A stretch of 64,000 nt of DNA from Sphaerochaeta sp. (GTDB lineage Bacteria; Spirochaetota; Spirochaetia; Sphaerochaetales; Sphaerochaetaceae). The stretch lies in NCBI GenBank assembly GCA_022482495.1, contig JAKVPA010000003.1:208905-272904 (forward strand), given 5' to 3'. Positions within the stretch are counted from its first letter, which is position 1. Every line of letters starts with the position of its first letter. This document shows positions 1 to 64,000 of the stretch, piece by piece. The notes beneath the pieces are model-generated. The model was given only the letters and a program-made list of their open reading frames with translations. It made no database searches and was not told the origin of the DNA. The position numbers were made by a program, and so were the translations under genes.

Positions 1-889
1 CAGGCTGCCGGAAGACGCTTCCACGATGGATACGTTCTTCATGCTCACCGAACAGCTCAGGGTGAAAGCACATGAACAAGCACAAGAAAAGGTCCCCATC
101 CCGGTGAATCAGTTGGATGTCCAGGAAGGCATCCGGCGGCAGAAGATCCACAATCTCGTCCTGGACTCGGATGAACGGAACCTGATCCTGTTGTTCCGAC
201 CAATCTATTCCGCCAAGGAGGGGAAAACCTCAGGGCTCCGGGCATCCCTTGCCCTGCAAGACGCCTCGGTCGGAATTGTGGAACAGGATGAGTTTCTGCC
301 CTACGCAGACAAAAACAGTTCCATTTTCCGTTACAGCGAGTATCTGGTCCGTCGCTGTTGCGCCTTGTTGGGTCAAGGCATCCTCAGGGAACTGGGATTC
401 ACCCACCTAACCGTCACGCTTACCTCAGCCCAGTGGCTTCAGTTCGGTCTGGCGGAGTTGATCATAGGATACCTGGCCCAATATCTGATCGACCCATCCA
501 CCCTCTCGTTCGAAATCAAATGCGAGACGATCAACCAGGCTCCGGAGGGGGTGCGCTCCACGCTGATGACGCTCTCTGAACGGGGCGTTCACATCGTCAT
601 CACTCGATATGGGGAAGGGTTCACCGAGATCCACACCAATCTTCGTCTTTCCCAAGCAACAATCTCCTTGGGCAGTGACCAGTTTCCTCCACCCGAGGGC
701 CGCGCTCTCTTCCCGTTGATCATCCACAGCAGCGTGGAGCTCTTTGGAAAAATCGGATTTACCTGCGCCGTGGACGGCATCCAGTCCGAAGCGGAAAAAA
801 CGGAATGCCTTTCGCAGGGTGTCGCATACCTTTCCGGGTCTTGGTTCGGTGGTCCGTACACGCTGGAGGAGCTTGCCCATGTTCGTTGA
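1..889 (+). CDS. EAL-domain c-di-GMP phosphodiesterase-like protein, 5' partial (reading frame is open to the window start)
   Basis: ORF 26..889 with no upstream stop before the window edge. The sequence has an EAL-like fold: ...ILLFRPIY... and C-terminal GVAYLSGSWFG. Confidence 0.55.
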   Translation, partial: RLPEDASTMDTFFMLTEQLRVKAHEQAQEKVPIPVNQLDVQEGIRRQKIHNLVLDSDERNLILLFRPIYSAKEGKTSGLRASLALQDASVGIVEQDEFLPYADKNSSIFRYSEYLVRRCCALLGQGILRELGFTHLTVTLTSAQWLQFGLAELIIGYLAQYLIDPSTLSFEIKCETINQAPEGVRSTLMTLSERGVHIVITRYGEGFTEIHTNLRLSQATISLGSDQFPPPEGRALFPLIIHSSVELFGKIGFTCAVDGIQSEAEKTECLSQGVAYLSGSWFGGPYTLEELAHVR

Positions 890-2777
890 ATACAACATCT
901 GGTTTGATATCAGCGGACTGGCCATCCTGTTCGTCATCACGTTGCTGTACATCTTGAAGAATTCGGTGGAGGACAACACCAGCCTGATGTTCCGTCTTAC
1001 GCTGGCCTTTTGTTTCATTTCCACCGCCGCTGACTTGTGGTATGGACTGTGGATGAATGGAACCACCCGACTGATGACCAGTCCGTTGTTCGCCAACGAT
1101 ATGACCAGCTACTTGTATTTTCTTGCCCATTTGAGTTGCGCGTTCATCTTCCTTCATTACATCAGGGAAGCCCTGGGAATCCATTTCTCCCGATCAGTGA
1201 CCATCATCTCCACACTCCCCTTCATCATCTGTGTCTCGATCCTGCTGCTCAATCCCATTCACCGGTGGGTGTACTCCATTGACGCTGAGGGATTCTACCA
1301 GCGGGGGGATGGGTTGTACCTGTTGTATGGATGTGCCATCGGCTACATGGTGGCAGGGATGATGTTGTTGTTCCGGTACGGAAAACGGATGATCGCCGGC
1401 AGGTTCTACGCGCTCCTCACCTTCATCATCATGTCGTTTGTCGGAATCGGCATCCAGGCAGCGGTACCCTCGCTGCTGGTGGAGAACTATTTCGTTGATC
1501 TTTGCCTGCTCTTCGTCTACCTTTCCATGTACCGTCCGGAAGACATCACCGACGAAACGACACAGCTTCTCAACGAACGCGCATTCCGGATCCTTACGTC
1601 CACGTTGATCACCCGACACAAGCGATTCTCCTTGGTTTTCCTGCATCTGGAGGATGCGTCCTACATCCTCAGCCTGCTCAGCGAAGCATCCACCTCAGCG
1701 CTCAGATCCTCCATCGCCGAATTTCTTTCCAAGACATTCCGACGGGCGGAACTGTTCCATCTGGGGATCGGGCTCTTTTGTCTGTTGTACCAAGATCAGG
1801 GCGAGATGCAGGAAGAAGGGGTGGTGGAACAGCTTACCCATCGTTTCAGTCACAGCTGGCAGGCTTCCGGAGAACCAATCAAATTCACCAGCCGCATCGT
1901 CTCGTTTGTCTGCCCTGATGATGCCGCTACGCTTGAGGATTTCGTCGATGTACGATCCGCGCTCCTTCACGCAAAACCATTCCAGACGGTGGTGGATGTG
2001 AAGGGGCTGGATGTAGCGACGGAACGCCGCAACCGGATGATCGACCATATCAGCCGGACCTGTGTGGAAAACGGATTGCTGGAAGTGGTGTTCCAGCCGG
2101 TTTGGGACATTCATCGCCAATCCTTCCGAACGGCCGAGGCGCTGGTCCGGCTCAAGGATCCCCAACTGGGAAGAATATCTCCGGAAGAACTGGTCGCCGT
2201 GGCGGAGCGGAACGGAACCATCCAGAAGATTGATTCTTTCGTGCTGGATCGGGTGTGCGCGTTCCTCACCCAGCATGGAGACCACGTGGAAAACATCAAC
2301 GTCAACCTTTCCATGGTAGAATGTGTCCAGACCACCCTGGTGGAACGCATCAACACGACGATCACCCAATGGAAGGTCAGACCGGAACAACTTCATTTCG
2401 AGGTGACGGAAACCGTCTCCAACCGCTTCCCCGACGTCGCCCGCAGGAACATCCAGACGCTGACTGCACAAGGATTCGTCTTCTGCCTGGATGATTTTGG
2501 TCAGGGATACTCCAATCTGGACCGGTTGATCTCCCTGCCGTTCGGCATCATCAAACTGGACAAACAGTTCATCGTCGGAGACGGCTGGGTGAACAATCTG
2601 CTTGTGTCGATGGCAGAGGTGATCATCAGCATGGACAAACAGATTTTGGTGGAAGGCGTGGAAACGGAAGAGCAGGCGAAGCGAGCCATATCGCTGGGCG
2701 CTGACTTCATCCAAGGATATTACTACGCAAAGCCGATGCCGCAGGCAGAGTATCTGGATTTTCTGAAAACGCTTTGA
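879..2777 (+). CDS. Membrane-anchored sensor protein with C-terminal EAL domain (c-di-GMP phosphodiesterase family)
   Basis: Internal ATG at 879 (MFVEYNIWFD...) followed by several hydrophobic helices. The C-terminus carries EAL motifs (VFQPVW, DDFGQGYSNL, KLDKQF, ILVEGVETEEQ). It overlaps the previous gene by 11 nt. Confidence 0.7.
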   Translation: MFVEYNIWFDISGLAILFVITLLYILKNSVEDNTSLMFRLTLAFCFISTAADLWYGLWMNGTTRLMTSPLFANDMTSYLYFLAHLSCAFIFLHYIREALGIHFSRSVTIISTLPFIICVSILLLNPIHRWVYSIDAEGFYQRGDGLYLLYGCAIGYMVAGMMLLFRYGKRMIAGRFYALLTFIIMSFVGIGIQAAVPSLLVENYFVDLCLLFVYLSMYRPEDITDETTQLLNERAFRILTSTLITRHKRFSLVFLHLEDASYILSLLSEASTSALRSSIAEFLSKTFRRAELFHLGIGLFCLLYQDQGEMQEEGVVEQLTHRFSHSWQASGEPIKFTSRIVSFVCPDDAATLEDFVDVRSALLHAKPFQTVVDVKGLDVATERRNRMIDHISRTCVENGLLEVVFQPVWDIHRQSFRTAEALVRLKDPQLGRISPEELVAVAERNGTIQKIDSFVLDRVCAFLTQHGDHVENINVNLSMVECVQTTLVERINTTITQWKVRPEQLHFEVTETVSNRFPDVARRNIQTLTAQGFVFCLDDFGQGYSNLDRLISLPFGIIKLDKQFIVGDGWVNNLLVSMAEVIISMDKQILVEGVETEEQAKRAISLGADFIQGYYYAKPMPQAEYLDFLKTL

Positions 2778-2783
2778 CGGGAC

Positions 2784-4187
2784 GTGGGAAAGGCCCTATA
2801 CTTTGACCCTATGGAATCACAACGCGAAACGCTTTCCAGCAGGCTTGGGTTCATCCTGTTGTCCGCCGGATGCGCCATTGGACTGGGAAACGTATGGCGT
2901 TTCCCATACATCACCGGGACGTACGGCGGAGCGACGTTCGTCCTTATCTATCTGCTCTTCCTGGTGATCTTCGGCCTCCCCATCATGGTGATGGAGTTCG
3001 CCATCGGGCGAGCCAGCAGACAGAACATCGGCCTGGCATTGAAGACATTGGAGCCTCCCGGCACCCAATGGCATCGGTACGGTCCGTTCGCCATCGCCGC
3101 AAACTACCTTTTGATGATGTACTACACCCCGATCTCAGGCTGGCTCCTCTCCTACTTTTTCCACTCGGTGGATGGTTCGCTGTCCCATCTCTCCTCAGCG
3201 GAAGTCTCCACCTCCTTCACCTCCATGCTCTCCGATCCCTGGTCGATGCTCGCCTGGACGTCCGTGGTCATCATCCTGGGGTTCTTCATCAACAGCAGGG
3301 GACTGCAGAAGGGAGTGGAATCCATCACCAAGGTGATGATGGTCTGTCTGCTCCTGTTGATCATTCTCCTTGCCGTCAACAGCATGTTCCTAGAAGGCGG
3401 CTCGGAAGGCATCGCGTTCTATCTGAAGCCGAATCTCTCCCACATCCGCCAGGCGGGCCTGTTCAACGTGGTGTTCGCCGCGATGAACCAGGCGTTCTTC
3501 ACCCTTTCATTGGGCATCGGCTCCATGGAGATCTTCGGCTCATATATCGGAAAAGAACGTTCCCTGACCGGAGAAGCCACTCGGGTGATCATTTTGGACA
3601 CCGCTGTCGCGCTCCTTGCCGGCCTGATCATCTTCCCGGCGTGCTCCGCCTTCGGCGTCAAGGCGGATGCCGGCCCCAGCCTGCTGTTCATCACCCTCCC
3701 CAACATCTTCAGCCAGATGCCCGCAGGCCGGTTCTGGGGCTCCCTGTTCTTCCTGTTCATGAGTTTCGCAGCCTTCTCCACCGTGATCGCCGTCTTTGAG
3801 AACATCATCAGTTATTGGATCGATGTGCGTCACGTCCCCCGCAAGCGTGCCTGCAGGAACAACGCCATCGCCATGGTGCTGCTTTCCCTCCCCTGCATCC
3901 TCGGCTTCAACGCATGGAGCGGTTTCACCCCGTTTGGAGCTGGGACCGGCGTGCTGGACTTGGAGGATTTCATCGTCAGCTCCACCCTGCTCCCCATCGG
4001 TTCCTTGCTGTTCTGCCTGTTCTGCACCCGCAAAATCGGATGGGGATGGGACAACTTCCTTCAGGAAGCCGACCAAGGAACCGGCTTGAAATTCCCCCGC
4101 TGGGCACGATTCTGGGTCCGCTGGGGCATTCCTGCACTGTTCGTGGTGATTTTTATCAAGGGATATCTGGACATCCTCGTGCATTGA
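2784..4187 (+). CDS. Neurotransmitter:sodium symporter (NSS/SNF) family transporter
   Basis: GLGNVWRFPY motif and multiple TM segments. The start may instead be the MESQ codon at 2811. Confidence 0.8.
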   Translation: MGKALYFDPMESQRETLSSRLGFILLSAGCAIGLGNVWRFPYITGTYGGATFVLIYLLFLVIFGLPIMVMEFAIGRASRQNIGLALKTLEPPGTQWHRYGPFAIAANYLLMMYYTPISGWLLSYFFHSVDGSLSHLSSAEVSTSFTSMLSDPWSMLAWTSVVIILGFFINSRGLQKGVESITKVMMVCLLLLIILLAVNSMFLEGGSEGIAFYLKPNLSHIRQAGLFNVVFAAMNQAFFTLSLGIGSMEIFGSYIGKERSLTGEATRVIILDTAVALLAGLIIFPACSAFGVKADAGPSLLFITLPNIFSQMPAGRFWGSLFFLFMSFAAFSTVIAVFENIISYWIDVRHVPRKRACRNNAIAMVLLSLPCILGFNAWSGFTPFGAGTGVLDLEDFIVSSTLLPIGSLLFCLFCTRKIGWGWDNFLQEADQGTGLKFPRWARFWVRWGIPALFVVIFIKGYLDILVH

Positions 4188-4240
4188 CATACGTCGCGAT
4201 ATTTCCATATACTTACCGCGCAAATACATAGGAGGGCCCC

Positions 4241-4459
4241 TTGGCCAAAGAAGAAGCTATTGAAGTAGAGGGAATCGTCAAAGAAGCGCTTCCCAATACG
4301 ATGTTCCGTGTGGAACTGCAGAACAATCACGTGATTCTTGCCTTTCTGTCCGGCAAGATGCGCAAGCATTACATCCGAATCGTCCCTGGTGACAAAGTAC
4401 GGATTGAGTTGTCTCCGTATGACCTGACCAAGGGACGCATCACCTTCAGGGAACGATAA
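4241..4459 (+). CDS. infA: Translation initiation factor IF-1
   Basis: 72 aa: [70 protein letters not shown]. Start codon is TTG, preceded by AGGAGG. Confidence 0.95.
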
Positions 4460-4475
4460 GCATTCTCAGCGAGCA

Positions 4476-4512
4476 CACACGCCCACAGCTTTGTCGGGCG
4501 TGTGTTGTTGTA
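4476..4512. terminator. Rho-independent-type hairpin between convergent infA and the Smr gene
   Basis: Stem cacacgccc / gggcgtgtg (9 bp) followed by ttgttgta. Confidence 0.5.
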
Positions 4513-4516
4513 TGCG

Positions 4517-5803
4517 TCATGATGGCTTGAGAATCACCCAGATGACGCCGCTGCCCCCGTAACACGCTTTGGGGCTGTACGCCTCACGCACCACACCGGA
4601 GAGACGTATCTCGCTGAGGGCGATATCCTTCAGCACCCCTTTGCCATCAGCGCTGTGGAGCCCTTTCCCCGGGATGACGCACACCTTCAGCAGATGATGG
4701 CGATAGCTGTCTTCCAGAAACGTACCCGTCGCCGTGGCGGCTTCCTCCGCCTTCATGCCATGGAGATCCAGCGTGACCTGCGGTTGCATCGCACGGAGTT
4801 CCGAGATGGTATGGTTGGGATGATCCGGCTCCCGCTTTATCTGTTTAGACCGCTCAATGGCCTTCTCCTCGTCACTCATCGTCGACCAGGAGGCGTAAAT
4901 CTTGGCGAAGTCTGAATCCTCTGCCGCTTTCTTCTGTTCATACGAGTCAAGCAACGTCCCGAAATCCTTCCCTGACCCCTGCACTTCGGAAGGGGTGAAC
5001 AGGTGTTGTTCCTTGTCTTCCTCTTCCTCCGCAACAGGAGATTCCGGATGCTGGTAGGTTTCCTGCAACACGCCTTTGCTTGCTCCGGTACGGGTCAGCT
5101 CCACCTTCCAGGCGACATCACTGGGATGGACTTCTGCAGACGGAATCGGAGATGGTGCGGGAGGTGTCGCCACCGGCTCCGGAGCTTTTGGGACGATGGT
5201 CTCTTTTCCTTCAAATTGATCCAGCAGTTCTCCGAAACTCTTGCCGCTTCCCTTTACTTGGGATGGCTTGTGCGGTATCTCTGGCCGAGATACCGGAACG
5301 ACCGGCTCCGGAGTGGGTTTCCGTTGCTTAACCGGACGTACCGGTTTTGCGTCGGTCCCTTCGTATTGGGAGAGAATGGACCCAAAGTCCTTTGTCTGGC
5401 GATATGGTTGGCTCTTGTTGATCTTGGGCTGTTGCTTGGCAACAGGGCGGGACGCTTTCTGTCCGTGCTCCCGCTCCCATTCGGCGAAGATGTCACCGAA
5501 ATCACGCCTGTCATCCACCGTGCTGGGATGCTTCAGCCCACCTTTGACGGTGGAAGGATCCTGTCCGGACTCCCACGCTTTGAGGATATCCCCAAAATCA
5601 GCATCCTTGTCGAATCCGGTAACGATCGGACCAGGATTTCGTTTGGGAGCCGGTGGAATGGTGCGTTTGTTCTTGGGTTCCGGCTCGGTGGTTTTTTCCA
5701 CCAACCGGATGCCTTGGAACGGACGATATGCGTCATCATCTGCGGCAAGACGGTCTTTTTGGGTTGTCTTGGGTTGCTGGTGGCGTTTCTTTCGTCCCAT
5801 CAC
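4517..5803 (-). CDS. Smr-domain protein with an N-terminal low-complexity region carrying five degenerate DFGxIL..[WY]E repeats
   Basis: The C-terminal Smr domain is LDLHGMKAEEA...VIPGKGLHS. The repeats are DFGDILKAWESGQD, DFGDIFAEWEREHG, DFGSILSQYEGTD, SFGELLDQFEGKE and DFGTLLDSYEQKK. Confidence 0.7.
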   Translation of the reverse strand: MMGRKKRHQQPKTTQKDRLAADDDAYRPFQGIRLVEKTTEPEPKNKRTIPPAPKRNPGPIVTGFDKDADFGDILKAWESGQDPSTVKGGLKHPSTVDDRRDFGDIFAEWEREHGQKASRPVAKQQPKINKSQPYRQTKDFGSILSQYEGTDAKPVRPVKQRKPTPEPVVPVSRPEIPHKPSQVKGSGKSFGELLDQFEGKETIVPKAPEPVATPPAPSPIPSAEVHPSDVAWKVELTRTGASKGVLQETYQHPESPVAEEEEDKEQHLFTPSEVQGSGKDFGTLLDSYEQKKAAEDSDFAKIYASWSTMSDEEKAIERSKQIKREPDHPNHTISELRAMQPQVTLDLHGMKAEEAATATGTFLEDSYRHHLLKVCVIPGKGLHSADGKGVLKDIALSEIRLSGVVREAYSPKACYGGSGVIWVILKPS

Positions 5804-6444
5804 ACTTCCCTTACGTCAAGAATCTGGTCAACATACGGTTTGAGGATGTCGATCACCTTGCTTGGGGGTGCACCTTGCACCTTGATGGTGATCATCGCGT
5901 TGCTCGGCTCGGTTCCCATGAACGTACCAAGCGCGATGATGTCCACACCCTGCTCGCAGAGCGCCTGGGAAATCTTGGCGATGGTGCCGGGATGGTCGGT
6001 GACAAGAAACGAAACACGAACGCCGAAGTGACGGGCGCCGAACAGCTCCAACAGAATCTTGAACATGTCGCTCTTGGAGACGATGCCGACCAACTTGCCG
6101 TCTTCCAGGACGGGCAGGCAGGAGAGATCCTGGTCGACCATCAGACGGGCGGCTTCCTCCACCGTCGTGTCCTTGGTGATGGTCACCACGTTCTTGCTCA
6201 TCAACTGCTTCACCGTAATCTTGGACAGCAGGTATGCCATCTCATGGATGGACAGGCTGGACGCCGGTGACGGGGATGCGTACAGGATATCTTTTTCGCT
6301 GATGATCCCCACCAGATTCTTGTTCTTGTCCAAAACAGGAAGACGATGGATTTTCTCATCCTTCATCAGTTTCGAGGCTTCCGCGATGGGCATATCAGGC
6401 GTCGCGGTCACAGGATTGCGGGTCATTCTACGTTCGATTATCAT
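5800..6444 (-). CDS. CBS-pair plus ACT domain protein (AcuB-like)
   Basis: Two CBS motifs (HRLPVLDKNKNLVGIISEKD and LPVLEDGKLVGIVSKSD) and a C-terminal ACT-like segment. Its stop overlaps the Smr gene start by 4 nt. Confidence 0.7.
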   Translation of the reverse strand: MIIERRMTRNPVTATPDMPIAEASKLMKDEKIHRLPVLDKNKNLVGIISEKDILYASPSPASSLSIHEMAYLLSKITVKQLMSKNVVTITKDTTVEEAARLMVDQDLSCLPVLEDGKLVGIVSKSDMFKILLELFGARHFGVRVSFLVTDHPGTIAKISQALCEQGVDIIALGTFMGTEPSNAMITIKVQGAPPSKVIDILKPYVDQILDVREV

Positions 6445-6500
6445 ACGGTACCCCTCCCACCAGCAGTGTACTCCATTTCAGGAGAACCTTCCAGCGTTTC

Positions 6501-7244
6501 TTATTCCCCAAGATACGCCTGGCGTACCCGTTCGTTGACCAAGAGATTGGAACTGCGGTCTGCCAGAACGATCTTTCCGTTTTCCATCACATACCCTTCT
6601 GTGGACGCTTTCAACGCCATACGGGCGTTCTGCTCCACCAGGAAGATGGTCACCTTGTCCTGCTTGTTGATGTAGGAAATCTTCTCAAAGATATCCTGAA
6701 TGACCAGCGGGGCCAAGCCCAATCCCGGCTCGTCCAGCAACAACAGGTTGGGAGAGCTCATCAACGCCCTGCTGATGGCCATCATCTGTTGTTCTCCTCC
6801 GGAGAGACTGCGGGTCTTCTGTTTGCGTCGGGAACCAAGGATCGGAAAGAAATCATACATTTCCGCTTTGCGTTCGGCGATCACCTTGGGATCCTTGACC
6901 AGGAACGCACCCATGTCAAGGTTCTCCTCCACCGTCATGTCGGTGAACACCCGCCGCCCTTCCGGAACCAGTGAAATGCCTTTGGCGGCGATACGATCGG
7001 TGGTCAGCCGTTTGTGATGAGGAAGCTCCGCGTCACAGATCGCTTCCCCGTTGTAGGTAATCTTTCCGGTGACCAGCGGCTCCTGCCCCATGATGGCTTT
7101 CAACAACGTACTCTTTCCGGCACCGTTGGCGCCGATCAAACAAACGACGTCTCCTTGGGAAACATGCATGGACACGCCGGTCAGCGCTTTGATGTTCCCG
7201 TAGGTGACACCGATATTCTCAATGGTCAGCAAATCAGCCATCAC
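6501..7244 (-). CDS. livF: Branched-chain amino acid ABC transporter ATP-binding protein (LivF-type)
   Basis: Walker A GANGAGKST, ABC signature LSGGEQQ and Walker B LLLDEP. Confidence 0.85.
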   Translation of the reverse strand: MMADLLTIENIGVTYGNIKALTGVSMHVSQGDVVCLIGANGAGKSTLLKAIMGQEPLVTGKITYNGEAICDAELPHHKRLTTDRIAAKGISLVPEGRRVFTDMTVEENLDMGAFLVKDPKVIAERKAEMYDFFPILGSRRKQKTRSLSGGEQQMMAISRALMSSPNLLLLDEPGLGLAPLVIQDIFEKISYINKQDKVTIFLVEQNARMALKASTEGYVMENGKIVLADRSSNLLVNERVRQAYLGE

Positions 7245-8020
7245 GCTTCCTCCTTGCCCAGATACGCTTCAATGACTTGAGGATTGGACTTGATCTCATT
7301 CGGGGTTCCGACGGCGATCTTCTGGCCGTAGTTCAGCACGGTGATGGAATCACAGATGTTCATCACCAGCCGCATGTCATGCTCGATCAACACCACGGTC
7401 ACGCCCTCATCCCGGATACGACAGATCGTTTCCATCAACTGTTCCGTCTCCTGGGGGTTCATGCCGGCGGCAGGCTCATCCAGAAAGAGCAGCTTCGGAC
7501 CACTGGCCATGGCACGGGCGATCTCCAGCTCCCGCTGGTGACCGTACGGCAGGTTTTTGGCAAGCTCATGCCGGAAGTCGGTCAGATTGAAGAATTCCAT
7601 CCAGTGAAGCGCTTTTGCGTACAGGTCATCCTCTTCACTCTGCAGACGGAAGTAACTGCGGAACGCATTGGCGAACCGTCCCTTCATCGGATCCTTTCCC
7701 GTCTTGAAGTGACAGCCCAGCATGATGTTTTCCGTCACGGTCAGTTCCTTGAACAGACGAATGTTCTGGAACGTACGGGCGATGCCCAGACGGCAGATCT
7801 TCCATGCCGGCATTCCGGTGATGTCCTTGCCATCGAAATGCACTTTTCCGCTGGTCGGGACATCCAGCCCGGTCATGTTGTTGAACAGCGTCGTCTTGCC
7901 GGCGCCATTGGGGCCGATCAAACCGGTGATCAACCCCTGCTCCACCTCAAAATCCACATTGCTGACGGCCAAGATGCCGCCAAACTCACGGGTAAGCCCT
8001 TCCGTATTCAGCAGAATCAT
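7241..8020 (-). CDS. livG: Branched-chain amino acid ABC transporter ATP-binding protein (LivG-type)
   Basis: GPNGAGKTT, LPYGHQRELEIARA and LLFLDEP. It overlaps livF by 4 nt. Confidence 0.85.
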   Translation of the reverse strand: MILLNTEGLTREFGGILAVSNVDFEVEQGLITGLIGPNGAGKTTLFNNMTGLDVPTSGKVHFDGKDITGMPAWKICRLGIARTFQNIRLFKELTVTENIMLGCHFKTGKDPMKGRFANAFRSYFRLQSEEDDLYAKALHWMEFFNLTDFRHELAKNLPYGHQRELEIARAMASGPKLLFLDEPAAGMNPQETEQLMETICRIRDEGVTVVLIEHDMRLVMNICDSITVLNYGQKIAVGTPNEIKSNPQVIEAYLGKEEA

Positions 8021-8925
8021 TGCTTACCCCCTTTGCGTTCCTTACCGTACAGGTGTTCCTTCCGTCCCATGATACCCTGTGGCCGCCAGATCATCATGAC
8101 GACGAGGATCAAGCCGAACAGCACTTGTTTGAACTGCGGCGGGAAAACGGAAGAGAGCCCGGTCAGCTGCGGGAAGTAGCTGATCAACTGGATGATGAAT
8201 GAGCCGAGGATGGCAGCCATGAAGTTTCCCATGCCTCCCAACACCACCATGCAGAGCACCATCACGGAAACCATGAACGTATAGGTTCCCGGCGTGACGG
8301 AAAGGCTGAAGACTGCCTGCAGGCTTCCTGCGATACCGGCGACGCCGGCACCCAGCATGAACGCGACAACCTTGTACTTCGTCACGTTGATGCCCGTCGA
8401 AGCTGCGGCGATTTCATCCTCACGGATCGCTTCCAACGCACGCCCCATCCGGGACCTTGCCAACCGCTGGAACAGCAGGTAGGCGATGACCAGGAACACG
8501 ATGCAGAGGGTCAGGAACCCGACCTTGGTGTACGGGTTGATCTTCTTCCCGAAGATCGTCGCCATCGGGATGTTCTGGATGCCCATCGGGCCTTTGGTCA
8601 ACGAATCCCAGTTATTCAGGACGTTCCGAACAATTTCTCCGAAGCCCAATGTGGCGATGGCCAGGTAATCACCTTTCAGGCGGAGCGTCGGCAGTCCGAT
8701 CAAGAAACCAAACAGCGCGGAAACCACCACGGAAACCGGAAGTGTTTCCCAGAATGTCCACCCCAACTTGGTGGTAAGAATCGCCGTGGCGTAACTGCCG
8801 ATGGCGAAGAATCCCGCCTGACACATGGAAAGCATGCCGGTGTATCCGGTGATGACGTTTTGTCCGATGGCCATCAACGCGTAAATGCAGGTGTAAATCA
8901 AAATCAACAGGAAAAAGCTCAGCAT
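8017..8925 (-). CDS. livM: Branched-chain amino acid ABC transporter permease (LivM-type)
   Basis: Polytopic membrane protein. It overlaps livG by 4 nt and keeps the operon order. Confidence 0.8.
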   Translation of the reverse strand: MLSFFLLILIYTCIYALMAIGQNVITGYTGMLSMCQAGFFAIGSYATAILTTKLGWTFWETLPVSVVVSALFGFLIGLPTLRLKGDYLAIATLGFGEIVRNVLNNWDSLTKGPMGIQNIPMATIFGKKINPYTKVGFLTLCIVFLVIAYLLFQRLARSRMGRALEAIREDEIAAASTGINVTKYKVVAFMLGAGVAGIAGSLQAVFSLSVTPGTYTFMVSVMVLCMVVLGGMGNFMAAILGSFIIQLISYFPQLTGLSSVFPPQFKQVLFGLILVVMMIWRPQGIMGRKEHLYGKERKGGKQ

Positions 8926-8926
8926 G

Positions 8927-9844
8927 TCAGACCTTCTCCTTTTCGGCGTGGCCGAGGATGCCTTCCGGTTTGATCAGCAGGATCAGGATCAGGACACCGA
9001 AGGCGATGGTGTCCTTCATGCCGGTCGGAATGCCCAAGACGGCCACTCCGAACGTCTCCAGAAGCCCAAGGATGATGCCACCGAGCATGGCGCCCTGGAT
9101 GTTGCCGATGCCTCCGACAACCGCGGCGACGAATGCCTTCAGACCGGTCATCATACCCATGGAAGGATAGGCCTTGAAGTCCAACGAGATCAGAATGCCG
9201 CCGGTCGCGGCCAGAGCCGAACCGATGGCGAACGTCAGGCTGATCACCTTGTCGACGCTGATGCCCATCAGCATTGCCGTATCCTGGTCAATACTGGTGG
9301 CGCGCATCGCCTTTCCCATCCGGGTCTTGTCGACGAACAGCGCCAAGGCAACCATCATGATCGCCGCTACGGCAAGAATCAGGATCTGGTGCGGCGTGAT
9401 GATCACTCCGTGTATGTTGATCGGCGTATTGTCGAACGGATAGTTGAATTTGCGGCTCTGCGTCCCAAACGCCCACGCGGCACTGTTGGACAACATGAAG
9501 GAAACGCCGATGGCGGAAAGAAGAGGCGCAAGACGTGCCGCGTGTCGAAGCGGCTTGTACGCCACCCGCTCAATGACCACTCCCAAAAAACCACAGGCGA
9601 TCATGGCGACGATCATGGCGATGAAAAAGGACGTTACCGTCCACGCGCCAAGCGGCGCGCTTCCTCTGAGCGCGTTGTAGGTGAACAACCCGATATAGGC
9701 GCCCACCATCAGGATGTCACCATGGGCAAAGTTGATGAACTTCAGGATTCCATACACCATGGTGTACCCCAAGGCGATGAGAGCATAGATGCCACCAAGC
9801 GTAAGCCCATTCATAAAGTGTTGGAAAAACTCTGAAACGGACAA
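8927..9844 (-). CDS. livH: Branched-chain amino acid ABC transporter permease (LivH-type)
   Basis: Polytopic membrane protein directly upstream of livM. Confidence 0.8.
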   Translation of the reverse strand: MSVSEFFQHFMNGLTLGGIYALIALGYTMVYGILKFINFAHGDILMVGAYIGLFTYNALRGSAPLGAWTVTSFFIAMIVAMIACGFLGVVIERVAYKPLRHAARLAPLLSAIGVSFMLSNSAAWAFGTQSRKFNYPFDNTPINIHGVIITPHQILILAVAAIMMVALALFVDKTRMGKAMRATSIDQDTAMLMGISVDKVISLTFAIGSALAATGGILISLDFKAYPSMGMMTGLKAFVAAVVGGIGNIQGAMLGGIILGLLETFGVAVLGIPTGMKDTIAFGVLILILLIKPEGILGHAEKEKV

Positions 9845-9940
9845 GATTGCGCTCCTTCAAAAGAGTCTAAAAAACAAGAATGAGGACCGATGCACGCACC
9901 GGTCCTCACCATTCTAACGTGGAACGGCTTCCTCCGGCAA

Positions 9941-11140
9941 TTACTTCACGGAGACGAGCTTACCACCGGTAACGGTATAGGCACCTTTGTAGACCACGGA
10001 GGCTGCTGTGTTTCCCGTTACTTCGTAAATACCCTGGTAGGCGACAAGGTCACCATTGGGCTCAAAGTTCATCGTACCATTGACGCCCTGGAAATCCTTG
10101 GTCGCCGCGACTTCGTCACGGATCGCCTTGCGGTCAAACCCACCGGTCTTCTGGTAGGCGCGCTCCATGGCGGCGAACAGGATGTAAGCGGCATCATAGC
10201 TGTTGGTAGCGAAGGAATCAGGTCCCACACCGTACTTTGCGGTGTAGTTCTTGACGAACGTCTCATGCGCTGCGCTCTCCTCAGCCTTGGCAGGACCAAC
10301 ATAAATCACGCCCTTGGTGAAGTCACCAGCAAGATCAAAGATCTGCGGGTTGGAGAAACCATCGCAGGAGAGGAACGGAATCTTCATCCCAAGCTCGCTT
10401 GCCTGCTCCAGAATCTGGGCCATCTCAGCGGTGTAGTTCGGAATGTAAATCGCTTCCGGTTTGGCGGCGCGGATATTGGTCAGCTGCGTCTTGAAATCCT
10501 TGTCTCCAACCTGGAATGTCTCAGCGATGGTGACTTTTCCGCCATCGGCTTCAAAATTCTCCTTCACCCCTTCGTACAAGCCCTGGCTGTAGTCGTTCTT
10601 GGCGTACAGGACGGCGATGTTGCGGTAGCCCAGCACCTCGTAGAAGTACTTGCCGGCAACCTCGCCCTGCAGACCATCAGAAACGACGGTGCGGAACACG
10701 TAGTTGCCGATGTTGGTGATATCCTTGTGGGTGGCGCTCGGGGTGATCATTACGATCCCTTCGTTCTGCACCCGCTGACCAACGGCGAAACTGACACCGG
10801 TGAACACCGGTCCGATCAACGCGTTGATCTTATCAGAAGAAGAAAGCTTCTCAATGGCGGAGAGCCCTTTCTCCACGGAACCCTCCGAATCTTCGGTGAT
10901 CAGCGTGATGGGAAGCTTTCCGGCGATTCCGCCCTTGGCATTGTATTCTTCAATGGCAAGCTTCACGGCGTTGTTGCACAGTGTGCCATAGTTTGCGTAG
11001 TCACCGGTCATCGGTCCGATGAACCCGATCTTCGGTCCCTGCACCTTGCTTCCACTTTCACTCGCCCCATTCGCGAACAAAGGGGAAACGGCAAGAGCCA
11101 TTGTGGCGATAAGCGCCAGAACGAGCATCTGTTTCTTCAT
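9941..11140 (-). CDS. Branched-chain amino acid ABC transporter substrate-binding protein (LivJ/K family)
   Basis: Signal peptide MKKQMLVLALIATMALAVSPLFA followed by a periplasmic binding-protein fold. ATG at 11140 is preceded by GGAGG. The ORF track extends it to a TTG at 11152. Confidence 0.8.
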   Translation of the reverse strand: MKKQMLVLALIATMALAVSPLFANGASESGSKVQGPKIGFIGPMTGDYANYGTLCNNAVKLAIEEYNAKGGIAGKLPITLITEDSEGSVEKGLSAIEKLSSSDKINALIGPVFTGVSFAVGQRVQNEGIVMITPSATHKDITNIGNYVFRTVVSDGLQGEVAGKYFYEVLGYRNIAVLYAKNDYSQGLYEGVKENFEADGGKVTIAETFQVGDKDFKTQLTNIRAAKPEAIYIPNYTAEMAQILEQASELGMKIPFLSCDGFSNPQIFDLAGDFTKGVIYVGPAKAEESAAHETFVKNYTAKYGVGPDSFATNSYDAAYILFAAMERAYQKTGGFDRKAIRDEVAATKDFQGVNGTMNFEPNGDLVAYQGIYEVTGNTAASVVYKGAYTVTGGKLVSVK

Positions 11141-11436
11141 ATAAACCTCCAACGGTTGAGCATTGAAATCGTAATAGAATGTGTATACAACAATTGGTAT
11201 GTTTATTCAATCAGAAACCGCTTCCCAGCGTTGAAAAACATCAAAAAAAGCGCCAAGATATCAGAAGAATTCATCAGAAACCGCAGAACACACCCTCGGC
11301 GCATATGAATGGATCGCAACATGTTTCTTTCTTGGGTTTCCTGTTGTTTTGTCACTTCTCTTCACAAAATGATGGGTCTTATGCTATATTCTGGGCGTTT
11401 AGATTTATGCGTATCACAATCTTACAGGAGATACAT

Positions 11437-11886
11437 ATGGCTGATAAAAAAACAGGATTTTGGGAAGAATTCAAGAAATTCATTTCGAAAGGAAGCGTGA
11501 TGGACATGGCAATCGGCGTCATCATGGGCGCCGCGTTCACCGCCATCATCAATTCGATGGTCAAGGACATTCTGATGCCGATCATCAGCTTGATCGTCGG
11601 ACGGGTCAATTTCGCAGATCTGAAGTGGGTCATCAAACCGGCCACCGAAGGAACAGCGGAGACGGCGTTGGCCTACGGCAACTTCATCCAGGCCATCATC
11701 AACTTCCTGCTCATCGCGCTGTGCATGTTCATTCTGATGAAACAGTTCAACAAGATGAGGGAAGCGGCGGAAGCGAAAAAGAAGGCTGCCGAAGCCGCAG
11801 CTCCCGCCCCCGCGCCAGCGCCGGCCCCGGATATCGCGCTTCTCACCGAGATCCGCGACCTGTTGAAAAAAGACCAGACGAAATAA
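11437..11886 (+). CDS. mscL: Large-conductance mechanosensitive channel MscL with a C-terminal (AP)n-rich extension
   Basis: MADKKTGFWEEFKKFISKGSVMDMAIGVIMGAAFTAIINS... GGAG lies 7 nt upstream. The C-terminus is AAAPAPAPAPAPD. Confidence 0.9.
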   Translation: MADKKTGFWEEFKKFISKGSVMDMAIGVIMGAAFTAIINSMVKDILMPIISLIVGRVNFADLKWVIKPATEGTAETALAYGNFIQAIINFLLIALCMFILMKQFNKMREAAEAKKKAAEAAAPAPAPAPAPDIALLTEIRDLLKKDQTK

Positions 11887-11908
11887 CAGCAATCCCCATT
11901 TTCCATCG

Positions 11909-11937
11909 GCGGAAGTCCTTGGGCTTCCGCTCTTCTT
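11909..11937 (+). terminator. Hairpin plus T-tract downstream of mscL
   Basis: gcggaag tccttggg cttccgc followed by tcttctt. Confidence 0.45.
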
Positions 11938-11984
11938 GTGACAGCGGGCTTTTCGGACTATACTGGCCCAGGAGAGGCAACGGC

Positions 11985-12818
11985 ATGAAGCATCCGTTCG
12001 GAACAAACATTTTGGTCACCGGAGCCACCAGTGGCATTGGACTGGCCTGCGCCCGTCTGTTCGCTTCCCAGGGCTACCAAGTCTGGGGCGTGGCGAGGAA
12101 TGTCCAAGGACATGAGGAAACCGGCATCCGCTACCGTGCGATGGATGTCACTGACTCAGCCCAAGTGGAAGAGATGCTCGCCCGGATTGACGCCGAAGCG
12201 GTTTCAGAGACCGGACACCACCTGTCCGTGGTGCTGGACGCCGCAGGCAACGGCATCACCGGATCAGTCGACGCCACGCCCATCGACATGGTTCGCAGGC
12301 AAATGGAAGTCAACTTCTTTGGAACCCTGACGGTCAACCGCGCCGCATTGCCGTTTCTCCGCCAGGAACCCCGCTCGTTGATCCTGCTGGTCAGTTCCGT
12401 GGCAGGACGGATCACCGTCCCGTTCCAAGGTCACTACAGCTGTTCCAAATACGCCGTGGAGGCATACGGGGAAGCGCTCCGGATGGAAAGCGCCCGATTC
12501 GGCGTCCATGTTTCGATGATTGAACCGGGGGATACCACCACCGGCTTCACCAAGCATCGGGTCATCGCCGAGCCGGAAGACAGCCCCTACCGGGCGGCAG
12601 TGCTTGCAACCACAGAGAGGATCGCCCATGACGAACAGAATGGAGACAAGGCCGAGCGGGTTGCCAAGGTGGCTCTTTCCATCGCCAGCCACAGGCGGGT
12701 GCCGGTCCGTCGCGCGGTGGGATTCGTCTCAAAACTGGAAGTCTCTTTGATCCGGTTCCTTCCCGCTTCACTGGTTGACTGGATCGTAGGCCACATTTAT
12801 CTGGGAGGTGCGTCATGA
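11985..12818 (+). CDS. Short-chain dehydrogenase/reductase (SDR) family oxidoreductase
   Basis: TGATSGIG Rossmann motif and the YxxxK catalytic pair (YSCSKYA). Confidence 0.8.
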   Translation: MKHPFGTNILVTGATSGIGLACARLFASQGYQVWGVARNVQGHEETGIRYRAMDVTDSAQVEEMLARIDAEAVSETGHHLSVVLDAAGNGITGSVDATPIDMVRRQMEVNFFGTLTVNRAALPFLRQEPRSLILLVSSVAGRITVPFQGHYSCSKYAVEAYGEALRMESARFGVHVSMIEPGDTTTGFTKHRVIAEPEDSPYRAAVLATTERIAHDEQNGDKAERVAKVALSIASHRRVPVRRAVGFVSKLEVSLIRFLPASLVDWIVGHIYLGGAS

Positions 12819-13981
12819 CTGGCTGGATGATCCGTCATTTTGTCCCCAACGCGTCAGATACCAAAAACTCGGAAGTACGCTCTTCGTATGGAACGCTTGC
12901 GTCCGTCACCGGAGTAATCGTCAACTGTCTGCTCGTCGCGGCGAAAGCGGCGATGGGAATCCTCAGTGGATCTCTTGCCATCACGGCGGACGCGGTGAAC
13001 AACCTCTCTGACGCGGGAGGTGGCATCCTCTCCCTTCTTGTCGTCCGCATGGCGGCAAAACCGGGGGACAAGGAGCACCCGTTCGGCCATGGCCGGATGG
13101 AATACATCGGCGCTCTGGCGCTGGGCTTTTTGATTCTGATGGTTGGTCTCGAACTGCTCAAATCCGGCATCAGTGGGATCCGCCATCCCAGGGAGCTGTC
13201 CGTCTCCCCGCTGATCATCACCCTGCTCAGTCTGTCCATTATGGCAAAGCTCTGGCTTTTCTTCTTCTATCGGAAGATCGGGAAGACCATCGACAACGAA
13301 ACGCTCACCGCCGAAGGCCAGGACAGCGTCAGTGACGCCGTAGGCACGGCGGCCGTCCTGGTCAGCACGGTGCTCCAGTGGCTGTATGGCTGGCACATCG
13401 ATGGATTCATGAGTGTGGTGGTCTCCCTGTTTGTCCTTCAGACAGGATTGAAGGTGTGCAAAAGCACCATTGACCGCCTGATCGGCGGCAAGCCGGATCC
13501 CAAAATGGTGGAGGAGATCACCCGGAGGATGCTGAGTTATCCGACGATCCGGGGAATCCATGACCTGGTAATCAACGATTATGGACCAGGGCGGTGCATC
13601 GTCACCGTCCACGCAGAGGTGGATGCCCACGGTGACATCCTTGCCATCCATGAGGTGATCGACAAGGCGGAACGGGAGATCGAGCAGGCAATGCACATCA
13701 TGATCTGCATCCACATGGATCCGGTGGTCACCGATGATCCTGAGACCAACCGGCTGCACGCCGTCTTCTCCGCCTTCCTGAAGACGATCGACCCCAAGCT
13801 GACGCTGCACGATTTCCGCAGGGTTCCGGGAAAGAAACAGACCAACCTGCTCTTTGACGTACTGCTTCCCGACGACTTCCAGATGCCAAGCGCCACCTTG
13901 AATGAAAAGATTGTCGCCTACGCCCACACGCTGGATCCGGGATACAACATGGTGATCCGCTACGACAACGATTTCCTCTGA
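12815..13981 (+). CDS. Cation diffusion facilitator (CDF) family metal efflux transporter
   Basis: TM domain with ITADAVNNLSD and HPFGHGRMEYIG motifs plus a C-terminal cytoplasmic domain. Its start overlaps the SDR stop (ATGA). Confidence 0.8.
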   Translation: MTGWMIRHFVPNASDTKNSEVRSSYGTLASVTGVIVNCLLVAAKAAMGILSGSLAITADAVNNLSDAGGGILSLLVVRMAAKPGDKEHPFGHGRMEYIGALALGFLILMVGLELLKSGISGIRHPRELSVSPLIITLLSLSIMAKLWLFFFYRKIGKTIDNETLTAEGQDSVSDAVGTAAVLVSTVLQWLYGWHIDGFMSVVVSLFVLQTGLKVCKSTIDRLIGGKPDPKMVEEITRRMLSYPTIRGIHDLVINDYGPGRCIVTVHAEVDAHGDILAIHEVIDKAEREIEQAMHIMICIHMDPVVTDDPETNRLHAVFSAFLKTIDPKLTLHDFRRVPGKKQTNLLFDVLLPDDFQMPSATLNEKIVAYAHTLDPGYNMVIRYDNDFL

Positions 13982-14037
13982 GCTTCCGGCATCCCCTTGC
14001 CCTCATGGGGTATTTTCGCTATAAGTGACAGATGGAC

Positions 14038-14111
<74 letters not shown>

Positions 14112-14149
14112 GCAGGGCCGTTCATGAAACCATGGACGGCCCGCTTTTG

Positions 14150-15211
14150 TCAAAGCACGATGCACAGGATGATGATGACAACGATTCCGATGGCAAGGGT
14201 GAGGAACGCGGCCTGACGCTTCCGGCGCTGGATCACCTTCTCCACGGTGGGACGGCTCTTCAGGTACGCCTCCCGCTGTGCTTTGAGGGCTTCGGCTTCC
14301 TGTTTCTTCTTCAGCGCATCCATCTCCTGCTCGCCCCGGACCTTGTGGTCCATGATGCACTTGGAGCATGGCACGACGCCATCACAGTCGGAAACCTGGT
14401 CGTAGTAGCTTTCTCCGCAGTCCGGACAGACGTAGCACCGGCGGAGAATCCCCCCCTCGGTCAGCTTGCACACCACCATGGTATGCCGCGCAGGATAGCG
14501 CAGCTCTTTGTGCATCAGCTTCTCCCAGAAGGTCTGGGGGTATGGCTGGCGTTGGACAGACTGCTGCTCATGGGCCAGCTTGACGATCCGTTCGGACAAT
14601 CCCCGGTCCTGGGTGATCAACAGCACGTCCTCGTTCATCCCGATCCTGCTGAACAGTTTGACCAGATGGTCATCGGCGATGCCTTCCGAACCGGTGTCCC
14701 CGATCCGGACCAATCCCTGCTTGGCCAAGGAACGAATCAAATCCGGACGGATGGTGGCGCGGATACGCACCTCCTTGTCCTTCTCCGGATTGTCCTTCAG
14801 GCCGTGCAGCTCCTCCATCGTCTTCTCAAGGATCAACAGCTTCTTCTTCCGCCGCTTGAGGATCGGCTCCATATCCGCCACGAAGTGGAGGAACCAATCC
14901 ATCTGGATGATCGGAGCGGTGTCCACGTAGATCTCGTTGAACGAGCGCACCTCCCCATCCAGCACATCCTCATACCCTGGATCCTTGCTCTTGTACCGGT
15001 CCAGGTTGTGCGTCTTGCAGGAGAGCACTTCCCGAAGGAGGTCCATCTGGTCCTCACGGACATGTTCCGTGTCGATGCCCACCGCACGGATTGCGGTCAG
15101 CACGGCATCCTTGGAAAGGTGAAATTCTTCAGAAAGCACGCCCAGGTAATCGCCAGGAGCGATCACCGGAGCCTTCGGTGTCCGTACGGGACGCCGGAAA
15201 AATCTTGCCAT
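14150..15211 (-). CDS. Hypothetical protein with a PIN-like N-terminal region, a CxxC...CxxC zinc ribbon, a coiled coil and a C-terminal TM anchor
   Basis: IYVDTAPII, LLILEKTMEEL and LITQDRGL acidic motifs. Zinc ribbon CYVCPDCG...CSKC. Hydrophobic tail LTLAIGIVVIIILCIVL. Confidence 0.45.
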   Translation of the reverse strand: MARFFRRPVRTPKAPVIAPGDYLGVLSEEFHLSKDAVLTAIRAVGIDTEHVREDQMDLLREVLSCKTHNLDRYKSKDPGYEDVLDGEVRSFNEIYVDTAPIIQMDWFLHFVADMEPILKRRKKKLLILEKTMEELHGLKDNPEKDKEVRIRATIRPDLIRSLAKQGLVRIGDTGSEGIADDHLVKLFSRIGMNEDVLLITQDRGLSERIVKLAHEQQSVQRQPYPQTFWEKLMHKELRYPARHTMVVCKLTEGGILRRCYVCPDCGESYYDQVSDCDGVVPCSKCIMDHKVRGEQEMDALKKKQEAEALKAQREAYLKSRPTVEKVIQRRKRQAAFLTLAIGIVVIIILCIVL

Positions 15212-15216
15212 GAATA

Positions 15217-17757
15217 CTACGTCGTACCCTTCTGTCGCTTGTCCTTGATCACCTCTATGACGTCGTCAAGACTCAACCCCTTTGCTTTGGCTTCATCTTT
15301 TTTATACGCGTACGGCAACGAGTAGTTGTTTCCATCATGCCTGACATAGAACCCAAACCTGCCATGGGCAAGTTCCACTTGCTTTCCCTCGAACTGACCA
15401 TAGGTGAACAATGGTTCCACCGTCTTGGTCCGAGGCGTTTTTTTCATTCGATACGATCGGGACGGCGCTTTCTCCTGAGAAAGCAGCGACAGGGCTTCCT
15501 CAAGCGTGATGGCGAACAATTGCGCGTCCTTGTCTGTCTTGTTCAGGTTCCGGTAGGTGCCGTTGCAACCGACGTATGGTCCGTATTTGCCCACCGTCGC
15601 GAACACCTCCTCCCCTTTTTCATTCTTGCCCAGCACCCGTGGAAGCGACAGGTACCGCTGGGCGAACCGCGGATCCTTGGCCTGTTCGTCATCAGCCCAG
15701 GATGGAACGCTCGCCCGTTTGTCCCCTTTCTGCCAGTACGGCCCGAATTTGCCGTCAAGAAGCTGGATCCCGTCTCCCAGCTCCACCGGTTGCCGTCTGT
15801 TGGATTGTTTTCCTTTGGCAAGCAGATCCTTCACCATCTCATCGGTGACGGTTCCCGGCATCCACTCCGAAGGAATGGGGATGGCTTCAGGTTTTTCACC
15901 TTCCCCCATCGGTTTCTGCACATAACATCCGTACGGCCCCACCTTGATGGGGTTGTCATCGGATATCTGCGGCAGATGCAGCGTGCGCGCTTCCGCATTG
16001 TCCTGCTTGTCCATCTGCGCCTTGTCCTCAGCCTGTAATCCTTCGGGACCCAGATAAAACGCGTTGAGGAAATCGAGCTTCCGTTCCTTCCCCTCGGCGA
16101 TCTCATCCAGACCAGATTCCATCTTCGAGGTGAAATCGTAGTCGATGAACCGGGCAAAGTGTTGTTCCAGGTATTGGCAGACGGCGAATCCCATGAACGT
16201 AGGGACCAGAGCCCCTCCATCCTTGGTTACATACGCACGGTCGAGCAACGTCTTGATGATCGTCGCATAGGTGCTCGGCCTTCCTATGCCACGTTTTTCC
16301 AGTTCCTGCACCAGCGACGCTTCGGTATACCGCGCCGGCGCCTTGGTCTGGTGTTCCTCATCGACCAACTCCAGGAGCTTCTCCGTCTCCCCTTCGGTCA
16401 GGGAAGGCAGCAACGTCTCCTTGTCGGCCAACGCGGCCTCCGGATCATCACTTCCCTCCACGTAGGCGCGAAGAAAGCCGGGGAACAGGATTTCCGTACC
16501 GGTGGCGACGAACGTCGCGCCGTCACGGGTGACCGTCACCGTGGTGGTCGCCTTGCGGGCATCGGCCATCTGGCAGGCAAGCGTACGCTTCCAGATCAAA
16601 TCGTACAGCAACCGTTCCCGTCCGGTTAGCTCTGTTTCCTCCGGCGTGCGGAAGTGATCCCCCGCGGGACGAATCGCCTCATGGGCTTCCTGGGCACCCG
16701 CCGTATGGGCGGCGAAATGCCGTGGCTCTGGAGAAAGGAACTCTTTCCCGTACAACCCTTCCACCGATTCCCTGGCCGCCCGCGTCCCCTCCTCGGAGAG
16801 CGTCGGGCTGTCGGTCCGCATGTAGGTGATGTACCCGTTCTCGTAGAGCAGCTGCGCCACGCTCATCACCAGCGAGGAGCTCCAGTGGAACTTCTTGATG
16901 GCGTCCTGCTGCAGTGTGCTGGTGGTGAACGGAATGCTGGGATGGGTGAGAAACGGTTTCTTCTGGATGGAGGAGACGATCCACGGCCCATCTTTCAGAC
17001 GGGAAAGGAAGCCATCGATCATCCCTTTGTCACAGAGCACCGTCCCTTCCTTGCCTTTGTACGCTCCGGTGATCGAATCGAAATCCTTGCTCTGGGCAAG
17101 CGTCTTGCCGTCGATGGAGACCATCCGGGCCTGGTACGACTGCCCGCCGGCGCTTTGCAGCGTGGCGACGGCATCGTAGTACAGGCTCTTCTGGAACAGG
17201 ATACGTTCCCGCTCCCGGTCAACCGTCAGCCTGAGGCCAACCGATTGCACCCGGCCGGCGGACAACTTCTTGTTGGCCAGCTTCTTCCACAGGATCGGGC
17301 TGATGCTGTAGCCGTACAGGCGGTCCACCACCCGGCGTCCCTCTTGGGCCTGGACCAGATTCTCATCCACGTCACGACCCGAGGTGAGCGCCTTTTCGAT
17401 GGCGCTTTTGGTGATTTCATGAAACACCATCCGCTGGTACGGTACTTTTGGCTTGAGCACCTGCAAGAGATGCCAGCTGATCGACTCCCCTTCCCGGTCC
17501 TCATCAGTCGCCAACAACAAACGATCTGATTTGGCCAGCTCGCTTTTCAGCTGAGCGATCAACGGGGCTTTGCCGTCAACAATGTGGTAATTGCAGGCAT
17601 ATCCATGCGCCACATCAATATCCATTTCCTTCTCACCCAAGTCCCTGATGTGCCCTTTGCTGGCGATCACCTTGTACTGTTTGGGGAGAAAACGGGATAT
17701 GGTTTTCGCCTTGGTGGGGGACTCGACGATGATCAGCGTTTGCTTCGATGGTTCCAT
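15217..17757 (-). CDS. topA: DNA topoisomerase I
   Basis: N-terminal TOPRIM IIVESPTKAKTI...KGHIRDL, the type IA core, and a C-terminal region with repeated basic motifs. Confidence 0.95.
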   Translation of the reverse strand: MEPSKQTLIIVESPTKAKTISRFLPKQYKVIASKGHIRDLGEKEMDIDVAHGYACNYHIVDGKAPLIAQLKSELAKSDRLLLATDEDREGESISWHLLQVLKPKVPYQRMVFHEITKSAIEKALTSGRDVDENLVQAQEGRRVVDRLYGYSISPILWKKLANKKLSAGRVQSVGLRLTVDRERERILFQKSLYYDAVATLQSAGGQSYQARMVSIDGKTLAQSKDFDSITGAYKGKEGTVLCDKGMIDGFLSRLKDGPWIVSSIQKKPFLTHPSIPFTTSTLQQDAIKKFHWSSSLVMSVAQLLYENGYITYMRTDSPTLSEEGTRAARESVEGLYGKEFLSPEPRHFAAHTAGAQEAHEAIRPAGDHFRTPEETELTGRERLLYDLIWKRTLACQMADARKATTTVTVTRDGATFVATGTEILFPGFLRAYVEGSDDPEAALADKETLLPSLTEGETEKLLELVDEEHQTKAPARYTEASLVQELEKRGIGRPSTYATIIKTLLDRAYVTKDGGALVPTFMGFAVCQYLEQHFARFIDYDFTSKMESGLDEIAEGKERKLDFLNAFYLGPEGLQAEDKAQMDKQDNAEARTLHLPQISDDNPIKVGPYGCYVQKPMGEGEKPEAIPIPSEWMPGTVTDEMVKDLLAKGKQSNRRQPVELGDGIQLLDGKFGPYWQKGDKRASVPSWADDEQAKDPRFAQRYLSLPRVLGKNEKGEEVFATVGKYGPYVGCNGTYRNLNKTDKDAQLFAITLEEALSLLSQEKAPSRSYRMKKTPRTKTVEPLFTYGQFEGKQVELAHGRFGFYVRHDGNNYSLPYAYKKDEAKAKGLSLDDVIEVIKDKRQKGTT

Positions 17758-17845
17758 GGATTACTCCTGCTCGACGTTCAGGTTTCAACTATATACCGAG
17801 CGCACAAGAATTTGTCAACTCAAAGCAACCACAAGCAACACGCAG

Positions 17846-18637
17846 TTACTCTTCCACGAGCGTGAATTTCCCGTCTGAACCCTTCTCCGGATTGTTGAAA
17901 ATGCCTGTCGCGGCCAGTCCGCTTCCCGTCGTCCAGAAGACACAGGCACGCTTCCCTTCCTTGGTGATGATGAACTGGTAGAAGCTCTGTGTCGTGAACG
18001 TCATTCCCAACGCTTTGCTCTTCACTTCCACCTGTACGCCGGTGGCGTCCTGAGTGACGGAACTGACCAGAAACCTGCTTGGTTTGGCGCTGGTGGTGTT
18101 GAACATCAGTCCATTGGCCCGGTACACCTCCGCCGAAGGATCGTCATAGTCCACCCAGGAACCGATCACCTCTGCCGGGCTGATCACCTGAAGTCCCAGT
18201 CCGGGTAATTCACTTTTGATGATCATTTGGCCACCGGGAACATCATCCACCACGTAGTGGAGCATGACGCACCGACCTTTGTTGTCATTGTCCGTTGGAT
18301 TGGTCCATCGGTACGAACCGCTCCAGCTGGTCGTCTCCACCGTCACCTGGGCGGCATCCAGCGTCCGGTCGGACGCGTCCCGGGATGCGACGATCACCTG
18401 GTAGCGATGATTGGACAGCAGCGGATTGGCGTTTCCGCCAACGGTACAGGAGAAAATATTACCGCCGAACCGCGCCACCGGTTGGTTGTCCAGATACACG
18501 TCATAATGACTCGTCCCCTCGACGGACGACCAGGAAACCACCGCCTGATTGGGATAGCTCCGTTCCACCGTGACCGTAATCGCCCATACACACATTCCTG
18601 CAAGCAGAAGCGCCAGGGAGGCAACAAACCGTTTCAT
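17846..18637 (-). CDS. Secreted hypothetical protein
   Basis: Signal peptide MKRFVASLALLLAGMCVWA followed by beta-rich sequence. Confidence 0.5.
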   Translation of the reverse strand: MKRFVASLALLLAGMCVWAITVTVERSYPNQAVVSWSSVEGTSHYDVYLDNQPVARFGGNIFSCTVGGNANPLLSNHRYQVIVASRDASDRTLDAAQVTVETTSWSGSYRWTNPTDNDNKGRCVMLHYVVDDVPGGQMIIKSELPGLGLQVISPAEVIGSWVDYDDPSAEVYRANGLMFNTTSAKPSRFLVSSVTQDATGVQVEVKSKALGMTFTTQSFYQFIITKEGKRACVFWTTGSGLAATGIFNNPEKGSDGKFTLVEE

Positions 18638-18693
18638 GTTCCCACTGTACCATATTGCTTGCCCATGGAGCAAGAAAAAGCTACTGTGTTGCC

Positions 18694-20299
18694 ATGACGG
18701 TCGAACTGGTATCCTGTTGTTATGAACGGGGAAATTTCAGCTTTCCCCTGGGGGCGCTCTGTGTCCAGGAAGCGCTCCGCCAGGCAGGAATCCCGTCCCA
18801 CCTGTCCAACTGTTACCTCTCTGATGATCCCCGCAAGGCCGCTTCCCGTATTTCCGCCGATGTGGTGGGGATCTCCGTCTACCTGTGGAACCGTTCGTGG
18901 TTCGACCAGTTCGTCACTGCACTGAAGAAACGGAACCCTCAGGTGATCCTGTTCGCCGGAGGCACCGAGGTGACAGGCCAACCCGATGAGCTTCGACCTG
19001 TCCCTGTACCGCTTCCTCATCCTCGGAGAAGGGGAAGAAAGCGTTCCCCGAGCCTTGATGGCGATCAAGGAAGGAAGAGAGATTCCCACGGGAGGCGGCA
19101 TCGCCACCAAAGGGAGCCTGCTCATCCCGGGATGCCCTGAGCACCTTGAGGATCTCTCTTCCGTCCTGCTCTCCCATACGGCGGACCCGTTCCTCAAACA
19201 AAGCGACACGGTACTGTGGGAACTGACCCGGGGGTGCCCGTACCACTGCGCCTTCTGTTTCGAGTCCAAAGGCGTGCGGTCTGTCCGGCACTATCCGATG
19301 GACCGCATCACCAAGCAGAGCTGGACTACCTGGTCAGTCACCATGTGCACAATGTCTTCGTGCTGGATCCGACGTTCAACATGGACAAGAAACGGACCAA
19401 GGAGATGCTTTCCCTGTTGGTCGAGAAAGCCCCGGACATCCATTTCACCTTTGAAAACCGGGCGGAACTGCTTGATGAGGAGATGGTCCGTCTGTATGGG
19501 CAGTTGGACTGTTCACTGCAACTGGGCATGCAGTCCAGCGATCCTGTAGTGCTCAAAGCCATCGACCGGGCGGCCAACATGACGGCGTTCGAGAACGGCG
19601 TACGCATGCTGGTCAAGGAAGGTGTCTCCTTCGGCCTTGATGTGATCATCGGGCTTCCGGGAGACACCTTGGAAGGGTTCTTCCACAGCTTGGACTACGC
19701 CATTTCGTTGAAACCGAACAACATTGACCTGTTTTTACTCTCCTTGCTTCCCGGCACGACGCTCGCCGACCGCGCTGATCGGCTGGGCCTCAGGCACCAG
19801 GAACAGAACCCCTACCTGTTGATCGAAAGCCCGACCTTTCCCAAAGAAGACATCGCCACGGCGCTGTCCGTCAAAACCGCCGTTGACCTGTTCTACACCA
19901 AAGGACAGGCCTATCAATGGTTCCCCCTCCTGGAAGAGGCAGGCGGCATGAAAGCCCATCAATTGATGTTGGATTTCGCCACGTTCCTAACAACCCAGCA
20001 TCCCGAAGAAACGGATGTCTATGAACTGCAGGACCGTTTCGTCAAGAAGGTGCTCAAACGGCAAGGGAAAACGTCACTTCCTTCCCGCCCTGACCTCTTA
20101 CATGGAACTGTACCAGGGCATCGCGTTCCTGCTGGAAACCGGAGAGTCCCCCATTGTACAGTTGCAGTACGACCCCAACGACCTGACAAAGCTGGAACAG
20201 ATGCCGTTGTCCCAGTTCACCAAGGAAGTGAAACGACGTCCGTGCACGCTGTCCATCATCAGGGAGCGGGACGGATCGGTCGGATTCCTGGTTCCTTGA
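18694..20299 (+). pseudogene. B12-binding domain radical-SAM protein, disrupted by three reading-frame changes
   Basis: One protein can be followed across three ORF pieces (18655, 18986 and 19216, then 20015). It carries CPYHCAFC (CxxxCxxC) and the B12-binding-like N-terminus. Frame changes fall near 18978-19010, 19300-19330 and 20040-20060. Confidence 0.6.
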
Positions 20300-20339
20300 G
20301 ATTGCCACTTCGTTCCAATTGGCGTACAGTTACTTCGGT

Positions 20340-21047
20340 ATGAAACGAATTCTTCCCCTCATGATGATCGTGTCATTGGTGCTCAGTGGATGCGCGGTGA
20401 CGGAAAAACTCTCCATCAATCCTGCCGGAGACGGCAGATCAGATCTCGCGCTGTCCGCCGAGCCGTTCTTCATCGATGTCCTGAATGATTTCGAGGAGTT
20501 TTCCGACACCAAGAATCCTGAGTCGGTGATGGACAAGGCGGTATCCGACATCCAGAAGAACCTGCAGCGGGGAACAGGCACATCCCAGGTATCGTTCACC
20601 AAAACAGGAGAGCGCAGCTACGAAGGGGTCTTTTCCTTCTCCAGCATCTCCCGCCTGCTTTCCGACCTTGGGGCGGATCCCGACCAGAGCCTGTTGACCG
20701 TCAAGGACAATACGATGACATTCTACCTGGATCTGGAGAACTACCCCCAACTGACCAAAGTGATCCCGTTCTTGGCGGACAAGAACTTCGAGCCATTCGG
20801 CCCGACGTACAACCAAGGCATCTCCGCGGAGGATTATCTTGAGATGATCAGCTTTATGCTGGGCGACGAAGGACCGGATGCCATCACCTCGTCCTCCATC
20901 GTCCTGGACCTCCAGACACCGGGGGATATCACGGCGGTCAGCGGAGGCACGAAGACAGGCCCGCGAAGCTTCCGCTTCCAGTTCCCGCTCCTCGATTTCC
21001 TCCTGCTGCAAAAGCCCATCCAGTGCAGTGTGAGCTGGAAGAACTGA
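20340..21047 (+). CDS. Lipoprotein, hypothetical
   Basis: MKRILPLMMIVSLVLSGC lipobox. Confidence 0.55.
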   Translation: MKRILPLMMIVSLVLSGCAVTEKLSINPAGDGRSDLALSAEPFFIDVLNDFEEFSDTKNPESVMDKAVSDIQKNLQRGTGTSQVSFTKTGERSYEGVFSFSSISRLLSDLGADPDQSLLTVKDNTMTFYLDLENYPQLTKVIPFLADKNFEPFGPTYNQGISAEDYLEMISFMLGDEGPDAITSSSIVLDLQTPGDITAVSGGTKTGPRSFRFQFPLLDFLLLQKPIQCSVSWKN

Positions 21048-21048
21048 T

Positions 21049-22173
21049 CTATTTCGCCTGCTTGTTCACGTTGAACAGGAAGTGCATGATGTCTCCATCC
21101 TGCACGACGTAGTCCTTCCCTTCCATGCGGAGTTTTCCGGCTTCCCGGATCTTCTCCTCACTCTTGAAGGTGAACAGGTCGTTACAGTTGTACACCTCGG
21201 CCTTGATGAACCCTTTCTGGAAATCGGTGTGGATGATGCCGGCCGTCTCCGGGGCTTTCATCCCCGCCTTGAACGTCCACGCGCGGTCCTCGTCGGGACC
21301 GGCAGTGAAGAACGTCCTCAACCCCATGATATGGTAGGCATGCTGGATCAACCGGTTCAGGCCGGACTCCTCCAAGCCAACCGATTCCAGGAACTCCTTC
21401 TTGTCGTTCTCATCATCCAGCGCGGCGATCTCCGCTTCCATCTTGCCGCAGATCACCACCACCTCGGCGTGTTCCTCCGCAGCGATGGCGCGCACCGTCT
21501 TCACGTAGTCGTTGTCCGTCGTCGCGTGGTCTTCGTCGACATTGCAGACGTACACCACCGGCTTCTGGGTGATCAAATGGAGATCGTACAGGAGCCCAAG
21601 CTCCTCTTCATCCAAGCCAAGCGAGCGGACCGCCTTCCCATCGCCCAATCCCGCTTTGACCTTCTCCAACAGCGGCAGATACTTTTCCATCGCCTTGCGG
21701 TCCTCAGGCGTCATGCTCCTGGTCAGTTTGACCTGCTTGGCATACCGGTTCTCCACCGTGTCCAAATCGGCAAGGGCCAACTCCGTGTTGATCGTATCGA
21801 TGTCGCTTTTCGGATCCACCTTGTTGTTCACGTGGATGACATCAGCATCATCGAAGCAACGGACCACGTGGGCGATGACGCCCACCTCCCGAATGTTGGC
21901 GAGAAACTGGTTCCCCAGTCCTTCACCCTTGGACGCGCCGGCGACCAAACCGGCGATATCGACAAATTCAAACGTGGCGGGAATCAGCCGCTGCGGGGGG
22001 ATCAACGCCTTGATCTGGTCAAGCCGTTTGTCCGGGACGTTGACGATGCCCACGTTCGGATTGATCGTACAAAATGGATAGTTCGCAATTTCCGCGGGGG
22101 CGGCCGTCAGAGCGGAGAAAATGGTTGATTTCCCCACGTTGGGCAGTCCGACGATTCCACAATTCAGACCCAT
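21049..22173 (-). CDS. ychF: Ribosome-binding ATPase YchF (Obg-family GTPase)
   Basis: [23 protein letters not shown]...[11 protein letters not shown]...FVDIAGLV and a TGS-like C-terminus. The ORF track extends further upstream, but the conserved N-terminus starts at 22173. Confidence 0.9.
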
Positions 22174-22286
22174 AGGATACCTCTCCACGAGAGTGTAGCA
22201 CGATACGTGCTTTGGCTCAATGCGAAACAGGCCGCAGGGGGGTCGGGAGACTGCACAAACCGGGAAAACACGATAGACTGTGCGGT

Positions 22287-23570
22287 ATGTACGAAACCAA
22301 AGAAGCGCCGGCAAAGGCGTTGCTGTTTTCCCTGAAGGAAGACGGGTCCGACCCGTTGATGGAAGCGTTGAACCGTGAGGAGCTGGAAAGCCTGGTCTCC
22401 ACATTGGGGGACGAGGTGCTCTCCAGCGAAGAGATACCGGTACGGACCATCAGTCCTGCCACCTACATCGGCAGTGGCAAGGTCCAGGAGATCAAGGAAG
22501 AGATACAGGAGAAGGACGCCAACCTCGTCGTCTTCAACATGATTCTCTCCCCCCGTGTCCAGCGGAACCTGGAGAAGGCATGGGAGACCCCGGTGATCGA
22601 CCGCGAGGAGGTGATCCTCCGGATCTTCGCCCAGCGGGCCAGGACGAAGGAAGCCAAGCTCCAGGTGGAACTGGCCAGCCTGCAGTATCAGCGGCCACGC
22701 CTCAGACGGATGTGGACCGGGCTGAACCGGCAGCACGGTGGATTCTACGGGACCAAGGGAGAAGGAGAGACCCAGCTGGAACTTGACCAGCGGATCATCG
22801 ATGACAAGATCGTCCAGCTGAAAAAGGATCTTGCCAAGGTATCCAAGGACCGGGAGATGCAGCGGCAAAGCAGGATGCGCAGCCCCCTGCCCCGTTGCGC
22901 CATCGTCGGCTACACCAACAGCGGTAAATCATCCCTGCTGAACCTTCTCGCTCCGGATGCCGGAGTCCTGGTGGAGGACAAGCTGTTCGCCACCCTTGAT
23001 CCCACCACCCGGATGGTCAAGCTCCCCGGAGGGGAAGAGATGTTGCTCTCTGATACGGTAGGATTCGTCAGCAACCTTCCCACCCATCTGGTGGAAGCGT
23101 TCAAGAGCACGCTGGAAGAAGCCAAGTACGCCGATTTCCTGATCATCGTCTGCGACGCATCCCACCCGGACATGCTCTCCTGCTGGAATACGACGAAAAC
23201 GGTACTTGAAGAGCTCTCCTGCGCCGACAAACCGGCCATCGTGTTCATCAACAAGATGGACAAGCCGTTCGACATGTTCGCCGTCAACCGGCTGAAGACG
23301 CTCTCCCCGATCGTCGTCACCGGTTCGGTGACGGAGAAGTCCAACATCGATGTGCTTGATGATGTCATTCTGGATATGATCCACCGTCTCAGCCCGGTGA
23401 TGGATCTGACCATCCCGGAAGACCGTTACGACCTGGTGGCCCGCATCCGCAGGGAGGGACAGATCATCACCATCGATTATTCCGGCGAAGGCGTCCACCT
23501 GACGGCGCGGGTGCAGAACCCATCGCTCAGGGACCTGCTTGAGCCATTTCTCGCCTTCGCCAAAGCATAA
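22287..23570 (+). CDS. hflX: GTPase HflX
   Basis: HflX N-domain, G1 motif VGYTNSGKSSLLN and DTVGF. It is divergent from ychF. Confidence 0.85.
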   Translation: MYETKEAPAKALLFSLKEDGSDPLMEALNREELESLVSTLGDEVLSSEEIPVRTISPATYIGSGKVQEIKEEIQEKDANLVVFNMILSPRVQRNLEKAWETPVIDREEVILRIFAQRARTKEAKLQVELASLQYQRPRLRRMWTGLNRQHGGFYGTKGEGETQLELDQRIIDDKIVQLKKDLAKVSKDREMQRQSRMRSPLPRCAIVGYTNSGKSSLLNLLAPDAGVLVEDKLFATLDPTTRMVKLPGGEEMLLSDTVGFVSNLPTHLVEAFKSTLEEAKYADFLIIVCDASHPDMLSCWNTTKTVLEELSCADKPAIVFINKMDKPFDMFAVNRLKTLSPIVVTGSVTEKSNIDVLDDVILDMIHRLSPVMDLTIPEDRYDLVARIRREGQIITIDYSGEGVHLTARVQNPSLRDLLEPFLAFAKA

Positions 23571-23615
23571 AAAAACGGAGGTCCGAAGATCCCCGTCCTT
23601 CCCTCATGCAGAGGA

Positions 23616-24122
23616 TTAGTTGAACAGGTACAGGGCGCCGAGCGCTCCACCCATGGTAAATCCGATCGTCGGGAAGATATCCAGACCCGGACCCAGCATC
23701 AGGTAGAAGCTCCACGGAGCCTTGGGGAACTGGTAGTTCAGACGAACAGGCGCCAATGCGGCAAGGTGAAAACCACCGTTGTTGTCATTGGAATCAGGAA
23801 GGATGAATCCTACCTGGCCAACCGCACCGACGGTGAGGAACCAGGAACCATCCGTCCAGTCGAAATCAGCGACCTTGAAGTTCACGCCGACATCACCACC
23901 AACCCAACCAAGCCAATTGCCATTGGCGGAGCCGAGGGAAACATCACCGATCAAATCAAAGCTGTTGCTCATCTTGTACTGGAACGCCACACCATTGGTG
24001 GGCCAGCCCAAGTTCACACCGACTGCGTATTTCGTGGTCGCGGCACCGATGGTGTTGCTTTTTGCGGCAACCGGCGCGATCAACAGGGCAACGACAATCA
24101 AAACCAACCAAATCTTTTTCAT
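23616..24122 (-). CDS. Small outer-membrane beta-barrel-like protein, hypothetical
   Basis: Signal peptide MKKIWLVLIVVALLIAPVAA, Gly/aromatic-rich alternating strands and a C-terminal ...YLFN. Confidence 0.5.
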   Translation of the reverse strand: MKKIWLVLIVVALLIAPVAAKSNTIGAATTKYAVGVNLGWPTNGVAFQYKMSNSFDLIGDVSLGSANGNWLGWVGGDVGVNFKVADFDWTDGSWFLTVGAVGQVGFILPDSNDNNGGFHLAALAPVRLNYQFPKAPWSFYLMLGPGLDIFPTIGFTMGGALGALYLFN

Positions 24123-24268
24123 TGTTTTTTTCCTTCCCGAAGGGATTGAATCCCTTCTCAGTTTCGTAGCGACAAACACTACATTTCTCAACATTACGTG
24201 TTGTCAGATATCGACTGCATCATCCCAAAACAGCCAAGAAGTGTCAAGACTGGCGGAAGAGTTCCTAT

Positions 24269-25888
24269 TTGGTTATGATGGCGGCAGAGGTTCGTATGCA
24301 AGAGAGACAATTGACCGGCCGCGGTCTTCTTATCGGTCTTGGAGGCTTGGTCGTCATCACGGCAAGCTCGATGTACGTCGCCCTCCGCATGGGGGCGCTT
24401 CCCTGGCCTACGGTGTTCGTCACCGTCATCTCCATGGCGGCCCTGAAGAAATGCAAGAACAGTACGATCCATGAGATCAACTGCACCCATACGGTAATGA
24501 GCGCCGGCGCCATGGTTGCCGGAGGCTTGGCCTTCACCCTTCCAGGCCTGTGGATGCTGGATCCTTCGGCCAGCATTCCCACCTTCACCCTGATCGCCTT
24601 GACCATCGTCGGTACCATCCTCGGCACGGCGTTCACCGCCGTGTTCCGCAGACGGATGATCGAACAGGAACAGCTCCCTTACCCGATGGGACAAGCGGCG
24701 TACAACACCCTGTCCGCCGGCATGGAAGGAGGCAAGAACGCCAAGACGCTGTTCGCATCCATGGGCGCCTCCGCCCTGTTCACCGCCATCCGTGACGGAG
24801 CGGGGAAAATCCCTTCATTGCTCCAGCTTGCAGCCGGTACAGCGTTCAGCCAGCCCATGTACATCTGGGTTTCCCCGATGGCCGTCGGCATCGGAGCGAT
24901 CATCGGCCCAGTCCTGGCGTTGGTCTGGCTCCTTGGCATGGTTCTCGGCTACTACGTCATCACCCCGGTGGGATTGGCAACCGGACTGTTTGCCGACATG
25001 AACGCCGCTGAGCTGTTCCGACAAAACCTGGGCATCGGCCTGATGATCGGCACCGGCTTGGGTGTTCTGGTGAAAGCAGTGATCCATCTCATCTCCAAAC
25101 GCACCAAGACGGAACGGAAGAAGCTCACGCCCCGGGCATTATTCTCCCTGTTGCTGCTCTCCCTCCTCTGCATGATCATGCTGACGCTGACCACCAGTGT
25201 GACGTTCCCGGAAACGATTGTGTTGGTCATCGGCGTTTTCTGCGCCACCTACCTGTCCAGCATGCTGACCGGCCAGACCGGGATCAACCCGATGGAAATC
25301 TTCGGTATTCTGGTGCTGTTGGTCGTCCAGCCGCTGTTCCATCCCGCATTGGCCCCGGCATTCACCATCGTGGCGGTCACTGCCGTGGCGTGCGGACTGG
25401 CGGGAGACGTGATGAACGACCTGAAGTGCGGATACCTCCTCGGCGCTGATCCCCGCCAGCAGATCCTCGGCGAAGGCATCGGTGGCGTGGTGGGATCGAT
25501 TGTTTCGGTGTTTGTCCTGTTGGCGTTGAAGCAGTCATTCGGTTCCTTTGGAACGGCGGAGCTTCCCGCGCCCCAGGCGGCGGCCGTCAGCGCGATGATC
25601 GGTGGCCCCAAACAGATGCCGGCCTTTTTGATCGGTTGTGTTGTGGGTCTGGTACTGTTCCTCTGCAACGTCCCGACGGCCACCCTAGGGTTGGGCGTAT
25701 ATCTTTCCACGGCGATCAGCACCATCATGGCGGTGGGTGCGCTGGTCGCGTTGCTGGTCCGTAAAGTCGCCGGACGAGCCAAAACCGACACCAAGCTGGT
25801 GGACACCAACCTGGCATTGGTTTCCAGCGGATTCCTTGGGGGTGAAGGAATCACCGGAGTGATCATCGCCATCATCTCCATGTTCTAA
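24269..25888 (+). CDS. OPT-family oligopeptide transporter (putative)
   Basis: Polytopic membrane protein of about 16 TM helices with an OPT-like Gly-rich helix pattern. Confidence 0.55.
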   Translation: MVMMAAEVRMQERQLTGRGLLIGLGGLVVITASSMYVALRMGALPWPTVFVTVISMAALKKCKNSTIHEINCTHTVMSAGAMVAGGLAFTLPGLWMLDPSASIPTFTLIALTIVGTILGTAFTAVFRRRMIEQEQLPYPMGQAAYNTLSAGMEGGKNAKTLFASMGASALFTAIRDGAGKIPSLLQLAAGTAFSQPMYIWVSPMAVGIGAIIGPVLALVWLLGMVLGYYVITPVGLATGLFADMNAAELFRQNLGIGLMIGTGLGVLVKAVIHLISKRTKTERKKLTPRALFSLLLLSLLCMIMLTLTTSVTFPETIVLVIGVFCATYLSSMLTGQTGINPMEIFGILVLLVVQPLFHPALAPAFTIVAVTAVACGLAGDVMNDLKCGYLLGADPRQQILGEGIGGVVGSIVSVFVLLALKQSFGSFGTAELPAPQAAAVSAMIGGPKQMPAFLIGCVVGLVLFLCNVPTATLGLGVYLSTAISTIMAVGALVALLVRKVAGRAKTDTKLVDTNLALVSSGFLGGEGITGVIIAIISMF

Positions 25889-25899
25889 GGAAGGAAAAA

Positions 25900-26976
25900 A
25901 TGGAAACTACCAAACGGATGCCACTGTCCCTGTATGGACTCTCACCGGAAAACCTGGTCACCGCGCTGGATCTGCAGAGGCCGTACGAAGGCAAACAGAT
26001 CTATCGCTGGCTGGTCAAAGGAGCTTCATCGTTCTCCGAAATGACCGACCTGTCCAAAGCGGAACGGGAACGGCTGGGGGCTTTGATGCCCAGCCTGTGC
26101 AGTTCCACAGTGGAAACCAGTTCCAGTGACGATGACGCCACCAAGCTGGCCATCCGGCTGCACGACGGCGGCTTGATCGAATGCGTCGTCCTGACCAACG
26201 GCAAAGGGCAACGCACCGCGTGCCTTTCCAGCCAGGTGGGATGTGCCATGGGCTGCGCGTTCTGCCGCACCGGCACGATGGGGCTGGCCCGCAACCTTGC
26301 CACGGAAGAGATCATCGAACAGTTCATCCATCTGTCCAAACTGGGCAAAATCGCCCGCATCGTCTTCATGGGCATGGGAGAGCCGATGGCCAATCTTCCC
26401 AACGTGCTCCGCGCCATCCACTTCTTCCATGATCCCGATGGATTCGGCATCAGCTACCGGAGGATCACCATCAGCACGTGTGGCGTCGTGCCGGGCATCG
26501 GGAAGATCTCCGAGCTGAAGCTCCCCATCCGGTTGGCCGTCTCCCTGGTGTCGGCGGACGATACGCTGCGTAGCCGCATCATGCCGGTGAACCGCACCTG
26601 GAACCTGGCACCGTTGCGCCAGGCGCTGGCAAGCTACCAGCACGACGGTGGTAAACGGTTCACCTTCGAGTACTGCATGCTGGGCGGCGTCAATACGACG
26701 GAGTCGGCGGCGAAAAAACTCTCCGCCTACACCAAAGGCCTGGATGTGATCGTCAATCTGATCCCCTACAACGAAGCGGCTGAGTTGCCTTGGCACGCTC
26801 CGTCGGAAGAGGAGATCAGATCGTTCACCCATTACCTCGACCTGATGCGCGTCCCCTACACCATCCGCATCTCCCGCGGCGGGAACATCAGCGGGGCGTG
26901 CGGCCAGCTGGCCACCAAGGCGATGTCCGGTTACGAAGAGGACGAGGACGACGAACCAGAAGCCCCAGCGCGATAA
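25900..26976 (+). CDS. rlmN: 23S rRNA (adenine2503-C2)-methyltransferase RlmN, a dual-specificity radical-SAM enzyme
   Basis: CAMGCAFC radical-SAM motif plus the conserved RlmN residues SSQVGC and GMGEP. Confidence 0.9.
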   Translation: METTKRMPLSLYGLSPENLVTALDLQRPYEGKQIYRWLVKGASSFSEMTDLSKAERERLGALMPSLCSSTVETSSSDDDATKLAIRLHDGGLIECVVLTNGKGQRTACLSSQVGCAMGCAFCRTGTMGLARNLATEEIIEQFIHLSKLGKIARIVFMGMGEPMANLPNVLRAIHFFHDPDGFGISYRRITISTCGVVPGIGKISELKLPIRLAVSLVSADDTLRSRIMPVNRTWNLAPLRQALASYQHDGGKRFTFEYCMLGGVNTTESAAKKLSAYTKGLDVIVNLIPYNEAAELPWHAPSEEEIRSFTHYLDLMRVPYTIRISRGGNISGACGQLATKAMSGYEEDEDDEPEAPAR

Positions 26977-28081
26977 CCAGGACGAGAACGCCCAGCCAGA
27001 ACGCGCCGGAGATCGTCCGGTCCGCTACCGTTCCCAGCAATGGGGAGAGGAGAATCTCCACGCCATCGAAGCCCATCTGCTGCAGTGACAGCACCGTCGC
27101 CCGGTTTCCTTCCCCGGTGAACGAAACCTGGGTGCGCGTCGCGTAGGGAAGAAACAGCGTGCTTCCCAGCCGGAGGGCAAGCACCCCGATGACGGCGCTT
27201 GCCATCCCCGTCCCCCACGCCAACGCGACGCACCCTGAAATGGCGAGCGAAAAACAAACCAACGAGGCGCCCCTGTGGCGGTACAGCCGTTCGGACCATA
27301 CGCCGCCCGCGATGGAGACCAAGGATAGCGCCAGATACGGGAAAGAGAACGAAGAGACGGCAAGGCCGGAAGCCTGGTAACGAACCTGCACCAAAAACAC
27401 GGTGAGAATCTGGTTGACGGCGGCGACCAGCGCGACGGCAAGCAGAAACCGCACTTCCTCCCATCGCGGACGGGTCCACCTCACCCCGTGCCCGTTTTTC
27501 TCTTCCATCGGGACTTCCGGAAGCAACACCATGCATCCTAACGAAAGGAAACTGGTGATGACGGTCAGCCAACCGCTTTGCTCCAAGGGATCAGAAAGAA
27601 ACGGGAACAACACGGAGACGACCAGGAGGCCGGCCATGCCGCTTGCCTGGTAGACTCCGTATCCCTTCTGGCTTCCGTCCACCCGGGAAAGGTAGGCGGA
27701 ATCCACCCCACTCTGGGCGCTGTTCGCCACAGCGAGCAGGAGCCGTTCGATGAGGAACACGGAGAAGGAATGAGCCTTCCAGAATACAATTTTCGAGAGG
27801 AACAGGACGAGGGAGGAGATCACCAACGTCCTGCGATACCCGATCCGGTCGGCGACATATCCCCACGGGACCTCCAGAAGGAGGCCCAACGCCAGGGAGA
27901 TCGACTCTATGACCAGCAGGGATGTAAGGTTCAGTCCCCTCGCCTGACGGTACACCGTGGCGATCGGGGCATAGAACACCAATCCAGCGAAAAACGACGA
28001 AAGACAAAGCAGTCTCCCGCCATGAGACGTAACGGAACGCATACGACACACTCCATGCATACGGATACCGGCCTCGTACAA
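26888..28081 (-). CDS. MFS transporter
   Basis: 12-TM pattern. The C-terminal tail overlaps the rlmN 3' end by 89 nt. The true start may be an internal Met. Confidence 0.7.
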   Translation of the reverse strand: MYEAGIRMHGVCRMRSVTSHGGRLLCLSSFFAGLVFYAPIATVYRQARGLNLTSLLVIESISLALGLLLEVPWGYVADRIGYRRTLVISSLVLFLSKIVFWKAHSFSVFLIERLLLAVANSAQSGVDSAYLSRVDGSQKGYGVYQASGMAGLLVVSVLFPFLSDPLEQSGWLTVITSFLSLGCMVLLPEVPMEEKNGHGVRWTRPRWEEVRFLLAVALVAAVNQILTVFLVQVRYQASGLAVSSFSFPYLALSLVSIAGGVWSERLYRHRGASLVCFSLAISGCVALAWGTGMASAVIGVLALRLGSTLFLPYATRTQVSFTGEGNRATVLSLQQMGFDGVEILLSPLLGTVADRTISGAFWLGVLVLVIALGLLVRRPRPLRNRTSPWWPAGRTPR

Positions 28082-28138
28082 GGCCGGAGAAAAAGATCCG
28101 TATGCTCAGATTGGAGCGTGCCGCACTGCTTCCTCGAT

Positions 28139-29482
28139 TCAGCGAGCCAGGGAGCCCATTGGATCCCATGGCTTCAGGACGATCGGCTTTTGGGAGAGCA
28201 TCGCTTTCTGCGCTTCAGAAAGATACTTCTTGTTGACGACCACCTGGTAGGTGTACTCGTCGAACCACCGGTCCGTCATGACGAAGAACCCTTTCAGTCC
28301 GGGTTCATCGCCCCAGGAATTCTCCACTCTCCAACGGTCAGGCGTCCCGTTCTCATCCAGGTTCACCCCGGTGAGCACCATGGCATGGGTCATCAGGCTC
28401 TCGCCGTAGTCCAGCCGCTGAGCCTTGGAAAGCGGGAAATTGGTATCGAACAGATCCTTGACGTCCAATGCTTCCAGATCCATCATGCCGGCCTTCCGGT
28501 CGGAGAACTGCCCGACATCACTGCCGAACCACACCGCCTTGCCATCCTTCAGCTGCTTGATGGCCAGATCCTTCAGGTCGGAGATGGGAAGGTTCAGGTA
28601 GAACACGTCGCGTCCCCCTTTGACGTTGCCCAGGTACTGCACGGTAAAGGTCTTGCCGTACGGTTTGTCCGCCGTCGGCGCGTTGATCAACGACACGTAG
28701 TCATCCAGGTTCATGCCGACATACTTCTCGTAGAATTCCTTTGGTGTGATCTTTTCGTCGCGGATGAACTTGTCGTTCTTGTCCCGCGTCTCGAAGGTGA
28801 AGGTCACCGGGGGCTTGCCCAGGGCGATGCACAGCATCCGATAGATCGTCTGCAGCATGTCCTGCTTCATCACCCTGAGCTCCGCTTCCGTCTTGCCGTT
28901 CTTGGAAGCGGCAGTACGAAGAATGCAGGCGAATTCCCTGAGTTTGGTGGTCAGGTACTTGTCCAGCTCGCGGGTCGCCGACGAAGCGACCGATTCCGGC
29001 ATCGCTTCCTTGGGCACCACACCGTACTTCTCCACCAGGTTGACGAACATGTCCCACTGACCGCCGTCTCCCATCGGGCCGGACAACAGGTAGCTGACCA
29101 CGCGGCCGTCAACCGGCTCGTCCTTCGTCTCGATGATCGATTCCAGAAACCAGTTGGATCTCTCCAACTTGTCCCAGAACAGTGGATAGTTCTGGGAAAG
29201 CTCAAACGTCTTCAGGTTGAGCTTCTCCATCACCTCGATGCGCATCACGTTCAACGCGGCGAACATCCAGCACCGGCCGGATTGCTTCTGGTTGGTAATG
29301 TCCCCCACATTGGGAAGACTCACCGAAAAGCTGTGGCGCACTTCACGGGGACGATACACGTTGGCGGCGCTCTGGTTGATGCCATTGGCCACCACGGCGT
29401 TCATCGCCACGATGTGCTCCCGCTTGCTGTCAAAACTGGTACCAAACTCCTGAATATCTTCACGAGTGATTGATTCGTTCAT
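28139..29482 (-). CDS. pepC: Aminopeptidase C / bleomycin hydrolase (C1 peptidase family)
   Basis: Active-site region QKQSGRCWMFAALN and overall PepC-type length and sequence. Confidence 0.85.
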   Translation of the reverse strand: MNESITREDIQEFGTSFDSKREHIVAMNAVVANGINQSAANVYRPREVRHSFSVSLPNVGDITNQKQSGRCWMFAALNVMRIEVMEKLNLKTFELSQNYPLFWDKLERSNWFLESIIETKDEPVDGRVVSYLLSGPMGDGGQWDMFVNLVEKYGVVPKEAMPESVASSATRELDKYLTTKLREFACILRTAASKNGKTEAELRVMKQDMLQTIYRMLCIALGKPPVTFTFETRDKNDKFIRDEKITPKEFYEKYVGMNLDDYVSLINAPTADKPYGKTFTVQYLGNVKGGRDVFYLNLPISDLKDLAIKQLKDGKAVWFGSDVGQFSDRKAGMMDLEALDVKDLFDTNFPLSKAQRLDYGESLMTHAMVLTGVNLDENGTPDRWRVENSWGDEPGLKGFFVMTDRWFDEYTYQVVVNKKYLSEAQKAMLSQKPIVLKPWDPMGSLAR

Positions 29483-29536
29483 TGTAAAACTCCTTCAAAA
29501 AAGGAGGGCTCCCACCAGAGAGCCCATCCCTTGTCG

Positions 29537-31330
29537 TTATTTCTCAAGGACTGCCTTGATCCTCCGCACGCCTGCGGAAGAGCTCTGTTCCTTGACGATC
29601 TTGAAATGCCCCATGCCACCGGTATGGGTGACGTGCGGGCCTCCGCACACTTCCCGTGAGAAGTCTCCGATGGAATACACCTTGACCTGTTCGCCGTACT
29701 TGGCGGAGAACTGGGCGAACGCACCTTCCTTCTTGGCGTCCTCCAGACTCATCACATCGCACCGCACCGGGAGATCGGCCTGGATTTCCTTGTTGACCAA
29801 GTCTTCCACCTGCTGGATCTCTTCCTTGGTCAGCGGCTTGTCATGGTCGAAATCAAAACGGAGCCGCTCCTCGGTGATGTTGGAACCCAGCTGCTTGACG
29901 TAGCCGCCCAGCACGACGCACAGCGCCTTGTGCAACAGGTGCGTCGCCGTGTGGAGCGCCGTTGTTTCGGCGCTGTGGTCGGCCAAGCCGCCTTTGAACA
30001 CCTGCTCGGCGCCGCCGCGGCTGATGGCCTGGTGTTTTTCGAACGCTTCCTTGAAGCCAGCCTCATCCACCGTCATGCCATGCTCTTTGGCAAGCTCTTT
30101 GGTCAGCTCAATGGGATAGCCGTACGTATCGTACAGCTTGAACGCCGTCCGACCGCCGATCCGCTTCTGGGGATCCTTCAGCAGGTTGGGCAGCATCTTC
30201 TCAAATTCACGCTCCCCTTTGACCAGCGTCTCCTCGAACTTCTCTTCCTCGGCCTGCAGTTCCTTGAAAATGAAATCCTTGTGGGCCAGAAGCTCAGGAT
30301 ACGGAGCACCATACAGATCCAGGACGATCGGGGCAAGGTCACAGAGGAACGGCTTGTCCATCCCCAGCTTGTGACCGTGCCGCACGGCGCGACGGATCAA
30401 ACGGCGCAGGATGTACCCCTGCCCGACGTTGGACGGAGCCATGCCTTTCTCATCCCCCAGAATGAACACCGCCGTACGGATGTGGTCGGCGATGATCCGC
30501 ATGGAAATATCCGTATCCGCGCTCTGGCCGTACGTCACGCCACTGAGTTTGGAAATCCCTTCCAGGATTGGGGTGAACACTTCCGTCTCATAGACGCTCT
30601 TCTTCCCCTGCAGAATGGTGATGGTCCGTTCGATGCCCATGCCGGTGTCGATGCACTTGCGTTCCATCGGGACGTACTTGCCTTCCGGGGTTTTCCGATA
30701 GCCCATGAACACGTCGTTCCATACTTCGAAGTACTTGCCGCAATGGCAACCTGGCCTGCAGTCAGGGCCACAGGCGGGAGCTCCGGTGTCGATGAACATC
30801 TCGCTGTCCGGACCGCAGGGACCGGTCTCTCCGGCCGGACCCCACCAGTTGTCCTCGCGGGGCAGGAAGTAGATCCGCTCCTTGGGGATGCCATGGCTCA
30901 TCCACGCTTCGGCGGCCTCGTTGTCCCGGGGTACCTCATCGTCACCGGCAAACACAGTGACGGAGAGCTTGTTCTGGTCGATGCCCAGCACCTGGGTGAG
31001 GAACTCATAGCTGTAGGCGATGGCCTCTTTCTTGAAGTACGCGCCCAACGACCAGTTGCCCAACATTTCGAAGAACGTCAGGTGGCTGGGATCACCCACC
31101 TCATCGATGTCTCCGGTACGGATGCATTTCTGGTAGTCACAGAGCATTTTCCCCGCAGGGTGCTCCGCTCCAAGAATATAAGGTACAAGGGGATGCATGC
31201 CGGCTGTGGTAAACAGCACGGTCGGATCATTCTCCGGAATCAGTGAGGCCCCGCTGATCTGCTTATGGCCTTTGCTGACGAAGAAATCAATATACTTCTG
31301 ACGTAATTCATTAGCGGTCAACTGTTTCAT
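29537..31330 (-). CDS. alaS: Alanine--tRNA ligase, a short form that ends after the editing domain and has no C-Ala domain
   Basis: N-terminus MKQLTANELRQKYIDFFVSKGH...FTTAGM. Editing-domain HxxxH...CGGPHV motifs lie at the C-terminus. Length is about 598 aa from the ATG (614 aa from the TTG). Confidence 0.85.
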   Translation of the reverse strand: MKQLTANELRQKYIDFFVSKGHKQISGASLIPENDPTVLFTTAGMHPLVPYILGAEHPAGKMLCDYQKCIRTGDIDEVGDPSHLTFFEMLGNWSLGAYFKKEAIAYSYEFLTQVLGIDQNKLSVTVFAGDDEVPRDNEAAEAWMSHGIPKERIYFLPREDNWWGPAGETGPCGPDSEMFIDTGAPACGPDCRPGCHCGKYFEVWNDVFMGYRKTPEGKYVPMERKCIDTGMGIERTITILQGKKSVYETEVFTPILEGISKLSGVTYGQSADTDISMRIIADHIRTAVFILGDEKGMAPSNVGQGYILRRLIRRAVRHGHKLGMDKPFLCDLAPIVLDLYGAPYPELLAHKDFIFKELQAEEEKFEETLVKGEREFEKMLPNLLKDPQKRIGGRTAFKLYDTYGYPIELTKELAKEHGMTVDEAGFKEAFEKHQAISRGGAEQVFKGGLADHSAETTALHTATHLLHKALCVVLGGYVKQLGSNITEERLRFDFDHDKPLTKEEIQQVEDLVNKEIQADLPVRCDVMSLEDAKKEGAFAQFSAKYGEQVKVYSIGDFSREVCGGPHVTHTGGMGHFKIVKEQSSSAGVRRIKAVLEK

Positions 31331-31377
31331 AGTACCAAGAATCTTAGGTAAACCCCCGTGGAGTGTCAAGGCGATGA

Positions 31378-32310
31378 TCAAAACAGGGAAAGCTGTTCGG
31401 GAAGGATTTTTTTCGGTTTTTTCTCTGCGGGTTTGTCAGGAAACAGATGCCGGGTGATGTCCCCAGGCTTGTCCACCACAACCACACCGGAACGCGAGGC
31501 AAGCCGACGTGGCCAGAGGAGCGCGTCGTTGTCCACCGAGCTCCGATACAGGAACACGGGACGTCCCGCGTCCAAGGCGAATTCCGCCTGGCTGACCGCC
31601 CCTCCTCCATCACGCTCCTCGATGACCACCACGGCGGAAGCCAACGTGCAGAGCAGACGGTTGGCCAGGGCGAGAAACCATTTCTGTGGGGTCAGCGCCG
31701 GACTGAACCGGCTGACGAGAATCCCCCGTTGGGCGATCTCTTCCTGCAACTTGGCATGCTCCGGGGGATAACAAGAGCCCAGTTCCGTCCCCAGCACGGC
31801 GATGGTCGGCCACCCGTTCTGCAACGCCGCCAGATGGCTGACGCCTTCGATGCCCAGCGCCATACCACTTGCCGTGACGATTCCTTTCTTCCCCAACGTC
31901 TTGACCGTCTCAATGCACAGACGCTTGCCCTCTTCCGAAGGCCTCCGGGTCCCCAGCACGGCGACGGAGACACGACCAAGCAACGATCCATTCCCCCGGG
32001 TGAACAGGAACCGAGGGCAGAATGGGGAATCATGGGTTCCTTTGGGCCATCCCCCATCCTCCCACGTCAGGACATTGACGTCATCCGGGATGGATTCAAA
32101 CGCCGGCCGGCATTTCAGATAGGCATCCGTCAGGACGCGGGAAGAGACGCCGAGCAGCTCGGCGTACCGGTCGATCTCCACCGAGATGTCATCGCTGGTG
32201 TCAAATTCCGCACACGCCTGGCCGAAGGCGGTGACGGCCTTCGCTTCCGAACCTTGGGAAGCGATGACCATCGCCTGGAAATTCAGAGCCCTGCGTACCT
32301 CTTTCCTCAT
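31378..32310 (-). CDS. dprA: DNA-processing protein DprA (Smf)
   Basis: Rossmann-like DprA core VAVLGTRRPSEEG...VTASGMALGIEGVSH...VVVIEE. It is separated from alaS by about 45 bp. Confidence 0.85.
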   Translation of the reverse strand: MRKEVRRALNFQAMVIASQGSEAKAVTAFGQACAEFDTSDDISVEIDRYAELLGVSSRVLTDAYLKCRPAFESIPDDVNVLTWEDGGWPKGTHDSPFCPRFLFTRGNGSLLGRVSVAVLGTRRPSEEGKRLCIETVKTLGKKGIVTASGMALGIEGVSHLAALQNGWPTIAVLGTELGSCYPPEHAKLQEEIAQRGILVSRFSPALTPQKWFLALANRLLCTLASAVVVIEERDGGGAVSQAEFALDAGRPVFLYRSSVDNDALLWPRRLASRSGVVVVDKPGDITRHLFPDKPAEKKPKKILPEQLSLF

Positions 32311-32353
32311 GATTGTACTCTGCCACAGTGGGGCGTCTCTGTCCAGAACAGCT

Positions 32354-33676
32354 TCAGCCTCCGTACTTCCGGTACTGCTCTGCGATGATGCGCAGTCCCG
32401 TCTCCACCTTTTCTTCCGGAGCTGAGTAGTTCAACCTGAGACATTTGGTGAAGTGCGGATGGGGATACGGTTTCCCTTCCTTCTGGTCGGGGTGACCGAA
32501 GAACGAATATTCCCCTGGTACGGTGATGACACCTTGCTGTTTCAGCACTTCGTAGAATTGGCAGGTCGGAAGGGAAAGCCGTGGCAGATACAGCCAGCAG
32601 AAGATGGATCCTTCCATCTTATGATAGGCGTAGTCCGTCCCGGCGAAGAACGTTTCGATCCACTGCTGGGTCTGTCTGGCCCGCTTCTGATAGTACGGCT
32701 GGACGGCATGCTTGGCCAGTTCCACCAGCTTCCCGCTTTCGATGAGAGATCCGGCAAGCACCTGTCCCATCGAACCGCTGGTCAGCGAAACGATGGCGTT
32801 GATGTTGGACAGTGCCGTGATGATCTCCTTCCGGGCGACGACGATCCCGGTGCGGATGGCCGGCAGCCCGATCTTCGAAAGGCTCATCGAAAGGATGATG
32901 TCCTGGTTCCAGATGGGCTCCGCGTGATCGATGAACACGATGTCGGGGAACGGAAGGCCATAGGCGTTGTCCACCAAAAGTGGAATACCATGGGCATGGG
33001 CGAGATCGGAAAGATGATGGATCTCCTGGTCGGTCAGGACGTTGCCCGAGGGATTGGTCGGCCGGGTGACGCAGATGGCGCCCACCTGCCCGTCCTCTCC
33101 TTCGTTTGTATGCGCTTCCAGATACTCCTCAACCAACGGGAAGTCGATGGCGTACTTGAACGTGTGCTCCCCCAGGTAGGTGCATCGGGATGGCAGGCTG
33201 ACGAACGTATCAGGCTCAATTCCCTGATCGGCATACCCCACATACTCTGGCATCAGGGGAAAAAGCACCGTCTTCTTCCACGTATGGCGATCCCGGGTGA
33301 AGGAACCGGAGAATAGGTTGAACAGGTCGAACATGGCGCTCTGCGAGCCGTTCAGCACGGCAACGTTCTCCGGTCCGATCTTCCAGCCATACGTGTGGGA
33401 AAGGTACGAGGAGACCTGCTCGACGAAGCGCATCCTTCCCTGCGGCGCGTCATAATGGGCGATGACGTTCTCAAACGCATCCCCGTCAGCGAGCAGTGCT
33501 TCCATTTCTCTGCGGTACGCAGCTTCCACCTGGGGAATGCGCGCGGGGTTCCCCCCACCAAGCGGGTACGGAGTAACCCCTTTGGGAAGGGGTTTGCCAA
33601 GGTCATCCATCAACGAAAGGATTCCTGACCGCGAGGTCAGTTTACTGCCAAAATCAGAGAGTTCCATGGAAGGCAT
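32354..33676 (-). CDS. avtA: Valine--pyruvate aminotransferase-like PLP-dependent aminotransferase
   Basis: Class I/II aminotransferase fold. The PLP lysine context is SLSKIGLPAIRTG. Length and N-terminus are AvtA-like. Confidence 0.7.
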   Translation of the reverse strand: MPSMELSDFGSKLTSRSGILSLMDDLGKPLPKGVTPYPLGGGNPARIPQVEAAYRREMEALLADGDAFENVIAHYDAPQGRMRFVEQVSSYLSHTYGWKIGPENVAVLNGSQSAMFDLFNLFSGSFTRDRHTWKKTVLFPLMPEYVGYADQGIEPDTFVSLPSRCTYLGEHTFKYAIDFPLVEEYLEAHTNEGEDGQVGAICVTRPTNPSGNVLTDQEIHHLSDLAHAHGIPLLVDNAYGLPFPDIVFIDHAEPIWNQDIILSMSLSKIGLPAIRTGIVVARKEIITALSNINAIVSLTSGSMGQVLAGSLIESGKLVELAKHAVQPYYQKRARQTQQWIETFFAGTDYAYHKMEGSIFCWLYLPRLSLPTCQFYEVLKQQGVITVPGEYSFFGHPDQKEGKPYPHPHFTKCLRLNYSAPEEKVETGLRIIAEQYRKYGG

Positions 33677-33724
33677 CGTACCCAGAAGTCCGGGTTATCG
33701 CAACATCCCAAAGATAAAATAGTG

Positions 33725-34270
33725 TTACGGAAGCGTGGTGAAACTCACCGTGATGGTATCCTTGTACGTTCCGCTCGCCCCATTGGCCGCCGCATTGGCG
33801 TCAATGCCGGAGACGATCAGATCCTTGATGTTGGAACCATTGACGATACCCGTCCAGTAGTACTCATCTCCCTTGGTCAGCTGGTCGCTGCCCAAGTACA
33901 GGTTGAAATCAAGCGGCGTTCCATACCCGCTTTCCGGAGTCAGCTGGAACGCGGTATCACTGGCGGCGTTGTCGGTGAAGGTCATCGACTGGGTGTATGT
34001 TTGGCCTGAGATTCCGTTGGTCAGCACGATGTTCGCCTGGGTGATGGTCGCCTTGTTGCTTCCCACCGCATTTTGGATGCTGAAAGACGACTGCGTGTCG
34101 GTGAAAAAGAACGAAAGCTCAGGAGTGGGCTCTTCAACCTTATCGCCGTAGATCATGCCATTCGCTTCAATATCCGAGTACGCCGCAGAACCGACAACAT
34201 TCGTGGAAGCCGTTCCATCGACGCCATTGACAGGAACATAGGTAGTATAAACATCCGGATTACTTGCCAT
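33725..34270 (-). CDS. Ser/Thr/Gly-rich hypothetical protein with no signal peptide of its own. It may be the C-terminal part of a frameshifted gene that starts at 34887.
   Basis: Its frame stays open for at least 16 codons upstream of its Met, running into the 3' end of the upstream ORF. Confidence 0.45.
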   Translation of the reverse strand: MASNPDVYTTYVPVNGVDGTASTNVVGSAAYSDIEANGMIYGDKVEEPTPELSFFFTDTQSSFSIQNAVGSNKATITQANIVLTNGISGQTYTQSMTFTDNAASDTAFQLTPESGYGTPLDFNLYLGSDQLTKGDEYYWTGIVNGSNIKDLIVSGIDANAAANGASGTYKDTITVSFTTLP

Positions 34271-34275
34271 CGATC

Positions 34276-34887
34276 CTAATCCCGTATTGGCATCATCGCA
34301 ACCGCCACTTTGATCGTAGGAGCCAACCCATTCGGGAAAGTGAGCGTCGTATCTTTTTTGTAATAATTACCCCACGTCTGGAGAGTTCCTGTCGTATTCG
34401 GATCAGGAGTGTTGCAGTTCATCAAATAAAAATCAATTTCCAACGGGTTTACCGTAACCGTGTTCGCACTCCAATTATCGGTGCCTCCAAGAGGTATACT
34501 ACTGTCGCCGTAGAACGGAGAAATCGCCGGAGCAGAACCGCGTCCATTGATGTAGGAAACCGCCACGATCGTAAAAGGCGCATCAACGTATGAATAGGTA
34601 GGATTTGTAGACGGATCAGACCAGGAATACAATCCCCGCACCGTAATGTTGGAACCGTTGGCCACATTGAGAAGCCCAGGCGTATAGATGGTTCCCGCTC
34701 CCTCTGAGGATGTGATGACCAGCGTTCCAATCTTCGCCCCGATGATGCGATCTGAAGTATACGGACCGGGTCTCAAACCAAAATAGATATTGCTATCCGG
34801 CGTATACGTTGCCGTCACCGTTCCAAAACACCCGACGGATACGATGACGAACAGGAGAAGGAATGCGGCGAAACGCTTGGTTATCAT
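34276..34887 (-). CDS. Secreted/lipoprotein-like Ser/Thr-rich protein (possible adhesin or pilin-like)
   Basis: Signal peptide MITKRFAAFLLLFVIVSVGC. It lies directly upstream of 33725..34270 with a 5-nt gap and a different frame. Confidence 0.5.
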   Translation of the reverse strand: MITKRFAAFLLLFVIVSVGCFGTVTATYTPDSNIYFGLRPGPYTSDRIIGAKIGTLVITSSEGAGTIYTPGLLNVANGSNITVRGLYSWSDPSTNPTYSYVDAPFTIVAVSYINGRGSAPAISPFYGDSSIPLGGTDNWSANTVTVNPLEIDFYLMNCNTPDPNTTGTLQTWGNYYKKDTTLTFPNGLAPTIKVAVAMMPIRD

Positions 34888-34899
34888 ATGTCTTCCCAT

Positions 34900-35229
34900 T
34901 TACTGGTAATGTAAACATTTTAGTCGTAAAAGTAAAGATGTAAGGCATCTGTAATAATAATCATCTATCTACGTTTTTTATTATATATTATAAGATATAT
35001 TTGAATTCAAAAAGTTGATACCTGTTTCCCCTTTTCTTCTGTCATATGTATGGTTTTTTTCCTTTTTATGAAGCCTTTCGGATTCCTTGTTTCCTTTTTT
35101 TAAACCGCACGAATAGGATGAACGTACACATCCTCTCCATGTAACCTTCGATTTTCATCAATAAACTATCTTCACAAAGTATGGAAGAAGCAACTACAAT
35201 ACCATACGATCGTTTGTTCTTTTTCTAGG
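34900..35229. promoter_or_regulatory. AT-rich divergent intergenic region between the secreted-protein gene(s) and the capD-like gene
   Basis: 330 bp of markedly AT-rich sequence (tttttattatatattataagatatattt) and a palindrome aggatgaacgtacacatcct. Confidence 0.4.
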
Positions 35230-37133
35230 TTGTCCCTTTTCGTGTTGCGTATCAGAAATCATGGAGTCATTGTTGTGAAATCACATACTTCAAACATCAT
35301 ACGTTTCGTCGTGCTGCTGGCAAGTGATCTCCTTGTTTTGATTCTTACCGGACTCTGGGCCATTTTCCTCACCATTGGGCGATCGGGGAACTTCGTCCTC
35401 GCTTCTTCCCATGATGTTCATCCTTGTCGGCGGAAAGATCGTTGTCGCCTATCTGTTCCGGGTGTACAACATTTCCTTGCGGTACTGTTCGTTGGACCTC
35501 TTGGTCCACAGCCTTGTCTCTCTTTCTGGTGGACTTTGGCAGTGTACCTTGGCTTCGGCCTGAAGGATGGCTTCGCCACCATCCCATCCCGGCTTGCCGC
35601 AAACCTGGCCATGTGGAACTACATCGGCTTTGTCGGGTACCGGGTGTTGTACCGCCTGGTCTATGAAGTCCAAGGGAAAACGAAGGCCCCGCACCACCAA
35701 GCGGGTGATCCTGTATGGCGTCGGAGAATGCGGCAAGGCGTTCATCCGCCACGAAGACCAAGGCAAAACGGACTATGAGATCATCGGGGCACTGGATGAC
35801 GACCCGAAATACTACAAGCGGATCATCCTGGGCAGAAAAGTGCTGGGTACGATCGACGACCTGGAAAAGGTGTACATCCAGTACAAACCTGACCTGTTGA
35901 TCGTCGCCATCTCCTCAGGTATTTCCGCGGAGAAGATGCAGAAGCTCGCCGTCCTGTCCAAACACTATTCAGTGGACGTAAAACTCGCCCCTTCCATGTT
36001 TGAGCTCTCCTCCAGCAACCACAAGTCCGAAATGGACCTTCGTTCGCTGGACTACCCTGACCTGCTCGGCCGTCCGTTGATCTCCATCGACCGCCAGCCG
36101 ATCCTCGACATGATCCAAGGCAAACGGGTGATGGTCACCGGAGCCGGAGGCTCCATCGGCAGCGAGATCTGCCGCCAGCTGAAATCGTTCCATCCCGCCC
36201 AACTGCTTCTGTTGGACATCGATGAGACGGAACTGCACGACTTGTCGCTGGAACTGCACGACTACCAGCAGGAATTCTCCCAGGACATCTTCCCTATCTG
36301 CTGCGACATCAAGAACAAGGAGAAGATCGACGAGATCTTCCGGACGTTCAAGCCGCAGATCGTCTTCCACGCCGCCGCGTACAAGCACGTCCCGATGATG
36401 GAACTCTACCCGGAGGAAGCCATCCGGACCAACATCCCTGGTTCGTACAACATCATGACGGCGGCAAAAGCGAACCACGCCGAGAAGGTCATCGTCATTT
36501 CCACCGACAAGGCGGTCAACCCGACCAACGTGATGGGAGCGACCAAACGTGTCGTCGAGATGGAGGCGGCCCTGCTGACCAGCGACGAGACCCCAATCGT
36601 CTGCGTCCGTTTCGGCAACGTGCTGGGAAGCCGTGGTTCGATGCTTCCCTTGTTCTTCCAACAGATCAAAGGCGGGGGTTCCCATCACCGTGACGGACAA
36701 GAACATCATCCGTTACTTCATGGCGATCCCCGAAGCGGTCGGCCTGGTCTTCCGCGCCGGCGCGATGGGGAACGGCGGAGAAGTGATGGTCCTGGATATG
36801 GGAGAGCCGGTAAAGATCTACGATTTCGCCGAGAAGCTCATCGACATCTATGGGGACAAGGAAAGAAACAAGATCATCATCACCGGCCTTCGCCCCGGCG
36901 AGAAGCTGTATGAGGAGCTGTTGGCCAACAAGGACAACACCATCCCCACCACCAACAAGCGGATCTTCAAGGCGAAGGTCACCGGGACGCTCCAAAAAGA
37001 GACCTTCGAGAAAATGCTTTCCACCATTGAACAGGACGATACCAAGACGCTCCTGGCCAATCTCAATGCCGTTGTCCCGGAGTACACCCCCAAACCGTGC
37101 AAAAGTTGGGAATCCTATACGGAACTGGCATGA
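35230..37133 (+). pseudogene. Polysaccharide biosynthesis protein of the CapD/WbpM/PglF family (membrane-anchored nucleotide-sugar 4,6-dehydratase), disrupted by several frame changes
   Basis: The protein reconstitutes across ORFs 35230, 35375, 35567 and 36633. It has the Rossmann motif VMVTGAGGSIGSE and the YKHVP and ATKRVVE motifs. One shift sits at a G-run (caaaggcgggggttcc, about 36668-36680). Confidence 0.6.
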
Positions 37134-37204
37134 AGGAGAAGGCGGTTTTCTGGCAAAAAGGGTTTACATGAATGAGATAATTTGCTATTCTCTTTCAAGC
37201 GTTC

Positions 37205-37277
<73 letters not shown>

Positions 37278-37284
37278 ATTCCAC

Positions 37285-37314
37285 AACCCCTTACTTCATA
37301 TGAGGTAAGGGGTT
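37285..37314 (+). terminator. 30-bp near-perfect palindrome immediately 3' of tRNA-Phe (terminator or att-like hairpin)
   Basis: aaccccttac t tcatatga g gtaaggggtt, then acgtatttct. Confidence 0.4.
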
Positions 37315-37685
37315 ACGTATTTCTAGGGTACAAGAGACACTCAGAACTTCGCATCGTAACAACCAAAACCTTGGCATTCACCCATAACGGTTGGTACATT
37401 CCAAACAGCAAGAGGAATCTTGCAGGGGGATCGAGCTCCGGCAACCTGAGGTTCGGGGCCTTTTTAGGAAGCCCTGCAAGACGATACAACAACGGGTCAG
37501 TCTTCTTCGGCCAAGAAGTTTGAAACTTGATAATCCCCACAAAAACAGAGCGATGCAATACTTCCTGAGAATGGGAAAGAAGCAATCCGGTAATACCGAT
37601 TTGCAACATTCTCCTTCCCGTTCTCAGGAATCAGGAAGCGGTATACACTCGCCTACACAGACAAAAAGCGTGTCCCTTGATTTTA

Positions 37686-37722
37686 TCTGAAGATTTTACG
37701 CACATGTGCACAAATTCTTCAG
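37686..37722. promoter_or_regulatory. Composite palindromic operator-like site about 110 bp upstream of the COG1373 ATPase gene
   Basis: tctgaagatttt acgcacatgtgcaca aaattcttcaga-like inverted repeat around the perfect palindrome gcacatgtgc. Confidence 0.3.
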
Positions 37723-37831
37723 TCTCTTCCTTCTCCTCCCTGTTTCACCCGACGTTCATGGTCCTCTTCTCTCTATGTTCTGTAATCAATAACTGCAAAC
37801 ACTTGCAAAAATTTATTACAGAAAGGTAGTC

Positions 37832-39019
37832 ATGAACCAGGAAATCAAACGGGATCGATATCTCGACAAATGCATCAAGAGGATGGGAAACGGCCTCATC
37901 AAGGTTATCACAGGTATTCGACGATGTGGCAAATCGTATCTCCTCAACCCTCTTTTCAAAACCCATCTTCTCTCTTCCGGAGTCAAGGAAGACCATATCA
38001 TTGAAATGGCGTTTGACACGAGAGAAAATGTACGATTCCAAAACCCTGACCTGTTTGACGACTGGGTGAATCATCAGATCAAGGATGCGGGAACCTATTA
38101 CCTTCTTCTTGATGAGATTCAGCTCCTTGGTAACTTTGAAGCCGTACTGAACGGATTCCTCAGAAAGAACAATATCGATGTTTACGTGACGGGAAGCAAT
38201 GCCAGATTCCTTTCTGAAGATGTCATCACGGAATTCAGAGGACGTGGCGATGAAATCCATATGGCTCCCCTGAGTTTCTCTGAGTTCATGTCGGTCTTCC
38301 CGGGAGACAAGCGGGACGGCCTGAACGCATATATGCGGTATGGAGGTCTTCCACGTGTGGTTCTCGCCCCGGATGAAGAGCAGAAAATGCTCATGCTTGA
38401 AGCGTTGCTTCGTGAAACCTACCTGACAGATATCATCAACAGGCATCACATCAAGAAACCGGGCGAGATGGCGGAACTTCTTGATATCCTAAGCTTAAAC
38501 ATCGGTAGCCTCACCAACCCATTGACGATCGTCCACACGTTCCATTCCGTGAAAAAATCGACCATCACCCCCGCCACCATCTCACGGTACCTTGGATACC
38601 TTTCCGATTCCTATTTGATCGAGTTTGCCAAGCGGTACGACGTAAAAGGGAAAAAGTACATTGAGACTCCTAAGAAGTATTATTTCTCAGATCTTGGACT
38701 CCGTAATTCCCGAATTCATTTTCGCCAGATCGAACCTTCCCACAGCATGGAGAACATCATCTATAATGAACGGAGAACACGTGGTTTCAACGTTGACGTC
38801 GGCGTGGTGCCAGTATCCGGGAAAAACCGTTCCGGTTCCATGGTACGGAAATAGCTTGAAGTTGACTTTGTCGCCAACAAAGGTTCAAGAAGGTATTCCA
38901 TCCAGTCTGCGTATCTGATGCCGGATGAAGACAAACGGAGACAGGAAATCCGACCGTTTCTCTCCATCGATGATTCCTTCAAAAAAAACATCATCACCCA
39001 GGACACCGCAGGCAAATGA
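37832..39019 (+). pseudogene. COG1373/DUF4143-family AAA ATPase interrupted by an in-frame TAG at 38852..38854
   Basis: Walker A GIRRCGKSYLLN and Walker B YLLLDEIQ. After the TAG the same frame continues LEVDFVANKGSRRYSIQSAYLM...ITQDTAGK, which is the conserved C-terminus of this family. Confidence 0.65.
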
Positions 39020-39180
39020 TATTCCGATGAAGGCATCCTGACGATGAACATCTTTGGTTTCCTGTTGGATGCAAACAGCCTGGAGTACTGACGTTCACCA
39101 GACACGATCCTAGCGGCCACCGCCCCTATGCCTGATGCGCCAGTACGGACTTTCCACGGTACGCTATGGCGTATTACCCT

Positions 39181-40275
39181 TCAACGGTCATGCTCTCCTG
39201 CTTCTTTTTCCTCCGTCTTCGCAAGGATATCCCCCAGCGCCCACCGCACATGCCCGCTCCTGCCTTCCACCGTGGTGGCATGCAACAGGGAGCTGAGCAC
39301 CGCCTCATGGACGGCATCGGCCGTGGCGCGGAAGACGACGTCGATGGCGTTGTCGTCCACCATCCGGAACGGAAGGATCTCGGTCTTGGCGTAATGGGGA
39401 ACAGGGTTGGCCGTCGAGAACGCGATGGCGATCTCCCCGCTGCCGTTGGAAACATACGAGCCGGTGCGGGAAAGCCCGACGGCGGCACGCTTGGCCACCC
39501 GTTGCAGTTGCCTCTCGGACAGGGGAACATCCGTGGCGATGAGGGTGATCACCGAACCGGCGTCACGCTGGGTTGCAAGTTCCTTCCGCAACTGGGGTTC
39601 ATGGGATTGGAGCCACGAGGCGATCTGGGGACCTGCGGGATCATGGCCGATCACCAGATCCTGGAGACGACCGAAGTTTGTCAGGACCAGCGCCCCCACC
39701 ACAAACTCCTTTCCATCCAGCGTCACCAGACGGGAGGATGAACCGATGCCGCCTTTCAGCTGGTGGCAGCTCATCCCCCTCCCTGCTCCGACGGATCCTT
39801 CCTGGAAATCCTCCGCGCAATTTTTCCACGCGGAGAGGACATCCGCCTCGGTGACGGAAAGGGCACGGATGTCGTTGAGGTATCCGTCATTGCACTCGCA
39901 GACCACCGGGTTGACCGTACCGGTCGTGTCGCCAATATCCGGGTTGATCCGAAGCAGTTCCCTCACCACCGCCGTGTACGCCGTCCCGACGCTCAACGTG
40001 TTGGTCAGGACGATCGGGCTCTCCAGCGTCCCCAGTTCGTTGATCTGCACCAGACCGGTGCTCTTGCCAAAGCCGTTGATCACGTGGGAGGCGGCCATCA
40101 CCTTGTCGTGGAAAAGATCCCCCGGATGGGGGAGGACCACCGTCACGCCGGTCTGCACGTCACCGTGGGCGAGCGTGCGGTTGCCCACACGCACCCCCGG
40201 CACGTCGGTGATCAGATTCCTCGTCCCATGGGGGATCCCCCCGATTTTCAACCCTTCCTGTTCCTCCAGTCCCAT
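39181..40275 (-). CDS. DmpA/OAT-family aminopeptidase (peptidase S58)
   Basis: N-terminus GIPHGTRNLITDVPGVRVGN plus the self-processing Gly-Ser/Thr region. High GC. Confidence 0.7.
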   Translation of the reverse strand: MGLEEQEGLKIGGIPHGTRNLITDVPGVRVGNRTLAHGDVQTGVTVVLPHPGDLFHDKVMAASHVINGFGKSTGLVQINELGTLESPIVLTNTLSVGTAYTAVVRELLRINPDIGDTTGTVNPVVCECNDGYLNDIRALSVTEADVLSAWKNCAEDFQEGSVGAGRGMSCHQLKGGIGSSSRLVTLDGKEFVVGALVLTNFGRLQDLVIGHDPAGPQIASWLQSHEPQLRKELATQRDAGSVITLIATDVPLSERQLQRVAKRAAVGLSRTGSYVSNGSGEIAIAFSTANPVPHYAKTEILPFRMVDDNAIDVVFRATADAVHEAVLSSLLHATTVEGRSGHVRWALGDILAKTEEKEAGEHDR

Positions 40276-40279
40276 CTGC

Positions 40280-40483
40280 TCACCCTTCCCCTTTCTCGTT
40301 TGGATCGTCTTTCAGCCCTTTGCGCTTCCGGACACACTCCGTCAACAGGAATTCGATCTGCCCGTTGATCGACCGGAAATCATCCTCCGCCCAGGCGGCG
40401 AGATCCCGCCACAGCGAAGGAGAGAGCCGAAGCAGAATCTGCTTCTTCCCTTCCCCGTTTCCCTTGTCCGCTTCCGTCTTCAT
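40280..40483 (-). CDS. Ribbon-helix-helix (Arc/MetJ-type) DNA-binding protein
   Basis: KKQILLRLSPSLWRDLAAWAEDDFRSINGQIEFLL. The start may be the upstream codon at 40534, which overlaps the SPFH gene. Confidence 0.5.
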   Translation of the reverse strand: MKTEADKGNGEGKKQILLRLSPSLWRDLAAWAEDDFRSINGQIEFLLTECVRKRKGLKDDPNEKGEG

Positions 40484-41478
40484 CAGTAGATCGATCCGCT
40501 GTTGACCACCGGCTGGGCGTCTTTGTTGCCACACAGCACGACCAGCAGGTTGCTGACCATCGCGGCCTTGCGCTCATCGTCCAGCTGGACGACCTTGTGC
40601 TCGCTGAGCTGTCCCAACGCCATCTCCACCATGCCGACGGCGCCCTCGACGATTTTCTGCCGGGCGGCGATGATCGCCGTCGCCTGCTGGCGCTGCAGCA
40701 TCGCAGCGGCGATCTCCGGCGCGTAGGACAGGTGGGTGATCCTGGCTTCTTCCACCCTCAAGCCGGCGATATCCACCTTTTTTTGCAGTTCCTTGGCAAG
40801 ATCATCGGCGACCTCCTGGCTGCTGCCCCGAAGGGATTTCTCCCCTTCCTCATCCGCCGCGTCGTAGGGGAACATCCTGACTACGTTGCGCAGGGCGGCG
40901 TCACACTGGATGGACAGGTACTCGATGTAGTTGTCCACGTTGAACACCGCCTTGGCCGTATCCACAACCCGCCAGACCACCACCACACCGATGACCACCG
41001 GGTTGCCCAGACTGTCATTTACTTTCTGTTTCTGGTTGTTCAGCGTCATCGCCTTCAGGGAAATCTTCCGGTTCGCCATGTTCTTTTTCCCCGTCAACGG
41101 AGAAATCGCCTCGGTGGCGTCTCCGGTGGAAGGCTTGGTTCCCGCCGCCGGATTGAACGCCGTGGCGAACGGATTGACGAAAAAGAATCCGTCCCGTTTG
41201 ATCGTCCAGTAGTACGAACCGAACAGGGTAAGCACCAACGCCTCATTGGGCTTGACCACCTTCAGCCCGGCGTAGAGGATCGGCCCCACCCCGAATCCAT
41301 AGATTCCGGTGACAATCGTCCAGACAAGGTCCATCCCCTCCATCTGCCGGTAGGTCACCAGCAGGCAGAAGACGACGATCGTCGCGGTGACCAGCAACGT
41401 ATTGATCACCAGAGCGGCCATCCCGTTCATCGGCCGGTTTAGCACATGTTCCCTGACATCGGTCAGCTTGGTTTCCAT
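40483..41478 (-). CDS. SPFH/band-7 domain membrane protein
   Basis: N-terminal TM segments, then an SPFH core (...[20 protein letters not shown]...) and a coiled-coil C-terminus. Confidence 0.7.
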
Positions 41479-41542
41479 AGGTACTCCTTGTTGATATCAA
41501 TATGATATCATACACATATCATTACAAAGAACCTGGATTCCG

Positions 41543-41908
41543 TCAAGAGATGATCGACTGGGGTTGCAGCACGAGCGGCCGGAACGCGGACATCCGATGG
41601 TAGAACAACAAAGGACTCTGGAACAACGAATCATAATCGGGGAACCCGGCACGGTAACTGGGACCGGAGAACAGGAATACCTGACGTTTCCCGTCCGATT
41701 CCACAAACAGGGCGTATCCATCGGAAGTCATCCGCACCACCCCTTGCCGGATGTGTCCGACAGGATCCCGGACCCATCCGTTTCCTTGGGCATCCAGACA
41801 CAAAACCACCTTGGTACCCTGATATCTCCAGAGGTGGCATTCCGTCCGATAAGATTCAGAGGTTTGGGAGAGTGGGTCAAGAGGGGTATGTGCTCCATTT
41901 TCTTCCAT
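41543..41908 (-). CDS. Hypothetical protein
   Basis: 121-aa ORF with high-GC codon usage. The IS1595 left end lies 38 bp upstream of its start. Confidence 0.35.
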   Translation of the reverse strand: MEENGAHTPLDPLSQTSESYRTECHLWRYQGTKVVLCLDAQGNGWVRDPVGHIRQGVVRMTSDGYALFVESDGKRQVFLFSGPSYRAGFPDYDSLFQSPLLFYHRMSAFRPLVLQPQSIIS

Positions 41909-41945
41909 AACAGAACGACCTTCTGTGATATTTTCTTCTTATATT

Positions 41946-43166
41946 AAAAAATCCGAATCTGCACCGAGGTGATGGAGAAGTGCATTTGGAGGCTTGGAAT
42001 GCAGTTTATCTCCGATAACGGAGCAAAACAGGGAAGTCCATTGCTCTGGACAGCAACTTTTCAACCTTTTCGTATTTGTTTTCCGGCTTGTTCATGATCA
42101 CCGAGAACATATTGAGATAGCCCTGCAGTTCAAACCTCATGAAACCGGAATGCGCGCGCAGGAACAGTTGGAGAAGCCTGCAAAGGTCGTTTATCGGGTC
42201 AAGTGGATTGTCGTCGTCAGGCAGCTTCTTGATTTCCCTCGAGTCATATACCTCACTCTTCAAATTCAGTTTCTCCACCAGTTTCCGGTGGGACTTTTCC
42301 TTGTCGTGCACCAATGTGGAACCTGGGGCGATATGACTTGAAAAGACGTCCAGGGTTTTCTTTCCTGACGTCTTGCCTGTCCCCTCGAAGACAAACATCG
42401 ACTGTCCGTGGCTGTCACGGGCGACGCCTATGCAAAGCTGGTTCCTGGAAAGCCCCCTATACTCTGTGCCGTCATCATGGTGCTCGATATCGTCTGACCT
42501 GACCTTGCAGAACGTCTCGTCAATCCATATGCGGTCCTTGAGGACAACCTCGTCCTGGATCCCCTCAAGCAACAGGAATGTCTTGTCCATCCAATACATC
42601 GTCGTATTGTTGGAATTCCTGTTCACCTTTGAAGTTAGGCCGAAACTGCCGTACCCGAATATGTCCAGAAGGAACCCGATCCATTCGGAAATCGGTATCT
42701 TGTGGCTGTCGAATATGGTGTTCGTGATGGCGGTGAAGCGTCTCCCGCATGCGTTGCATTTGAACCTGGCGATACCGCCGCTCGATTTCCCGTCTTTGAC
42801 GATCTTGTCGGACCCGCACATCCTGCAGGTCTTCAGCTCGTACGAATTGATGAACTCGGATTCGTCCATCTCCTCAAAAGTCGGGTGCCTGTGCGCGTAA
42901 TCCCTCTCCGTACAGCGGTCTATGAAAGATTGGAGAGGTGTCGGATTCTTGTCCTCTGTCCAGGGAGTCCTTCTTCTTGACTTGGTCTTGATGTCTCTTT
43001 TCATGGGTGGTAGTCCAATGGTACTCGGGAATGACTTGTTCTTGGACTACCACATCTCGTAACAAATCATTCCTTCGTACGTAGCAAAGTATATCAGCTG
43101 CCAATGGTCGTTTTCAATCAATCTATCAGATGACGTTTATCACCTCGGTGCAGATTCGGATTTAAA
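41946..43166. mobile_element. IS1595-family insertion sequence with about 25-bp perfect terminal inverted repeats
   Basis: Left IR aaatccgaatctgcaccgaggtgat (41948-41973) and right IR atcacctcggtgcagattcggattt (43139-43163) are exact reverse complements. The element carries one transposase gene. Confidence 0.8.
42006..43004 (-). CDS. IS1595-family transposase (N-terminal zinc ribbon plus DDE domain)
   Basis: CRMCGSDKIVKDG...FKCNACGRRF zinc ribbon, then a DDE-type core. Confidence 0.75.
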   Translation of the reverse strand: MKRDIKTKSRRRTPWTEDKNPTPLQSFIDRCTERDYAHRHPTFEEMDESEFINSYELKTCRMCGSDKIVKDGKSSGGIARFKCNACGRRFTAITNTIFDSHKIPISEWIGFLLDIFGYGSFGLTSKVNRNSNNTTMYWMDKTFLLLEGIQDEVVLKDRIWIDETFCKVRSDDIEHHDDGTEYRGLSRNQLCIGVARDSHGQSMFVFEGTGKTSGKKTLDVFSSHIAPGSTLVHDKEKSHRKLVEKLNLKSEVYDSREIKKLPDDDNPLDPINDLCRLLQLFLRAHSGFMRFELQGYLNMFSVIMNKPENKYEKVEKLLSRAMDFPVLLRYRR

Positions 43167-43485
43167 TACAACAATATGGGAACAAAATAAAGGTTGAAGG
43201 TATTGTTGTTCTTAACATACCTCTAGATTAGAATCCGAAGCTGAAGTCGAGAAATGTAATCATCAAAACTACGTTTACGACTTGGCTTTAAGTCTTTCCA
43301 AACGTAAACGCTATAACCCATTGATATTTCGAGAGTTATGATTTGAACATAAACGCCCCTTATTTATCTTGCCCAATGTAAACATTACTATCAGATTCAA
43401 ACCATTCCATATTTTTTAAAGCCTATTTTCCAAATTGAGAGACTTCTGAATTGAAAATTTCCTAAACAAGAAATACACTATCAAT
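43167..43485. promoter_or_regulatory. AT-rich leader/promoter region of the BREX operon with an imperfect inverted repeat
   Basis: acgtttacgacttgg ... ccaaacgtaaacgc, and gtaaaca recurs downstream. Confidence 0.3.
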
Positions 43486-43689
43486 ATGCTTTCGATTGAC
43501 GATTATTCAACAGCCAAGGAAATGGCGGAGCGTTGGGGGGTTACCGTCAGGATGGTCATCCATTATTGCGACCGGAATCTGATTCCGGATGCTGTCAAAA
43601 AAGGCAATCTCTGGCTCATCCCGACAAATACTGAAAAGCCTGAAGACAGAAGATTGAAGGCATTCAAAAAACAGAGGACTGATGAATGA
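43486..43689 (+). CDS. Small HTH_17/excisionase-type (MerR-like) DNA-binding protein, first gene of the BREX operon
   Basis: YSTAKEMAERWGVTVRMVIHYCDRNLIPDAVKKGNLWLIP. Its stop overlaps the brxA start (ATGA). Confidence 0.6.
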   Translation: MLSIDDYSTAKEMAERWGVTVRMVIHYCDRNLIPDAVKKGNLWLIPTNTEKPEDRRLKAFKKQRTDE

Positions 43690-44270
43690 ATGATAGGCTC
43701 TCATTGCCAACCATATCCGGGCTGGCAATCAATCCAGCCTCATGGCTGGCAAAACGATATCTTGAAACCAAAGACTGGGAACCATGCCGGAAGGAGGCTA
43801 TGGAAAACAATCTCATGAAGATTGAGAAAAATGCCTCCGCAGCAAGATATCTTGCATATACGATGAAGCTTCTCCGCTCTCTTGATGACAGAGAGCTTCA
43901 ATTGCTTGCTTCTCTGAATGCAGATACACAGCGTGCAATGATGTGGCTTGCTTTCTGCAGGACGTATCCGTTGATAGGGAAGTTTGCAGACACTGTAATC
44001 AATCAGAAATACATTCAACATGATTTTCATCTGTCCCCTGGAGAATGGAATGAATTTCTCTCACGGGAAAGCTGTGAGCACCAGGAAATAGAAAATATAG
44101 GAAAGGCCTCAAGGCTGAAGGCAAAATCCGTGTTGTTCGGAAATCTCAAGAGTCTTGGATATCTTTCATCGTCAAACGAGCTGAAGGAAGCCATGCTTGC
44201 AAATGAAGCAGTCGTAGCAATCGGATCTGATATTAGATTCTTTCCATGTATTGCCGGAGGTTCCAGATGA
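43686..44270 (+). CDS. brxA: BREX protein BrxA (DUF1819)
   Basis: About 190 aa, in the expected position and size for brxA of a type 1 BREX locus. It is coupled to brxB by an ATGA overlap. Confidence 0.7.
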   Translation: MNDRLSLPTISGLAINPASWLAKRYLETKDWEPCRKEAMENNLMKIEKNASAARYLAYTMKLLRSLDDRELQLLASLNADTQRAMMWLAFCRTYPLIGKFADTVINQKYIQHDFHLSPGEWNEFLSRESCEHQEIENIGKASRLKAKSVLFGNLKSLGYLSSSNELKEAMLANEAVVAIGSDIRFFPCIAGGSR

Positions 44271-44869
44271 GCAGCAAGGAAATGACCTATAACGAAAGAT
44301 ATGCCTTTCTTCTTGATCTTCTTGATGATGACAAATTCATTCGGAAGAAATATGTCGGTGCTGAGATCCCGAACTACATCTGTGCATTTCCACCAGAAGA
44401 TGTCAGCTCATACAACGACATGCTGGAAAATCTAGCAAAGGCTTTAACCAGTAAAGGACGAAAAGTTCTCAAGGTTAACGTGTATGAGATCATGATTGAA
44501 ATGCTTAAGGATTCAGGCGACTTTGAAGATTATCTGGAAGAGCCATCCCTGACACATAAGAAGATCATGGAGGATTTCGAAGGTGTGCTCGACAATGACA
44601 CGGAGTTCGCTCCGAAGGTTGCATCGATTATCAATGAAAGCGTTCCAGGTATCGTTCTCATGAACGGTATCGGAGAGGCTTATCCTTTCATCAGAATCCA
44701 TACGCTTCTTGAAAAGCTGCCGACATTACTCAAACGACTTGTCCCGATAGTCGTCTTCTATCCAGGAAATTACGACAAGGTCACAGGCAGTTCTGCCTTG
44801 CAGCTTTTCGGGAAGCTTGAACATAAGAACTACTACAGAGCATTCAACATATTCACGGAGGTTCGCTGA
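44267..44869 (+). CDS. brxB: BREX protein BrxB (DUF1788)
   Basis: About 200 aa, between brxA and brxC. It overlaps the brxC start by 1 nt (TGATG). Confidence 0.7.
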   Translation: MSSKEMTYNERYAFLLDLLDDDKFIRKKYVGAEIPNYICAFPPEDVSSYNDMLENLAKALTSKGRKVLKVNVYEIMIEMLKDSGDFEDYLEEPSLTHKKIMEDFEGVLDNDTEFAPKVASIINESVPGIVLMNGIGEAYPFIRIHTLLEKLPTLLKRLVPIVVFYPGNYDKVTGSSALQLFGKLEHKNYYRAFNIFTEVR

Positions 44870-47800
44870 TGCCACTGAAATTCGAATCCATCTTCACCAA
44901 TCAGATTGCCAGGGACATAAATGGAGTCATCAATACTGATAGCCAGTCCACTCTTGGAGAGGAGTTCAGCGAATACGTAATCACGAATGAAGTCGCAAAC
45001 TGTCTCGATGGTTTCTTTGAGAAATACAACGAGCACAATCCTATCTACAACGGTGTCTGGATCTCAGGCTTCTTCGGTTGCGGTAAATCACACCTGTTGA
45101 AGATTCTCTCATACCTCATCGCAAACAGCGATATCGATGGGAAGAAGGCTGTCTCGTATTTCGACAACAAGCTCAATGATAATCCGATGCTTCTTGGGCA
45201 GATGAGAAAAGCTGCTGGAATTCCATCCGAGAGCATCCTTTTCAACATCGTCCAGTACAACCAGAATGACAAGTCAGAGCCGATTCTCCACATCTTCCAG
45301 AGGAAGTTCTATGAGCATTGCGGTTACTTTGGAATAAATCCGAAAATCGCTGCATTCGAGATGGAACTCGACAAGGAAGGCCTCTTTGAGAAGTTCAAGG
45401 AAGTCTTCAACCAGGTTTCAGGCAAGGTCTGGGAAGAGGCGAGAAAGAAGCCCAACATCAACAACAGACATATCGCCAAAGCCTTTGCTGAGGTCACAGG
45501 AAATGCTGAAGATCAGGATCTTCTTGACAGCTATGAAGCTGAAATCAGCATTCACGACTTCGCAGTGCAGGTGAAGGAATACATGGATTCTAAAGGATCC
45601 GATTTCCGTCTCAATTTCTTTGTCGATGAAGTCGGTCAGTTTGTTGCAAGATCAAGCCGCCTCATGGTTGATCTCCAGGAGATTGCAACCAGCCTCAGTT
45701 CTGTTACTGCCAACAGGTCCTGGGTCATGGTCACAAGCCAGGATGAGCTTGAGAAGTTCGTGAAGAACCTCGACAAGCAGGACAAGACAGATATCAGCAA
45801 GATCATGGGCAGATTCTATGTGAAGATGTCACTGTCCAATGCCAACGTCAATGAAGTCATCCAGAAGAGGCTTCTTGAGAAGAATGAAGAAGGCAAGAAG
45901 ATTGTCGGATCTGCATATGAGATCCAGAAAGAGAACTTCAACACACTCTTCCAGTTCGTGAACGGGCCGAAAAAATACAGGGTATACAGGGACAAGGATG
46001 AGTTCGTCACGACATATCCATTCGTCACATACCAGTTCGACATGTTCAAGACTACACTTGAAACATTGTCATTGCACAATGCATTCCCAGGTGAGTACAC
46101 GTCAACTGGAGCGAGATCCATGCTTGACGTTTTCCACAAGGTTCTCAGGGACTTTGCGGAGAAAGAAGATTCAAATGTAGGGACATCGCTCATTCCTTAT
46201 GACGTTATGTATGACGGTCTCAAGGATCTCCTGAAAGAGAACTTCAAGAGATCGATAGATCTTGCCGAGAACAACATTGTTGATAACCCGTTTGCAATCA
46301 GAGTCCTGAAGGCACTCCTTCTTGTGAAATACCTTCAGAGGGAATTCAAGCCGACAGCGCATAATCTCAGCGTGCTCCTGCTTACAAGCTTCAATGACAA
46401 CCCTGCAGAGCTTGTCGAGAAGACAGAAGAGGCTCTGTTGAGGCTCACGAAGGAAACCTACATCCAGCGAAATGGCGACCAATATGACTTCCTGACAAAC
46501 GAGGAAAAGGATGTCGAGGAGGAGATAAAGCAGACCTATGTTCCTCCGAAAGATCTCACAGATGAGGTCAAGGCAATCATCTATGACAATATCCTTTCCG
46601 GAGTTACAAAGGCTCAAGATGAAAGAAATCTCACAAGCTATCAGTTCACAAGAAAGATAGACGGAGAGACTGTTGTCTCAAGGAATGCAGAACTGAGCAT
46701 CAACATCCTCACTCCATTCAGCGGAAGCGATTCGCATCCTGAGTACAGCGATACCCTCACATCTCCTGATACAGAGCTAGTGATGCTTTTAAAGCCAGAC
46801 AAGAGGCTTGCAGATGACCTTCTTCTCTACCTGAAGACAAAACAGTATGTGAAGAACAATGCTGGAATGACTGTTTCTGAAGACAGGGAAAAAGTTCTCA
46901 AGGCAAAAGGTGAGAGAAACACGACAAGACGTGAGGAGATTGAGAATGCAGTCAGGGATATGATGAGCGAGGCTGAGTTCTATGTCTCAGGCACAGCTCT
47001 TGATGTAACATCTTCATCTAGAATCGATGCTCGTGTTGAAAGGGCTTTCCAGATTCTCATTGAGAAAGTCTATCCGAACTTGAAGATGATCACAAAAGAG
47101 TCATCAGGAGAGATGAATGCAAGAGGCCTCATTGACAAGAATGTCGATTCCGAGCTCTTTAAGGAGTCAGCATCAGAAGCCGAGACGCAGATCCTCAATC
47201 AGCTGAGGATCGATAAGGAGAGGATCACCACAACAATCTCGTCTCTTCTTGATAAGTTCAGGAAGAAGCCATACGGCTGGCCTGAGACGGCACTGATCTA
47301 CAACCTCATCCTTCTTATGAGGAAGAGCCTCATCAACATTAAGAAGGATGGAAAGGTCGTTGATAATCCTGCAACTCTGAAAGGATTCCTGTTCTCATCT
47401 TCACAGTATGGTCAGACTGTAATCGAGCTCTGCCAGGATATTGATCCAAAGAGAATCAAGGAGCTCAAGAACTTCATTTTTGACTTCACAAACCTGAAGT
47501 GTTCGTATGACGATGCAAAGAACACTGCCAGAATGGCCGCAGATGCAATAAAGAAGACCTATGATGATGTGAGAGACAAAGCCTACTCGCTCAGATACCC
47601 GTTCACTGAGAGCATAAAGGACAAGCTGAAGCTCCTTCAGAATGTTGTAGGACAGGATTATCTCTGGTTCTTCTCTGATGAATTTGAAGACATAAGCGAT
47701 GAGATTCTCGAGGCAAAAGAGGATTATTTTGATAAATTCCTCATATTTACCAGCAGAAAAGAGAACATCGAAAAGTATGAGGATGCTGAACGCCTCATCA

Positions 47801-48342
47801 AACGCAATGAGAGCATAAAGGATCAGCTTGATACTGAATCCTGGAATAAGATTATCGCCATACTGAACGACAAAAACCTATACAGCAATTCATCACTCAG
47901 TGAACTTGATAAACATGTCAGTGCACTCAAGCTCAGCATCTCCCAGCTTGTGACAAAGGCAAAGAATGATGCCCTTGATGATTTCGAGAAATACGCAGAG
48001 TCTGTCCAGAAGGAGACAGCCTATCGTCTGCTCGGAGAAGACCAGAAGGAACATATCAACAGCCTGGTATCAACGGCAAAGACAAAGATAGCAGCAATCT
48101 CTTCGATTGATGAGCTCAACAATACAAACACATTCACCATCAAGGATACGAAGCGTCAGATCAGTGCACTCCTTGAAGAAGGTAAGGAGAAAGCCCAGGA
48201 GAAGAAGATTATCAGGCTTTCAGCAATCCAGGCGTCTCACGTCACTGCTCCTATCAAGACGGCAGATGATGTAACTGCATTCATTGAGAAGCTCAAGAAG
48301 GAAATGATGGACAGAATCAACGAAGGATATACGGTGGAATAA
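44869..48342 (+). CDS. brxC: BREX ATPase BrxC/PglY
   Basis: 1157 aa with an N-terminal P-loop GFFGCGKSHLLKIL and a long alpha-helical C-terminal region. Confidence 0.85.
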   Translation: MPLKFESIFTNQIARDINGVINTDSQSTLGEEFSEYVITNEVANCLDGFFEKYNEHNPIYNGVWISGFFGCGKSHLLKILSYLIANSDIDGKKAVSYFDNKLNDNPMLLGQMRKAAGIPSESILFNIVQYNQNDKSEPILHIFQRKFYEHCGYFGINPKIAAFEMELDKEGLFEKFKEVFNQVSGKVWEEARKKPNINNRHIAKAFAEVTGNAEDQDLLDSYEAEISIHDFAVQVKEYMDSKGSDFRLNFFVDEVGQFVARSSRLMVDLQEIATSLSSVTANRSWVMVTSQDELEKFVKNLDKQDKTDISKIMGRFYVKMSLSNANVNEVIQKRLLEKNEEGKKIVGSAYEIQKENFNTLFQFVNGPKKYRVYRDKDEFVTTYPFVTYQFDMFKTTLETLSLHNAFPGEYTSTGARSMLDVFHKVLRDFAEKEDSNVGTSLIPYDVMYDGLKDLLKENFKRSIDLAENNIVDNPFAIRVLKALLLVKYLQREFKPTAHNLSVLLLTSFNDNPAELVEKTEEALLRLTKETYIQRNGDQYDFLTNEEKDVEEEIKQTYVPPKDLTDEVKAIIYDNILSGVTKAQDERNLTSYQFTRKIDGETVVSRNAELSINILTPFSGSDSHPEYSDTLTSPDTELVMLLKPDKRLADDLLLYLKTKQYVKNNAGMTVSEDREKVLKAKGERNTTRREEIENAVRDMMSEAEFYVSGTALDVTSSSRIDARVERAFQILIEKVYPNLKMITKESSGEMNARGLIDKNVDSELFKESASEAETQILNQLRIDKERITTTISSLLDKFRKKPYGWPETALIYNLILLMRKSLINIKKDGKVVDNPATLKGFLFSSSQYGQTVIELCQDIDPKRIKELKNFIFDFTNLKCSYDDAKNTARMAADAIKKTYDDVRDKAYSLRYPFTESIKDKLKLLQNVVGQDYLWFFSDEFEDISDEILEAKEDYFDKFLIFTSRKENIEKYEDAERLIKRNESIKDQLDTESWNKIIAILNDKNLYSNSSLSELDKHVSALKLSISQLVTKAKNDALDDFEKYAESVQKETAYRLLGEDQKEHINSLVSTAKTKIAAISSIDELNNTNTFTIKDTKRQISALLEEGKEKAQEKKIIRLSAIQASHVTAPIKTADDVTAFIEKLKKEMMDRINEGYTVE

Positions 48343-48343
48343 T

Positions 48344-51300
48344 ATGAAAGGAAGCGCACTTGAACGATTTGCACAGGAAGCAAGAATACAGCTACAGAAA
48401 GAAGTAAGAGCCAGACTCAATCTGATTCAGAAAGGTGATGCCTCAATCGACCTCATCGAGAACAGGAATGCAGTGAATGCACTTAACAAGCATCTTGAGG
48501 AACTCAAAGGTGATGAAGAAGCTCTTGTTGAGGAAGTCGCATACACATGGTTCAACAGAATCTCTGCTCTCCGATTCATGGATGCATCCGGTTACAATGC
48601 CACGCTGATAGTCTCCCCGTCAGAAGGAAAGACACTACCTGAAATTCTTTCTGAGGCACTTTCTGGAATCATTGATGAAGATGTTGTCACAAGCATAAAA
48701 GATAGGGAAAGAATCCGTGGTCTTGTTGACGGCTCAATTACATCAAAGAATCCACAGGCCGAAATCTACCGTATCCTTCTTGTCGCTTCATGCAATCATC
48801 TCAACAACAGCCTTCCTCTTCTCTTTGAGAAGATTGAGGACTATACAGACCTCCTTCTTCCAGATGATCTTCTCTCATCAGAGTCCATAATCACAAAGAC
48901 GGTGAATGCCATCAGCGAGGAAGACACCGCATCCGTCGAGATCATCGGCTGGCTCTATCAGTACTACATTTCAGAAAAGAAGGATGAGGCCTTCGCTTCA
49001 TTCAAGAAAGGAAAGAAGGCTGGCAAGGATGAAATTCCGGCTGCAACCCAGCTCTTCACTCCAGAGTGGATTGTCCGATATCTTGTTGAGAATTCTCTTG
49101 GACGACTATGGATGCTCAATCATCCTGAATCAAATCTCAAGAGTAGGATGAAGTATTTTATAGAACCAACCGACAAGGAAACGGACTTCATCAGACTCTC
49201 AAGTCCAGAAGAGATCAAAGTACTCGATCCATGCTGCGGATCCGGACATATGCTCACATATGCATTCGATCTTCTTTTTGACATCTACGCCGAGTGTGGA
49301 TACACGGACAATGATGCTGTAAAGCACATCATCGAAGACAACCTCTATGGCATTGAAATTGATAAACGTGCTGGGCAGCTTGCTTACTTTGCCCTCATGA
49401 TGAAAGCCCGTGAGAGAAGCAGAAGAATACTGAGAAAAGGAATTGAACCCAACATTTGCATTCTCCAGAAAGTCGAATTTGACAAAGAAGAGCTTCCAAA
49501 CGTCATAAACCTCTTTGAAAATCCATCTCTGACAATCATGGATCTGATGAACGATTTCAAAGATGCAGACATCCTCGGATCTCTCATCACTCCATCGATA
49601 TCGAACATAGCTGCACTGAAAGCAACACTCAGGAAAGATCTGGAATCCGGAGACATGCTTTCAGATGAATACACCCTCGCAAAAAGGGTAAAGGCAGTAT
49701 TGGATCAGGCTGAGTATCTGGCAGGGAAATACAGCATTGTAATCACAAACCCACCGTACCTTGCCCCTTCTTCATCAGATCCGATACTTCAGAACTTCGC
49801 TAAAGGCCAGTACCCAAACAGCAAAACAGATACCGGTACGATGTTCATTGAACGCAACTTCAAATTCATCCCTAAGAATGGCTATGTTGCAATGATTACC
49901 TTGCATAGCTGGATGTTCCTTTCAAGTTTTGAAAAACTGAGAGATGAAGTCATTAACAACAGATCAATCCTTTCTATGATTCATATTGGAGCAAGGGGCT
50001 TTGATACAATCGGTGGCGAGGTAGTTTCCACAACTGCGTATGTCCTCTCTGGGGAGAATGGGACCACAGGGGTTAAGGGGCAGTATGTCCGTCTTGTTGA
50101 TGGCCAATCTGAAGCGGAAAAATCCAATTCACTATCCGTTGCAATCTCAAATCATGATTGTGGATATTACTTTGAAGTATCAGCAGATCAGTTTGAGAAG
50201 ATTCCAGGAAGTCCGATTGCTTACTGGGCATCTCCGCGTGTAAGAGAAATCTATTCTTCATCTGTATCAGCTGGAACAATTGCCGAATTCAAACATGGAA
50301 TGAGTACTGGTAAAAATGAAGCAGTTGTCAGGTTCTGGCCTGAGGTCATATTCTCTGACATCGCATTCAATTCTACCTCACATGAAAGTTTCTATTTTTC
50401 TGGAAAAAAATTTGTTCCATATAATAAAGGAGGAGAATATAGGAAATGGTATGGTAATCAAGAGTATATCCTAGGATATGATAAAAAATACGATGCTCTG
50501 ATGGATTCTTTCTCAGGTCATAGGCATGACAATAAAGATACATATTTCAAAGAAAATATTTCTTGGTCCAAGATTTCCAGTGGAGATTTGGCAATGAGAT
50601 TTTTTCCACATGGTTTTGTCTATGATGTTGCAGGCTGTTCCGCATTTACTACTCATGTATATATCAAATATCTACTTGCTTTCTTTAATCTAAAGGTTAA
50701 AGATTTACTTGTTTCTGCATTATCTCCGACATTAAACTTTGAGGTTGGGCAACTAAGGAATGCTCCAATTATCATAAAAGAATCATCGATTGAAAATGTT
50801 TCAAAACAAGTAGATAAGAGTATTTCAATCTCTAAAGCTGACTGGGACTCCTTCGAAACCTCTTGGGATTTCTCCATTCATCCTTTGCTTGATAAGAACA
50901 TCATTGAGACTGATGGCTTCGCATTTGATGATGATCTGGAGCTTCAGGAATATCTTGGAGATGATGAGTATACCAAGATTTTCAAGAATGGAATTGATGG
51001 TTCAAGGACTGCATGGAGCCCCATTGAGTTTGCATATCTCCGTTATAAGGACTGGGCTAACAAGGCATTCTTTCACCTAAAGAAGAATGAGGAAGAGCTG
51101 AACAGAATCTTCATCGATATCTATGGTCTTCAGGATGAGCTTACTCCGGAAGAAGATGATTCGATGGTGTCAGTGCATAGGATCTTTGATTCAAAGGCAG
51201 AGATTCCAGAGTCAATGAAGAAAGGACAGTATGCACTTACCAAGGAAGATGTCATCAAGTCATTCATCTCCTATGTGGTCGGCTGCATGTTTGGACGCTA

Positions 51301-51901
51301 TGATGCTTCACGCCTAGGGCTTGCATTTGCAGGTGGTGATTTTGATATCTCCTCATACTCTGAATTTGTTCCAGATGCAGATAACGTCATTCCTGTTCTT
51401 GGAGACTCCTGGTTCAAGAACGATGCTGAGACTTATTTCATCAAGTTTGTTGAGAAAGTATTCGGACATGACAGTCTCAATGAAAATCTCAAGTTCATTG
51501 AGAATGCTCTTGGGAAATCAATCAGGGAATACTTCTATAAGGACTTCTACAAGGATCATCTGAAGACTTATCAGAAGAGGCCGATCTACTGGATGTTCTC
51601 ATCTCCAAAGGGATATTTCCAGGCATTGGTATACATGCACCGTTATAATGAGAATACAGCAAATATCGTGCTGGATTACCTGAGAAAGTTCAGAGAAAAG
51701 ATTCAGTTCCAGATAAAACTGGCAGACGAGGCGGGTGAGACCAAGAAGAAGGTCGAATATGAGAATATAGACAAGGATCTCAATGATTATGAGGTGAATA
51801 TCCTTTTTCCTCTTGCAATCAAGCATCTTACATTCGATCTTGATGATGGAGTGAAGGTGAATTATCAGAAGCTCGGGAATGCTCTGAAACCAATCAAGTG
51901 A
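48344..51901 (+). CDS. pglX: BREX adenine-specific DNA methyltransferase PglX
   Basis: 1185 aa. SAM-binding region VLDPCCGSGHML and catalytic motif ITNPPY (YSIVITNPPYLAP). Confidence 0.85.
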   Translation: MKGSALERFAQEARIQLQKEVRARLNLIQKGDASIDLIENRNAVNALNKHLEELKGDEEALVEEVAYTWFNRISALRFMDASGYNATLIVSPSEGKTLPEILSEALSGIIDEDVVTSIKDRERIRGLVDGSITSKNPQAEIYRILLVASCNHLNNSLPLLFEKIEDYTDLLLPDDLLSSESIITKTVNAISEEDTASVEIIGWLYQYYISEKKDEAFASFKKGKKAGKDEIPAATQLFTPEWIVRYLVENSLGRLWMLNHPESNLKSRMKYFIEPTDKETDFIRLSSPEEIKVLDPCCGSGHMLTYAFDLLFDIYAECGYTDNDAVKHIIEDNLYGIEIDKRAGQLAYFALMMKARERSRRILRKGIEPNICILQKVEFDKEELPNVINLFENPSLTIMDLMNDFKDADILGSLITPSISNIAALKATLRKDLESGDMLSDEYTLAKRVKAVLDQAEYLAGKYSIVITNPPYLAPSSSDPILQNFAKGQYPNSKTDTGTMFIERNFKFIPKNGYVAMITLHSWMFLSSFEKLRDEVINNRSILSMIHIGARGFDTIGGEVVSTTAYVLSGENGTTGVKGQYVRLVDGQSEAEKSNSLSVAISNHDCGYYFEVSADQFEKIPGSPIAYWASPRVREIYSSSVSAGTIAEFKHGMSTGKNEAVVRFWPEVIFSDIAFNSTSHESFYFSGKKFVPYNKGGEYRKWYGNQEYILGYDKKYDALMDSFSGHRHDNKDTYFKENISWSKISSGDLAMRFFPHGFVYDVAGCSAFTTHVYIKYLLAFFNLKVKDLLVSALSPTLNFEVGQLRNAPIIIKESSIENVSKQVDKSISISKADWDSFETSWDFSIHPLLDKNIIETDGFAFDDDLELQEYLGDDEYTKIFKNGIDGSRTAWSPIEFAYLRYKDWANKAFFHLKKNEEELNRIFIDIYGLQDELTPEEDDSMVSVHRIFDSKAEIPESMKKGQYALTKEDVIKSFISYVVGCMFGRYDASRLGLAFAGGDFDISSYSEFVPDADNVIPVLGDSWFKNDAETYFIKFVEKVFGHDSLNENLKFIENALGKSIREYFYKDFYKDHLKTYQKRPIYWMFSSPKGYFQALVYMHRYNENTANIVLDYLRKFREKIQFQIKLADEAGETKKKVEYENIDKDLNDYEVNILFPLAIKHLTFDLDDGVKVNYQKLGNALKPIK

Positions 51902-51902
51902 G

Positions 51903-53432
51903 GTGAGGATGGAAGATTTCGAATTGCAGAACATAGAATACAAAGTCATCTGGAAGAAGGAGTTTCTTGATGAGATTTGTGGAATGGCCAACGCTTCCGG
52001 TGGGAAGATATATATCGGCAAAGATGACGATGGCAACACTGTGGATCTTGGAGTCAATGAGACCAGAAGATTGCTTGAAACAATTCCTAACAGCATAGTC
52101 CAGGCTCTGAACTACTCTAATGTCTCTGTTGATGCAAAAAGAGATGACAATGGCCTCTATATCGAGATTATAGTTCACAAATCAGACTCTCCTGTCTTCT
52201 ATCAGGGAAGCATGTACAAGCGTATCGGGACTGCCAATTTCAAAGTGGAAGGAACTCAGCAGCAGAATGCTTTGATTGAAGTCAGGAACAGGACATGGGA
52301 TTCATCTGTTGTAGACAATGTCTCGATTGATGACCTCGATGAAGAGAGTTTCCAGATCTTCAGGGAAGAGGCTGTTGCATCTGGCCGCATAAGCGGCAAA
52401 GCCCTTGAAAGCAGAGAGAAGATTCTTGAAGAGCTTGAGCTTATCAAAGATGGAAAGCTTACCGTTGCTGCTGTTCTCCTGTTCCATAGAAAACCATCAA
52501 AAGTGGTACCAGGCGCATCCATACTTATTGGCAAGATGAGAAATGATGCGGATGTAGTGAGCAGTGATGAGATAAAAGGATCTCTGATGATGCTCAGCAG
52601 AAGCATCCTTGATATCCTGAAGGTGAAATATCTTTATGCACTCATATCCTACGACATGCCTACAAGGATTGAGACATATCCATACCCGTTTGATGCACTT
52701 AGAGAAGCAGTTTTCAACTCTTTAATGCATAACGACTGGTCATCTGGCCAGTCCATTCTGATTAAGGTTTATGATCATTCGCTCAGCATACTCAACAGGG
52801 CTATTGTTGATGAGGACTGGACTGTAGAACACCATAAATCTAGGCATATCAATCCGCTCATATCAAATGCATTCAATAAAGCCGGACTTGTTGAAAAATT
52901 CGGAACAGGAATCACCAAGATGATTGATTCATGCAAGGACGCTGGAAATCCTGAACCATTGTTTGAGACAGCTTCCACTGGCCTTGATTTCTGCGTGACA
53001 TTCCAGGCTTCCAAACTATACAAGGCAATCGAAAAATATAGGGCATTGAATAGCGACTCTGTTGTTGACTACCGAAAGGTACTTGCCCAGATGGATAAAC
53101 TGACAGAGGAAAGTCCTGTTGGCAGTATAAATGATACTGATGGCAGTTTAAATGGCAGAATAAATGAAGCTGATGGCAGATTAACCAGATTCTTGGCAAA
53201 TAAGAAAACTGCAGAGACTTCAGAAGAAGATTCTGTATATTTCAGGAAGGTACGGATTCTTTCGGAACTGAAAGGAAAACCTCAAAGCACAATTGAACAA
53301 TTGGTATCAGTATTGGCTATTCCAGAAAGAACAATCTACAGGGATATTGAGTGGTTGAGAGAAAACGGCTATCTGGAACGTCTTGGCTCAAAGAAATCTG
53401 GTTCATGGCATGTAATCAAGGAGCTTGAATAA
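51903..53432 (+). CDS. COG2865-like protein (AlbA_2/Schlafen-like N-domain, HATPase_c_4-like middle domain, C-terminal winged HTH), embedded between pglX and pglZ
   Basis: N-terminus KVIWKKEFLDEICGMANASGGKIYIGKDDDGNTVDLGV (AlbA_2 signature). C-terminus QLVSVLAIPERTIYRDIEWLRENGYLERLG (wHTH). It starts 2 nt after the pglX stop and overlaps the pglZ start by 8 nt. Confidence 0.7.
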   Translation: MRMEDFELQNIEYKVIWKKEFLDEICGMANASGGKIYIGKDDDGNTVDLGVNETRRLLETIPNSIVQALNYSNVSVDAKRDDNGLYIEIIVHKSDSPVFYQGSMYKRIGTANFKVEGTQQQNALIEVRNRTWDSSVVDNVSIDDLDEESFQIFREEAVASGRISGKALESREKILEELELIKDGKLTVAAVLLFHRKPSKVVPGASILIGKMRNDADVVSSDEIKGSLMMLSRSILDILKVKYLYALISYDMPTRIETYPYPFDALREAVFNSLMHNDWSSGQSILIKVYDHSLSILNRAIVDEDWTVEHHKSRHINPLISNAFNKAGLVEKFGTGITKMIDSCKDAGNPEPLFETASTGLDFCVTFQASKLYKAIEKYRALNSDSVVDYRKVLAQMDKLTEESPVGSINDTDGSLNGRINEADGRLTRFLANKKTAETSEEDSVYFRKVRILSELKGKPQSTIEQLVSVLAIPERTIYRDIEWLRENGYLERLGSKKSGSWHVIKELE

Positions 53433-55938
53433 GATGAATGATACCTTGTTAAGCAATCTCGCAAAGCAATTTGAATCACATAGGGTCGTTTTCTGGTATG
53501 ATCCATCTTCAGAGTTCTCAGATCAGCTTGATCTGATGCCGGATGATGTTACGCTCATCAGAGCTTCGGAATACAATGACTTTGCAATCAAGTACAGACT
53601 CCTGACAGAAGAGCCAGAGAAGAAGTTCTTGGTCTACTATGAGAAGGATGAGCCTGAGTATGAGGACAACTGGCTTCTCGATATCCAGCTTGCAAACACG
53701 GTGTTCAGAACGGACAAGGAATCCATTATCCTCTCAGATCTGGATTTGCCGCATGCTTTCATAGGAACTCTAAGAAAGCATCTTCCGTTCTTCGACAACA
53801 AGAAACTTGTGAAGAAGCTTGATTCATTGGTAAGCCCGGATATGAGTGAGGATGCCTTTGAACATCTGCTTCTTGCGATTACAGCTGGAGAAGACTCCTT
53901 CAATCTCCAGATGATCATCGATTCCCTTGTTGCTGACTATGCTGATGACGGAGATCTTTATGAGACGGTAAAGGAATACGGGCTTGATTCACTCTTATGG
54001 AATGATATTGCTACTCTCTACGGCTATTCGAAGGAAAATCCGGGTATAGAAGATTTCTATCTTTCGGTATACGAGACATCACTTCAGCACTTTCTTGGTT
54101 CTGCAACAGCACTCCAGGCGGATGCATATGGTCTACTGAAACACTGGAAGGATTCGGCAAAATTCAAAGATTCCGGACTATATAAAACACTCTCAGATAA
54201 AGCAGCTGAGGAACTTTCTGCGCCTAAGCATCTGGCTGATATCTCCATCGAGTCTCTCTCTGCCTTTGATGATTATGCCTTCGTCGAAGAAGAGATCATC
54301 GCAAGGCTTACAGCAAGTGCACTGAATCAGACAATGGGATTAGAAGCAATCAGGCAGATTGCAGAGAGAAGGAGAAGTTCATTCTGGTACTCAGAGTACA
54401 GCTCAGCTTATCAGAGCATAGTGCTGGCAAAGACGATGCTGGATGCTGTGAAGAACATCTCATTCACAATGGACAGCCCTGATGCCGGAATCAGCAAGTA
54501 TGTTAAAGAATGGTCTCATATAGACAATGCATACAGAAACTTCAAGATCCAAGTCCATGGATGCCTGAACATCAATTCAGACATGGAGGCACTTTCAGAT
54601 AAAGTCGAAGCATCTTATGTGACCAATTTCCTCATTCCTCTTGGAGAGAAGTGGACACCGTTTGCAAAGGAAATGCTTGAGAAAGGCTGGCGGACAGAGG
54701 GAGGAATCCAGCGACAAGGAATCTTCTATCACTATAACATCAAGAATCTACAGTTAAGGGGAAACAAGGCTGTTGTCCTCATTTCTGATGCAATGCGTTA
54801 TGAAATTGGCGAAGAGCTTGTAAGCGAAATAAATTCCCAGCAAAGATACAAGGCAGCAATCCAGCCTCTGCTTGCATCAGCGCCGACATACACTCAGCTT
54901 GGCATGGCATCTCTGCTTCCGCATGAGACGCTTATGATCTCTCCCGATGGAAGCGCAGTCTATGCGGATGGTGTAAGCACACAGGGGATTGTGAATAGGG
55001 AAAAGATCCTGAAGAATGCATCAGATGGTAAGGCCGTGGCATTGGATTCAGATGATGTCCTCAAGATGAAGAGCGATGATCTCAGGACTGTCATCAAGGA
55101 CAACTCTGTAATCTATGTCTACCATGACCTCATTGACCGTGAGGGAGAGGACAATCTTTTCAAGGCATCTCATGAGGCAATTGATGAGCTTAAAAACATC
55201 ATCAGAAAACTTGGATCTTCCAATGCGAATACAATCTATGTCACAGCAGATCACGGCTTCCTGTTCCAGGAGAGTGACCTTGAGTCTCATCAGTACATCT
55301 CTGACGGATCTGTCAGAGGAAAGGATGTCCATCAGGTCAGTGGAAGACGTTGTGCAATAGGCTACGACCTTGTGCCCTCTGATTCCCTTATGATTGCAAA
55401 GCTGAAGGATATAGGACTCTCTAACGAGGATGACCTCGAAGTTGCATTCCCCAATTCAATTCTCAGGATGAGAGTGCAGGGAGCGAACACGAACTTCGTA
55501 CATGGAGGACTCTCTCTTCAGGAGATCATCATCCCTCTCATCAAAGTCGATAAGGCCCGCAAGGACGACATAACAGATGTCTCAATCGAGATACTCACGA
55601 ATCTGAAGACAATCACCACAGGAAGTGTCGCTGTGACGTTCTTCCAGGAGGATTATGTCTCAGACAAGGTTCAGGGCTATGAAGCCACATTCGGCTTCTA
55701 TTCTCAGGACGGTACTGCAATCTCTGATATCGAGAAGAGGACAATTGCAAGTGAGGCGATAGATCCGAAGAAGAGGGAATTCCAGATTGTGTTCTACCTG
55801 AACAAGGAATCTGAGAAATACAACAGACGGCCAGTGTTCCTGAGAATACAGAAGATCCTTCCATCCGGCAGGACTCTGATGATTGCTGAAAAGGAATGCA
55901 TTCTCTCACGCTCGATTAGTTCGGATTTTGATTTCTAG
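53425..55938 (+). CDS. pglZ: BREX alkaline-phosphatase-superfamily protein PglZ
   Basis: 837 aa with the PglZ signature IYVTADHGF. Confidence 0.85.
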   Translation: MNKMNDTLLSNLAKQFESHRVVFWYDPSSEFSDQLDLMPDDVTLIRASEYNDFAIKYRLLTEEPEKKFLVYYEKDEPEYEDNWLLDIQLANTVFRTDKESIILSDLDLPHAFIGTLRKHLPFFDNKKLVKKLDSLVSPDMSEDAFEHLLLAITAGEDSFNLQMIIDSLVADYADDGDLYETVKEYGLDSLLWNDIATLYGYSKENPGIEDFYLSVYETSLQHFLGSATALQADAYGLLKHWKDSAKFKDSGLYKTLSDKAAEELSAPKHLADISIESLSAFDDYAFVEEEIIARLTASALNQTMGLEAIRQIAERRRSSFWYSEYSSAYQSIVLAKTMLDAVKNISFTMDSPDAGISKYVKEWSHIDNAYRNFKIQVHGCLNINSDMEALSDKVEASYVTNFLIPLGEKWTPFAKEMLEKGWRTEGGIQRQGIFYHYNIKNLQLRGNKAVVLISDAMRYEIGEELVSEINSQQRYKAAIQPLLASAPTYTQLGMASLLPHETLMISPDGSAVYADGVSTQGIVNREKILKNASDGKAVALDSDDVLKMKSDDLRTVIKDNSVIYVYHDLIDREGEDNLFKASHEAIDELKNIIRKLGSSNANTIYVTADHGFLFQESDLESHQYISDGSVRGKDVHQVSGRRCAIGYDLVPSDSLMIAKLKDIGLSNEDDLEVAFPNSILRMRVQGANTNFVHGGLSLQEIIIPLIKVDKARKDDITDVSIEILTNLKTITTGSVAVTFFQEDYVSDKVQGYEATFGFYSQDGTAISDIEKRTIASEAIDPKKREFQIVFYLNKESEKYNRRPVFLRIQKILPSGRTLMIAEKECILSRSISSDFDF

Positions 55939-55948
55939 GAGGTAACAG

Positions 55949-58033
55949 GTGAAAGAGTTTGATCAGAAGATACATGATGCCTTTCCTGGTCTTGTAGTGA
56001 GAAAAGACCTGGTGAAGGAAGTGAAGGGAAATGCGATTGTCCCTTCCTACGTGCTTGAATACCTCCTCGGGCAGTACTGTGCTACAGATGATCAGGAAAC
56101 AGTCAAAGCCGGGATTGAGAGTGTCAAATCAATCCTCGCAGCACACTATGTGCATCGAAATGAGGCAAACAAGATCAGAGCTGAGATAAGCGAGCGTGGA
56201 CAGAAGAAAGTCATCGACATGATCTCTGTCACATTCAATGAGAAGAAGGACACATACGAAGCGTCTTTCTCCAACCTTGGAATCTCTAAGGTGCTTGTTG
56301 ATTCCGACACCATCAAGAAACATCAGAAATTGCTTGTGAATGGTGTATGGTGTATTGCTACCGTGAGCTATCAGCTGGATGAGGAATCAAAGGACTCTTC
56401 TCCCTGGCATATTGAGAATCTGAAGCCAATACAGCTCTCAAACTTCGACTTCGACATGTTCCTTGCTGGCAGAAAACAATTCACTTCCGAGGAGTGGATC
56501 GATGTTCTTATGCAGTCAATTGGATTCAATCCAGAGATGTTTTCAAAGCGCCTCAAACTTCTGCACCTACTCCGCCTTGTGCCATTTGTAGAGAGAAACT
56601 ACAACCTCATAGAGCTCGGCCCGAAAGGAACTGGAAAGAGCCACATCTATTCTGAGATGTCTCCATATGGAATGCTGCTTTCCGGTGGAGAAGTCACTGT
56701 TGCAAAGCTCTTTGTGAACAACAACCGCAATCAGCTTGGACTTGTCGGATTCTGGGATGTCGTTGCATTCGATGAATTCGCAGGACAGGCGAAGAAGGTT
56801 GATAAAGCCTTAGTTGATATCATGAAGAACTACATGGCCAACAAATCTTTCTCTCGTGGTATCGAAACGATGCACGCTGAAGCTTCAATGGTCTTTGTCG
56901 GCAATACAAAGCATACAGTACCATATATGCTGAAGAACTCGGATCTCTTTGAAGAGCTTCCAAGTGCATACCATGATTCAGCTTTCATCGACCGTATCCA
57001 TGCTTTCGTTCCTGGATGGGAGTTTGACAGCATTCGCTTTGACATGTTCTCGGATGGTTATGGATTCATAGTTGATTACCTTGCGGAGATGCTCCGCTAT
57101 ATGCGTAACCGTGATTACTCGAACATTTATCAGGACTACTTTACGCTCTCTTCTGATATCACGACAAGAGATAAGGATGGCATTAACAAGACATTCTCCG
57201 GACTGATGAAGCTTATCTATCCTAACGGCGAAGCTACAAAGGAAGAGGCAAAAGAGATTCTGGAATTTGCAATTGAACAGAGAAAGAGAGTCAAGGATCA
57301 GCTTGTTCGCATAGATGCGACATTCTATGACACTGAGTTCAGTTACCTTGACAATTCTTCAAAAGAGAAGATTCAGATTCTTGCCCGGGAGGAGAAGGAG
57401 TTCCCGGAGCTTTACAAGAAGCAGGCAAGCGAGGCAAGCCCTGAAGAAAAGAGAAAGCCAGAGAAACAACAAGCTGAGGATACACAAACCATTCCGGACT
57501 CTCTTAAATCCAATGCCAAGATACTGGGGCCTTTGTTTCCTTCTCCAAAAGCAGGCAACTTCCGCTACGAAGAAGATCAGAGCGGAGTATCCTACGAGAA
57601 GCTCTTTGGAGAATATCTTGAAGGAGCTACTCGGATTGAGATTCAGGATCCATACATCATCAAGCCTTATCAGACAAGAAATCTGATGGAGTTCCTGGAA
57701 GTCGTATATCATCACAAGAAACCGGAAGATGAAGTGACTGTTTCTCTTCTTACAAAAGCTGACAGGGATTACTTTGAAGATCAGGATATGAGACTGTCGA
57801 GAATTAAAGACAGCGCAGCTCTCATCGGCATTGATTTCGAATACTCCTATGATGGCACTGATACGATTCATGATAGAAACATCATTTTGAATAATGGTTG
57901 GAAGATCATTCTCGGAAGAGGACTCGATATCTTCCAAGTATTCGACACAGATATGCTTTCATTTGCGTCTAAGGTACAGGAAATCAGGAAATGCAAGGCA
58001 TTTGAAATTACGTATATTTTGCAGGGCATGTAA
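55949..58033 (+). CDS. brxL: BREX Lon-like protease/ATPase BrxL
   Basis: 694 aa. AAA+ motif LGPKGTGKSHIYSEMSP and a Lon-like C-terminal domain. Confidence 0.85.
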   Translation: MKEFDQKIHDAFPGLVVRKDLVKEVKGNAIVPSYVLEYLLGQYCATDDQETVKAGIESVKSILAAHYVHRNEANKIRAEISERGQKKVIDMISVTFNEKKDTYEASFSNLGISKVLVDSDTIKKHQKLLVNGVWCIATVSYQLDEESKDSSPWHIENLKPIQLSNFDFDMFLAGRKQFTSEEWIDVLMQSIGFNPEMFSKRLKLLHLLRLVPFVERNYNLIELGPKGTGKSHIYSEMSPYGMLLSGGEVTVAKLFVNNNRNQLGLVGFWDVVAFDEFAGQAKKVDKALVDIMKNYMANKSFSRGIETMHAEASMVFVGNTKHTVPYMLKNSDLFEELPSAYHDSAFIDRIHAFVPGWEFDSIRFDMFSDGYGFIVDYLAEMLRYMRNRDYSNIYQDYFTLSSDITTRDKDGINKTFSGLMKLIYPNGEATKEEAKEILEFAIEQRKRVKDQLVRIDATFYDTEFSYLDNSSKEKIQILAREEKEFPELYKKQASEASPEEKRKPEKQQAEDTQTIPDSLKSNAKILGPLFPSPKAGNFRYEEDQSGVSYEKLFGEYLEGATRIEIQDPYIIKPYQTRNLMEFLEVVYHHKKPEDEVTVSLLTKADRDYFEDQDMRLSRIKDSAALIGIDFEYSYDGTDTIHDRNIILNNGWKIILGRGLDIFQVFDTDMLSFASKVQEIRKCKAFEITYILQGM

Positions 58034-58054
58034 ATGCTCTGCAAGAAAACATAG

Positions 58055-59584
58055 TCAAAAGATTTTGGGTTTCTTATATTCCTTTAACTTTATTTCCTTA
58101 TTTGGTTCCCCTATGAAATATATTTTCTTTTTTGCTCGTGAGACAGCAACGTAAAAATTACGAACATCCCAATAATTAAGATTACCTTTGGATTTCCTTG
58201 CATAATATCTTCTATTGCTTTCATTGTTAGCATGACTTGCTAGGCGATCCATCTCCCCTGAAATATCAATAATTACAGCATCGAACTCCAATCCTTTGGA
58301 TAATACTGTTCTTGTTGAAACTTTGTTTGGCAAAATCTCTTCAGTAAAAGTATAAAGGGAATTATACGCTTCCTCCAAAGAACAATCATTTATAATTGCG
58401 CATTCTAAAATATTGGTAAGTTGTTTATAAAATCCAAACCTTACACATGAAAATTCTTTATGAGTCTTAACCCATATAAGTATTTCCTTTATTTTGGAAT
58501 ATCTATTCTTTTGTTCAGATTCATTAGAAGAAATTTCTGCTAAATCCTTAAACAGCTGCAGTAAATCAGGATAATTATTTCTTTTCCACCCATCAAAATT
58601 TTGTTGTGCAATTTTTTCCTGCATAGTTGATAAGTGTTTATCAATATTTGAGAATACAATTTTGAAGATGTCAAACAATAGTGATAAATTTGTTACTTGA
58701 GCATCAAGTTCTTTGAGTTTCTCAGTCAGGATAGTATCATCTTTTTTTTCATGGTATCCATATCTACCACCAGTACGTCTGTTGAAGAACAGTTGGATAT
58801 CTTCATTTCGAGCAATGAATGCTATAGTGTTTTCTTTGTCGGATAGTTCAGGTAACTTCTCGAAAATATCTTGTGGCGGTATGTAAGAAATATATTCAGT
58901 TGGCTCCGGAGCAATAATATTGCATCCAGATCCGTTGTGGTCTGCTTTGTAAAGCTCTTGTCGCAGATTCGAAATCCATTGTCCGAGTGCTGGATTTGTT
59001 TGCTTCCATCTCCAGGGTATTGTTAAGGAGGTATACTCGCAACTTTGAGATATGGTGTATAAATCACAAGGTGTTTCACTTTTATTTTGACCAAAATAGA
59101 ATATCCCTTGTAGAGGATCACCTAATATAGTCATTGGAAGGATTTGCCCTAAAGTACCAATCAAAAGATCATGCTGCGATAGCGTGCAATCTTGGTATTC
59201 ATCTACTATAACCTGTGAATATGCAATTTTGATTATATGTTGCATCCAGGGATAATTCAGTAGCCTAGAAGTCGAATTGTAGAGATTAGGATAATAGTGT
59301 GTACCTGGATATTGATATGGCAAACAATAGTGAAATCTTGCAGATTTAGGATAAGCTTTACACCAGTACATGCAGAATGACGCTATAGTAGCAATCTCGT
59401 ACTTATTACTAGCAATAGAATATTTAGCAAGTCTATTCTTTATTGCTGCAACACCTGCTCTTGTGTGCGTGAGCAGAAGAACCTTTCTGGCGTCAGTACT
59501 TTCATCTACAATTTGGACAAGCCGTTCTGTCTTTCCATATCCAGCAGGAGCTTCAATATATGTGGCAGGTACTACTTGAGCCAT
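58055..59584 (-). CDS. gajB: Gabija GajB, UvrD-like superfamily-1 helicase
   Basis: Walker A APAGYGKT, motif II VIVDEYQD and motif VI YVAVSRAKKKIY. About 509 aa. Its start overlaps the gajA stop by 13 nt. Confidence 0.8.
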   Translation of the reverse strand: MAQVVPATYIEAPAGYGKTERLVQIVDESTDARKVLLLTHTRAGVAAIKNRLAKYSIASNKYEIATIASFCMYWCKAYPKSARFHYCLPYQYPGTHYYPNLYNSTSRLLNYPWMQHIIKIAYSQVIVDEYQDCTLSQHDLLIGTLGQILPMTILGDPLQGIFYFGQNKSETPCDLYTISQSCEYTSLTIPWRWKQTNPALGQWISNLRQELYKADHNGSGCNIIAPEPTEYISYIPPQDIFEKLPELSDKENTIAFIARNEDIQLFFNRRTGGRYGYHEKKDDTILTEKLKELDAQVTNLSLLFDIFKIVFSNIDKHLSTMQEKIAQQNFDGWKRNNYPDLLQLFKDLAEISSNESEQKNRYSKIKEILIWVKTHKEFSCVRFGFYKQLTNILECAIINDCSLEEAYNSLYTFTEEILPNKVSTRTVLSKGLEFDAVIIDISGEMDRLASHANNESNRRYYARKSKGNLNYWDVRNFYVAVSRAKKKIYFIGEPNKEIKLKEYKKPKIF

Positions 59585-61323
59585 TTAATTATCCCTGAAA
59601 TTAGCTTTTCAAAAGTAGAATTCCCTGTTCCATTTTCATTGAAAGATTCAAACAAAAGAGGAAATAGAATTTCTGCACAGCGATAACTTTTAAATATTTT
59701 ATTTTGATTTGCGAAATCCCCTAGCTTCGCTCTGTCATTCACCATAATCTCGATTTTCTTTTCCAAAGAATTTAGAATTTCTTGTTGAAATAGGTCATTG
59801 GATTGAAGATACGATGGCAAATTTCTGATAAAGGACTCTGGTGCATCATTGGCGATTTGATTTTCAATACAATTTCCATCATCCATTTGAAAAATAACAA
59901 AAGAAGAAAATATATCCTGTACTTCTTTTACTTTTTTTACATCGCATGGTTTATCAGAATCCATTACAACACATGTAGTATATCCAAGTCGAATAAGTAA
60001 TGATGCAATCTTAGATGAATTACTTCCACCATTGCCGTCTATGTAGTCAACTCCATAACATGCGAGGCTTGAATTATTTCTGTTAAAGAAATAAGAGTCT
60101 ATCGCTTTAATTAATTCAAATTCGGTATGGCCTTCGCAAATAATTATTTTCCTTCCTAGCAGACATTTATTAAAACGACGAAATGCTTTTTGTAAATCAT
60201 CTGTATCACAAAGAGACCCAACAGAATACAATCGATCATCTTCTTCTGTGGTTTGTAGAATGAATACCTCATCGAACTTACAGGAATCCAATGTAATTGG
60301 CGAATGGGTAGTAAAAATTATTTGACCATTATCTTTAACTCTATCTCGTAACAAAGAAATCAGAGTTCTAATTCTGAACGGTTCTAAGGACGTTTCAATT
60401 TCATCGATAAGAACTAAGGTCTTATTTATTTTTGTTTCAAGGTTCAATGCTATTGAGGTGAGCCGTTGCGAACCAAGCCCTCTTGATGATAAAGACTTCT
60501 CTCCTTCAAAAACTAAAATAGAAGAATCTGCGTTCTTAAAGTCTAAATGATTAGATAACTCTCCGGAAAGTGAAACCCCATACTTATTAAGTATTTGAGG
60601 GATATTTGATAATGCCTCATCTAGCGGTTTTGACACATCCGCTTCTCCAATTGAGGCAGATTGTAATGCTTTTACAGATAAATGCTTTAAATCTGATTTC
60701 AGATCGGATCCAGAATAATATTTTCTTAAAACAGAGCCCTGTCCCCATGCAAGATCTTTTCTACAGTCAAGTCCTATAGACGAAACATTTAATACCTTTC
60801 TGTCAGATTGTCTAAAGAAAGTAGGTTCTTGCGCATCACTAACAATAGTCCATTCAGGATCAAATGAGCTAGATATTGTTAAACGTGCTCTCAAATATAA
60901 ATGATTAGAATCTTCAGGCTCCCTGAATGTTTCAATTTCCTTCCAGGATCGACCTCCAATAACATCATCTGAAGAACTTTGCACTTTAGAATTTTCAGGA
61001 AATGTTCTTGGTCGTGGGGCTTCTTTTTTTCCTGGCTTGGTTAAATATCTGCCATACTTATCAGGGAGGAGGAAAGCTTCCGGGAAATCAGTGAATGTTG
61101 CTTCTATGGCTATACTATTCGTAATATCACATTTGTAAAAATCAGAAATAGAAACATTTAGAGCGTTTGTTGGATAAAATAACCATTCCACAGCTCTCAA
61201 TAGACTTGATTTGCCACTATCGTTTTTCCCAATTATGCAAATCAGATTATTTGAGCTTGAAAAACTATGTGAAAAATGATCTATGCCTCGAAAATTATTT
61301 ATACAGATATCGAGAATCCTCAT
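59572..61323 (-). CDS. gajA: Gabija GajA, OLD-family ABC-ATPase plus TOPRIM nuclease
   Basis: N-terminus MRILDICINNFRGIDH and Walker A GKNDSGKSSLL. TOPRIM motifs IIICEGHTEFELIKA and VVMDSDKP. About 583 aa. Confidence 0.8.
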   Translation of the reverse strand: MRILDICINNFRGIDHFSHSFSSSNNLICIIGKNDSGKSSLLRAVEWLFYPTNALNVSISDFYKCDITNSIAIEATFTDFPEAFLLPDKYGRYLTKPGKKEAPRPRTFPENSKVQSSSDDVIGGRSWKEIETFREPEDSNHLYLRARLTISSSFDPEWTIVSDAQEPTFFRQSDRKVLNVSSIGLDCRKDLAWGQGSVLRKYYSGSDLKSDLKHLSVKALQSASIGEADVSKPLDEALSNIPQILNKYGVSLSGELSNHLDFKNADSSILVFEGEKSLSSRGLGSQRLTSIALNLETKINKTLVLIDEIETSLEPFRIRTLISLLRDRVKDNGQIIFTTHSPITLDSCKFDEVFILQTTEEDDRLYSVGSLCDTDDLQKAFRRFNKCLLGRKIIICEGHTEFELIKAIDSYFFNRNNSSLACYGVDYIDGNGGSNSSKIASLLIRLGYTTCVVMDSDKPCDVKKVKEVQDIFSSFVIFQMDDGNCIENQIANDAPESFIRNLPSYLQSNDLFQQEILNSLEKKIEIMVNDRAKLGDFANQNKIFKSYRCAEILFPLLFESFNENGTGNSTFEKLISGIIKWLK

Positions 61324-61426
61324 TTTTTCTCCTTTGGTGTTTCTTAAATTATCGGAAAGAAAACATTACTTATCAATACGCTTTCAACTAATAGTAAGCC
61401 TTATTTACAATCTTCTTTCATGTTTT

Positions 61427-61708
61427 TTAAATCAACCTTGCAAATAGCAATATTACAGTGAGATGCAGTGGATAGTAAGCATAGAAAACTAATCCGGGAA
61501 TCCTACCTTTTCCTTGTTCTTCCGCTTGGATTCTCAGTGCATAGATAACCGCAGAAGCCAGAAATACGGATATTGTCCCTGCAATATATTCCACTTGAGT
61601 TTCACCGTAGAGGATAGTTCTGAGAATGAAATATGAAGCAGGTATCAGAATTAGCTTTAGTTCCCTGTGAGAAATTCTACTTACAATCTGCCTTTTTCGG
61701 GATTTCAT
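61427..61708 (-). pseudogene. C-terminal fragment of a TraX-family membrane-protein gene, displaced by the IS insertion
   Basis: Hydrophobic C-terminus ...VFYAYYPLHLTVILLFARLI. The N-terminal part of the same family lies at 63413..63900. Confidence 0.4.
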
Positions 61709-63243
61709 GAGGAACCGTGATATTGAACAGTTTGTAGGCCTCGTTCGCCTTTCTCGTCGCCTCCATGGTGAGGATGTTGTTGTCGAACACCTTGCACTTC
61801 TGGTTCCTGAGTGCGATCAGGATTCCCTGCGGTGTCATGGCCGTTTTCCTCACCTTCTCCTGGATGTGCTTCACGATGACCGATGCCGCGAAGGAAAGCA
61901 GGAGATGCCCCCTGAAGGTCTCTTCCGACTGCACGCGCAGCGGGAGCATCTTCGTGTTGTTCTTGCAGAGGTCGAACACCTGCTCGATCTGCTGCCTCAT
62001 GTAGTAGATGGAAAGGATGTCCTCCTTCCTTATCGGCCTTGACGATATGAGCATGAAGATCCCCTGGCTCCCCATGCCGTCATGCACATCCTCGGGGGAG
62101 AGTTTCCTGCTTTTCGCCGATGCGAAGAGCTTTCCCGATTCCAGCGACTTCATCAGCATGTCCCTGCAGAGGTACACGTATGCGGCATGGGCGTCTTCCG
62201 ACGGACGCTCGTCCGGCCCCAGGATCCTGTCCTCCGCGTTGGGGTTCAGGACTTCCACCTTCACCCTCTTGACGTAGACGTAGCGGGAGTTGTATTCGAC
62301 GAGGTTCCCTTTCTCCTCCAGGTCATGGGACTCTCGTTCCGCCACCGTCTTGTATATCCTCCTGTTCTCCTTGAGCCTGGAGACGAACGACACCTTGCCG
62401 TCGTAAAGCTCCCTCATGTTCGTATCGGTGAGGTATCCGGCGTCCAGCGTCGCGAACTTTGTGTCTATGTTGTATGACTTCAGCTCCCTTATCGTCTTGG
62501 TGAGCGTGGAGACGTCGACCACGTTCCCGGGGACATAGCGGAAGAAGAGGGGGAGGTTCGTCCTTCTTCTGCACGACGTAGATGAGCCGCACCTCGTTGC
62601 TGATCTCCCCGTTGTGGTTGCTCACCGCGGTGAGGGGGAAATGGATGCTGTTGGGCAGCCCCGTGCTGTCGATGAGCACGTCCTCGCCATCCTTTCCTGC
62701 GTTCGCGACCAGCGGAAGATATTCCTTGAAGAATTCCCTGTACGACCATTCGTCGCCGATGGCGGAGAGGATGTCGCTTATCCTCTGGCTCTCGAGGTTG
62801 GCCTTCGGGAAAAGGATCCTCGCATAACTCCCGTCGTACCAGTCCTGGGCGTAACAGTTGGCGGACTGGCTGAGGATGTAGAACATGAGCATCGCACGGA
62901 CGGAGTCGTTGTTGCCGTAGTCCATGGCGTCGGTCGCCTTGTAGAGTCCGAAACCGTCGATGACCTTGTCGATGAGGTAGGCGTCCCCGAAATCGAGTAT
63001 CAGGCTCTCCCTGTGGTTCCGCCTCCTCACGCTCGGGATGTCGGCCGGGTCCGGCCTCCCGTATTCCCCCGTGGCCAGGTCATAGGTGAAGACGCCGCGC
63101 TCCCTGCTCTGGTAGATGTGCTTCTTCTCGTCGAGCACACGGCCCAGGCTCTTCTGTGTCGTCCTCACTTTTCCGCCAACCCGTTCGGAGACGCACAGCT
63201 TCGCATATCTGATCCCGCCCTTCACGTCATAGCCTATGTACAT
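61677..63243 (-). pseudogene. DDE transposase (IS4/IS1634-like) with one frame change. It marks an IS element inserted into the traX-like gene.
   Basis: Two overlapping ORFs (62323..63243 and 61677..62522) read as one transposase. The shift lies at a C-run (cctccccctcttc, about 62530-62560). GC content is host-like. Confidence 0.55.
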
Positions 63244-63412
63244 GGCGATCCTCCTGTAATTACATATTTAATATTCTAATTACATGATATGCTATATCCT
63301 TCCGGAGTGCAAGGGAAAAGGAGGGGGAAAGGGCAAATACCGACGAAAAAACCAACTCTGGCGGTTGTGTGCAAAGTTGGTCGTCTCTGTTTTGGTTGGT
63401 AGTTAGAATTTC

Positions 63413-63900
63413 TTACAGGGAATTATAGATTAGTGAGAGTTGTTCTTTCTGCTTCTTCTGGAGTACGTAGAAGATGATTGTAAACACCGGAGCAATAATG
63501 CTCCAGTCACAGATCAGTGATATCGGGAAGAACAGAGCTAAAGTGGCGAGCGCTGTCAGAAGTCCTTTTCTATCAAGTAAATAGATTATAGTTAAGCTTG
63601 CTAACAAAGTAAAAAGGACGTTCAATTGAAGTCCGAACAGCAGATAGAAAGAAATTTCTGATATCAAAGCCCAGAGGAGAAGTCTCTCGGCATACTTCAG
63701 GACTGATCTGGTATAGCGTAGCCCTTGGGTAATGAAGAAGCACATTATCACGATTGTGAAATTCCCGAAGAACTGACATATGTTGTAAATATCACTTCCT
63801 TCAGGAAGACTGTTGATGCATGATCTGCAGTCATTGTTATGATTGCAAGAATCTTCAGGAAGTCTCTTGCTTTGTTGTACTGTGGTTTATCAATACTCAT
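63413..63900 (-). pseudogene. N-terminal part of the TraX-family membrane-protein gene, with an internal frame change near 63760-63780
   Basis: The reverse strand from 63900 reads MSIDKPQYNKARDFLKILAIITMTADHASTVFLKEVIFTTY, which matches the TraX N-terminal LK..A..M..DH motif. It then shifts frame into the ORF 63413..63751 (FFITQGLRYTRSVLKYAERLLLWAL...). Confidence 0.45.
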
Positions 63901-64000
63901 ACGTAGTAATCACCATAGATGGCGACGCAGCTGTCCCAGTAGTCTTTGCCGAAGTATCTGATAATCCTTTTCTTGATATATCTGCTTCTGCTTCTTGTTC

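What the first reader, a model, noticed from the sequence alone, without database searches (positions are those of the whole stretch)
43486..58033. Complete type 1 BREX operon written as a single translationally coupled nine-gene unit
The expected family signatures are all visible. brxC has a P-loop, pglX has NPPY and a SAM motif, pglZ has VTADHGF, and brxL has a Lon-like AAA+ domain. Every junction is an overlap or a gap of 10 nt or less: ATGA at HTH/brxA and brxA/brxB, TGATG at brxB/brxC, 1 nt at brxC/pglX, 1 nt at pglX/51903, an 8-nt overlap at 53425, and 10 nt at pglZ/brxL. This suggests a strictly co-translated defence module in which the two extra genes are integral parts, not passengers.
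Basis: partly seen in the sequence, partly recalled or inferred. Interest (0 to 1): 0.6.

Follow-up and report, generated by a model that had tools for sequence, protein, structure and literature searches.

The report
Type 1 BREX operon with embedded Schlafen gene
This is a complete, intact anti-phage BREX type 1 operon of eight (not nine) tightly packed genes in a gut spirochaete-like genome; it carries a small regulator gene at its head and a Schlafen-type nuclease gene in a slot already known to collect extra defence genes, so it is a good example of a known kind and not a new system.

Summary
Window 43486-58033 (+) encodes HTH, BrxA, BrxB, BrxC, PglX, a Schlafen/AlbA_2-HATPase_c_4-wHTH protein, PglZ and BrxL. 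That is eight genes, not nine. Every junction is 10 nt or less.

The interpretation that both extra genes are integral is only partly supported. The Schlafen gene belongs to a published class (pSlfn, HisKinase-HTH type). It sits in the pglX-pglZ slot, a known cargo hotspot: 33 of 71 diverse BREX-1 loci carry inserts there, of many unrelated defence families. Most of its homologues lie outside BREX. Relatives persist as HTH-Schlafen remnants after BREX loss. It is therefore embedded modular cargo, probably co-transcribed.

The 67-aa HTH is a MerR/Xis-like winged helix. It heads BREX operons of this lineage, behind a conserved promoter that has an inverted repeat in its spacer and a probably leaderless start. 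A 57% homologue heads an R-M-like operon. It looks like a controller-type regulator, is restricted to this lineage and is dispensable, since one relative keeps the promoter but lacks the gene.

BrxL is the known HKD/PLD-tailed variant. The PglX specificity domain is swapped relative to near-identical relatives. Overall this is a new member of a known kind, of low to moderate interest.

The parts
43451..43479 (+). Promoter-like site: -35 TTGAAA, 17-nt spacer, -10 TACACT. The spacer holds an inverted repeat, ATTTC-N8-GAAAT (43457-43474), the probable operator. The -10 ends 6 nt before the HTH ATG and there is no Shine-Dalgarno sequence, so the mRNA is probably leaderless.
   Evidence: Scan hit. 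The half-sites and both hexamers are conserved while the 8-nt spacer varies across 10 BREX-linked loci with different upstream neighbours. The extended pattern is found in 21 of 203 held loci, always at this position. The repeat occurs once in the window, against 0.16 expected. Function is inferred.
43486..43689 (+). 67-aa MerR/excisionase-like winged-helix protein, the putative controller-type regulator of the operon.
   Evidence: Pfam HTH_17, HTH_59 and MerR hits are all below their cut-offs. The AlphaFold model (pLDDT 80.6) has a beta-alpha-alpha-beta-hairpin fold. The best PDB folds are Xis 4j2n and MerR-family N-domains, at 1.7-1.9 A over about 42 residues, with non-significant E-values. 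It lies directly upstream of brxA in 16 of 16 places shown.
43686..44270 (+). brxA
   Evidence: PADLOC BrxA 1.8e-35; Pfam BrxA 103 bits against a cut-off of 23.
44267..44869 (+). brxB. The preferred start at 44267 gives an ATGA overlap; an alternative ATG lies at 44246.
   Evidence: PADLOC BrxB 2.3e-44; Pfam BrxB 105 bits. GGAGG lies upstream of 44267. The gene is called as 200 aa on L001 and L002.
44869..48342 (+). brxC (P-loop ATPase)
   Evidence: NCBIfam BREX_BrxC 913 bits against a cut-off of 400. Walker A GFFGCGKS and Walker B FFVDE are present.
48344..51901 (+). pglX (N6-adenine methyltransferase and specificity subunit). The block 50231-50830 (aa about 630-829, the target recognition domain) has no homology to otherwise near-identical relatives.
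   Evidence: NCBIfam BREX_1_MTaseX 1248 bits against 500. NPPY at aa 469. Mosaic identity against L001 and L006. The TRD is placed by Salmonella PglX residues 662-849 (PMC11341690).
51909..53432 (+). Embedded prokaryotic Schlafen gene (pSlfn, HisKinase-HTH class): an N-terminal SLFN/AlbA_2 nuclease domain with E5-x4-E10-x-K12, a GHKL-like HATPase_c_4 domain and a C-terminal winged HTH.
   Evidence: Pfam SLFN_AlbA_2 40.3 bits against 25.3, and HATPase_c_4 47.9 against 26. E5, E10 and K12 are invariant in 33 homologues. The family profile hits SLFN11, SLFN14, SLFN8 and SLFN12 at the active-site region and MarR-type wHTH proteins at the C-terminus. The class is described in 10.1101/2025.07.24.666596 and its BREX linkage in PMC12839542.
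53434..55938 (+). pglZ (type A). The preferred start is ATG 53434.
   Evidence: TIGR02687 613 bits against 270. VTADHGF at aa 603.
55949..58033 (+). brxL, the HKD/PLD-tailed variant: BrxL_N, an AAA+ ATPase, and a MIT_C PLD-like domain in place of the Lon-protease-like domain.
   Evidence: Pfam BrxL_N, BrxL_ATPase and MIT_C. Residues 2-481 match solved BrxL 8emc (8.8e-154), and residues 538-664 match the MITD1 PLD-like domain. H641-D-R643 fits the HxR form described for BrxL-HKD variants (PMC12839542).

Best explanation
The region is an intact type 1 BREX anti-phage operon, horizontally acquired, lying in a variable defence hotspot downstream of tRNA-Phe in a gut Spirochaetaceae-like genome. 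It consists of the six canonical genes (brxA, brxB, brxC, pglX, pglZ, brxL) plus two accessories.

1. A 67-aa MerR/Xis-like winged-helix gene sits at the head. It is probably transcribed as a leaderless mRNA from a sigma-70-type promoter. The promoter's spacer carries a conserved inverted repeat. I infer that the protein binds this repeat and autoregulates the whole operon, as the controller (C) proteins of restriction-modification systems do.

2. A prokaryotic Schlafen gene (nuclease, GHKL-like ATPase, wHTH) occupies the pglX-pglZ slot. I infer that it is a self-contained second-line effector, probably an RNase acting through abortive infection, that is co-transcribed with BREX. It is not a subunit of the BREX machinery.

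From established BREX-1 work, PglX together with BrxB, BrxC and PglZ would methylate a 6-bp non-palindromic motif on host DNA, and the full set would block replication of unmethylated phage DNA. The swapped PglX recognition domain implies a motif different from that of near-identical relatives. BrxL here carries a PLD/HKD-like domain that may add nuclease activity.

Shown: gene identities, motifs, packing, the conserved promoter and repeat, and the comparative distribution. Inferred: single transcript, translational coupling, autoregulation, RNase activity and the trigger of the Schlafen protein.
For: - Family assignments reach curated cut-offs and are nearly end to end. Motifs are present.
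- Junctions are 10 nt or less, and each has a Shine-Dalgarno sequence except the HTH.
- Internal promoter-like and terminator-like matches do not exceed chance.
- GC is 0.41-0.46 in the locus against about 0.57 in the host.
- The same chromosomal frame, from tRNA-Phe to the TraX-side flank, holds different contents in L006, L008 and L010.
- The Schlafen class and its BREX linkage are published. The catalytic E-x4-E-x-K is invariant.
- Slot statistics: inserts occur in 33/71 loci at pglX-pglZ, 6/69 at pglZ-brxL, 0/21 at brxB-brxC and 0/17 at brxA-brxB. The cargo is heterogeneous.
- Schlafen homologues are mostly outside BREX.
- HTH: BREX linkage; conserved promoter and operator; fold; a homologue heading an R-M-like operon.
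- The BrxL variant is confirmed.
Against: - There are no expression, methylation or phage-challenge data for this locus.
- Promoter assignment uses an E. coli-type consensus in an uncultured spirochaete.
- The HTH's Pfam hits are below their gathering thresholds and its fold matches have non-significant E-values, because the domain is tiny.
- The HisKinase-HTH Schlafen class has not, to my knowledge, been shown experimentally to defend. The preprint showed defence only for two other architectures.
- The Schlafen clade at 65% identity or more is found only in BREX or in BREX remnants. A lineage-specific functional tie to BREX is therefore not excluded.
Confidence: 0.8

Rival explanations
1. The Schlafen protein is a true functional partner of this BREX lineage. 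For example, it could act as a guard that senses inhibition of PglX or the BREX complex, as PARIS senses Ocr. Its tight translational coupling would then set stoichiometry, which is the reader's 'integral' reading.
For: - It lies inside the operon, co-oriented, with a 7-nt and a 1-nt junction.
- Homologues at 65-100% identity are always next to pglX or a pglX remnant.
- A 44% homologue occupies the same slot in a divergent BREX (L010).
- The 2026 survey counts this architecture next to BREX or BREX-related loci in at least 1017 taxa.
Against: - The same slot holds many unrelated defence genes in other BREX-1 loci, and about half of loci have nothing there.
- 74 of the 80 best genomic homologues have no BREX nearby.
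- The gene persists after BREX loss.
- In Salmonella, the PARIS genes embedded in this slot were not needed for BREX methylation (PMC11341690).
Confidence: 0.15
2. The locus is two or more transcription units, as in Bacillus cereus BREX (brxA-pglX, then pglZ-brxL). An internal promoter in the 3' end of pglX would drive the Schlafen gene, pglZ and brxL. In that case the tight spacing does not mean obligatory co-translation.
For: - B. cereus BREX is reported to consist of two operons split at pglX|pglZ (cited in PMC9122589).
- The split point coincides with the cargo hotspot.
- The BREX-less derivatives keep 50-100 nt of the pglX tail upstream of the Schlafen gene.
Against: - No promoter-like match lies in 51780-51908.
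- Acinetobacter BREX is a single mRNA starting upstream of its regulator gene (PMC9122589).
- In L007 and L009 the HTH promoter is joined directly to the Schlafen gene, which suggests that this promoter is what drives it.
Confidence: 0.2
3. The AlbA_2-HATPase_c_4-wHTH protein is a DNA-binding transcription regulator of BREX and not a nuclease effector. Many databases label this family as a putative DNA-binding or transcriptional regulator, or as RecG-like.
For: - It has a C-terminal winged HTH resembling MarR- and DeoR-type regulators.
- Source annotations read 'putative DNA binding domain-containing protein'.
Against: - The Schlafen catalytic E-x4-E-x-K motif is invariant across 33 homologues down to 28% identity, and the family profile hits the active-site region of SLFN11, SLFN14, SLFN8 and SLFN12.
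- The operon already has a dedicated HTH at its head.
- Published analyses treat the family as an RNase effector.
Confidence: 0.08
4. The locus is an inactive relic of a defence island.
For: - Relatives show deletion derivatives and a fragmented Schlafen gene (L102).
- IS elements flank the locus.
Against: - All eight ORFs are full length against their profiles.
- Five independent metagenome contigs carry the 3' half at 98.8-99.96% nucleotide identity, with identical Schlafen, PglZ and BrxL proteins.
Confidence: 0.04

Closest known systems
Type 1 BREX (Goldfarb et al. 2015; E. coli HS, Acinetobacter NEB394 and Salmonella D23580 systems)
   Same: It has the same six genes in the same order, with full-length profile matches, the NPPY methyltransferase motif, the PglZ TADHG motif and P-loops in BrxC and BrxL. 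BrxL residues 2-481 match the solved Acinetobacter BrxL.
   Different: The head regulator is a 67-aa MerR/Xis-like winged helix, not the WYL protein BrxR. BrxL ends in a PLD/HKD-like domain in place of the Lon-like domain, a variant reported in 1030 of 2913 BREX-1 taxa (PMC12839542). An extra gene lies between pglX and pglZ.
Salmonella BREX with PARIS (ariA, ariB) embedded between pglX and pglZ, and pEFER BREX with BrxU (GmrSD)
   Same: A second, self-contained defence module sits in or next to the BREX operon at the pglX-pglZ junction (PMC11341690). My sample of 71 loci shows the same hotspot.
   Different: The cargo here is a single-gene Schlafen nuclease, not an ABC ATPase/TOPRIM pair or a type IV restriction enzyme.
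Prokaryotic Schlafens, HisKinase-HTH class (Taboada et al. 2025 preprint), and the 'Schlafen RNase + minimal histidine kinase + wHTH' auxiliary effectors of BREX (PMC12839542)
   Same: The domain order is identical and the E-x4-(E/D)-x-K motif is conserved. The architecture is reported close to BREX or BREX-related loci in at least 1017 taxa.
   Different: Nothing architectural differs. This particular class has no published phage-defence assay that I found.
Controller (C) proteins of restriction-modification systems
   Same: It is a small DNA-binding protein encoded first in the operon. An inverted repeat lies within its own promoter, and the start is probably leaderless. That C-protein transcripts are leaderless (C.PvuII) rests on my own knowledge. 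A 57% homologue heads a methyltransferase operon.
   Different: The fold is MerR/excisionase-like. Classical C proteins are, to my knowledge, of the XRE type, so it is an analogue and not a family member. Regulation is untested.
BrxR (WYL-domain BREX regulator)
   Same: Its position immediately upstream of brxA and its presumed role as a repressor of the BREX promoter (PMC9122589).
   Different: It has no WYL or WCX domains, is about a quarter of the size, and has an unrelated DNA-binding fold.

Membership tests
Type 1 BREX | All six genes (brxA, brxB, brxC, pglX, pglZ, brxL) present, co-oriented and in canonical order | tested here: met
   PADLOC, Pfam and NCBIfam hits for each gene, in that order, on the + strand.
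Type 1 BREX | PglX is a BREX-1-type gamma-class N6-adenine methyltransferase (NPPY motif; BREX_1_MTaseX equivalog) | tested here: met
   NF033452 1248 bits against a cut-off of 500. NPPY at aa 469.
Type 1 BREX | PglZ of type A with the alkaline-phosphatase-fold catalytic motif | tested here: met
   TIGR02687 613 bits against 270. VTADHGF at aa 603.
Type 1 BREX | BrxL with a Lon-protease-like C-terminal domain | tested here: not met
   The C-terminus is MIT_C/PLD-like. This is a described BrxL-HKD variant within type 1 (PMC12839542), so it does not exclude membership.
Type 1 BREX | PglX-dependent m6A at a 6-bp non-palindromic motif, and phage exclusion without DNA degradation | not testable with these tools
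   Needs methylome sequencing and phage assays.
Prokaryotic Schlafen (pSlfn), HisKinase-HTH class | SLFN/AlbA_2 nuclease domain with the E-x4-(E/D)-x-K catalytic motif | tested here: met
   PF04326 40.3 bits against 25.3. ELQNIEYK at aa 5-12, invariant in 33 homologues. The family profile hits SLFN11 at 4.2e-05.
Prokaryotic Schlafen (pSlfn), HisKinase-HTH class | Fused GHKL/histidine-kinase-like ATPase domain followed by an HTH | tested here: met
   PF13749 47.9 bits against 26. The C-terminus matches MarR-type wHTH in PDB profile hits. HTH_11, HTH_24 and HTH_DeoR are recorded on homologues.
Prokaryotic Schlafen (pSlfn), HisKinase-HTH class | RNase (tRNA-cleaving) activity and phage defence | not testable with these tools
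   Inferred from the family only.
BrxR (WYL regulator) | wHTH, WYL and WCX domains, about 290 aa | tested here: not met
   The protein is 67 aa with no WYL or WCX hit. BrxR chains score only prob 0.25-0.30 in the fold search.
R-M controller (C) proteins | Small HTH encoded first in the operon, with an operator repeat in its own promoter | tested here: met
   Position. Conserved inverted repeat in the promoter spacer. Binding itself was not tested.
R-M controller (C) proteins | XRE-type five-helix HTH fold | tested here: not met
   The model is a beta-alpha-alpha-beta-hairpin winged helix closest to Xis and MerR N-domains. That C proteins have an XRE-type fold rests on my own knowledge, not on a tool result.
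Translationally coupled operon | Stop and start codons overlap or lie within a few nt, with the SD inside the upstream gene | tested here: met
   Gaps of -4, -4, -1, +1, +7, +1 and +10 nt, with SD-like sequences upstream of all starts except the HTH.
Translationally coupled operon | Downstream translation depends on upstream translation; single mRNA | not testable with these tools
   Needs RNA-seq, ribosome profiling or reporter fusions.

The most novel reading that the evidence does not exclude
The 67-aa MerR/Xis-like protein and its leaderless, operator-bearing promoter form a portable controller cassette. This cassette would be exchanged among otherwise divergent BREX operons and R-M operons of gut bacteria, making it a BREX regulator class distinct from BrxR. 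After BREX loss it would be re-used to drive the Schlafen gene alone. In addition, the embedded Schlafen may guard BREX against anti-BREX proteins. The probability given is for the controller-cassette part, not for the guard idea.
Probability: 0.35. Interest if true: 0.45.

Novelty: new member of a known kind. Interest (0 to 1): 0.28.

Why it matters
The locus adds a well-preserved, fully annotated example of a composite BREX island from an uncultured gut spirochaete. The island combines BREX-1, an embedded Schlafen gene, an HKD-type BrxL and an adjacent Gabija system. It also gives a clean natural series for experiments:
- Near-identical loci that differ only in the PglX recognition domain.
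- Loci with and without the head regulator.
- Deletion derivatives that keep only the regulator and the Schlafen gene.

The one element that the BREX papers I read do not describe is the small MerR/Xis-like head gene with its conserved operator and probable leaderless start. If confirmed, it would be a second type of BREX regulator besides BrxR. The main claim, a tightly packed BREX-1 operon with an extra gene, is already covered by the literature.

Tried and rejected
- I looked for a ninth gene. No further ORF fits between or beside the eight without overlapping them, so 'nine' is a miscount.
- I looked for direct repeats of the tRNA-Phe 3' end to define island att sites. None were found, only short chance-level repeats, so the island limits rest on synteny with L006 and L010.
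- I scanned for internal promoters and terminators. Counts were at chance and none lay at a junction.
- I considered that the pglX tail upstream of the Schlafen gene in BREX-less relatives might belong to a mobile Schlafen cassette and not to pglX. I rejected this because PglX aligns to family profiles up to its last residues, and because L007 also keeps the first 50 nt of brxA. These loci are deletion derivatives.
- I considered BrxR identity for the HTH and rejected it, as there is no WYL domain.
- The fold search for the HTH gave consistent Xis/MerR top hits but no significant E-values. I use it only as support for the sub-threshold Pfam hits.
- NCBIfam gave no hit for the HTH, BrxA, BrxB or the Schlafen protein.

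Full report
**Observation**

ORF listing and junction reading show eight co-oriented genes between 43486 and 58033. The table gives their preferred coordinates.

| Gene | Coordinates | Note |
|---|---|---|
| HTH | 43486-43689 | 67 aa |
| brxA | 43686-44270 | |
| brxB | 44267-44869 | |
| brxC | 44869-48342 | |
| pglX | 48344-51901 | |
| Extra gene (Schlafen) | 51909-53432 | |
| pglZ | 53434-55938 | |
| brxL | 55949-58033 | |

- The gaps between successive genes are -4, -4, -1, +1, +7, +1 and +10 nt.
- The mechanical ORF list offers longer versions of three genes: brxB from 44246, the extra gene from GTG 51903, and pglZ from TTG 53425.
- For each of those three, the Shine-Dalgarno position, the profile alignments and the gene calls on independent contigs of the same locus favour the starts in the table.
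Its own list has seven junctions.

PADLOC, Pfam and NCBIfam all identify the six BREX-1 families with near end-to-end alignments above curated cut-offs.
- BrxC: GFFGCGKS and FFVDE.
- PglX: NPPY.
- PglZ: VTADHGF.
- BrxL: GPKGTGKS.

Promoter-like and terminator-like matches inside the locus are no more frequent than in shuffled sequence.

**Context**

- The locus has 41-46% G+C in a window that is otherwise about 57%.
- The closest genomic relatives are uncultured gut Spirochaetaceae and Spirochaetales MAGs.
- tRNA-Phe lies at 37205-37277.
- In relative L010, a BREX operon starts about 170 nt after the same tRNA.
- In L006 and L010, the sequence to the right of brxL rejoins the window at about 61461-61654 and again at 63428.
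- The interval from tRNA-Phe to about 61460 is therefore a variable defence hotspot.
- Window 61655-63428 is an IS insertion that is missing in those relatives.
- A Gabija pair lies convergent to brxL: GajB at 58055-59584 and GajA at 59572-61323, both on the minus strand.
- An IS1595-like transposase gene lies just upstream, at 42006-43004 on the minus strand.

**The gene between pglX and pglZ**

Domain content:
- It has a SLFN/AlbA_2 domain and a HATPase_c_4 domain, both above Pfam cut-offs.
- Its C-terminus is a winged HTH.
- In an alignment of 33 homologues down to 28% identity, E5, E10 and K12 are invariant. This is the Schlafen catalytic E-x4-E-x-K motif.
- The family profile hits the active-site region of human SLFN11, SLFN14 and SLFN12 and of Schlafen 8.

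Published status:
- This is the "HisKinase-HTH" class, which makes up 19.2% of 5,930 prokaryotic Schlafens in Taboada et al. (10.1101/2025.07.24.666596).
- The association is therefore already published.

**Is the Schlafen gene integral or cargo?**

I collected 80 diverse BREX-1 loci from metagenomes, with PglZ 33-36% identical to the window's, and measured how often each junction carries an insert of more than 400 nt.

| Junction | Loci with insert >400 nt |
|---|---|
| brxA-brxB | 0 of 17 |
| brxB-brxC | 0 of 21 |
| brxC-pglX | 4 of 15 |
| pglX-pglZ | 33 of 71 |
| pglZ-brxL | 6 of 69 |

The cargo ORFs in the pglX-pglZ slot are almost all co-oriented and abut pglZ. They belong to unrelated families. 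Counts are cargo ORFs matching each Pfam family, of 60 scanned, and one ORF can match more than one family.

| Cargo family | Matching ORFs |
|---|---|
| ABC-type ATPases (AAA_21/AAA_15; PtuA, AriA and HEC-01-like) | 11 |
| GmrSD | 7 |
| DUF1016/YhcG | 5 |
| PDDEXK_3 | 4 |
| SduA | 3 |
| Schlafen + HATPase_c_4 | 2 |
| Others | remainder |

- This matches Went et al. 2024: about 7000 of about 9000 genomes have genes between pglX and pglZ, with BrxU and PARIS among the commonest known systems there (PMC11341690).
- Conversely, only L006 and L010 among the 80 best genomic homologues of the Schlafen gene lie in a full BREX.
- L007, L008 and L009 keep BREX stubs, and 74 have no BREX gene within 10 kb.
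- Look-ups of further homologues gave mixed contexts: one in BREX (67% identical), one beside a HerA/DUF4007 system (54%), and one in an unrelated island (43%).

**BREX-less derivatives**

- In L007, window 43442-43736 (promoter, HTH and the first 50 nt of brxA) is joined directly to 51816 onward (the last 86 nt of pglX plus the Schlafen gene).
- L009 has the same layout at 73-75% nucleotide identity.
- L102 also has this layout, but there the Schlafen gene is fragmented.
- L008 has tRNA-Phe, a pglX remnant, the Schlafen gene and the first 90 nt of pglZ.
- The Schlafen gene can therefore outlive BREX and be driven by the HTH promoter.
- This argues for an autonomous module. I cannot exclude a lineage-specific functional tie, since homologues at 65% identity or more are always next to pglX sequence.

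**The head gene**

Fold:
- The 67-aa protein has only sub-threshold Pfam hits: HTH_17, HTH_59 and MerR.
- An AlphaFold model built on 18 homologues (pLDDT 80.6) is a beta-alpha-alpha-beta-hairpin winged helix.
- Its best PDB matches are the excisionase Xis 4j2n and MerR-family N-domains, at 1.7-1.9 A over about 42 residues. The E-values are not significant for so small a domain.

Linkage to BREX:
- Two 78%-identical homologues sit directly upstream of brxA with a 4-nt overlap in all 16 places shown, although the upstream neighbours differ.
- The HTH stays about 78% identical while the adjacent BrxA is only 27-52% identical.
- A 57% homologue heads a methyltransferase (R-M-like) operon.
- None of the 80 diverse BREX-1 loci has this HTH.

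Promoter and operator:
- Upstream of the gene, homology between loci begins at the -35 box.
- TTGAAA, the inverted repeat ATTTC-N8-GAAAT and TA.ACT are conserved, while the repeat's spacer varies.
- The extended pattern occurs in 21 of 203 held loci, always at this position.
- The repeat is unique in the window, against 0.16 expected.
- The -10 box ends 6 nt before the ATG and there is no Shine-Dalgarno sequence, so a leaderless mRNA is likely.
- L010 keeps this promoter in front of brxA but lacks the gene.

I infer a controller-type autoregulator that is analogous to R-M C proteins and to BrxR in role but unrelated to both in fold. The 2026 BREX survey does not mention such a gene.

**Other features**

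- BrxL residues 2-481 match solved BrxL 8emc. The C-terminal 150 residues are a PLD/HKD-like MIT_C domain containing H641-D-R643.
- That BrxL variant is reported in 1030 of 2913 BREX-1 taxa.
- Against L001, a contig carrying a nearly identical locus, the window is 91.7% identical over 43137-50230, has no homology over 50231-50830, and is 99.6% identical over 50831-60436.
- L006 shows the same break.
- The break corresponds to PglX residues about 630-829, the target recognition domain as placed by the Salmonella structure. Relatives therefore differ in motif specificity.
- L010's BrxL is 94% identical to the window's, while its other BREX proteins are 26-51% identical.
- Recombination shuffles modules within these operons.

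**Verdict**

The locus is a complete BREX-1 operon of a known composite type. The Schlafen gene is embedded cargo in a known hotspot, and this very association is already published. The small head regulator with its conserved operator is the only element I did not find described. Its role is inferred, not shown.

Noticed in passing
window 50231-50830 (PglX aa about 630-829): This block has no homology to otherwise near-identical loci (L001, L002, L005, L006). Flanking identity is 91.7% on the left and 99.6% on the right, and the block coincides with a local G+C dip to 0.38. It corresponds to the PglX target recognition domain, so relatives probably recognise different motifs.
   Followed up: partly
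window 58055-61323 (-): A complete Gabija system lies convergent to brxL, only 21 nt from its stop codon: GajB at 58055-59584 and GajA at 59572-61323. It is present in L001 and L003 but absent at this position in L006 and L010.
   Followed up: partly
window 61655-63428: An IS element is inserted relative to L006 and L010. Its DDE_Tnp_1 transposase ORF is 61677-62522 (-), overlapped by an ORF with no family hit at 62323-63243 (-). The flanks at 61461-61654 and from 63428 onward are contiguous in those relatives.
   Followed up: partly
window 37205-37277 to about 61460; L008, L010: tRNA-Phe marks a variable defence hotspot. In L010 a BREX operon starts about 170 nt after the tRNA. In L008 a pglX remnant and the Schlafen gene follow it. 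In the window, about 6 kb of other genes intervene: an AAA_14/DUF4143 ATPase, peptidase S58, a Band 7 protein and an IS1595-like transposase. No att-like direct repeat was found.
   Followed up: partly
L007:1304-3116, L009:156-2219, L102:7966-9907: These are recurrent BREX-less derivatives in which the HTH promoter and gene are joined to the last 50-100 nt of pglX plus the Schlafen gene. In L102 the Schlafen gene is broken into three ORFs. The junction positions differ somewhat between loci, so the deletions may be independent.
   Followed up: partly
L010:1666-1757: The conserved promoter and operator lie directly in front of brxA with no HTH gene. The BREX of this locus otherwise resembles the L086-L093 type, which does have the HTH.
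   Followed up: partly
L010:14129-16207: [quoted passage not shown] This points to module exchange by recombination at the 3' end of the operon.
   Followed up: no
L086-L101 compared with the window: The HTH protein stays about 78% identical while the BrxA encoded 4 nt downstream drops to 27-52% identity. Either selection on the regulator is very strong or the promoter-HTH cassette moves between divergent BREX operons.
   Followed up: no
L112-L117: A 57%-identical homologue of the HTH heads an operon encoding an EcoRI_methylase-family protein and a C5 DNA methylase, followed by unannotated genes. The layout resembles that of an R-M controller protein.
   Followed up: no
L198:1-7656: A 54%-identical Schlafen homologue follows an 1810-aa HerA/TrwB-like ATPase, a DUF4007 protein and a 1443-aa protein with no Pfam hit. 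This may be one of the BREX-related composite systems described in PMC12839542.
   Followed up: no
window 37832-38854 (+); L102:10113-11414; L200:11193-12545: AAA_14/DUF4143 ATPase genes recur near the Schlafen gene or its remnants in three unrelated contexts. Their function is unknown.
   Followed up: no

Follow-up and report, generated by a model that had tools for sequence, protein, structure and literature searches.

Prokaryotic Schlafens carry the catalytic motif Ex4(E/D)xK (Perez Taboada et al., Nat Microbiol 2026), and the SLFN plus PF13749 supradomain is present in 58.6% of prokaryotic SLFN proteins. The HisKinase-HTH class, the second commonest architecture, accounts for 19.2% of prokaryotic Schlafens, and RorSlfn5 has been shown to be a phage-triggered, Mn-dependent tRNase (Perez Taboada et al., Nat Microbiol 2026). 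HisKinase fusions were also tested in that study, but protection was conferred only by DUF262 and Ig-like fusions, and none of the HisKinase-type prokaryotic Schlafens has been shown to be protective as a standalone gene. The PF13749 domain of the SLFN-pAgo protein RzAgo binds and hydrolyses ATP via E314/N318 (bioRxiv 2026.05.29.728809). A recent catalogue (NAR 2026, PMC12839542) reports at least 1017 taxa in which proteins composed of Schlafen, minimal histidine kinase and winged helix-turn-helix (wHTH) domains are linked to BREX, and reads these proteins as backup suicidal endoRNases. Given this catalogue and the demonstration that prokaryotic Schlafens are phage-activated tRNases, the statement in the first-pass annotation of the present locus that the role of such genes is unresolved is dated. 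Defence genes nested within a multi-gene system on the same strand have been defined as embedded, with a co-orientation figure of 96.7% (Payne et al. 2024).

The locus described here lies in a 64,000-nucleotide stretch of a Sphaerochaeta sp. contig (the window), in which positions 43686-58033 form a complete type 1 BREX operon with the gene order brxA-brxB-brxC-pglX-[Schlafen gene]-pglZ-brxL. All six type 1 core genes were matched by PADLOC and NCBIfam profiles in one orientation (+ strand): brxA (43686-44270; PADLOC BrxA, 1.8e-35), brxB (44246-44869; BrxB, 2.3e-44), brxC (44869-48342; BrxC, E=0), the BREX-1 adenine methyltransferase gene pglX (48344-51901; PglX, E=0; NCBIfam BREX_1_MTaseX, 1248 bits), pglZ (53434-55938; PglZ, 1.6e-214; TIGR02687, 613 bits) and, as the final gene, brxL (55949-58033; BrxL, E=0; TIGR02688). 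These matches identify the genes directly 5′ and 3′ of the open reading frame 51903..53432 (+) as pglX and pglZ, the slot to which the first-pass annotation had assigned it. The gene is nested within a multi-gene system on the same strand and adds one more case to a type of embedded defence gene whose arrangement had already been described in 2025-2026. The surroundings are rich in defence genes, with a Gabija system adjoining the BREX operon.

The longest open reading frame of the Schlafen gene begins at GTG 51903 and had been read as 509 aa. The start is, however, most likely ATG 51909, which gives a product of 507 aa plus stop (51909-53432, +). Homologues start at an aligned Met with ME(D/N/G)FELQN, M1 being nearly invariant, and a Shine-Dalgarno-like GAGGTGA (51900-51906, +) lies ahead of this ATG, overlapping the pglX stop codon (51899-51901). 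Similarly, the longest open reading frame of pglZ begins at TTG 53425, but ATG 53434 is most likely the start: it is preceded by AAGGAG at 53418-53423, and M1 and N2 of PglZ are invariant in five aligned sequences. Gene callers on identical contigs chose both ATG 51909 and ATG 53434. As these starts are supported, the spacers on the two sides of the Schlafen gene are about 7 nt and 1 nt, and the 7-nt pglX-Schlafen spacer recurs in the gene calls on loci L001-L006. The tight coupling reported earlier thus stands, but its figures of a 1-nt spacer and an 8-nt overlap are artefacts of taking the longest reading frames. A consensus scan showed neither a promoter of the gene's own nor a terminator-like site at the pglX/Schlafen or Schlafen/pglZ junction; since promoter-like matches were no commoner than in shuffled sequence and spirochaete promoters may depart from the consensus, the scan says little beyond that. 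The best reading is that the Schlafen gene is co-transcribed with the BREX operon.

The gene is real and under purifying selection. In addition to its reading frame, its Pfam domains and its predicted structure (AF2 model and Foldseek matches), an identical protein is encoded on 7 metagenome contigs, and comparison with L008 gives a dN/dS of 0.15, comparison with L088 one of 0.05. Its G+C content of 0.41-0.44 lies within the range of the rest of the operon (0.34-0.47, with the minimum in the 3′ portion of pglX).

The AlbA_2 and HATPase_c_4 domains called in the first-pass annotation were confirmed by Pfam above the family cut-offs. The SLFN_AlbA_2 domain (PF04326) covers residues 5-112 (51921-52244, +; 5.2e-10) with 40.3 bits against a cut-off of 25.3, so that the protein carries a prokaryotic Schlafen (pSlfn) domain. 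It contains the Ex4ExK motif (E5, E10, K12; 51921-51944, +), invariant in 53 homologues, followed by the acidic stretch D39-D41 (52023-52031, +); of the 53 aligned homologues, the 27 inspected at this point are all acidic at 39 or 40. Profile alignment paired the E5/E10/K12 segment with the catalytic ESQSIEFK...GGSLFIGVDD of the SLFN11 C-lobe. The comparison with Schlafen cores proposed earlier was made with an AF2 model, whose Schlafen domain matched SLFN13 and SLFN14 in Foldseek.

C-terminal to this domain lies a GHKL (Bergerat-fold, histidine-kinase-like) ATPase domain at about residues 226-366 (52584-53006, +), delimited with Pfam and Foldseek, the latter matching it to histidine kinase CA domains and PDK. 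HATPase_c_4 (PF13749) matched residues 280-365 with 47.9 bits against a cut-off of 26 (1.3e-12), and the protein therefore has the SLFN plus PF13749 supradomain. The middle region had been called a degenerate ATPase, a description that does not hold: the catalytic Glu and Mg-binding Asn of the N-box REAVFNSLMH (R265-H274; 52701-52730, +), arranged as E266-x3-N270, and the glycines of the lid motif FGTGI (G332, G334; 52899-52913, +) are kept in 53 homologues, N270, H274, G332 and G334 being invariant and E266 nearly so (≥90%). The Glu/Asn pair is equivalent to E314/N318 of RzAgo, which bind Mg-ATP. The G1-like motif, however, reads N-R-A in the window protein where distant relatives have N-P-G, and ATP binding by the window protein is therefore not certain.

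The remainder of the protein consists of a low-complexity linker, predicted to be disordered (residues 402-440; 53112-53228, +; pLDDT <50), and a C-terminal wHTH (residues 442-502; 53232-53414, +). Alignment columns in the linker are poorly conserved, and both its length and its sequence vary among homologues. The wHTH, also called in the first-pass annotation, was borne out by AF2, Foldseek and profile matches, although in the HMM search HTH_11/HTH_DeoR (residues 446-491, 1.4e-3) stayed below the Pfam cut-offs. AF2 predicted helices at 442-485 and a beta hairpin at 489-502 (model pLDDT 84), Foldseek matched the winged helix to ArsR/MarR/AspA with probability 1.0, and the profile search matched the C-terminus to solved winged-helix regulators. 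Z-alpha, a Z-DNA-binding winged helix, was listed in the fold and profile matches as well, because Z-alpha domains are very short winged helices; this candidate was set aside, since in a manual alignment the key Z-alpha Tyr appears to fall on a Glu. With these three domains, the protein belongs to the class named 'pSlfn HisKinase-HTH' or 'Schlatpase-HTH'. No NCBIfam model matched it, and PADLOC gave only partial matches to Argonaute-associated/pAgo models besides a weak CasR match, indicating that PADLOC v2 lacks a dedicated model for this Schlafen protein. Helicase families (DEAD/Helicase_C) were absent from the Pfam matches at E up to 1. The earlier remark that such proteins are misnamed RecG-like was correct: JGI names use RecG for relatives, and the window protein has no helicase domain.

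JGI metagenomes, tried as a source of close BREX relatives, returned only PglZ proteins 33-36% identical to that of the window and were used as a general census of 71 evaluable environmental type 1 BREX loci. The result showed that genes lie between pglX and pglZ in 33 of the 71 loci, while pglX is directly beside pglZ in another 33, so that roughly one type 1 locus in two holds cargo at this site in this small independent census. The slot contained AAA_21/AAA_15 (ABC-type) ATPases (12), GmrSD (8) and Schlafen plus HATPase_c_4 (2), and further YhcG/DUF1016, Shedu, PDDEXK_3 (PD-(D/E)XK nucleases) and SIR2-HerA; SIR2-HerA or AbiL sits alongside the Schlafen gene in the slots of L139 and L151. 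The pglX-pglZ junction is thus a general cargo slot. Counting the architecture inside BREX and elsewhere, as had been proposed, gave 2 of 71 BREX slots on the one side and, on the other, 78 of 80 species-level relatives that lack both a recurrent neighbour and any BREX gene in the 10 kb around them. No conserved partner gene emerged: when the neighbours from -4 to +4 were clustered by BLAST, every cluster was confined to 5 or fewer of 81 loci (L007-L087), and in a Pfam census of immediate neighbours each family accounted for at most 4 of 131 proteins. Homologues were also found on viral or proviral contigs.

Taken together, the HisKinase-HTH Schlafen is probably an accessory defence gene in a BREX cargo slot, co-transcribed with the operon and encoding an autonomous abortive-infection tRNase. 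Among the roles proposed in the first-pass annotation, that of an accessory effector fits best because the slot hosts many unrelated autonomous systems and most family members lie outside BREX; coupling to PglZ or BrxL found no support, and a regulator of BREX is unlikely for the reasons given below. From the homologues, we infer tRNase activity, ATP-driven assembly and abortive infection for the window protein. The SLFN_AlbA_2 domain would be a Mn/Mg-dependent endoribonuclease cutting tRNA, with E5, E10, K12 and the acidic residue at 39/40 as the likely catalytic residues. It appears to match a single lobe of the nuclease found in mammalian Schlafens, and would therefore be active only once oligomerised. 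By analogy with RzAgo only, oligomerisation may be driven by ATP binding to the GHKL domain (E266, N270, G332, G334). The flexible linker and winged helix may form the sensing or autoinhibitory part, probably via nucleic acid binding. A phage cue would release the nuclease, leading to tRNA cleavage, a halt in translation and abortion of the infection, and the protein could thus provide a second defence layer against phages that escape or inhibit BREX. Embedding in BREX would ensure co-expression and co-transfer, while the Schlafen protein would work without BREX proteins.

A functional tie to BREX would also fit two observations, namely that Schlafen is near-constant in the spirochaete slot and that in several loci its divergence roughly tracks that of the core genes. 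Within the gut-spirochaete BREX lineage, Schlafen occupies the slot almost throughout (the window, L008, L201, L088, L090, L204, L009 and L094), and its divergence roughly follows the core genes in L008, L088, L090 and L009/L094. Strict co-divergence was rejected, as it fails for L204 (PglZ 60%, Schlafen 38%, the latter being nearest to the L096 type found outside BREX) and for L202/L203 (PglZ 92%, a 242-aa Schlafen fragment 32%). In L205/L206, with PglZ 52% and PglX 64% identical to those of the window, pglX is directly beside pglZ and the six core genes are intact. L007, whose Schlafen is 82% identical but N-terminally truncated, was considered as a close standalone relative; a C-terminal remnant of PglX just upstream, together with the truncation, marks it as a decayed BREX locus, and it is not independent evidence. 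The reading built on such a tie, which we regard as possible though unlikely, is that the protein is a guard wired to BREX, the Schlafen counterpart of PrrC-EcoprrI. PglX, PglZ or BrxB would keep the tRNase latent, and the release cue would be inhibition of BREX by a phage (Ocr-like DNA mimic or SAM lyase) or BREX meeting unmethylated DNA. Conservation of the slot, the tight coupling and a Schlafen superclade enriched in BREX loci (the eight listed above) are consistent with such a guard. BREX loci also hold a second, deep Schlafen lineage (L139, L151, L164), the closest non-BREX relative (L092) follows a modification-dependent DndH-like/DUF4007/SspC-like gene set, and the literature offers both the PrrC precedent and the idea of embedded systems that answer anti-BREX proteins. 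A guard would explain why some Schlafen is kept in the slot despite lineage exchange, as well as the second BREX-linked lineage and the Dnd/Ssp-like neighbour. However, most family members are free-standing and their neighbours vary, many unrelated autonomous systems occupy the slot, Schlafen lineages have been exchanged beside nearly identical or related PglZ (L202/L203, L204), L205 has no Schlafen gene, and the standalone L093 and L096 fall inside the same BREX-enriched superclade. The autonomous tRNase remains the preferred reading.

It is considerably less probable that the protein is a transcriptional regulator acting on the BREX operon through its winged helix, in a BrxR-like role with the Schlafen and GHKL domains as ligand sensors. 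The resemblance of the wHTH to ArsR/MarR/DeoR-type regulators, the weak CasR match and the NCBI naming of relatives, which includes 'putative DNA binding domain-containing protein', point in this direction. BrxR-type proteins combine a wHTH with WYL at the head of the locus, whereas the window protein gave no WYL match and its gene lies in the middle of the operon, where it lacks an intergenic region. The operon in the window, L001, L090 and L094 is headed by a separate HTH_17/MerR-like gene of 67 aa, and a WYL (BrxR-like) gene is found upstream in L094. A regulator is unlikely because this separate small HTH gene exists and because the residues of the nuclease and ATPase are conserved, the invariant nuclease triad being needless for a pure regulator. 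Furthermore, most relatives are not beside any conserved operon, and the related BREX locus L205, judged by its intact genes, works without Schlafen.

An obligate structural subunit of BREX in the spirochaete lineage, needed for methylation or restriction, is very improbable, even though the gene is near-universal in the lineage and its dN against L088 (0.083) falls in the range of those of BrxL, BrxC and PglZ (0.076-0.19). Schlafen occupies the slot in 2 of the 71 census loci and is absent from L205, implying that it is not a core component of type 1 BREX. The direct pglX-pglZ adjacency in L205/L206 beside six intact core genes and in 33 of the 71 other loci, together with the swapping of divergent Schlafen lineages in the slot, also speaks against this role, and well-studied BREX systems work with the six core genes alone. 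An inactive passenger, or a non-defence function with an incidental location, is equally improbable: defence genes are missing from the neighbourhood of 30.4% of prokaryotic Schlafen genes (Perez Taboada et al., Nat Microbiol 2026) and decayed copies exist (the truncated L007 with its PglX remnant and the L202/L203 fragment), but the window gene is under purifying selection with catalytic residues intact, recurs as an identical protein in several samples and sits in a defence-rich setting, with BREX around it and Gabija adjoining.

HisKinase-HTH proteins are among the commonest Schlafen architectures, yet neither a trigger nor a phenotype has been demonstrated for any member. The compact operon, with its HisKinase-HTH gene translationally coupled to BREX, would lend itself well to the study of deletions and point mutations, and whether embedded tRNases are autonomous or act as guards bears on how layered immunity is organised.

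Compared with described systems, the protein has the same composition as the HisKinase-HTH class of Perez Taboada et al., namely SLFN with Ex4(E/D)xK, a histidine-kinase-like domain and an HTH, whereas RorSlfn5 has an Ig-like sensor and recognises a T5 tail assembly chaperone. RzAgo shares PF04326 and PF13749 in the same order and the GHKL E-x3-N, and the PADLOC models for pAgo and Aga find a match in residues 97-367 of the window protein. The latter, however, lacks the Argonaute core and has a short wHTH in place of the guide-dependent sensor, so that its trigger must differ from that of RzAgo. The only solved full-length relative is DIP2311 of Corynebacterium diphtheriae (PDB 3LMM; Foldseek E=4.5e-22; profile match E=8.9e-17 across residues 17-457), a structural-genomics entry without known function and about 15% identical to the window protein. 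PrrC of the EcoprrI type Ic R-M locus is likewise a latent tRNA nuclease encoded within methylation-based defence genes, the activity of the window protein being predicted, but it has an unrelated fold of ABC-ATPase and anticodon-nuclease domains; its control by the host system is demonstrated, whereas for the window protein such control is a possibility, and the likeness is one of analogy and not of family membership. BREX-embedded BrxU/GmrSD (pEFER) and PARIS-, AbiL- and HEC-01-like ATPases occupy the same kind of slot in the same orientation, and PARIS-, AbiL-, HEC-01-like or BrxU/GmrSD-type genes were met in the pglX-pglZ slot of the census, although their proteins and mechanisms are unlike those of the window gene. 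The proteins of PMC12839542 have the same three domains and the same place inside or immediately beside BREX core loci, in a catalogue without experiments whose accessible text does not single out the pglX-pglZ slot or the uncultured gut-spirochaete lineage. The genome observation reported here repeats two recent surveys, and adds to them the corrected gene boundaries, a non-degenerate ATPase and the slot census.

An open reading frame between pglX and pglZ of a type 1 BREX system had been reported in the first-pass annotation, and this was borne out by the ORF list, PADLOC and NCBIfam. PADLOC and NCBIfam identified a full type 1 BREX operon at 43686-58033 (+), comprising the six core genes brxA (43686-44270), brxB (44246-44869), brxC (44869-48342), pglX (48344-51901), pglZ (about 53434-55938) and brxL (55949-58033), all on the + strand, and the ORF list placed a seventh, the Schlafen gene (51903/51909-53432, +), at the pglX-pglZ junction. 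Reading of the sequence showed GAGGTGA followed by an in-frame ATG at 51909 for the Schlafen gene, and AAGGAG followed by an ATG at 53434 for pglZ. Both ATGs correspond to the first methionine in alignments of the respective homologues, and gene calls on identical contigs start at the same positions. Spacers of about 7 nt (pglX-Schlafen) and 1 nt (Schlafen-pglZ) are thus supported, and the 1-nt upstream spacer and 8-nt downstream overlap described earlier were artefacts of longest-ORF starts. A sequence scan found no terminator-like site at either junction, and promoter-like matches there were at background level only. The G+C content of the Schlafen gene (0.41-0.44) lies inside the range of the remaining operon (0.34-0.47).

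Pfam matches of the 507-aa product were above cut-off for SLFN_AlbA_2 (residues 5-112) and HATPase_c_4 (residues 280-365) and sub-threshold for HTH families (residues 446-491). The AF2 model, with 53 homologues as input, had a mean pLDDT of 84 and a single disordered stretch at residues 402-440. Foldseek matched this model in the PDB to the full-length structural-genomics protein 3LMM (E=4.5e-22), followed by SLFN13, SLFN14, histidine-kinase catalytic domains and pyruvate dehydrogenase kinases, with numerous ArsR/MarR-type winged helices among the matches. These three approaches agree with the AlbA_2, HATPase_c_4 and C-terminal winged-helix calls made initially. Alignment of the 53 homologues showed that the Ex4ExK motif (E5, E10, K12), the catalytic signature of Schlafen RNases (Perez Taboada et al., Nat Microbiol 2026), is invariant; in the family profile, both this stretch and the GG-x-IG-x-DD segment after it align with the SLFN11 C-lobe. 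Within the ATPase domain, conservation is complete at N270, H274, G332 and G334 and nearly so at E266, which together with N270 forms the GHKL N-box (E-x3-N). Because these N-box and lid residues are kept, and the E266/N270 equivalents E314 and N318 in the Schlafen-Argonaute protein RzAgo coordinate Mg-ATP (bioRxiv 2026.05.29.728809), the predicted ATPase is minimal but not degenerate, contrary to the first-pass annotation.

The best-supported reading is that the Schlafen gene is an embedded, co-transcribed and probably autonomous abortive-infection module. By homology, the Schlafen domain would act as a tRNase whose activity is controlled by ATP-driven oligomerisation of the GHKL domain, the winged helix and flexible linker may sense or restrain, and the outcome would be abortive infection.

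The main alternative, to which we assign a rather low probability, is that the protein could be a guard, wired to BREX in the manner of PrrC; this view is sustained by the way Schlafen genes persist in the slot across the lineage. In gut-metagenome BREX loci (L001-L006, L008, L201, L088/89 and L090/91), the same slot holds the gene for the identical protein or for relatives of 97%, 87%, 82% and 67% identity, L008 coming from an uncultured Spirochaetaceae genome. A 44% identical Schlafen protein is encoded in the same slot of L009 and L094/95, where BrxC and PglZ share no more than 32-35% identity with those of the window. Four PglZ relatives were picked irrespective of Schlafen. L201 (PglZ 94% identical) carries an 87% identical Schlafen in the slot; L204 (60%) carries one of 38% identity, nearest to the non-BREX L096 type; L202/203 (92%) is a BREX remnant lacking brxA to pglX, with a 242-aa Schlafen fragment (32%) of a different lineage ahead of pglZ; and L205/206 (52%) has an empty slot and all six core genes intact. 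The slot in the gut-spirochaete BREX lineage is usually filled by some Schlafen gene, and since one slot is empty and two loci carry other Schlafen lineages, the gene is facultative and exchangeable. The remnant (L202 8168-13482, L203 202-5516) consists of the GHKL-wHTH fragment, pglZ and brxL only, followed by an Abi_C gene and then SLATT and ADP-ribosylglycohydrolase genes.

The Schlafen gene is under purifying selection (dN/dS 0.15 against L008, 0.05 against L088), with dN similar to that of the BREX core genes. At synonymous sites it diverges from L008 by 0.10, far less than the flanking genes (0.25-0.86), pointing to a mosaic history. BrxL in L009 (14129-16207) and L094 (14135-16219) is 93-94% identical to the window's, compared with 26-52% for the other BREX proteins, suggesting that brxL was recently exchanged between distant operons. 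Inside pglX, G+C is low (0.34-0.36) over 50231-50830, a segment for which loci that are nearly identical elsewhere give no nucleotide match; its flanks are 91.6% (left) and 99.6% (right) identical to L001, and L008 shows a similar gap (about 50032-50840) save one 82-nt match at 77% identity. Such a pattern resembles the exchange of a methyltransferase target-recognition cassette, in which case sister loci would have different BREX motifs.

Among the 80 best species-level genome matches (32-45% identity), 78 had no BREX gene within 10 kb and no recurrent neighbour; 143 Pfam families were represented among 131 immediate neighbours, none in more than four proteins. Relatives also occur on viral or proviral contigs and on plasmids, one adjoining a type I RM gene. 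In a neighbour-joining tree, one superclade takes in the gut-lineage BREX copies and three non-BREX members (L092, L093 and L096), those of L093 and L096 being free-standing in variable regions; L139, L151 and L164 form a separate deep clade, also BREX-linked. The nearest non-BREX relative (L092 1-11611, 55% identity) lies 113 nt 3' of DndH-like, DUF4007 and SspC-like genes, another modification-linked defence module. An AAA_14/DUF4143 ATPase gene (37832-38854, +) upstream of the BREX-Gabija island belongs to a family also encountered in the vicinity of the Schlafen relatives of L007, L093 and L096, and among 3/131 neighbours of distant relatives.

Conservation of the enzymatic residues, together with a separate small HTH gene at the head of the operon, makes a role as BREX regulator unlikely; among the sensor, regulator and accessory-effector roles first proposed, accessory effector fits best. 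The HTH gene is a 67-aa ORF (43486-43689, +) with weak HTH_17/HTH_59/MerR matches, whose stop overlaps the brxA start (ATGAATGA); an ORF of this length likewise precedes brxA in L001, L090 and L094. This HTH gene is a candidate for a small operon regulator, distinct from WYL-type BrxR. At the other end, a Gabija system (58055-61323, -; gajB 58055-59584, gajA 59572-61323, both -) lies tail to tail with brxL, and the pair is also 3' of brxL in L001, L003 and L201. An IS1595-like transposase gene (42006-43004, -) and a DDE_Tnp_1 transposase gene (61677-62522, -) bracket the island; G+C is about 0.50 before position 43000 and drops to 0.31-0.46 within the island.

That the protein is a core BREX subunit is contradicted by the empty slot of L205 and by a census of 80 environmental type 1 BREX loci found via PglZ: in the 71 with the PglX C-terminus visible upstream, pglX directly adjoined pglZ in 33, five had short gaps, and 33 had one to four genes in between. 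The cargo comprised AAA_21/AAA_15 ATPases of AbiL, PARIS or HEC-01 kind (12), GmrSD (8), DUF1016/YhcG and PDDEXK_3 nucleases, Shedu, and Schlafen with HATPase_c_4 (2). With such varied insertions, the junction serves as a general site for cargo, of which Schlafen is one kind among many. The Schlafen gene stands alongside a PD-(D/E)XK candidate and SIR2-HerA in the L139 slot, and alongside AbiLi/AbiLii in that of L151. Schlafen-like genes were also found at other positions in BREX loci: 5' of pglX, flanked by two segments of pglX, and 3' of brxL. In L164 (460-6063), a Schlafen-like ORF (about 2421-3545) is flanked by PglX-homologous segments (query residues 1-642, then 608-1184), so that pglX is either split by insertion or partly duplicated.

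The Schlafen gene in BREX is an instance of an already described phenomenon, since the architecture, the BREX linkage and embedded defence genes are all published; the observation and its domain calls are correct, and the initial interpretation is right in part. HisKinase-HTH is the second commonest prokaryotic Schlafen architecture (19.2%), and bacterial Schlafen domains have been shown to be phage-triggered tRNases causing abortive infection; of the architectures assayed, HisKinase fusions among them, only the DUF262 and Ig-like fusions protected (Perez Taboada et al., Nat Microbiol 2026). In a catalogue of BREX-linked Schlafen-minimal histidine kinase-wHTH proteins, these are interpreted as backup suicidal effectors (NAR 2026, PMC12839542). 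Embedded genes are mostly defence genes, co-oriented with the host system in 96.7% (Payne et al. 2024). The SLFN + PF13749 pair, named Schlatpase, occurs in 58.6% of prokaryotic SLFN proteins, mostly short and with or without a C-terminal HTH, and in RzAgo a two-lobed Schlafen nuclease is rebuilt by tetramerisation driven by ATP binding (bioRxiv 2026.05.29.728809). The window protein resembles RzAgo in keeping the E-x3-N of the GHKL domain, equivalent to E314/N318.
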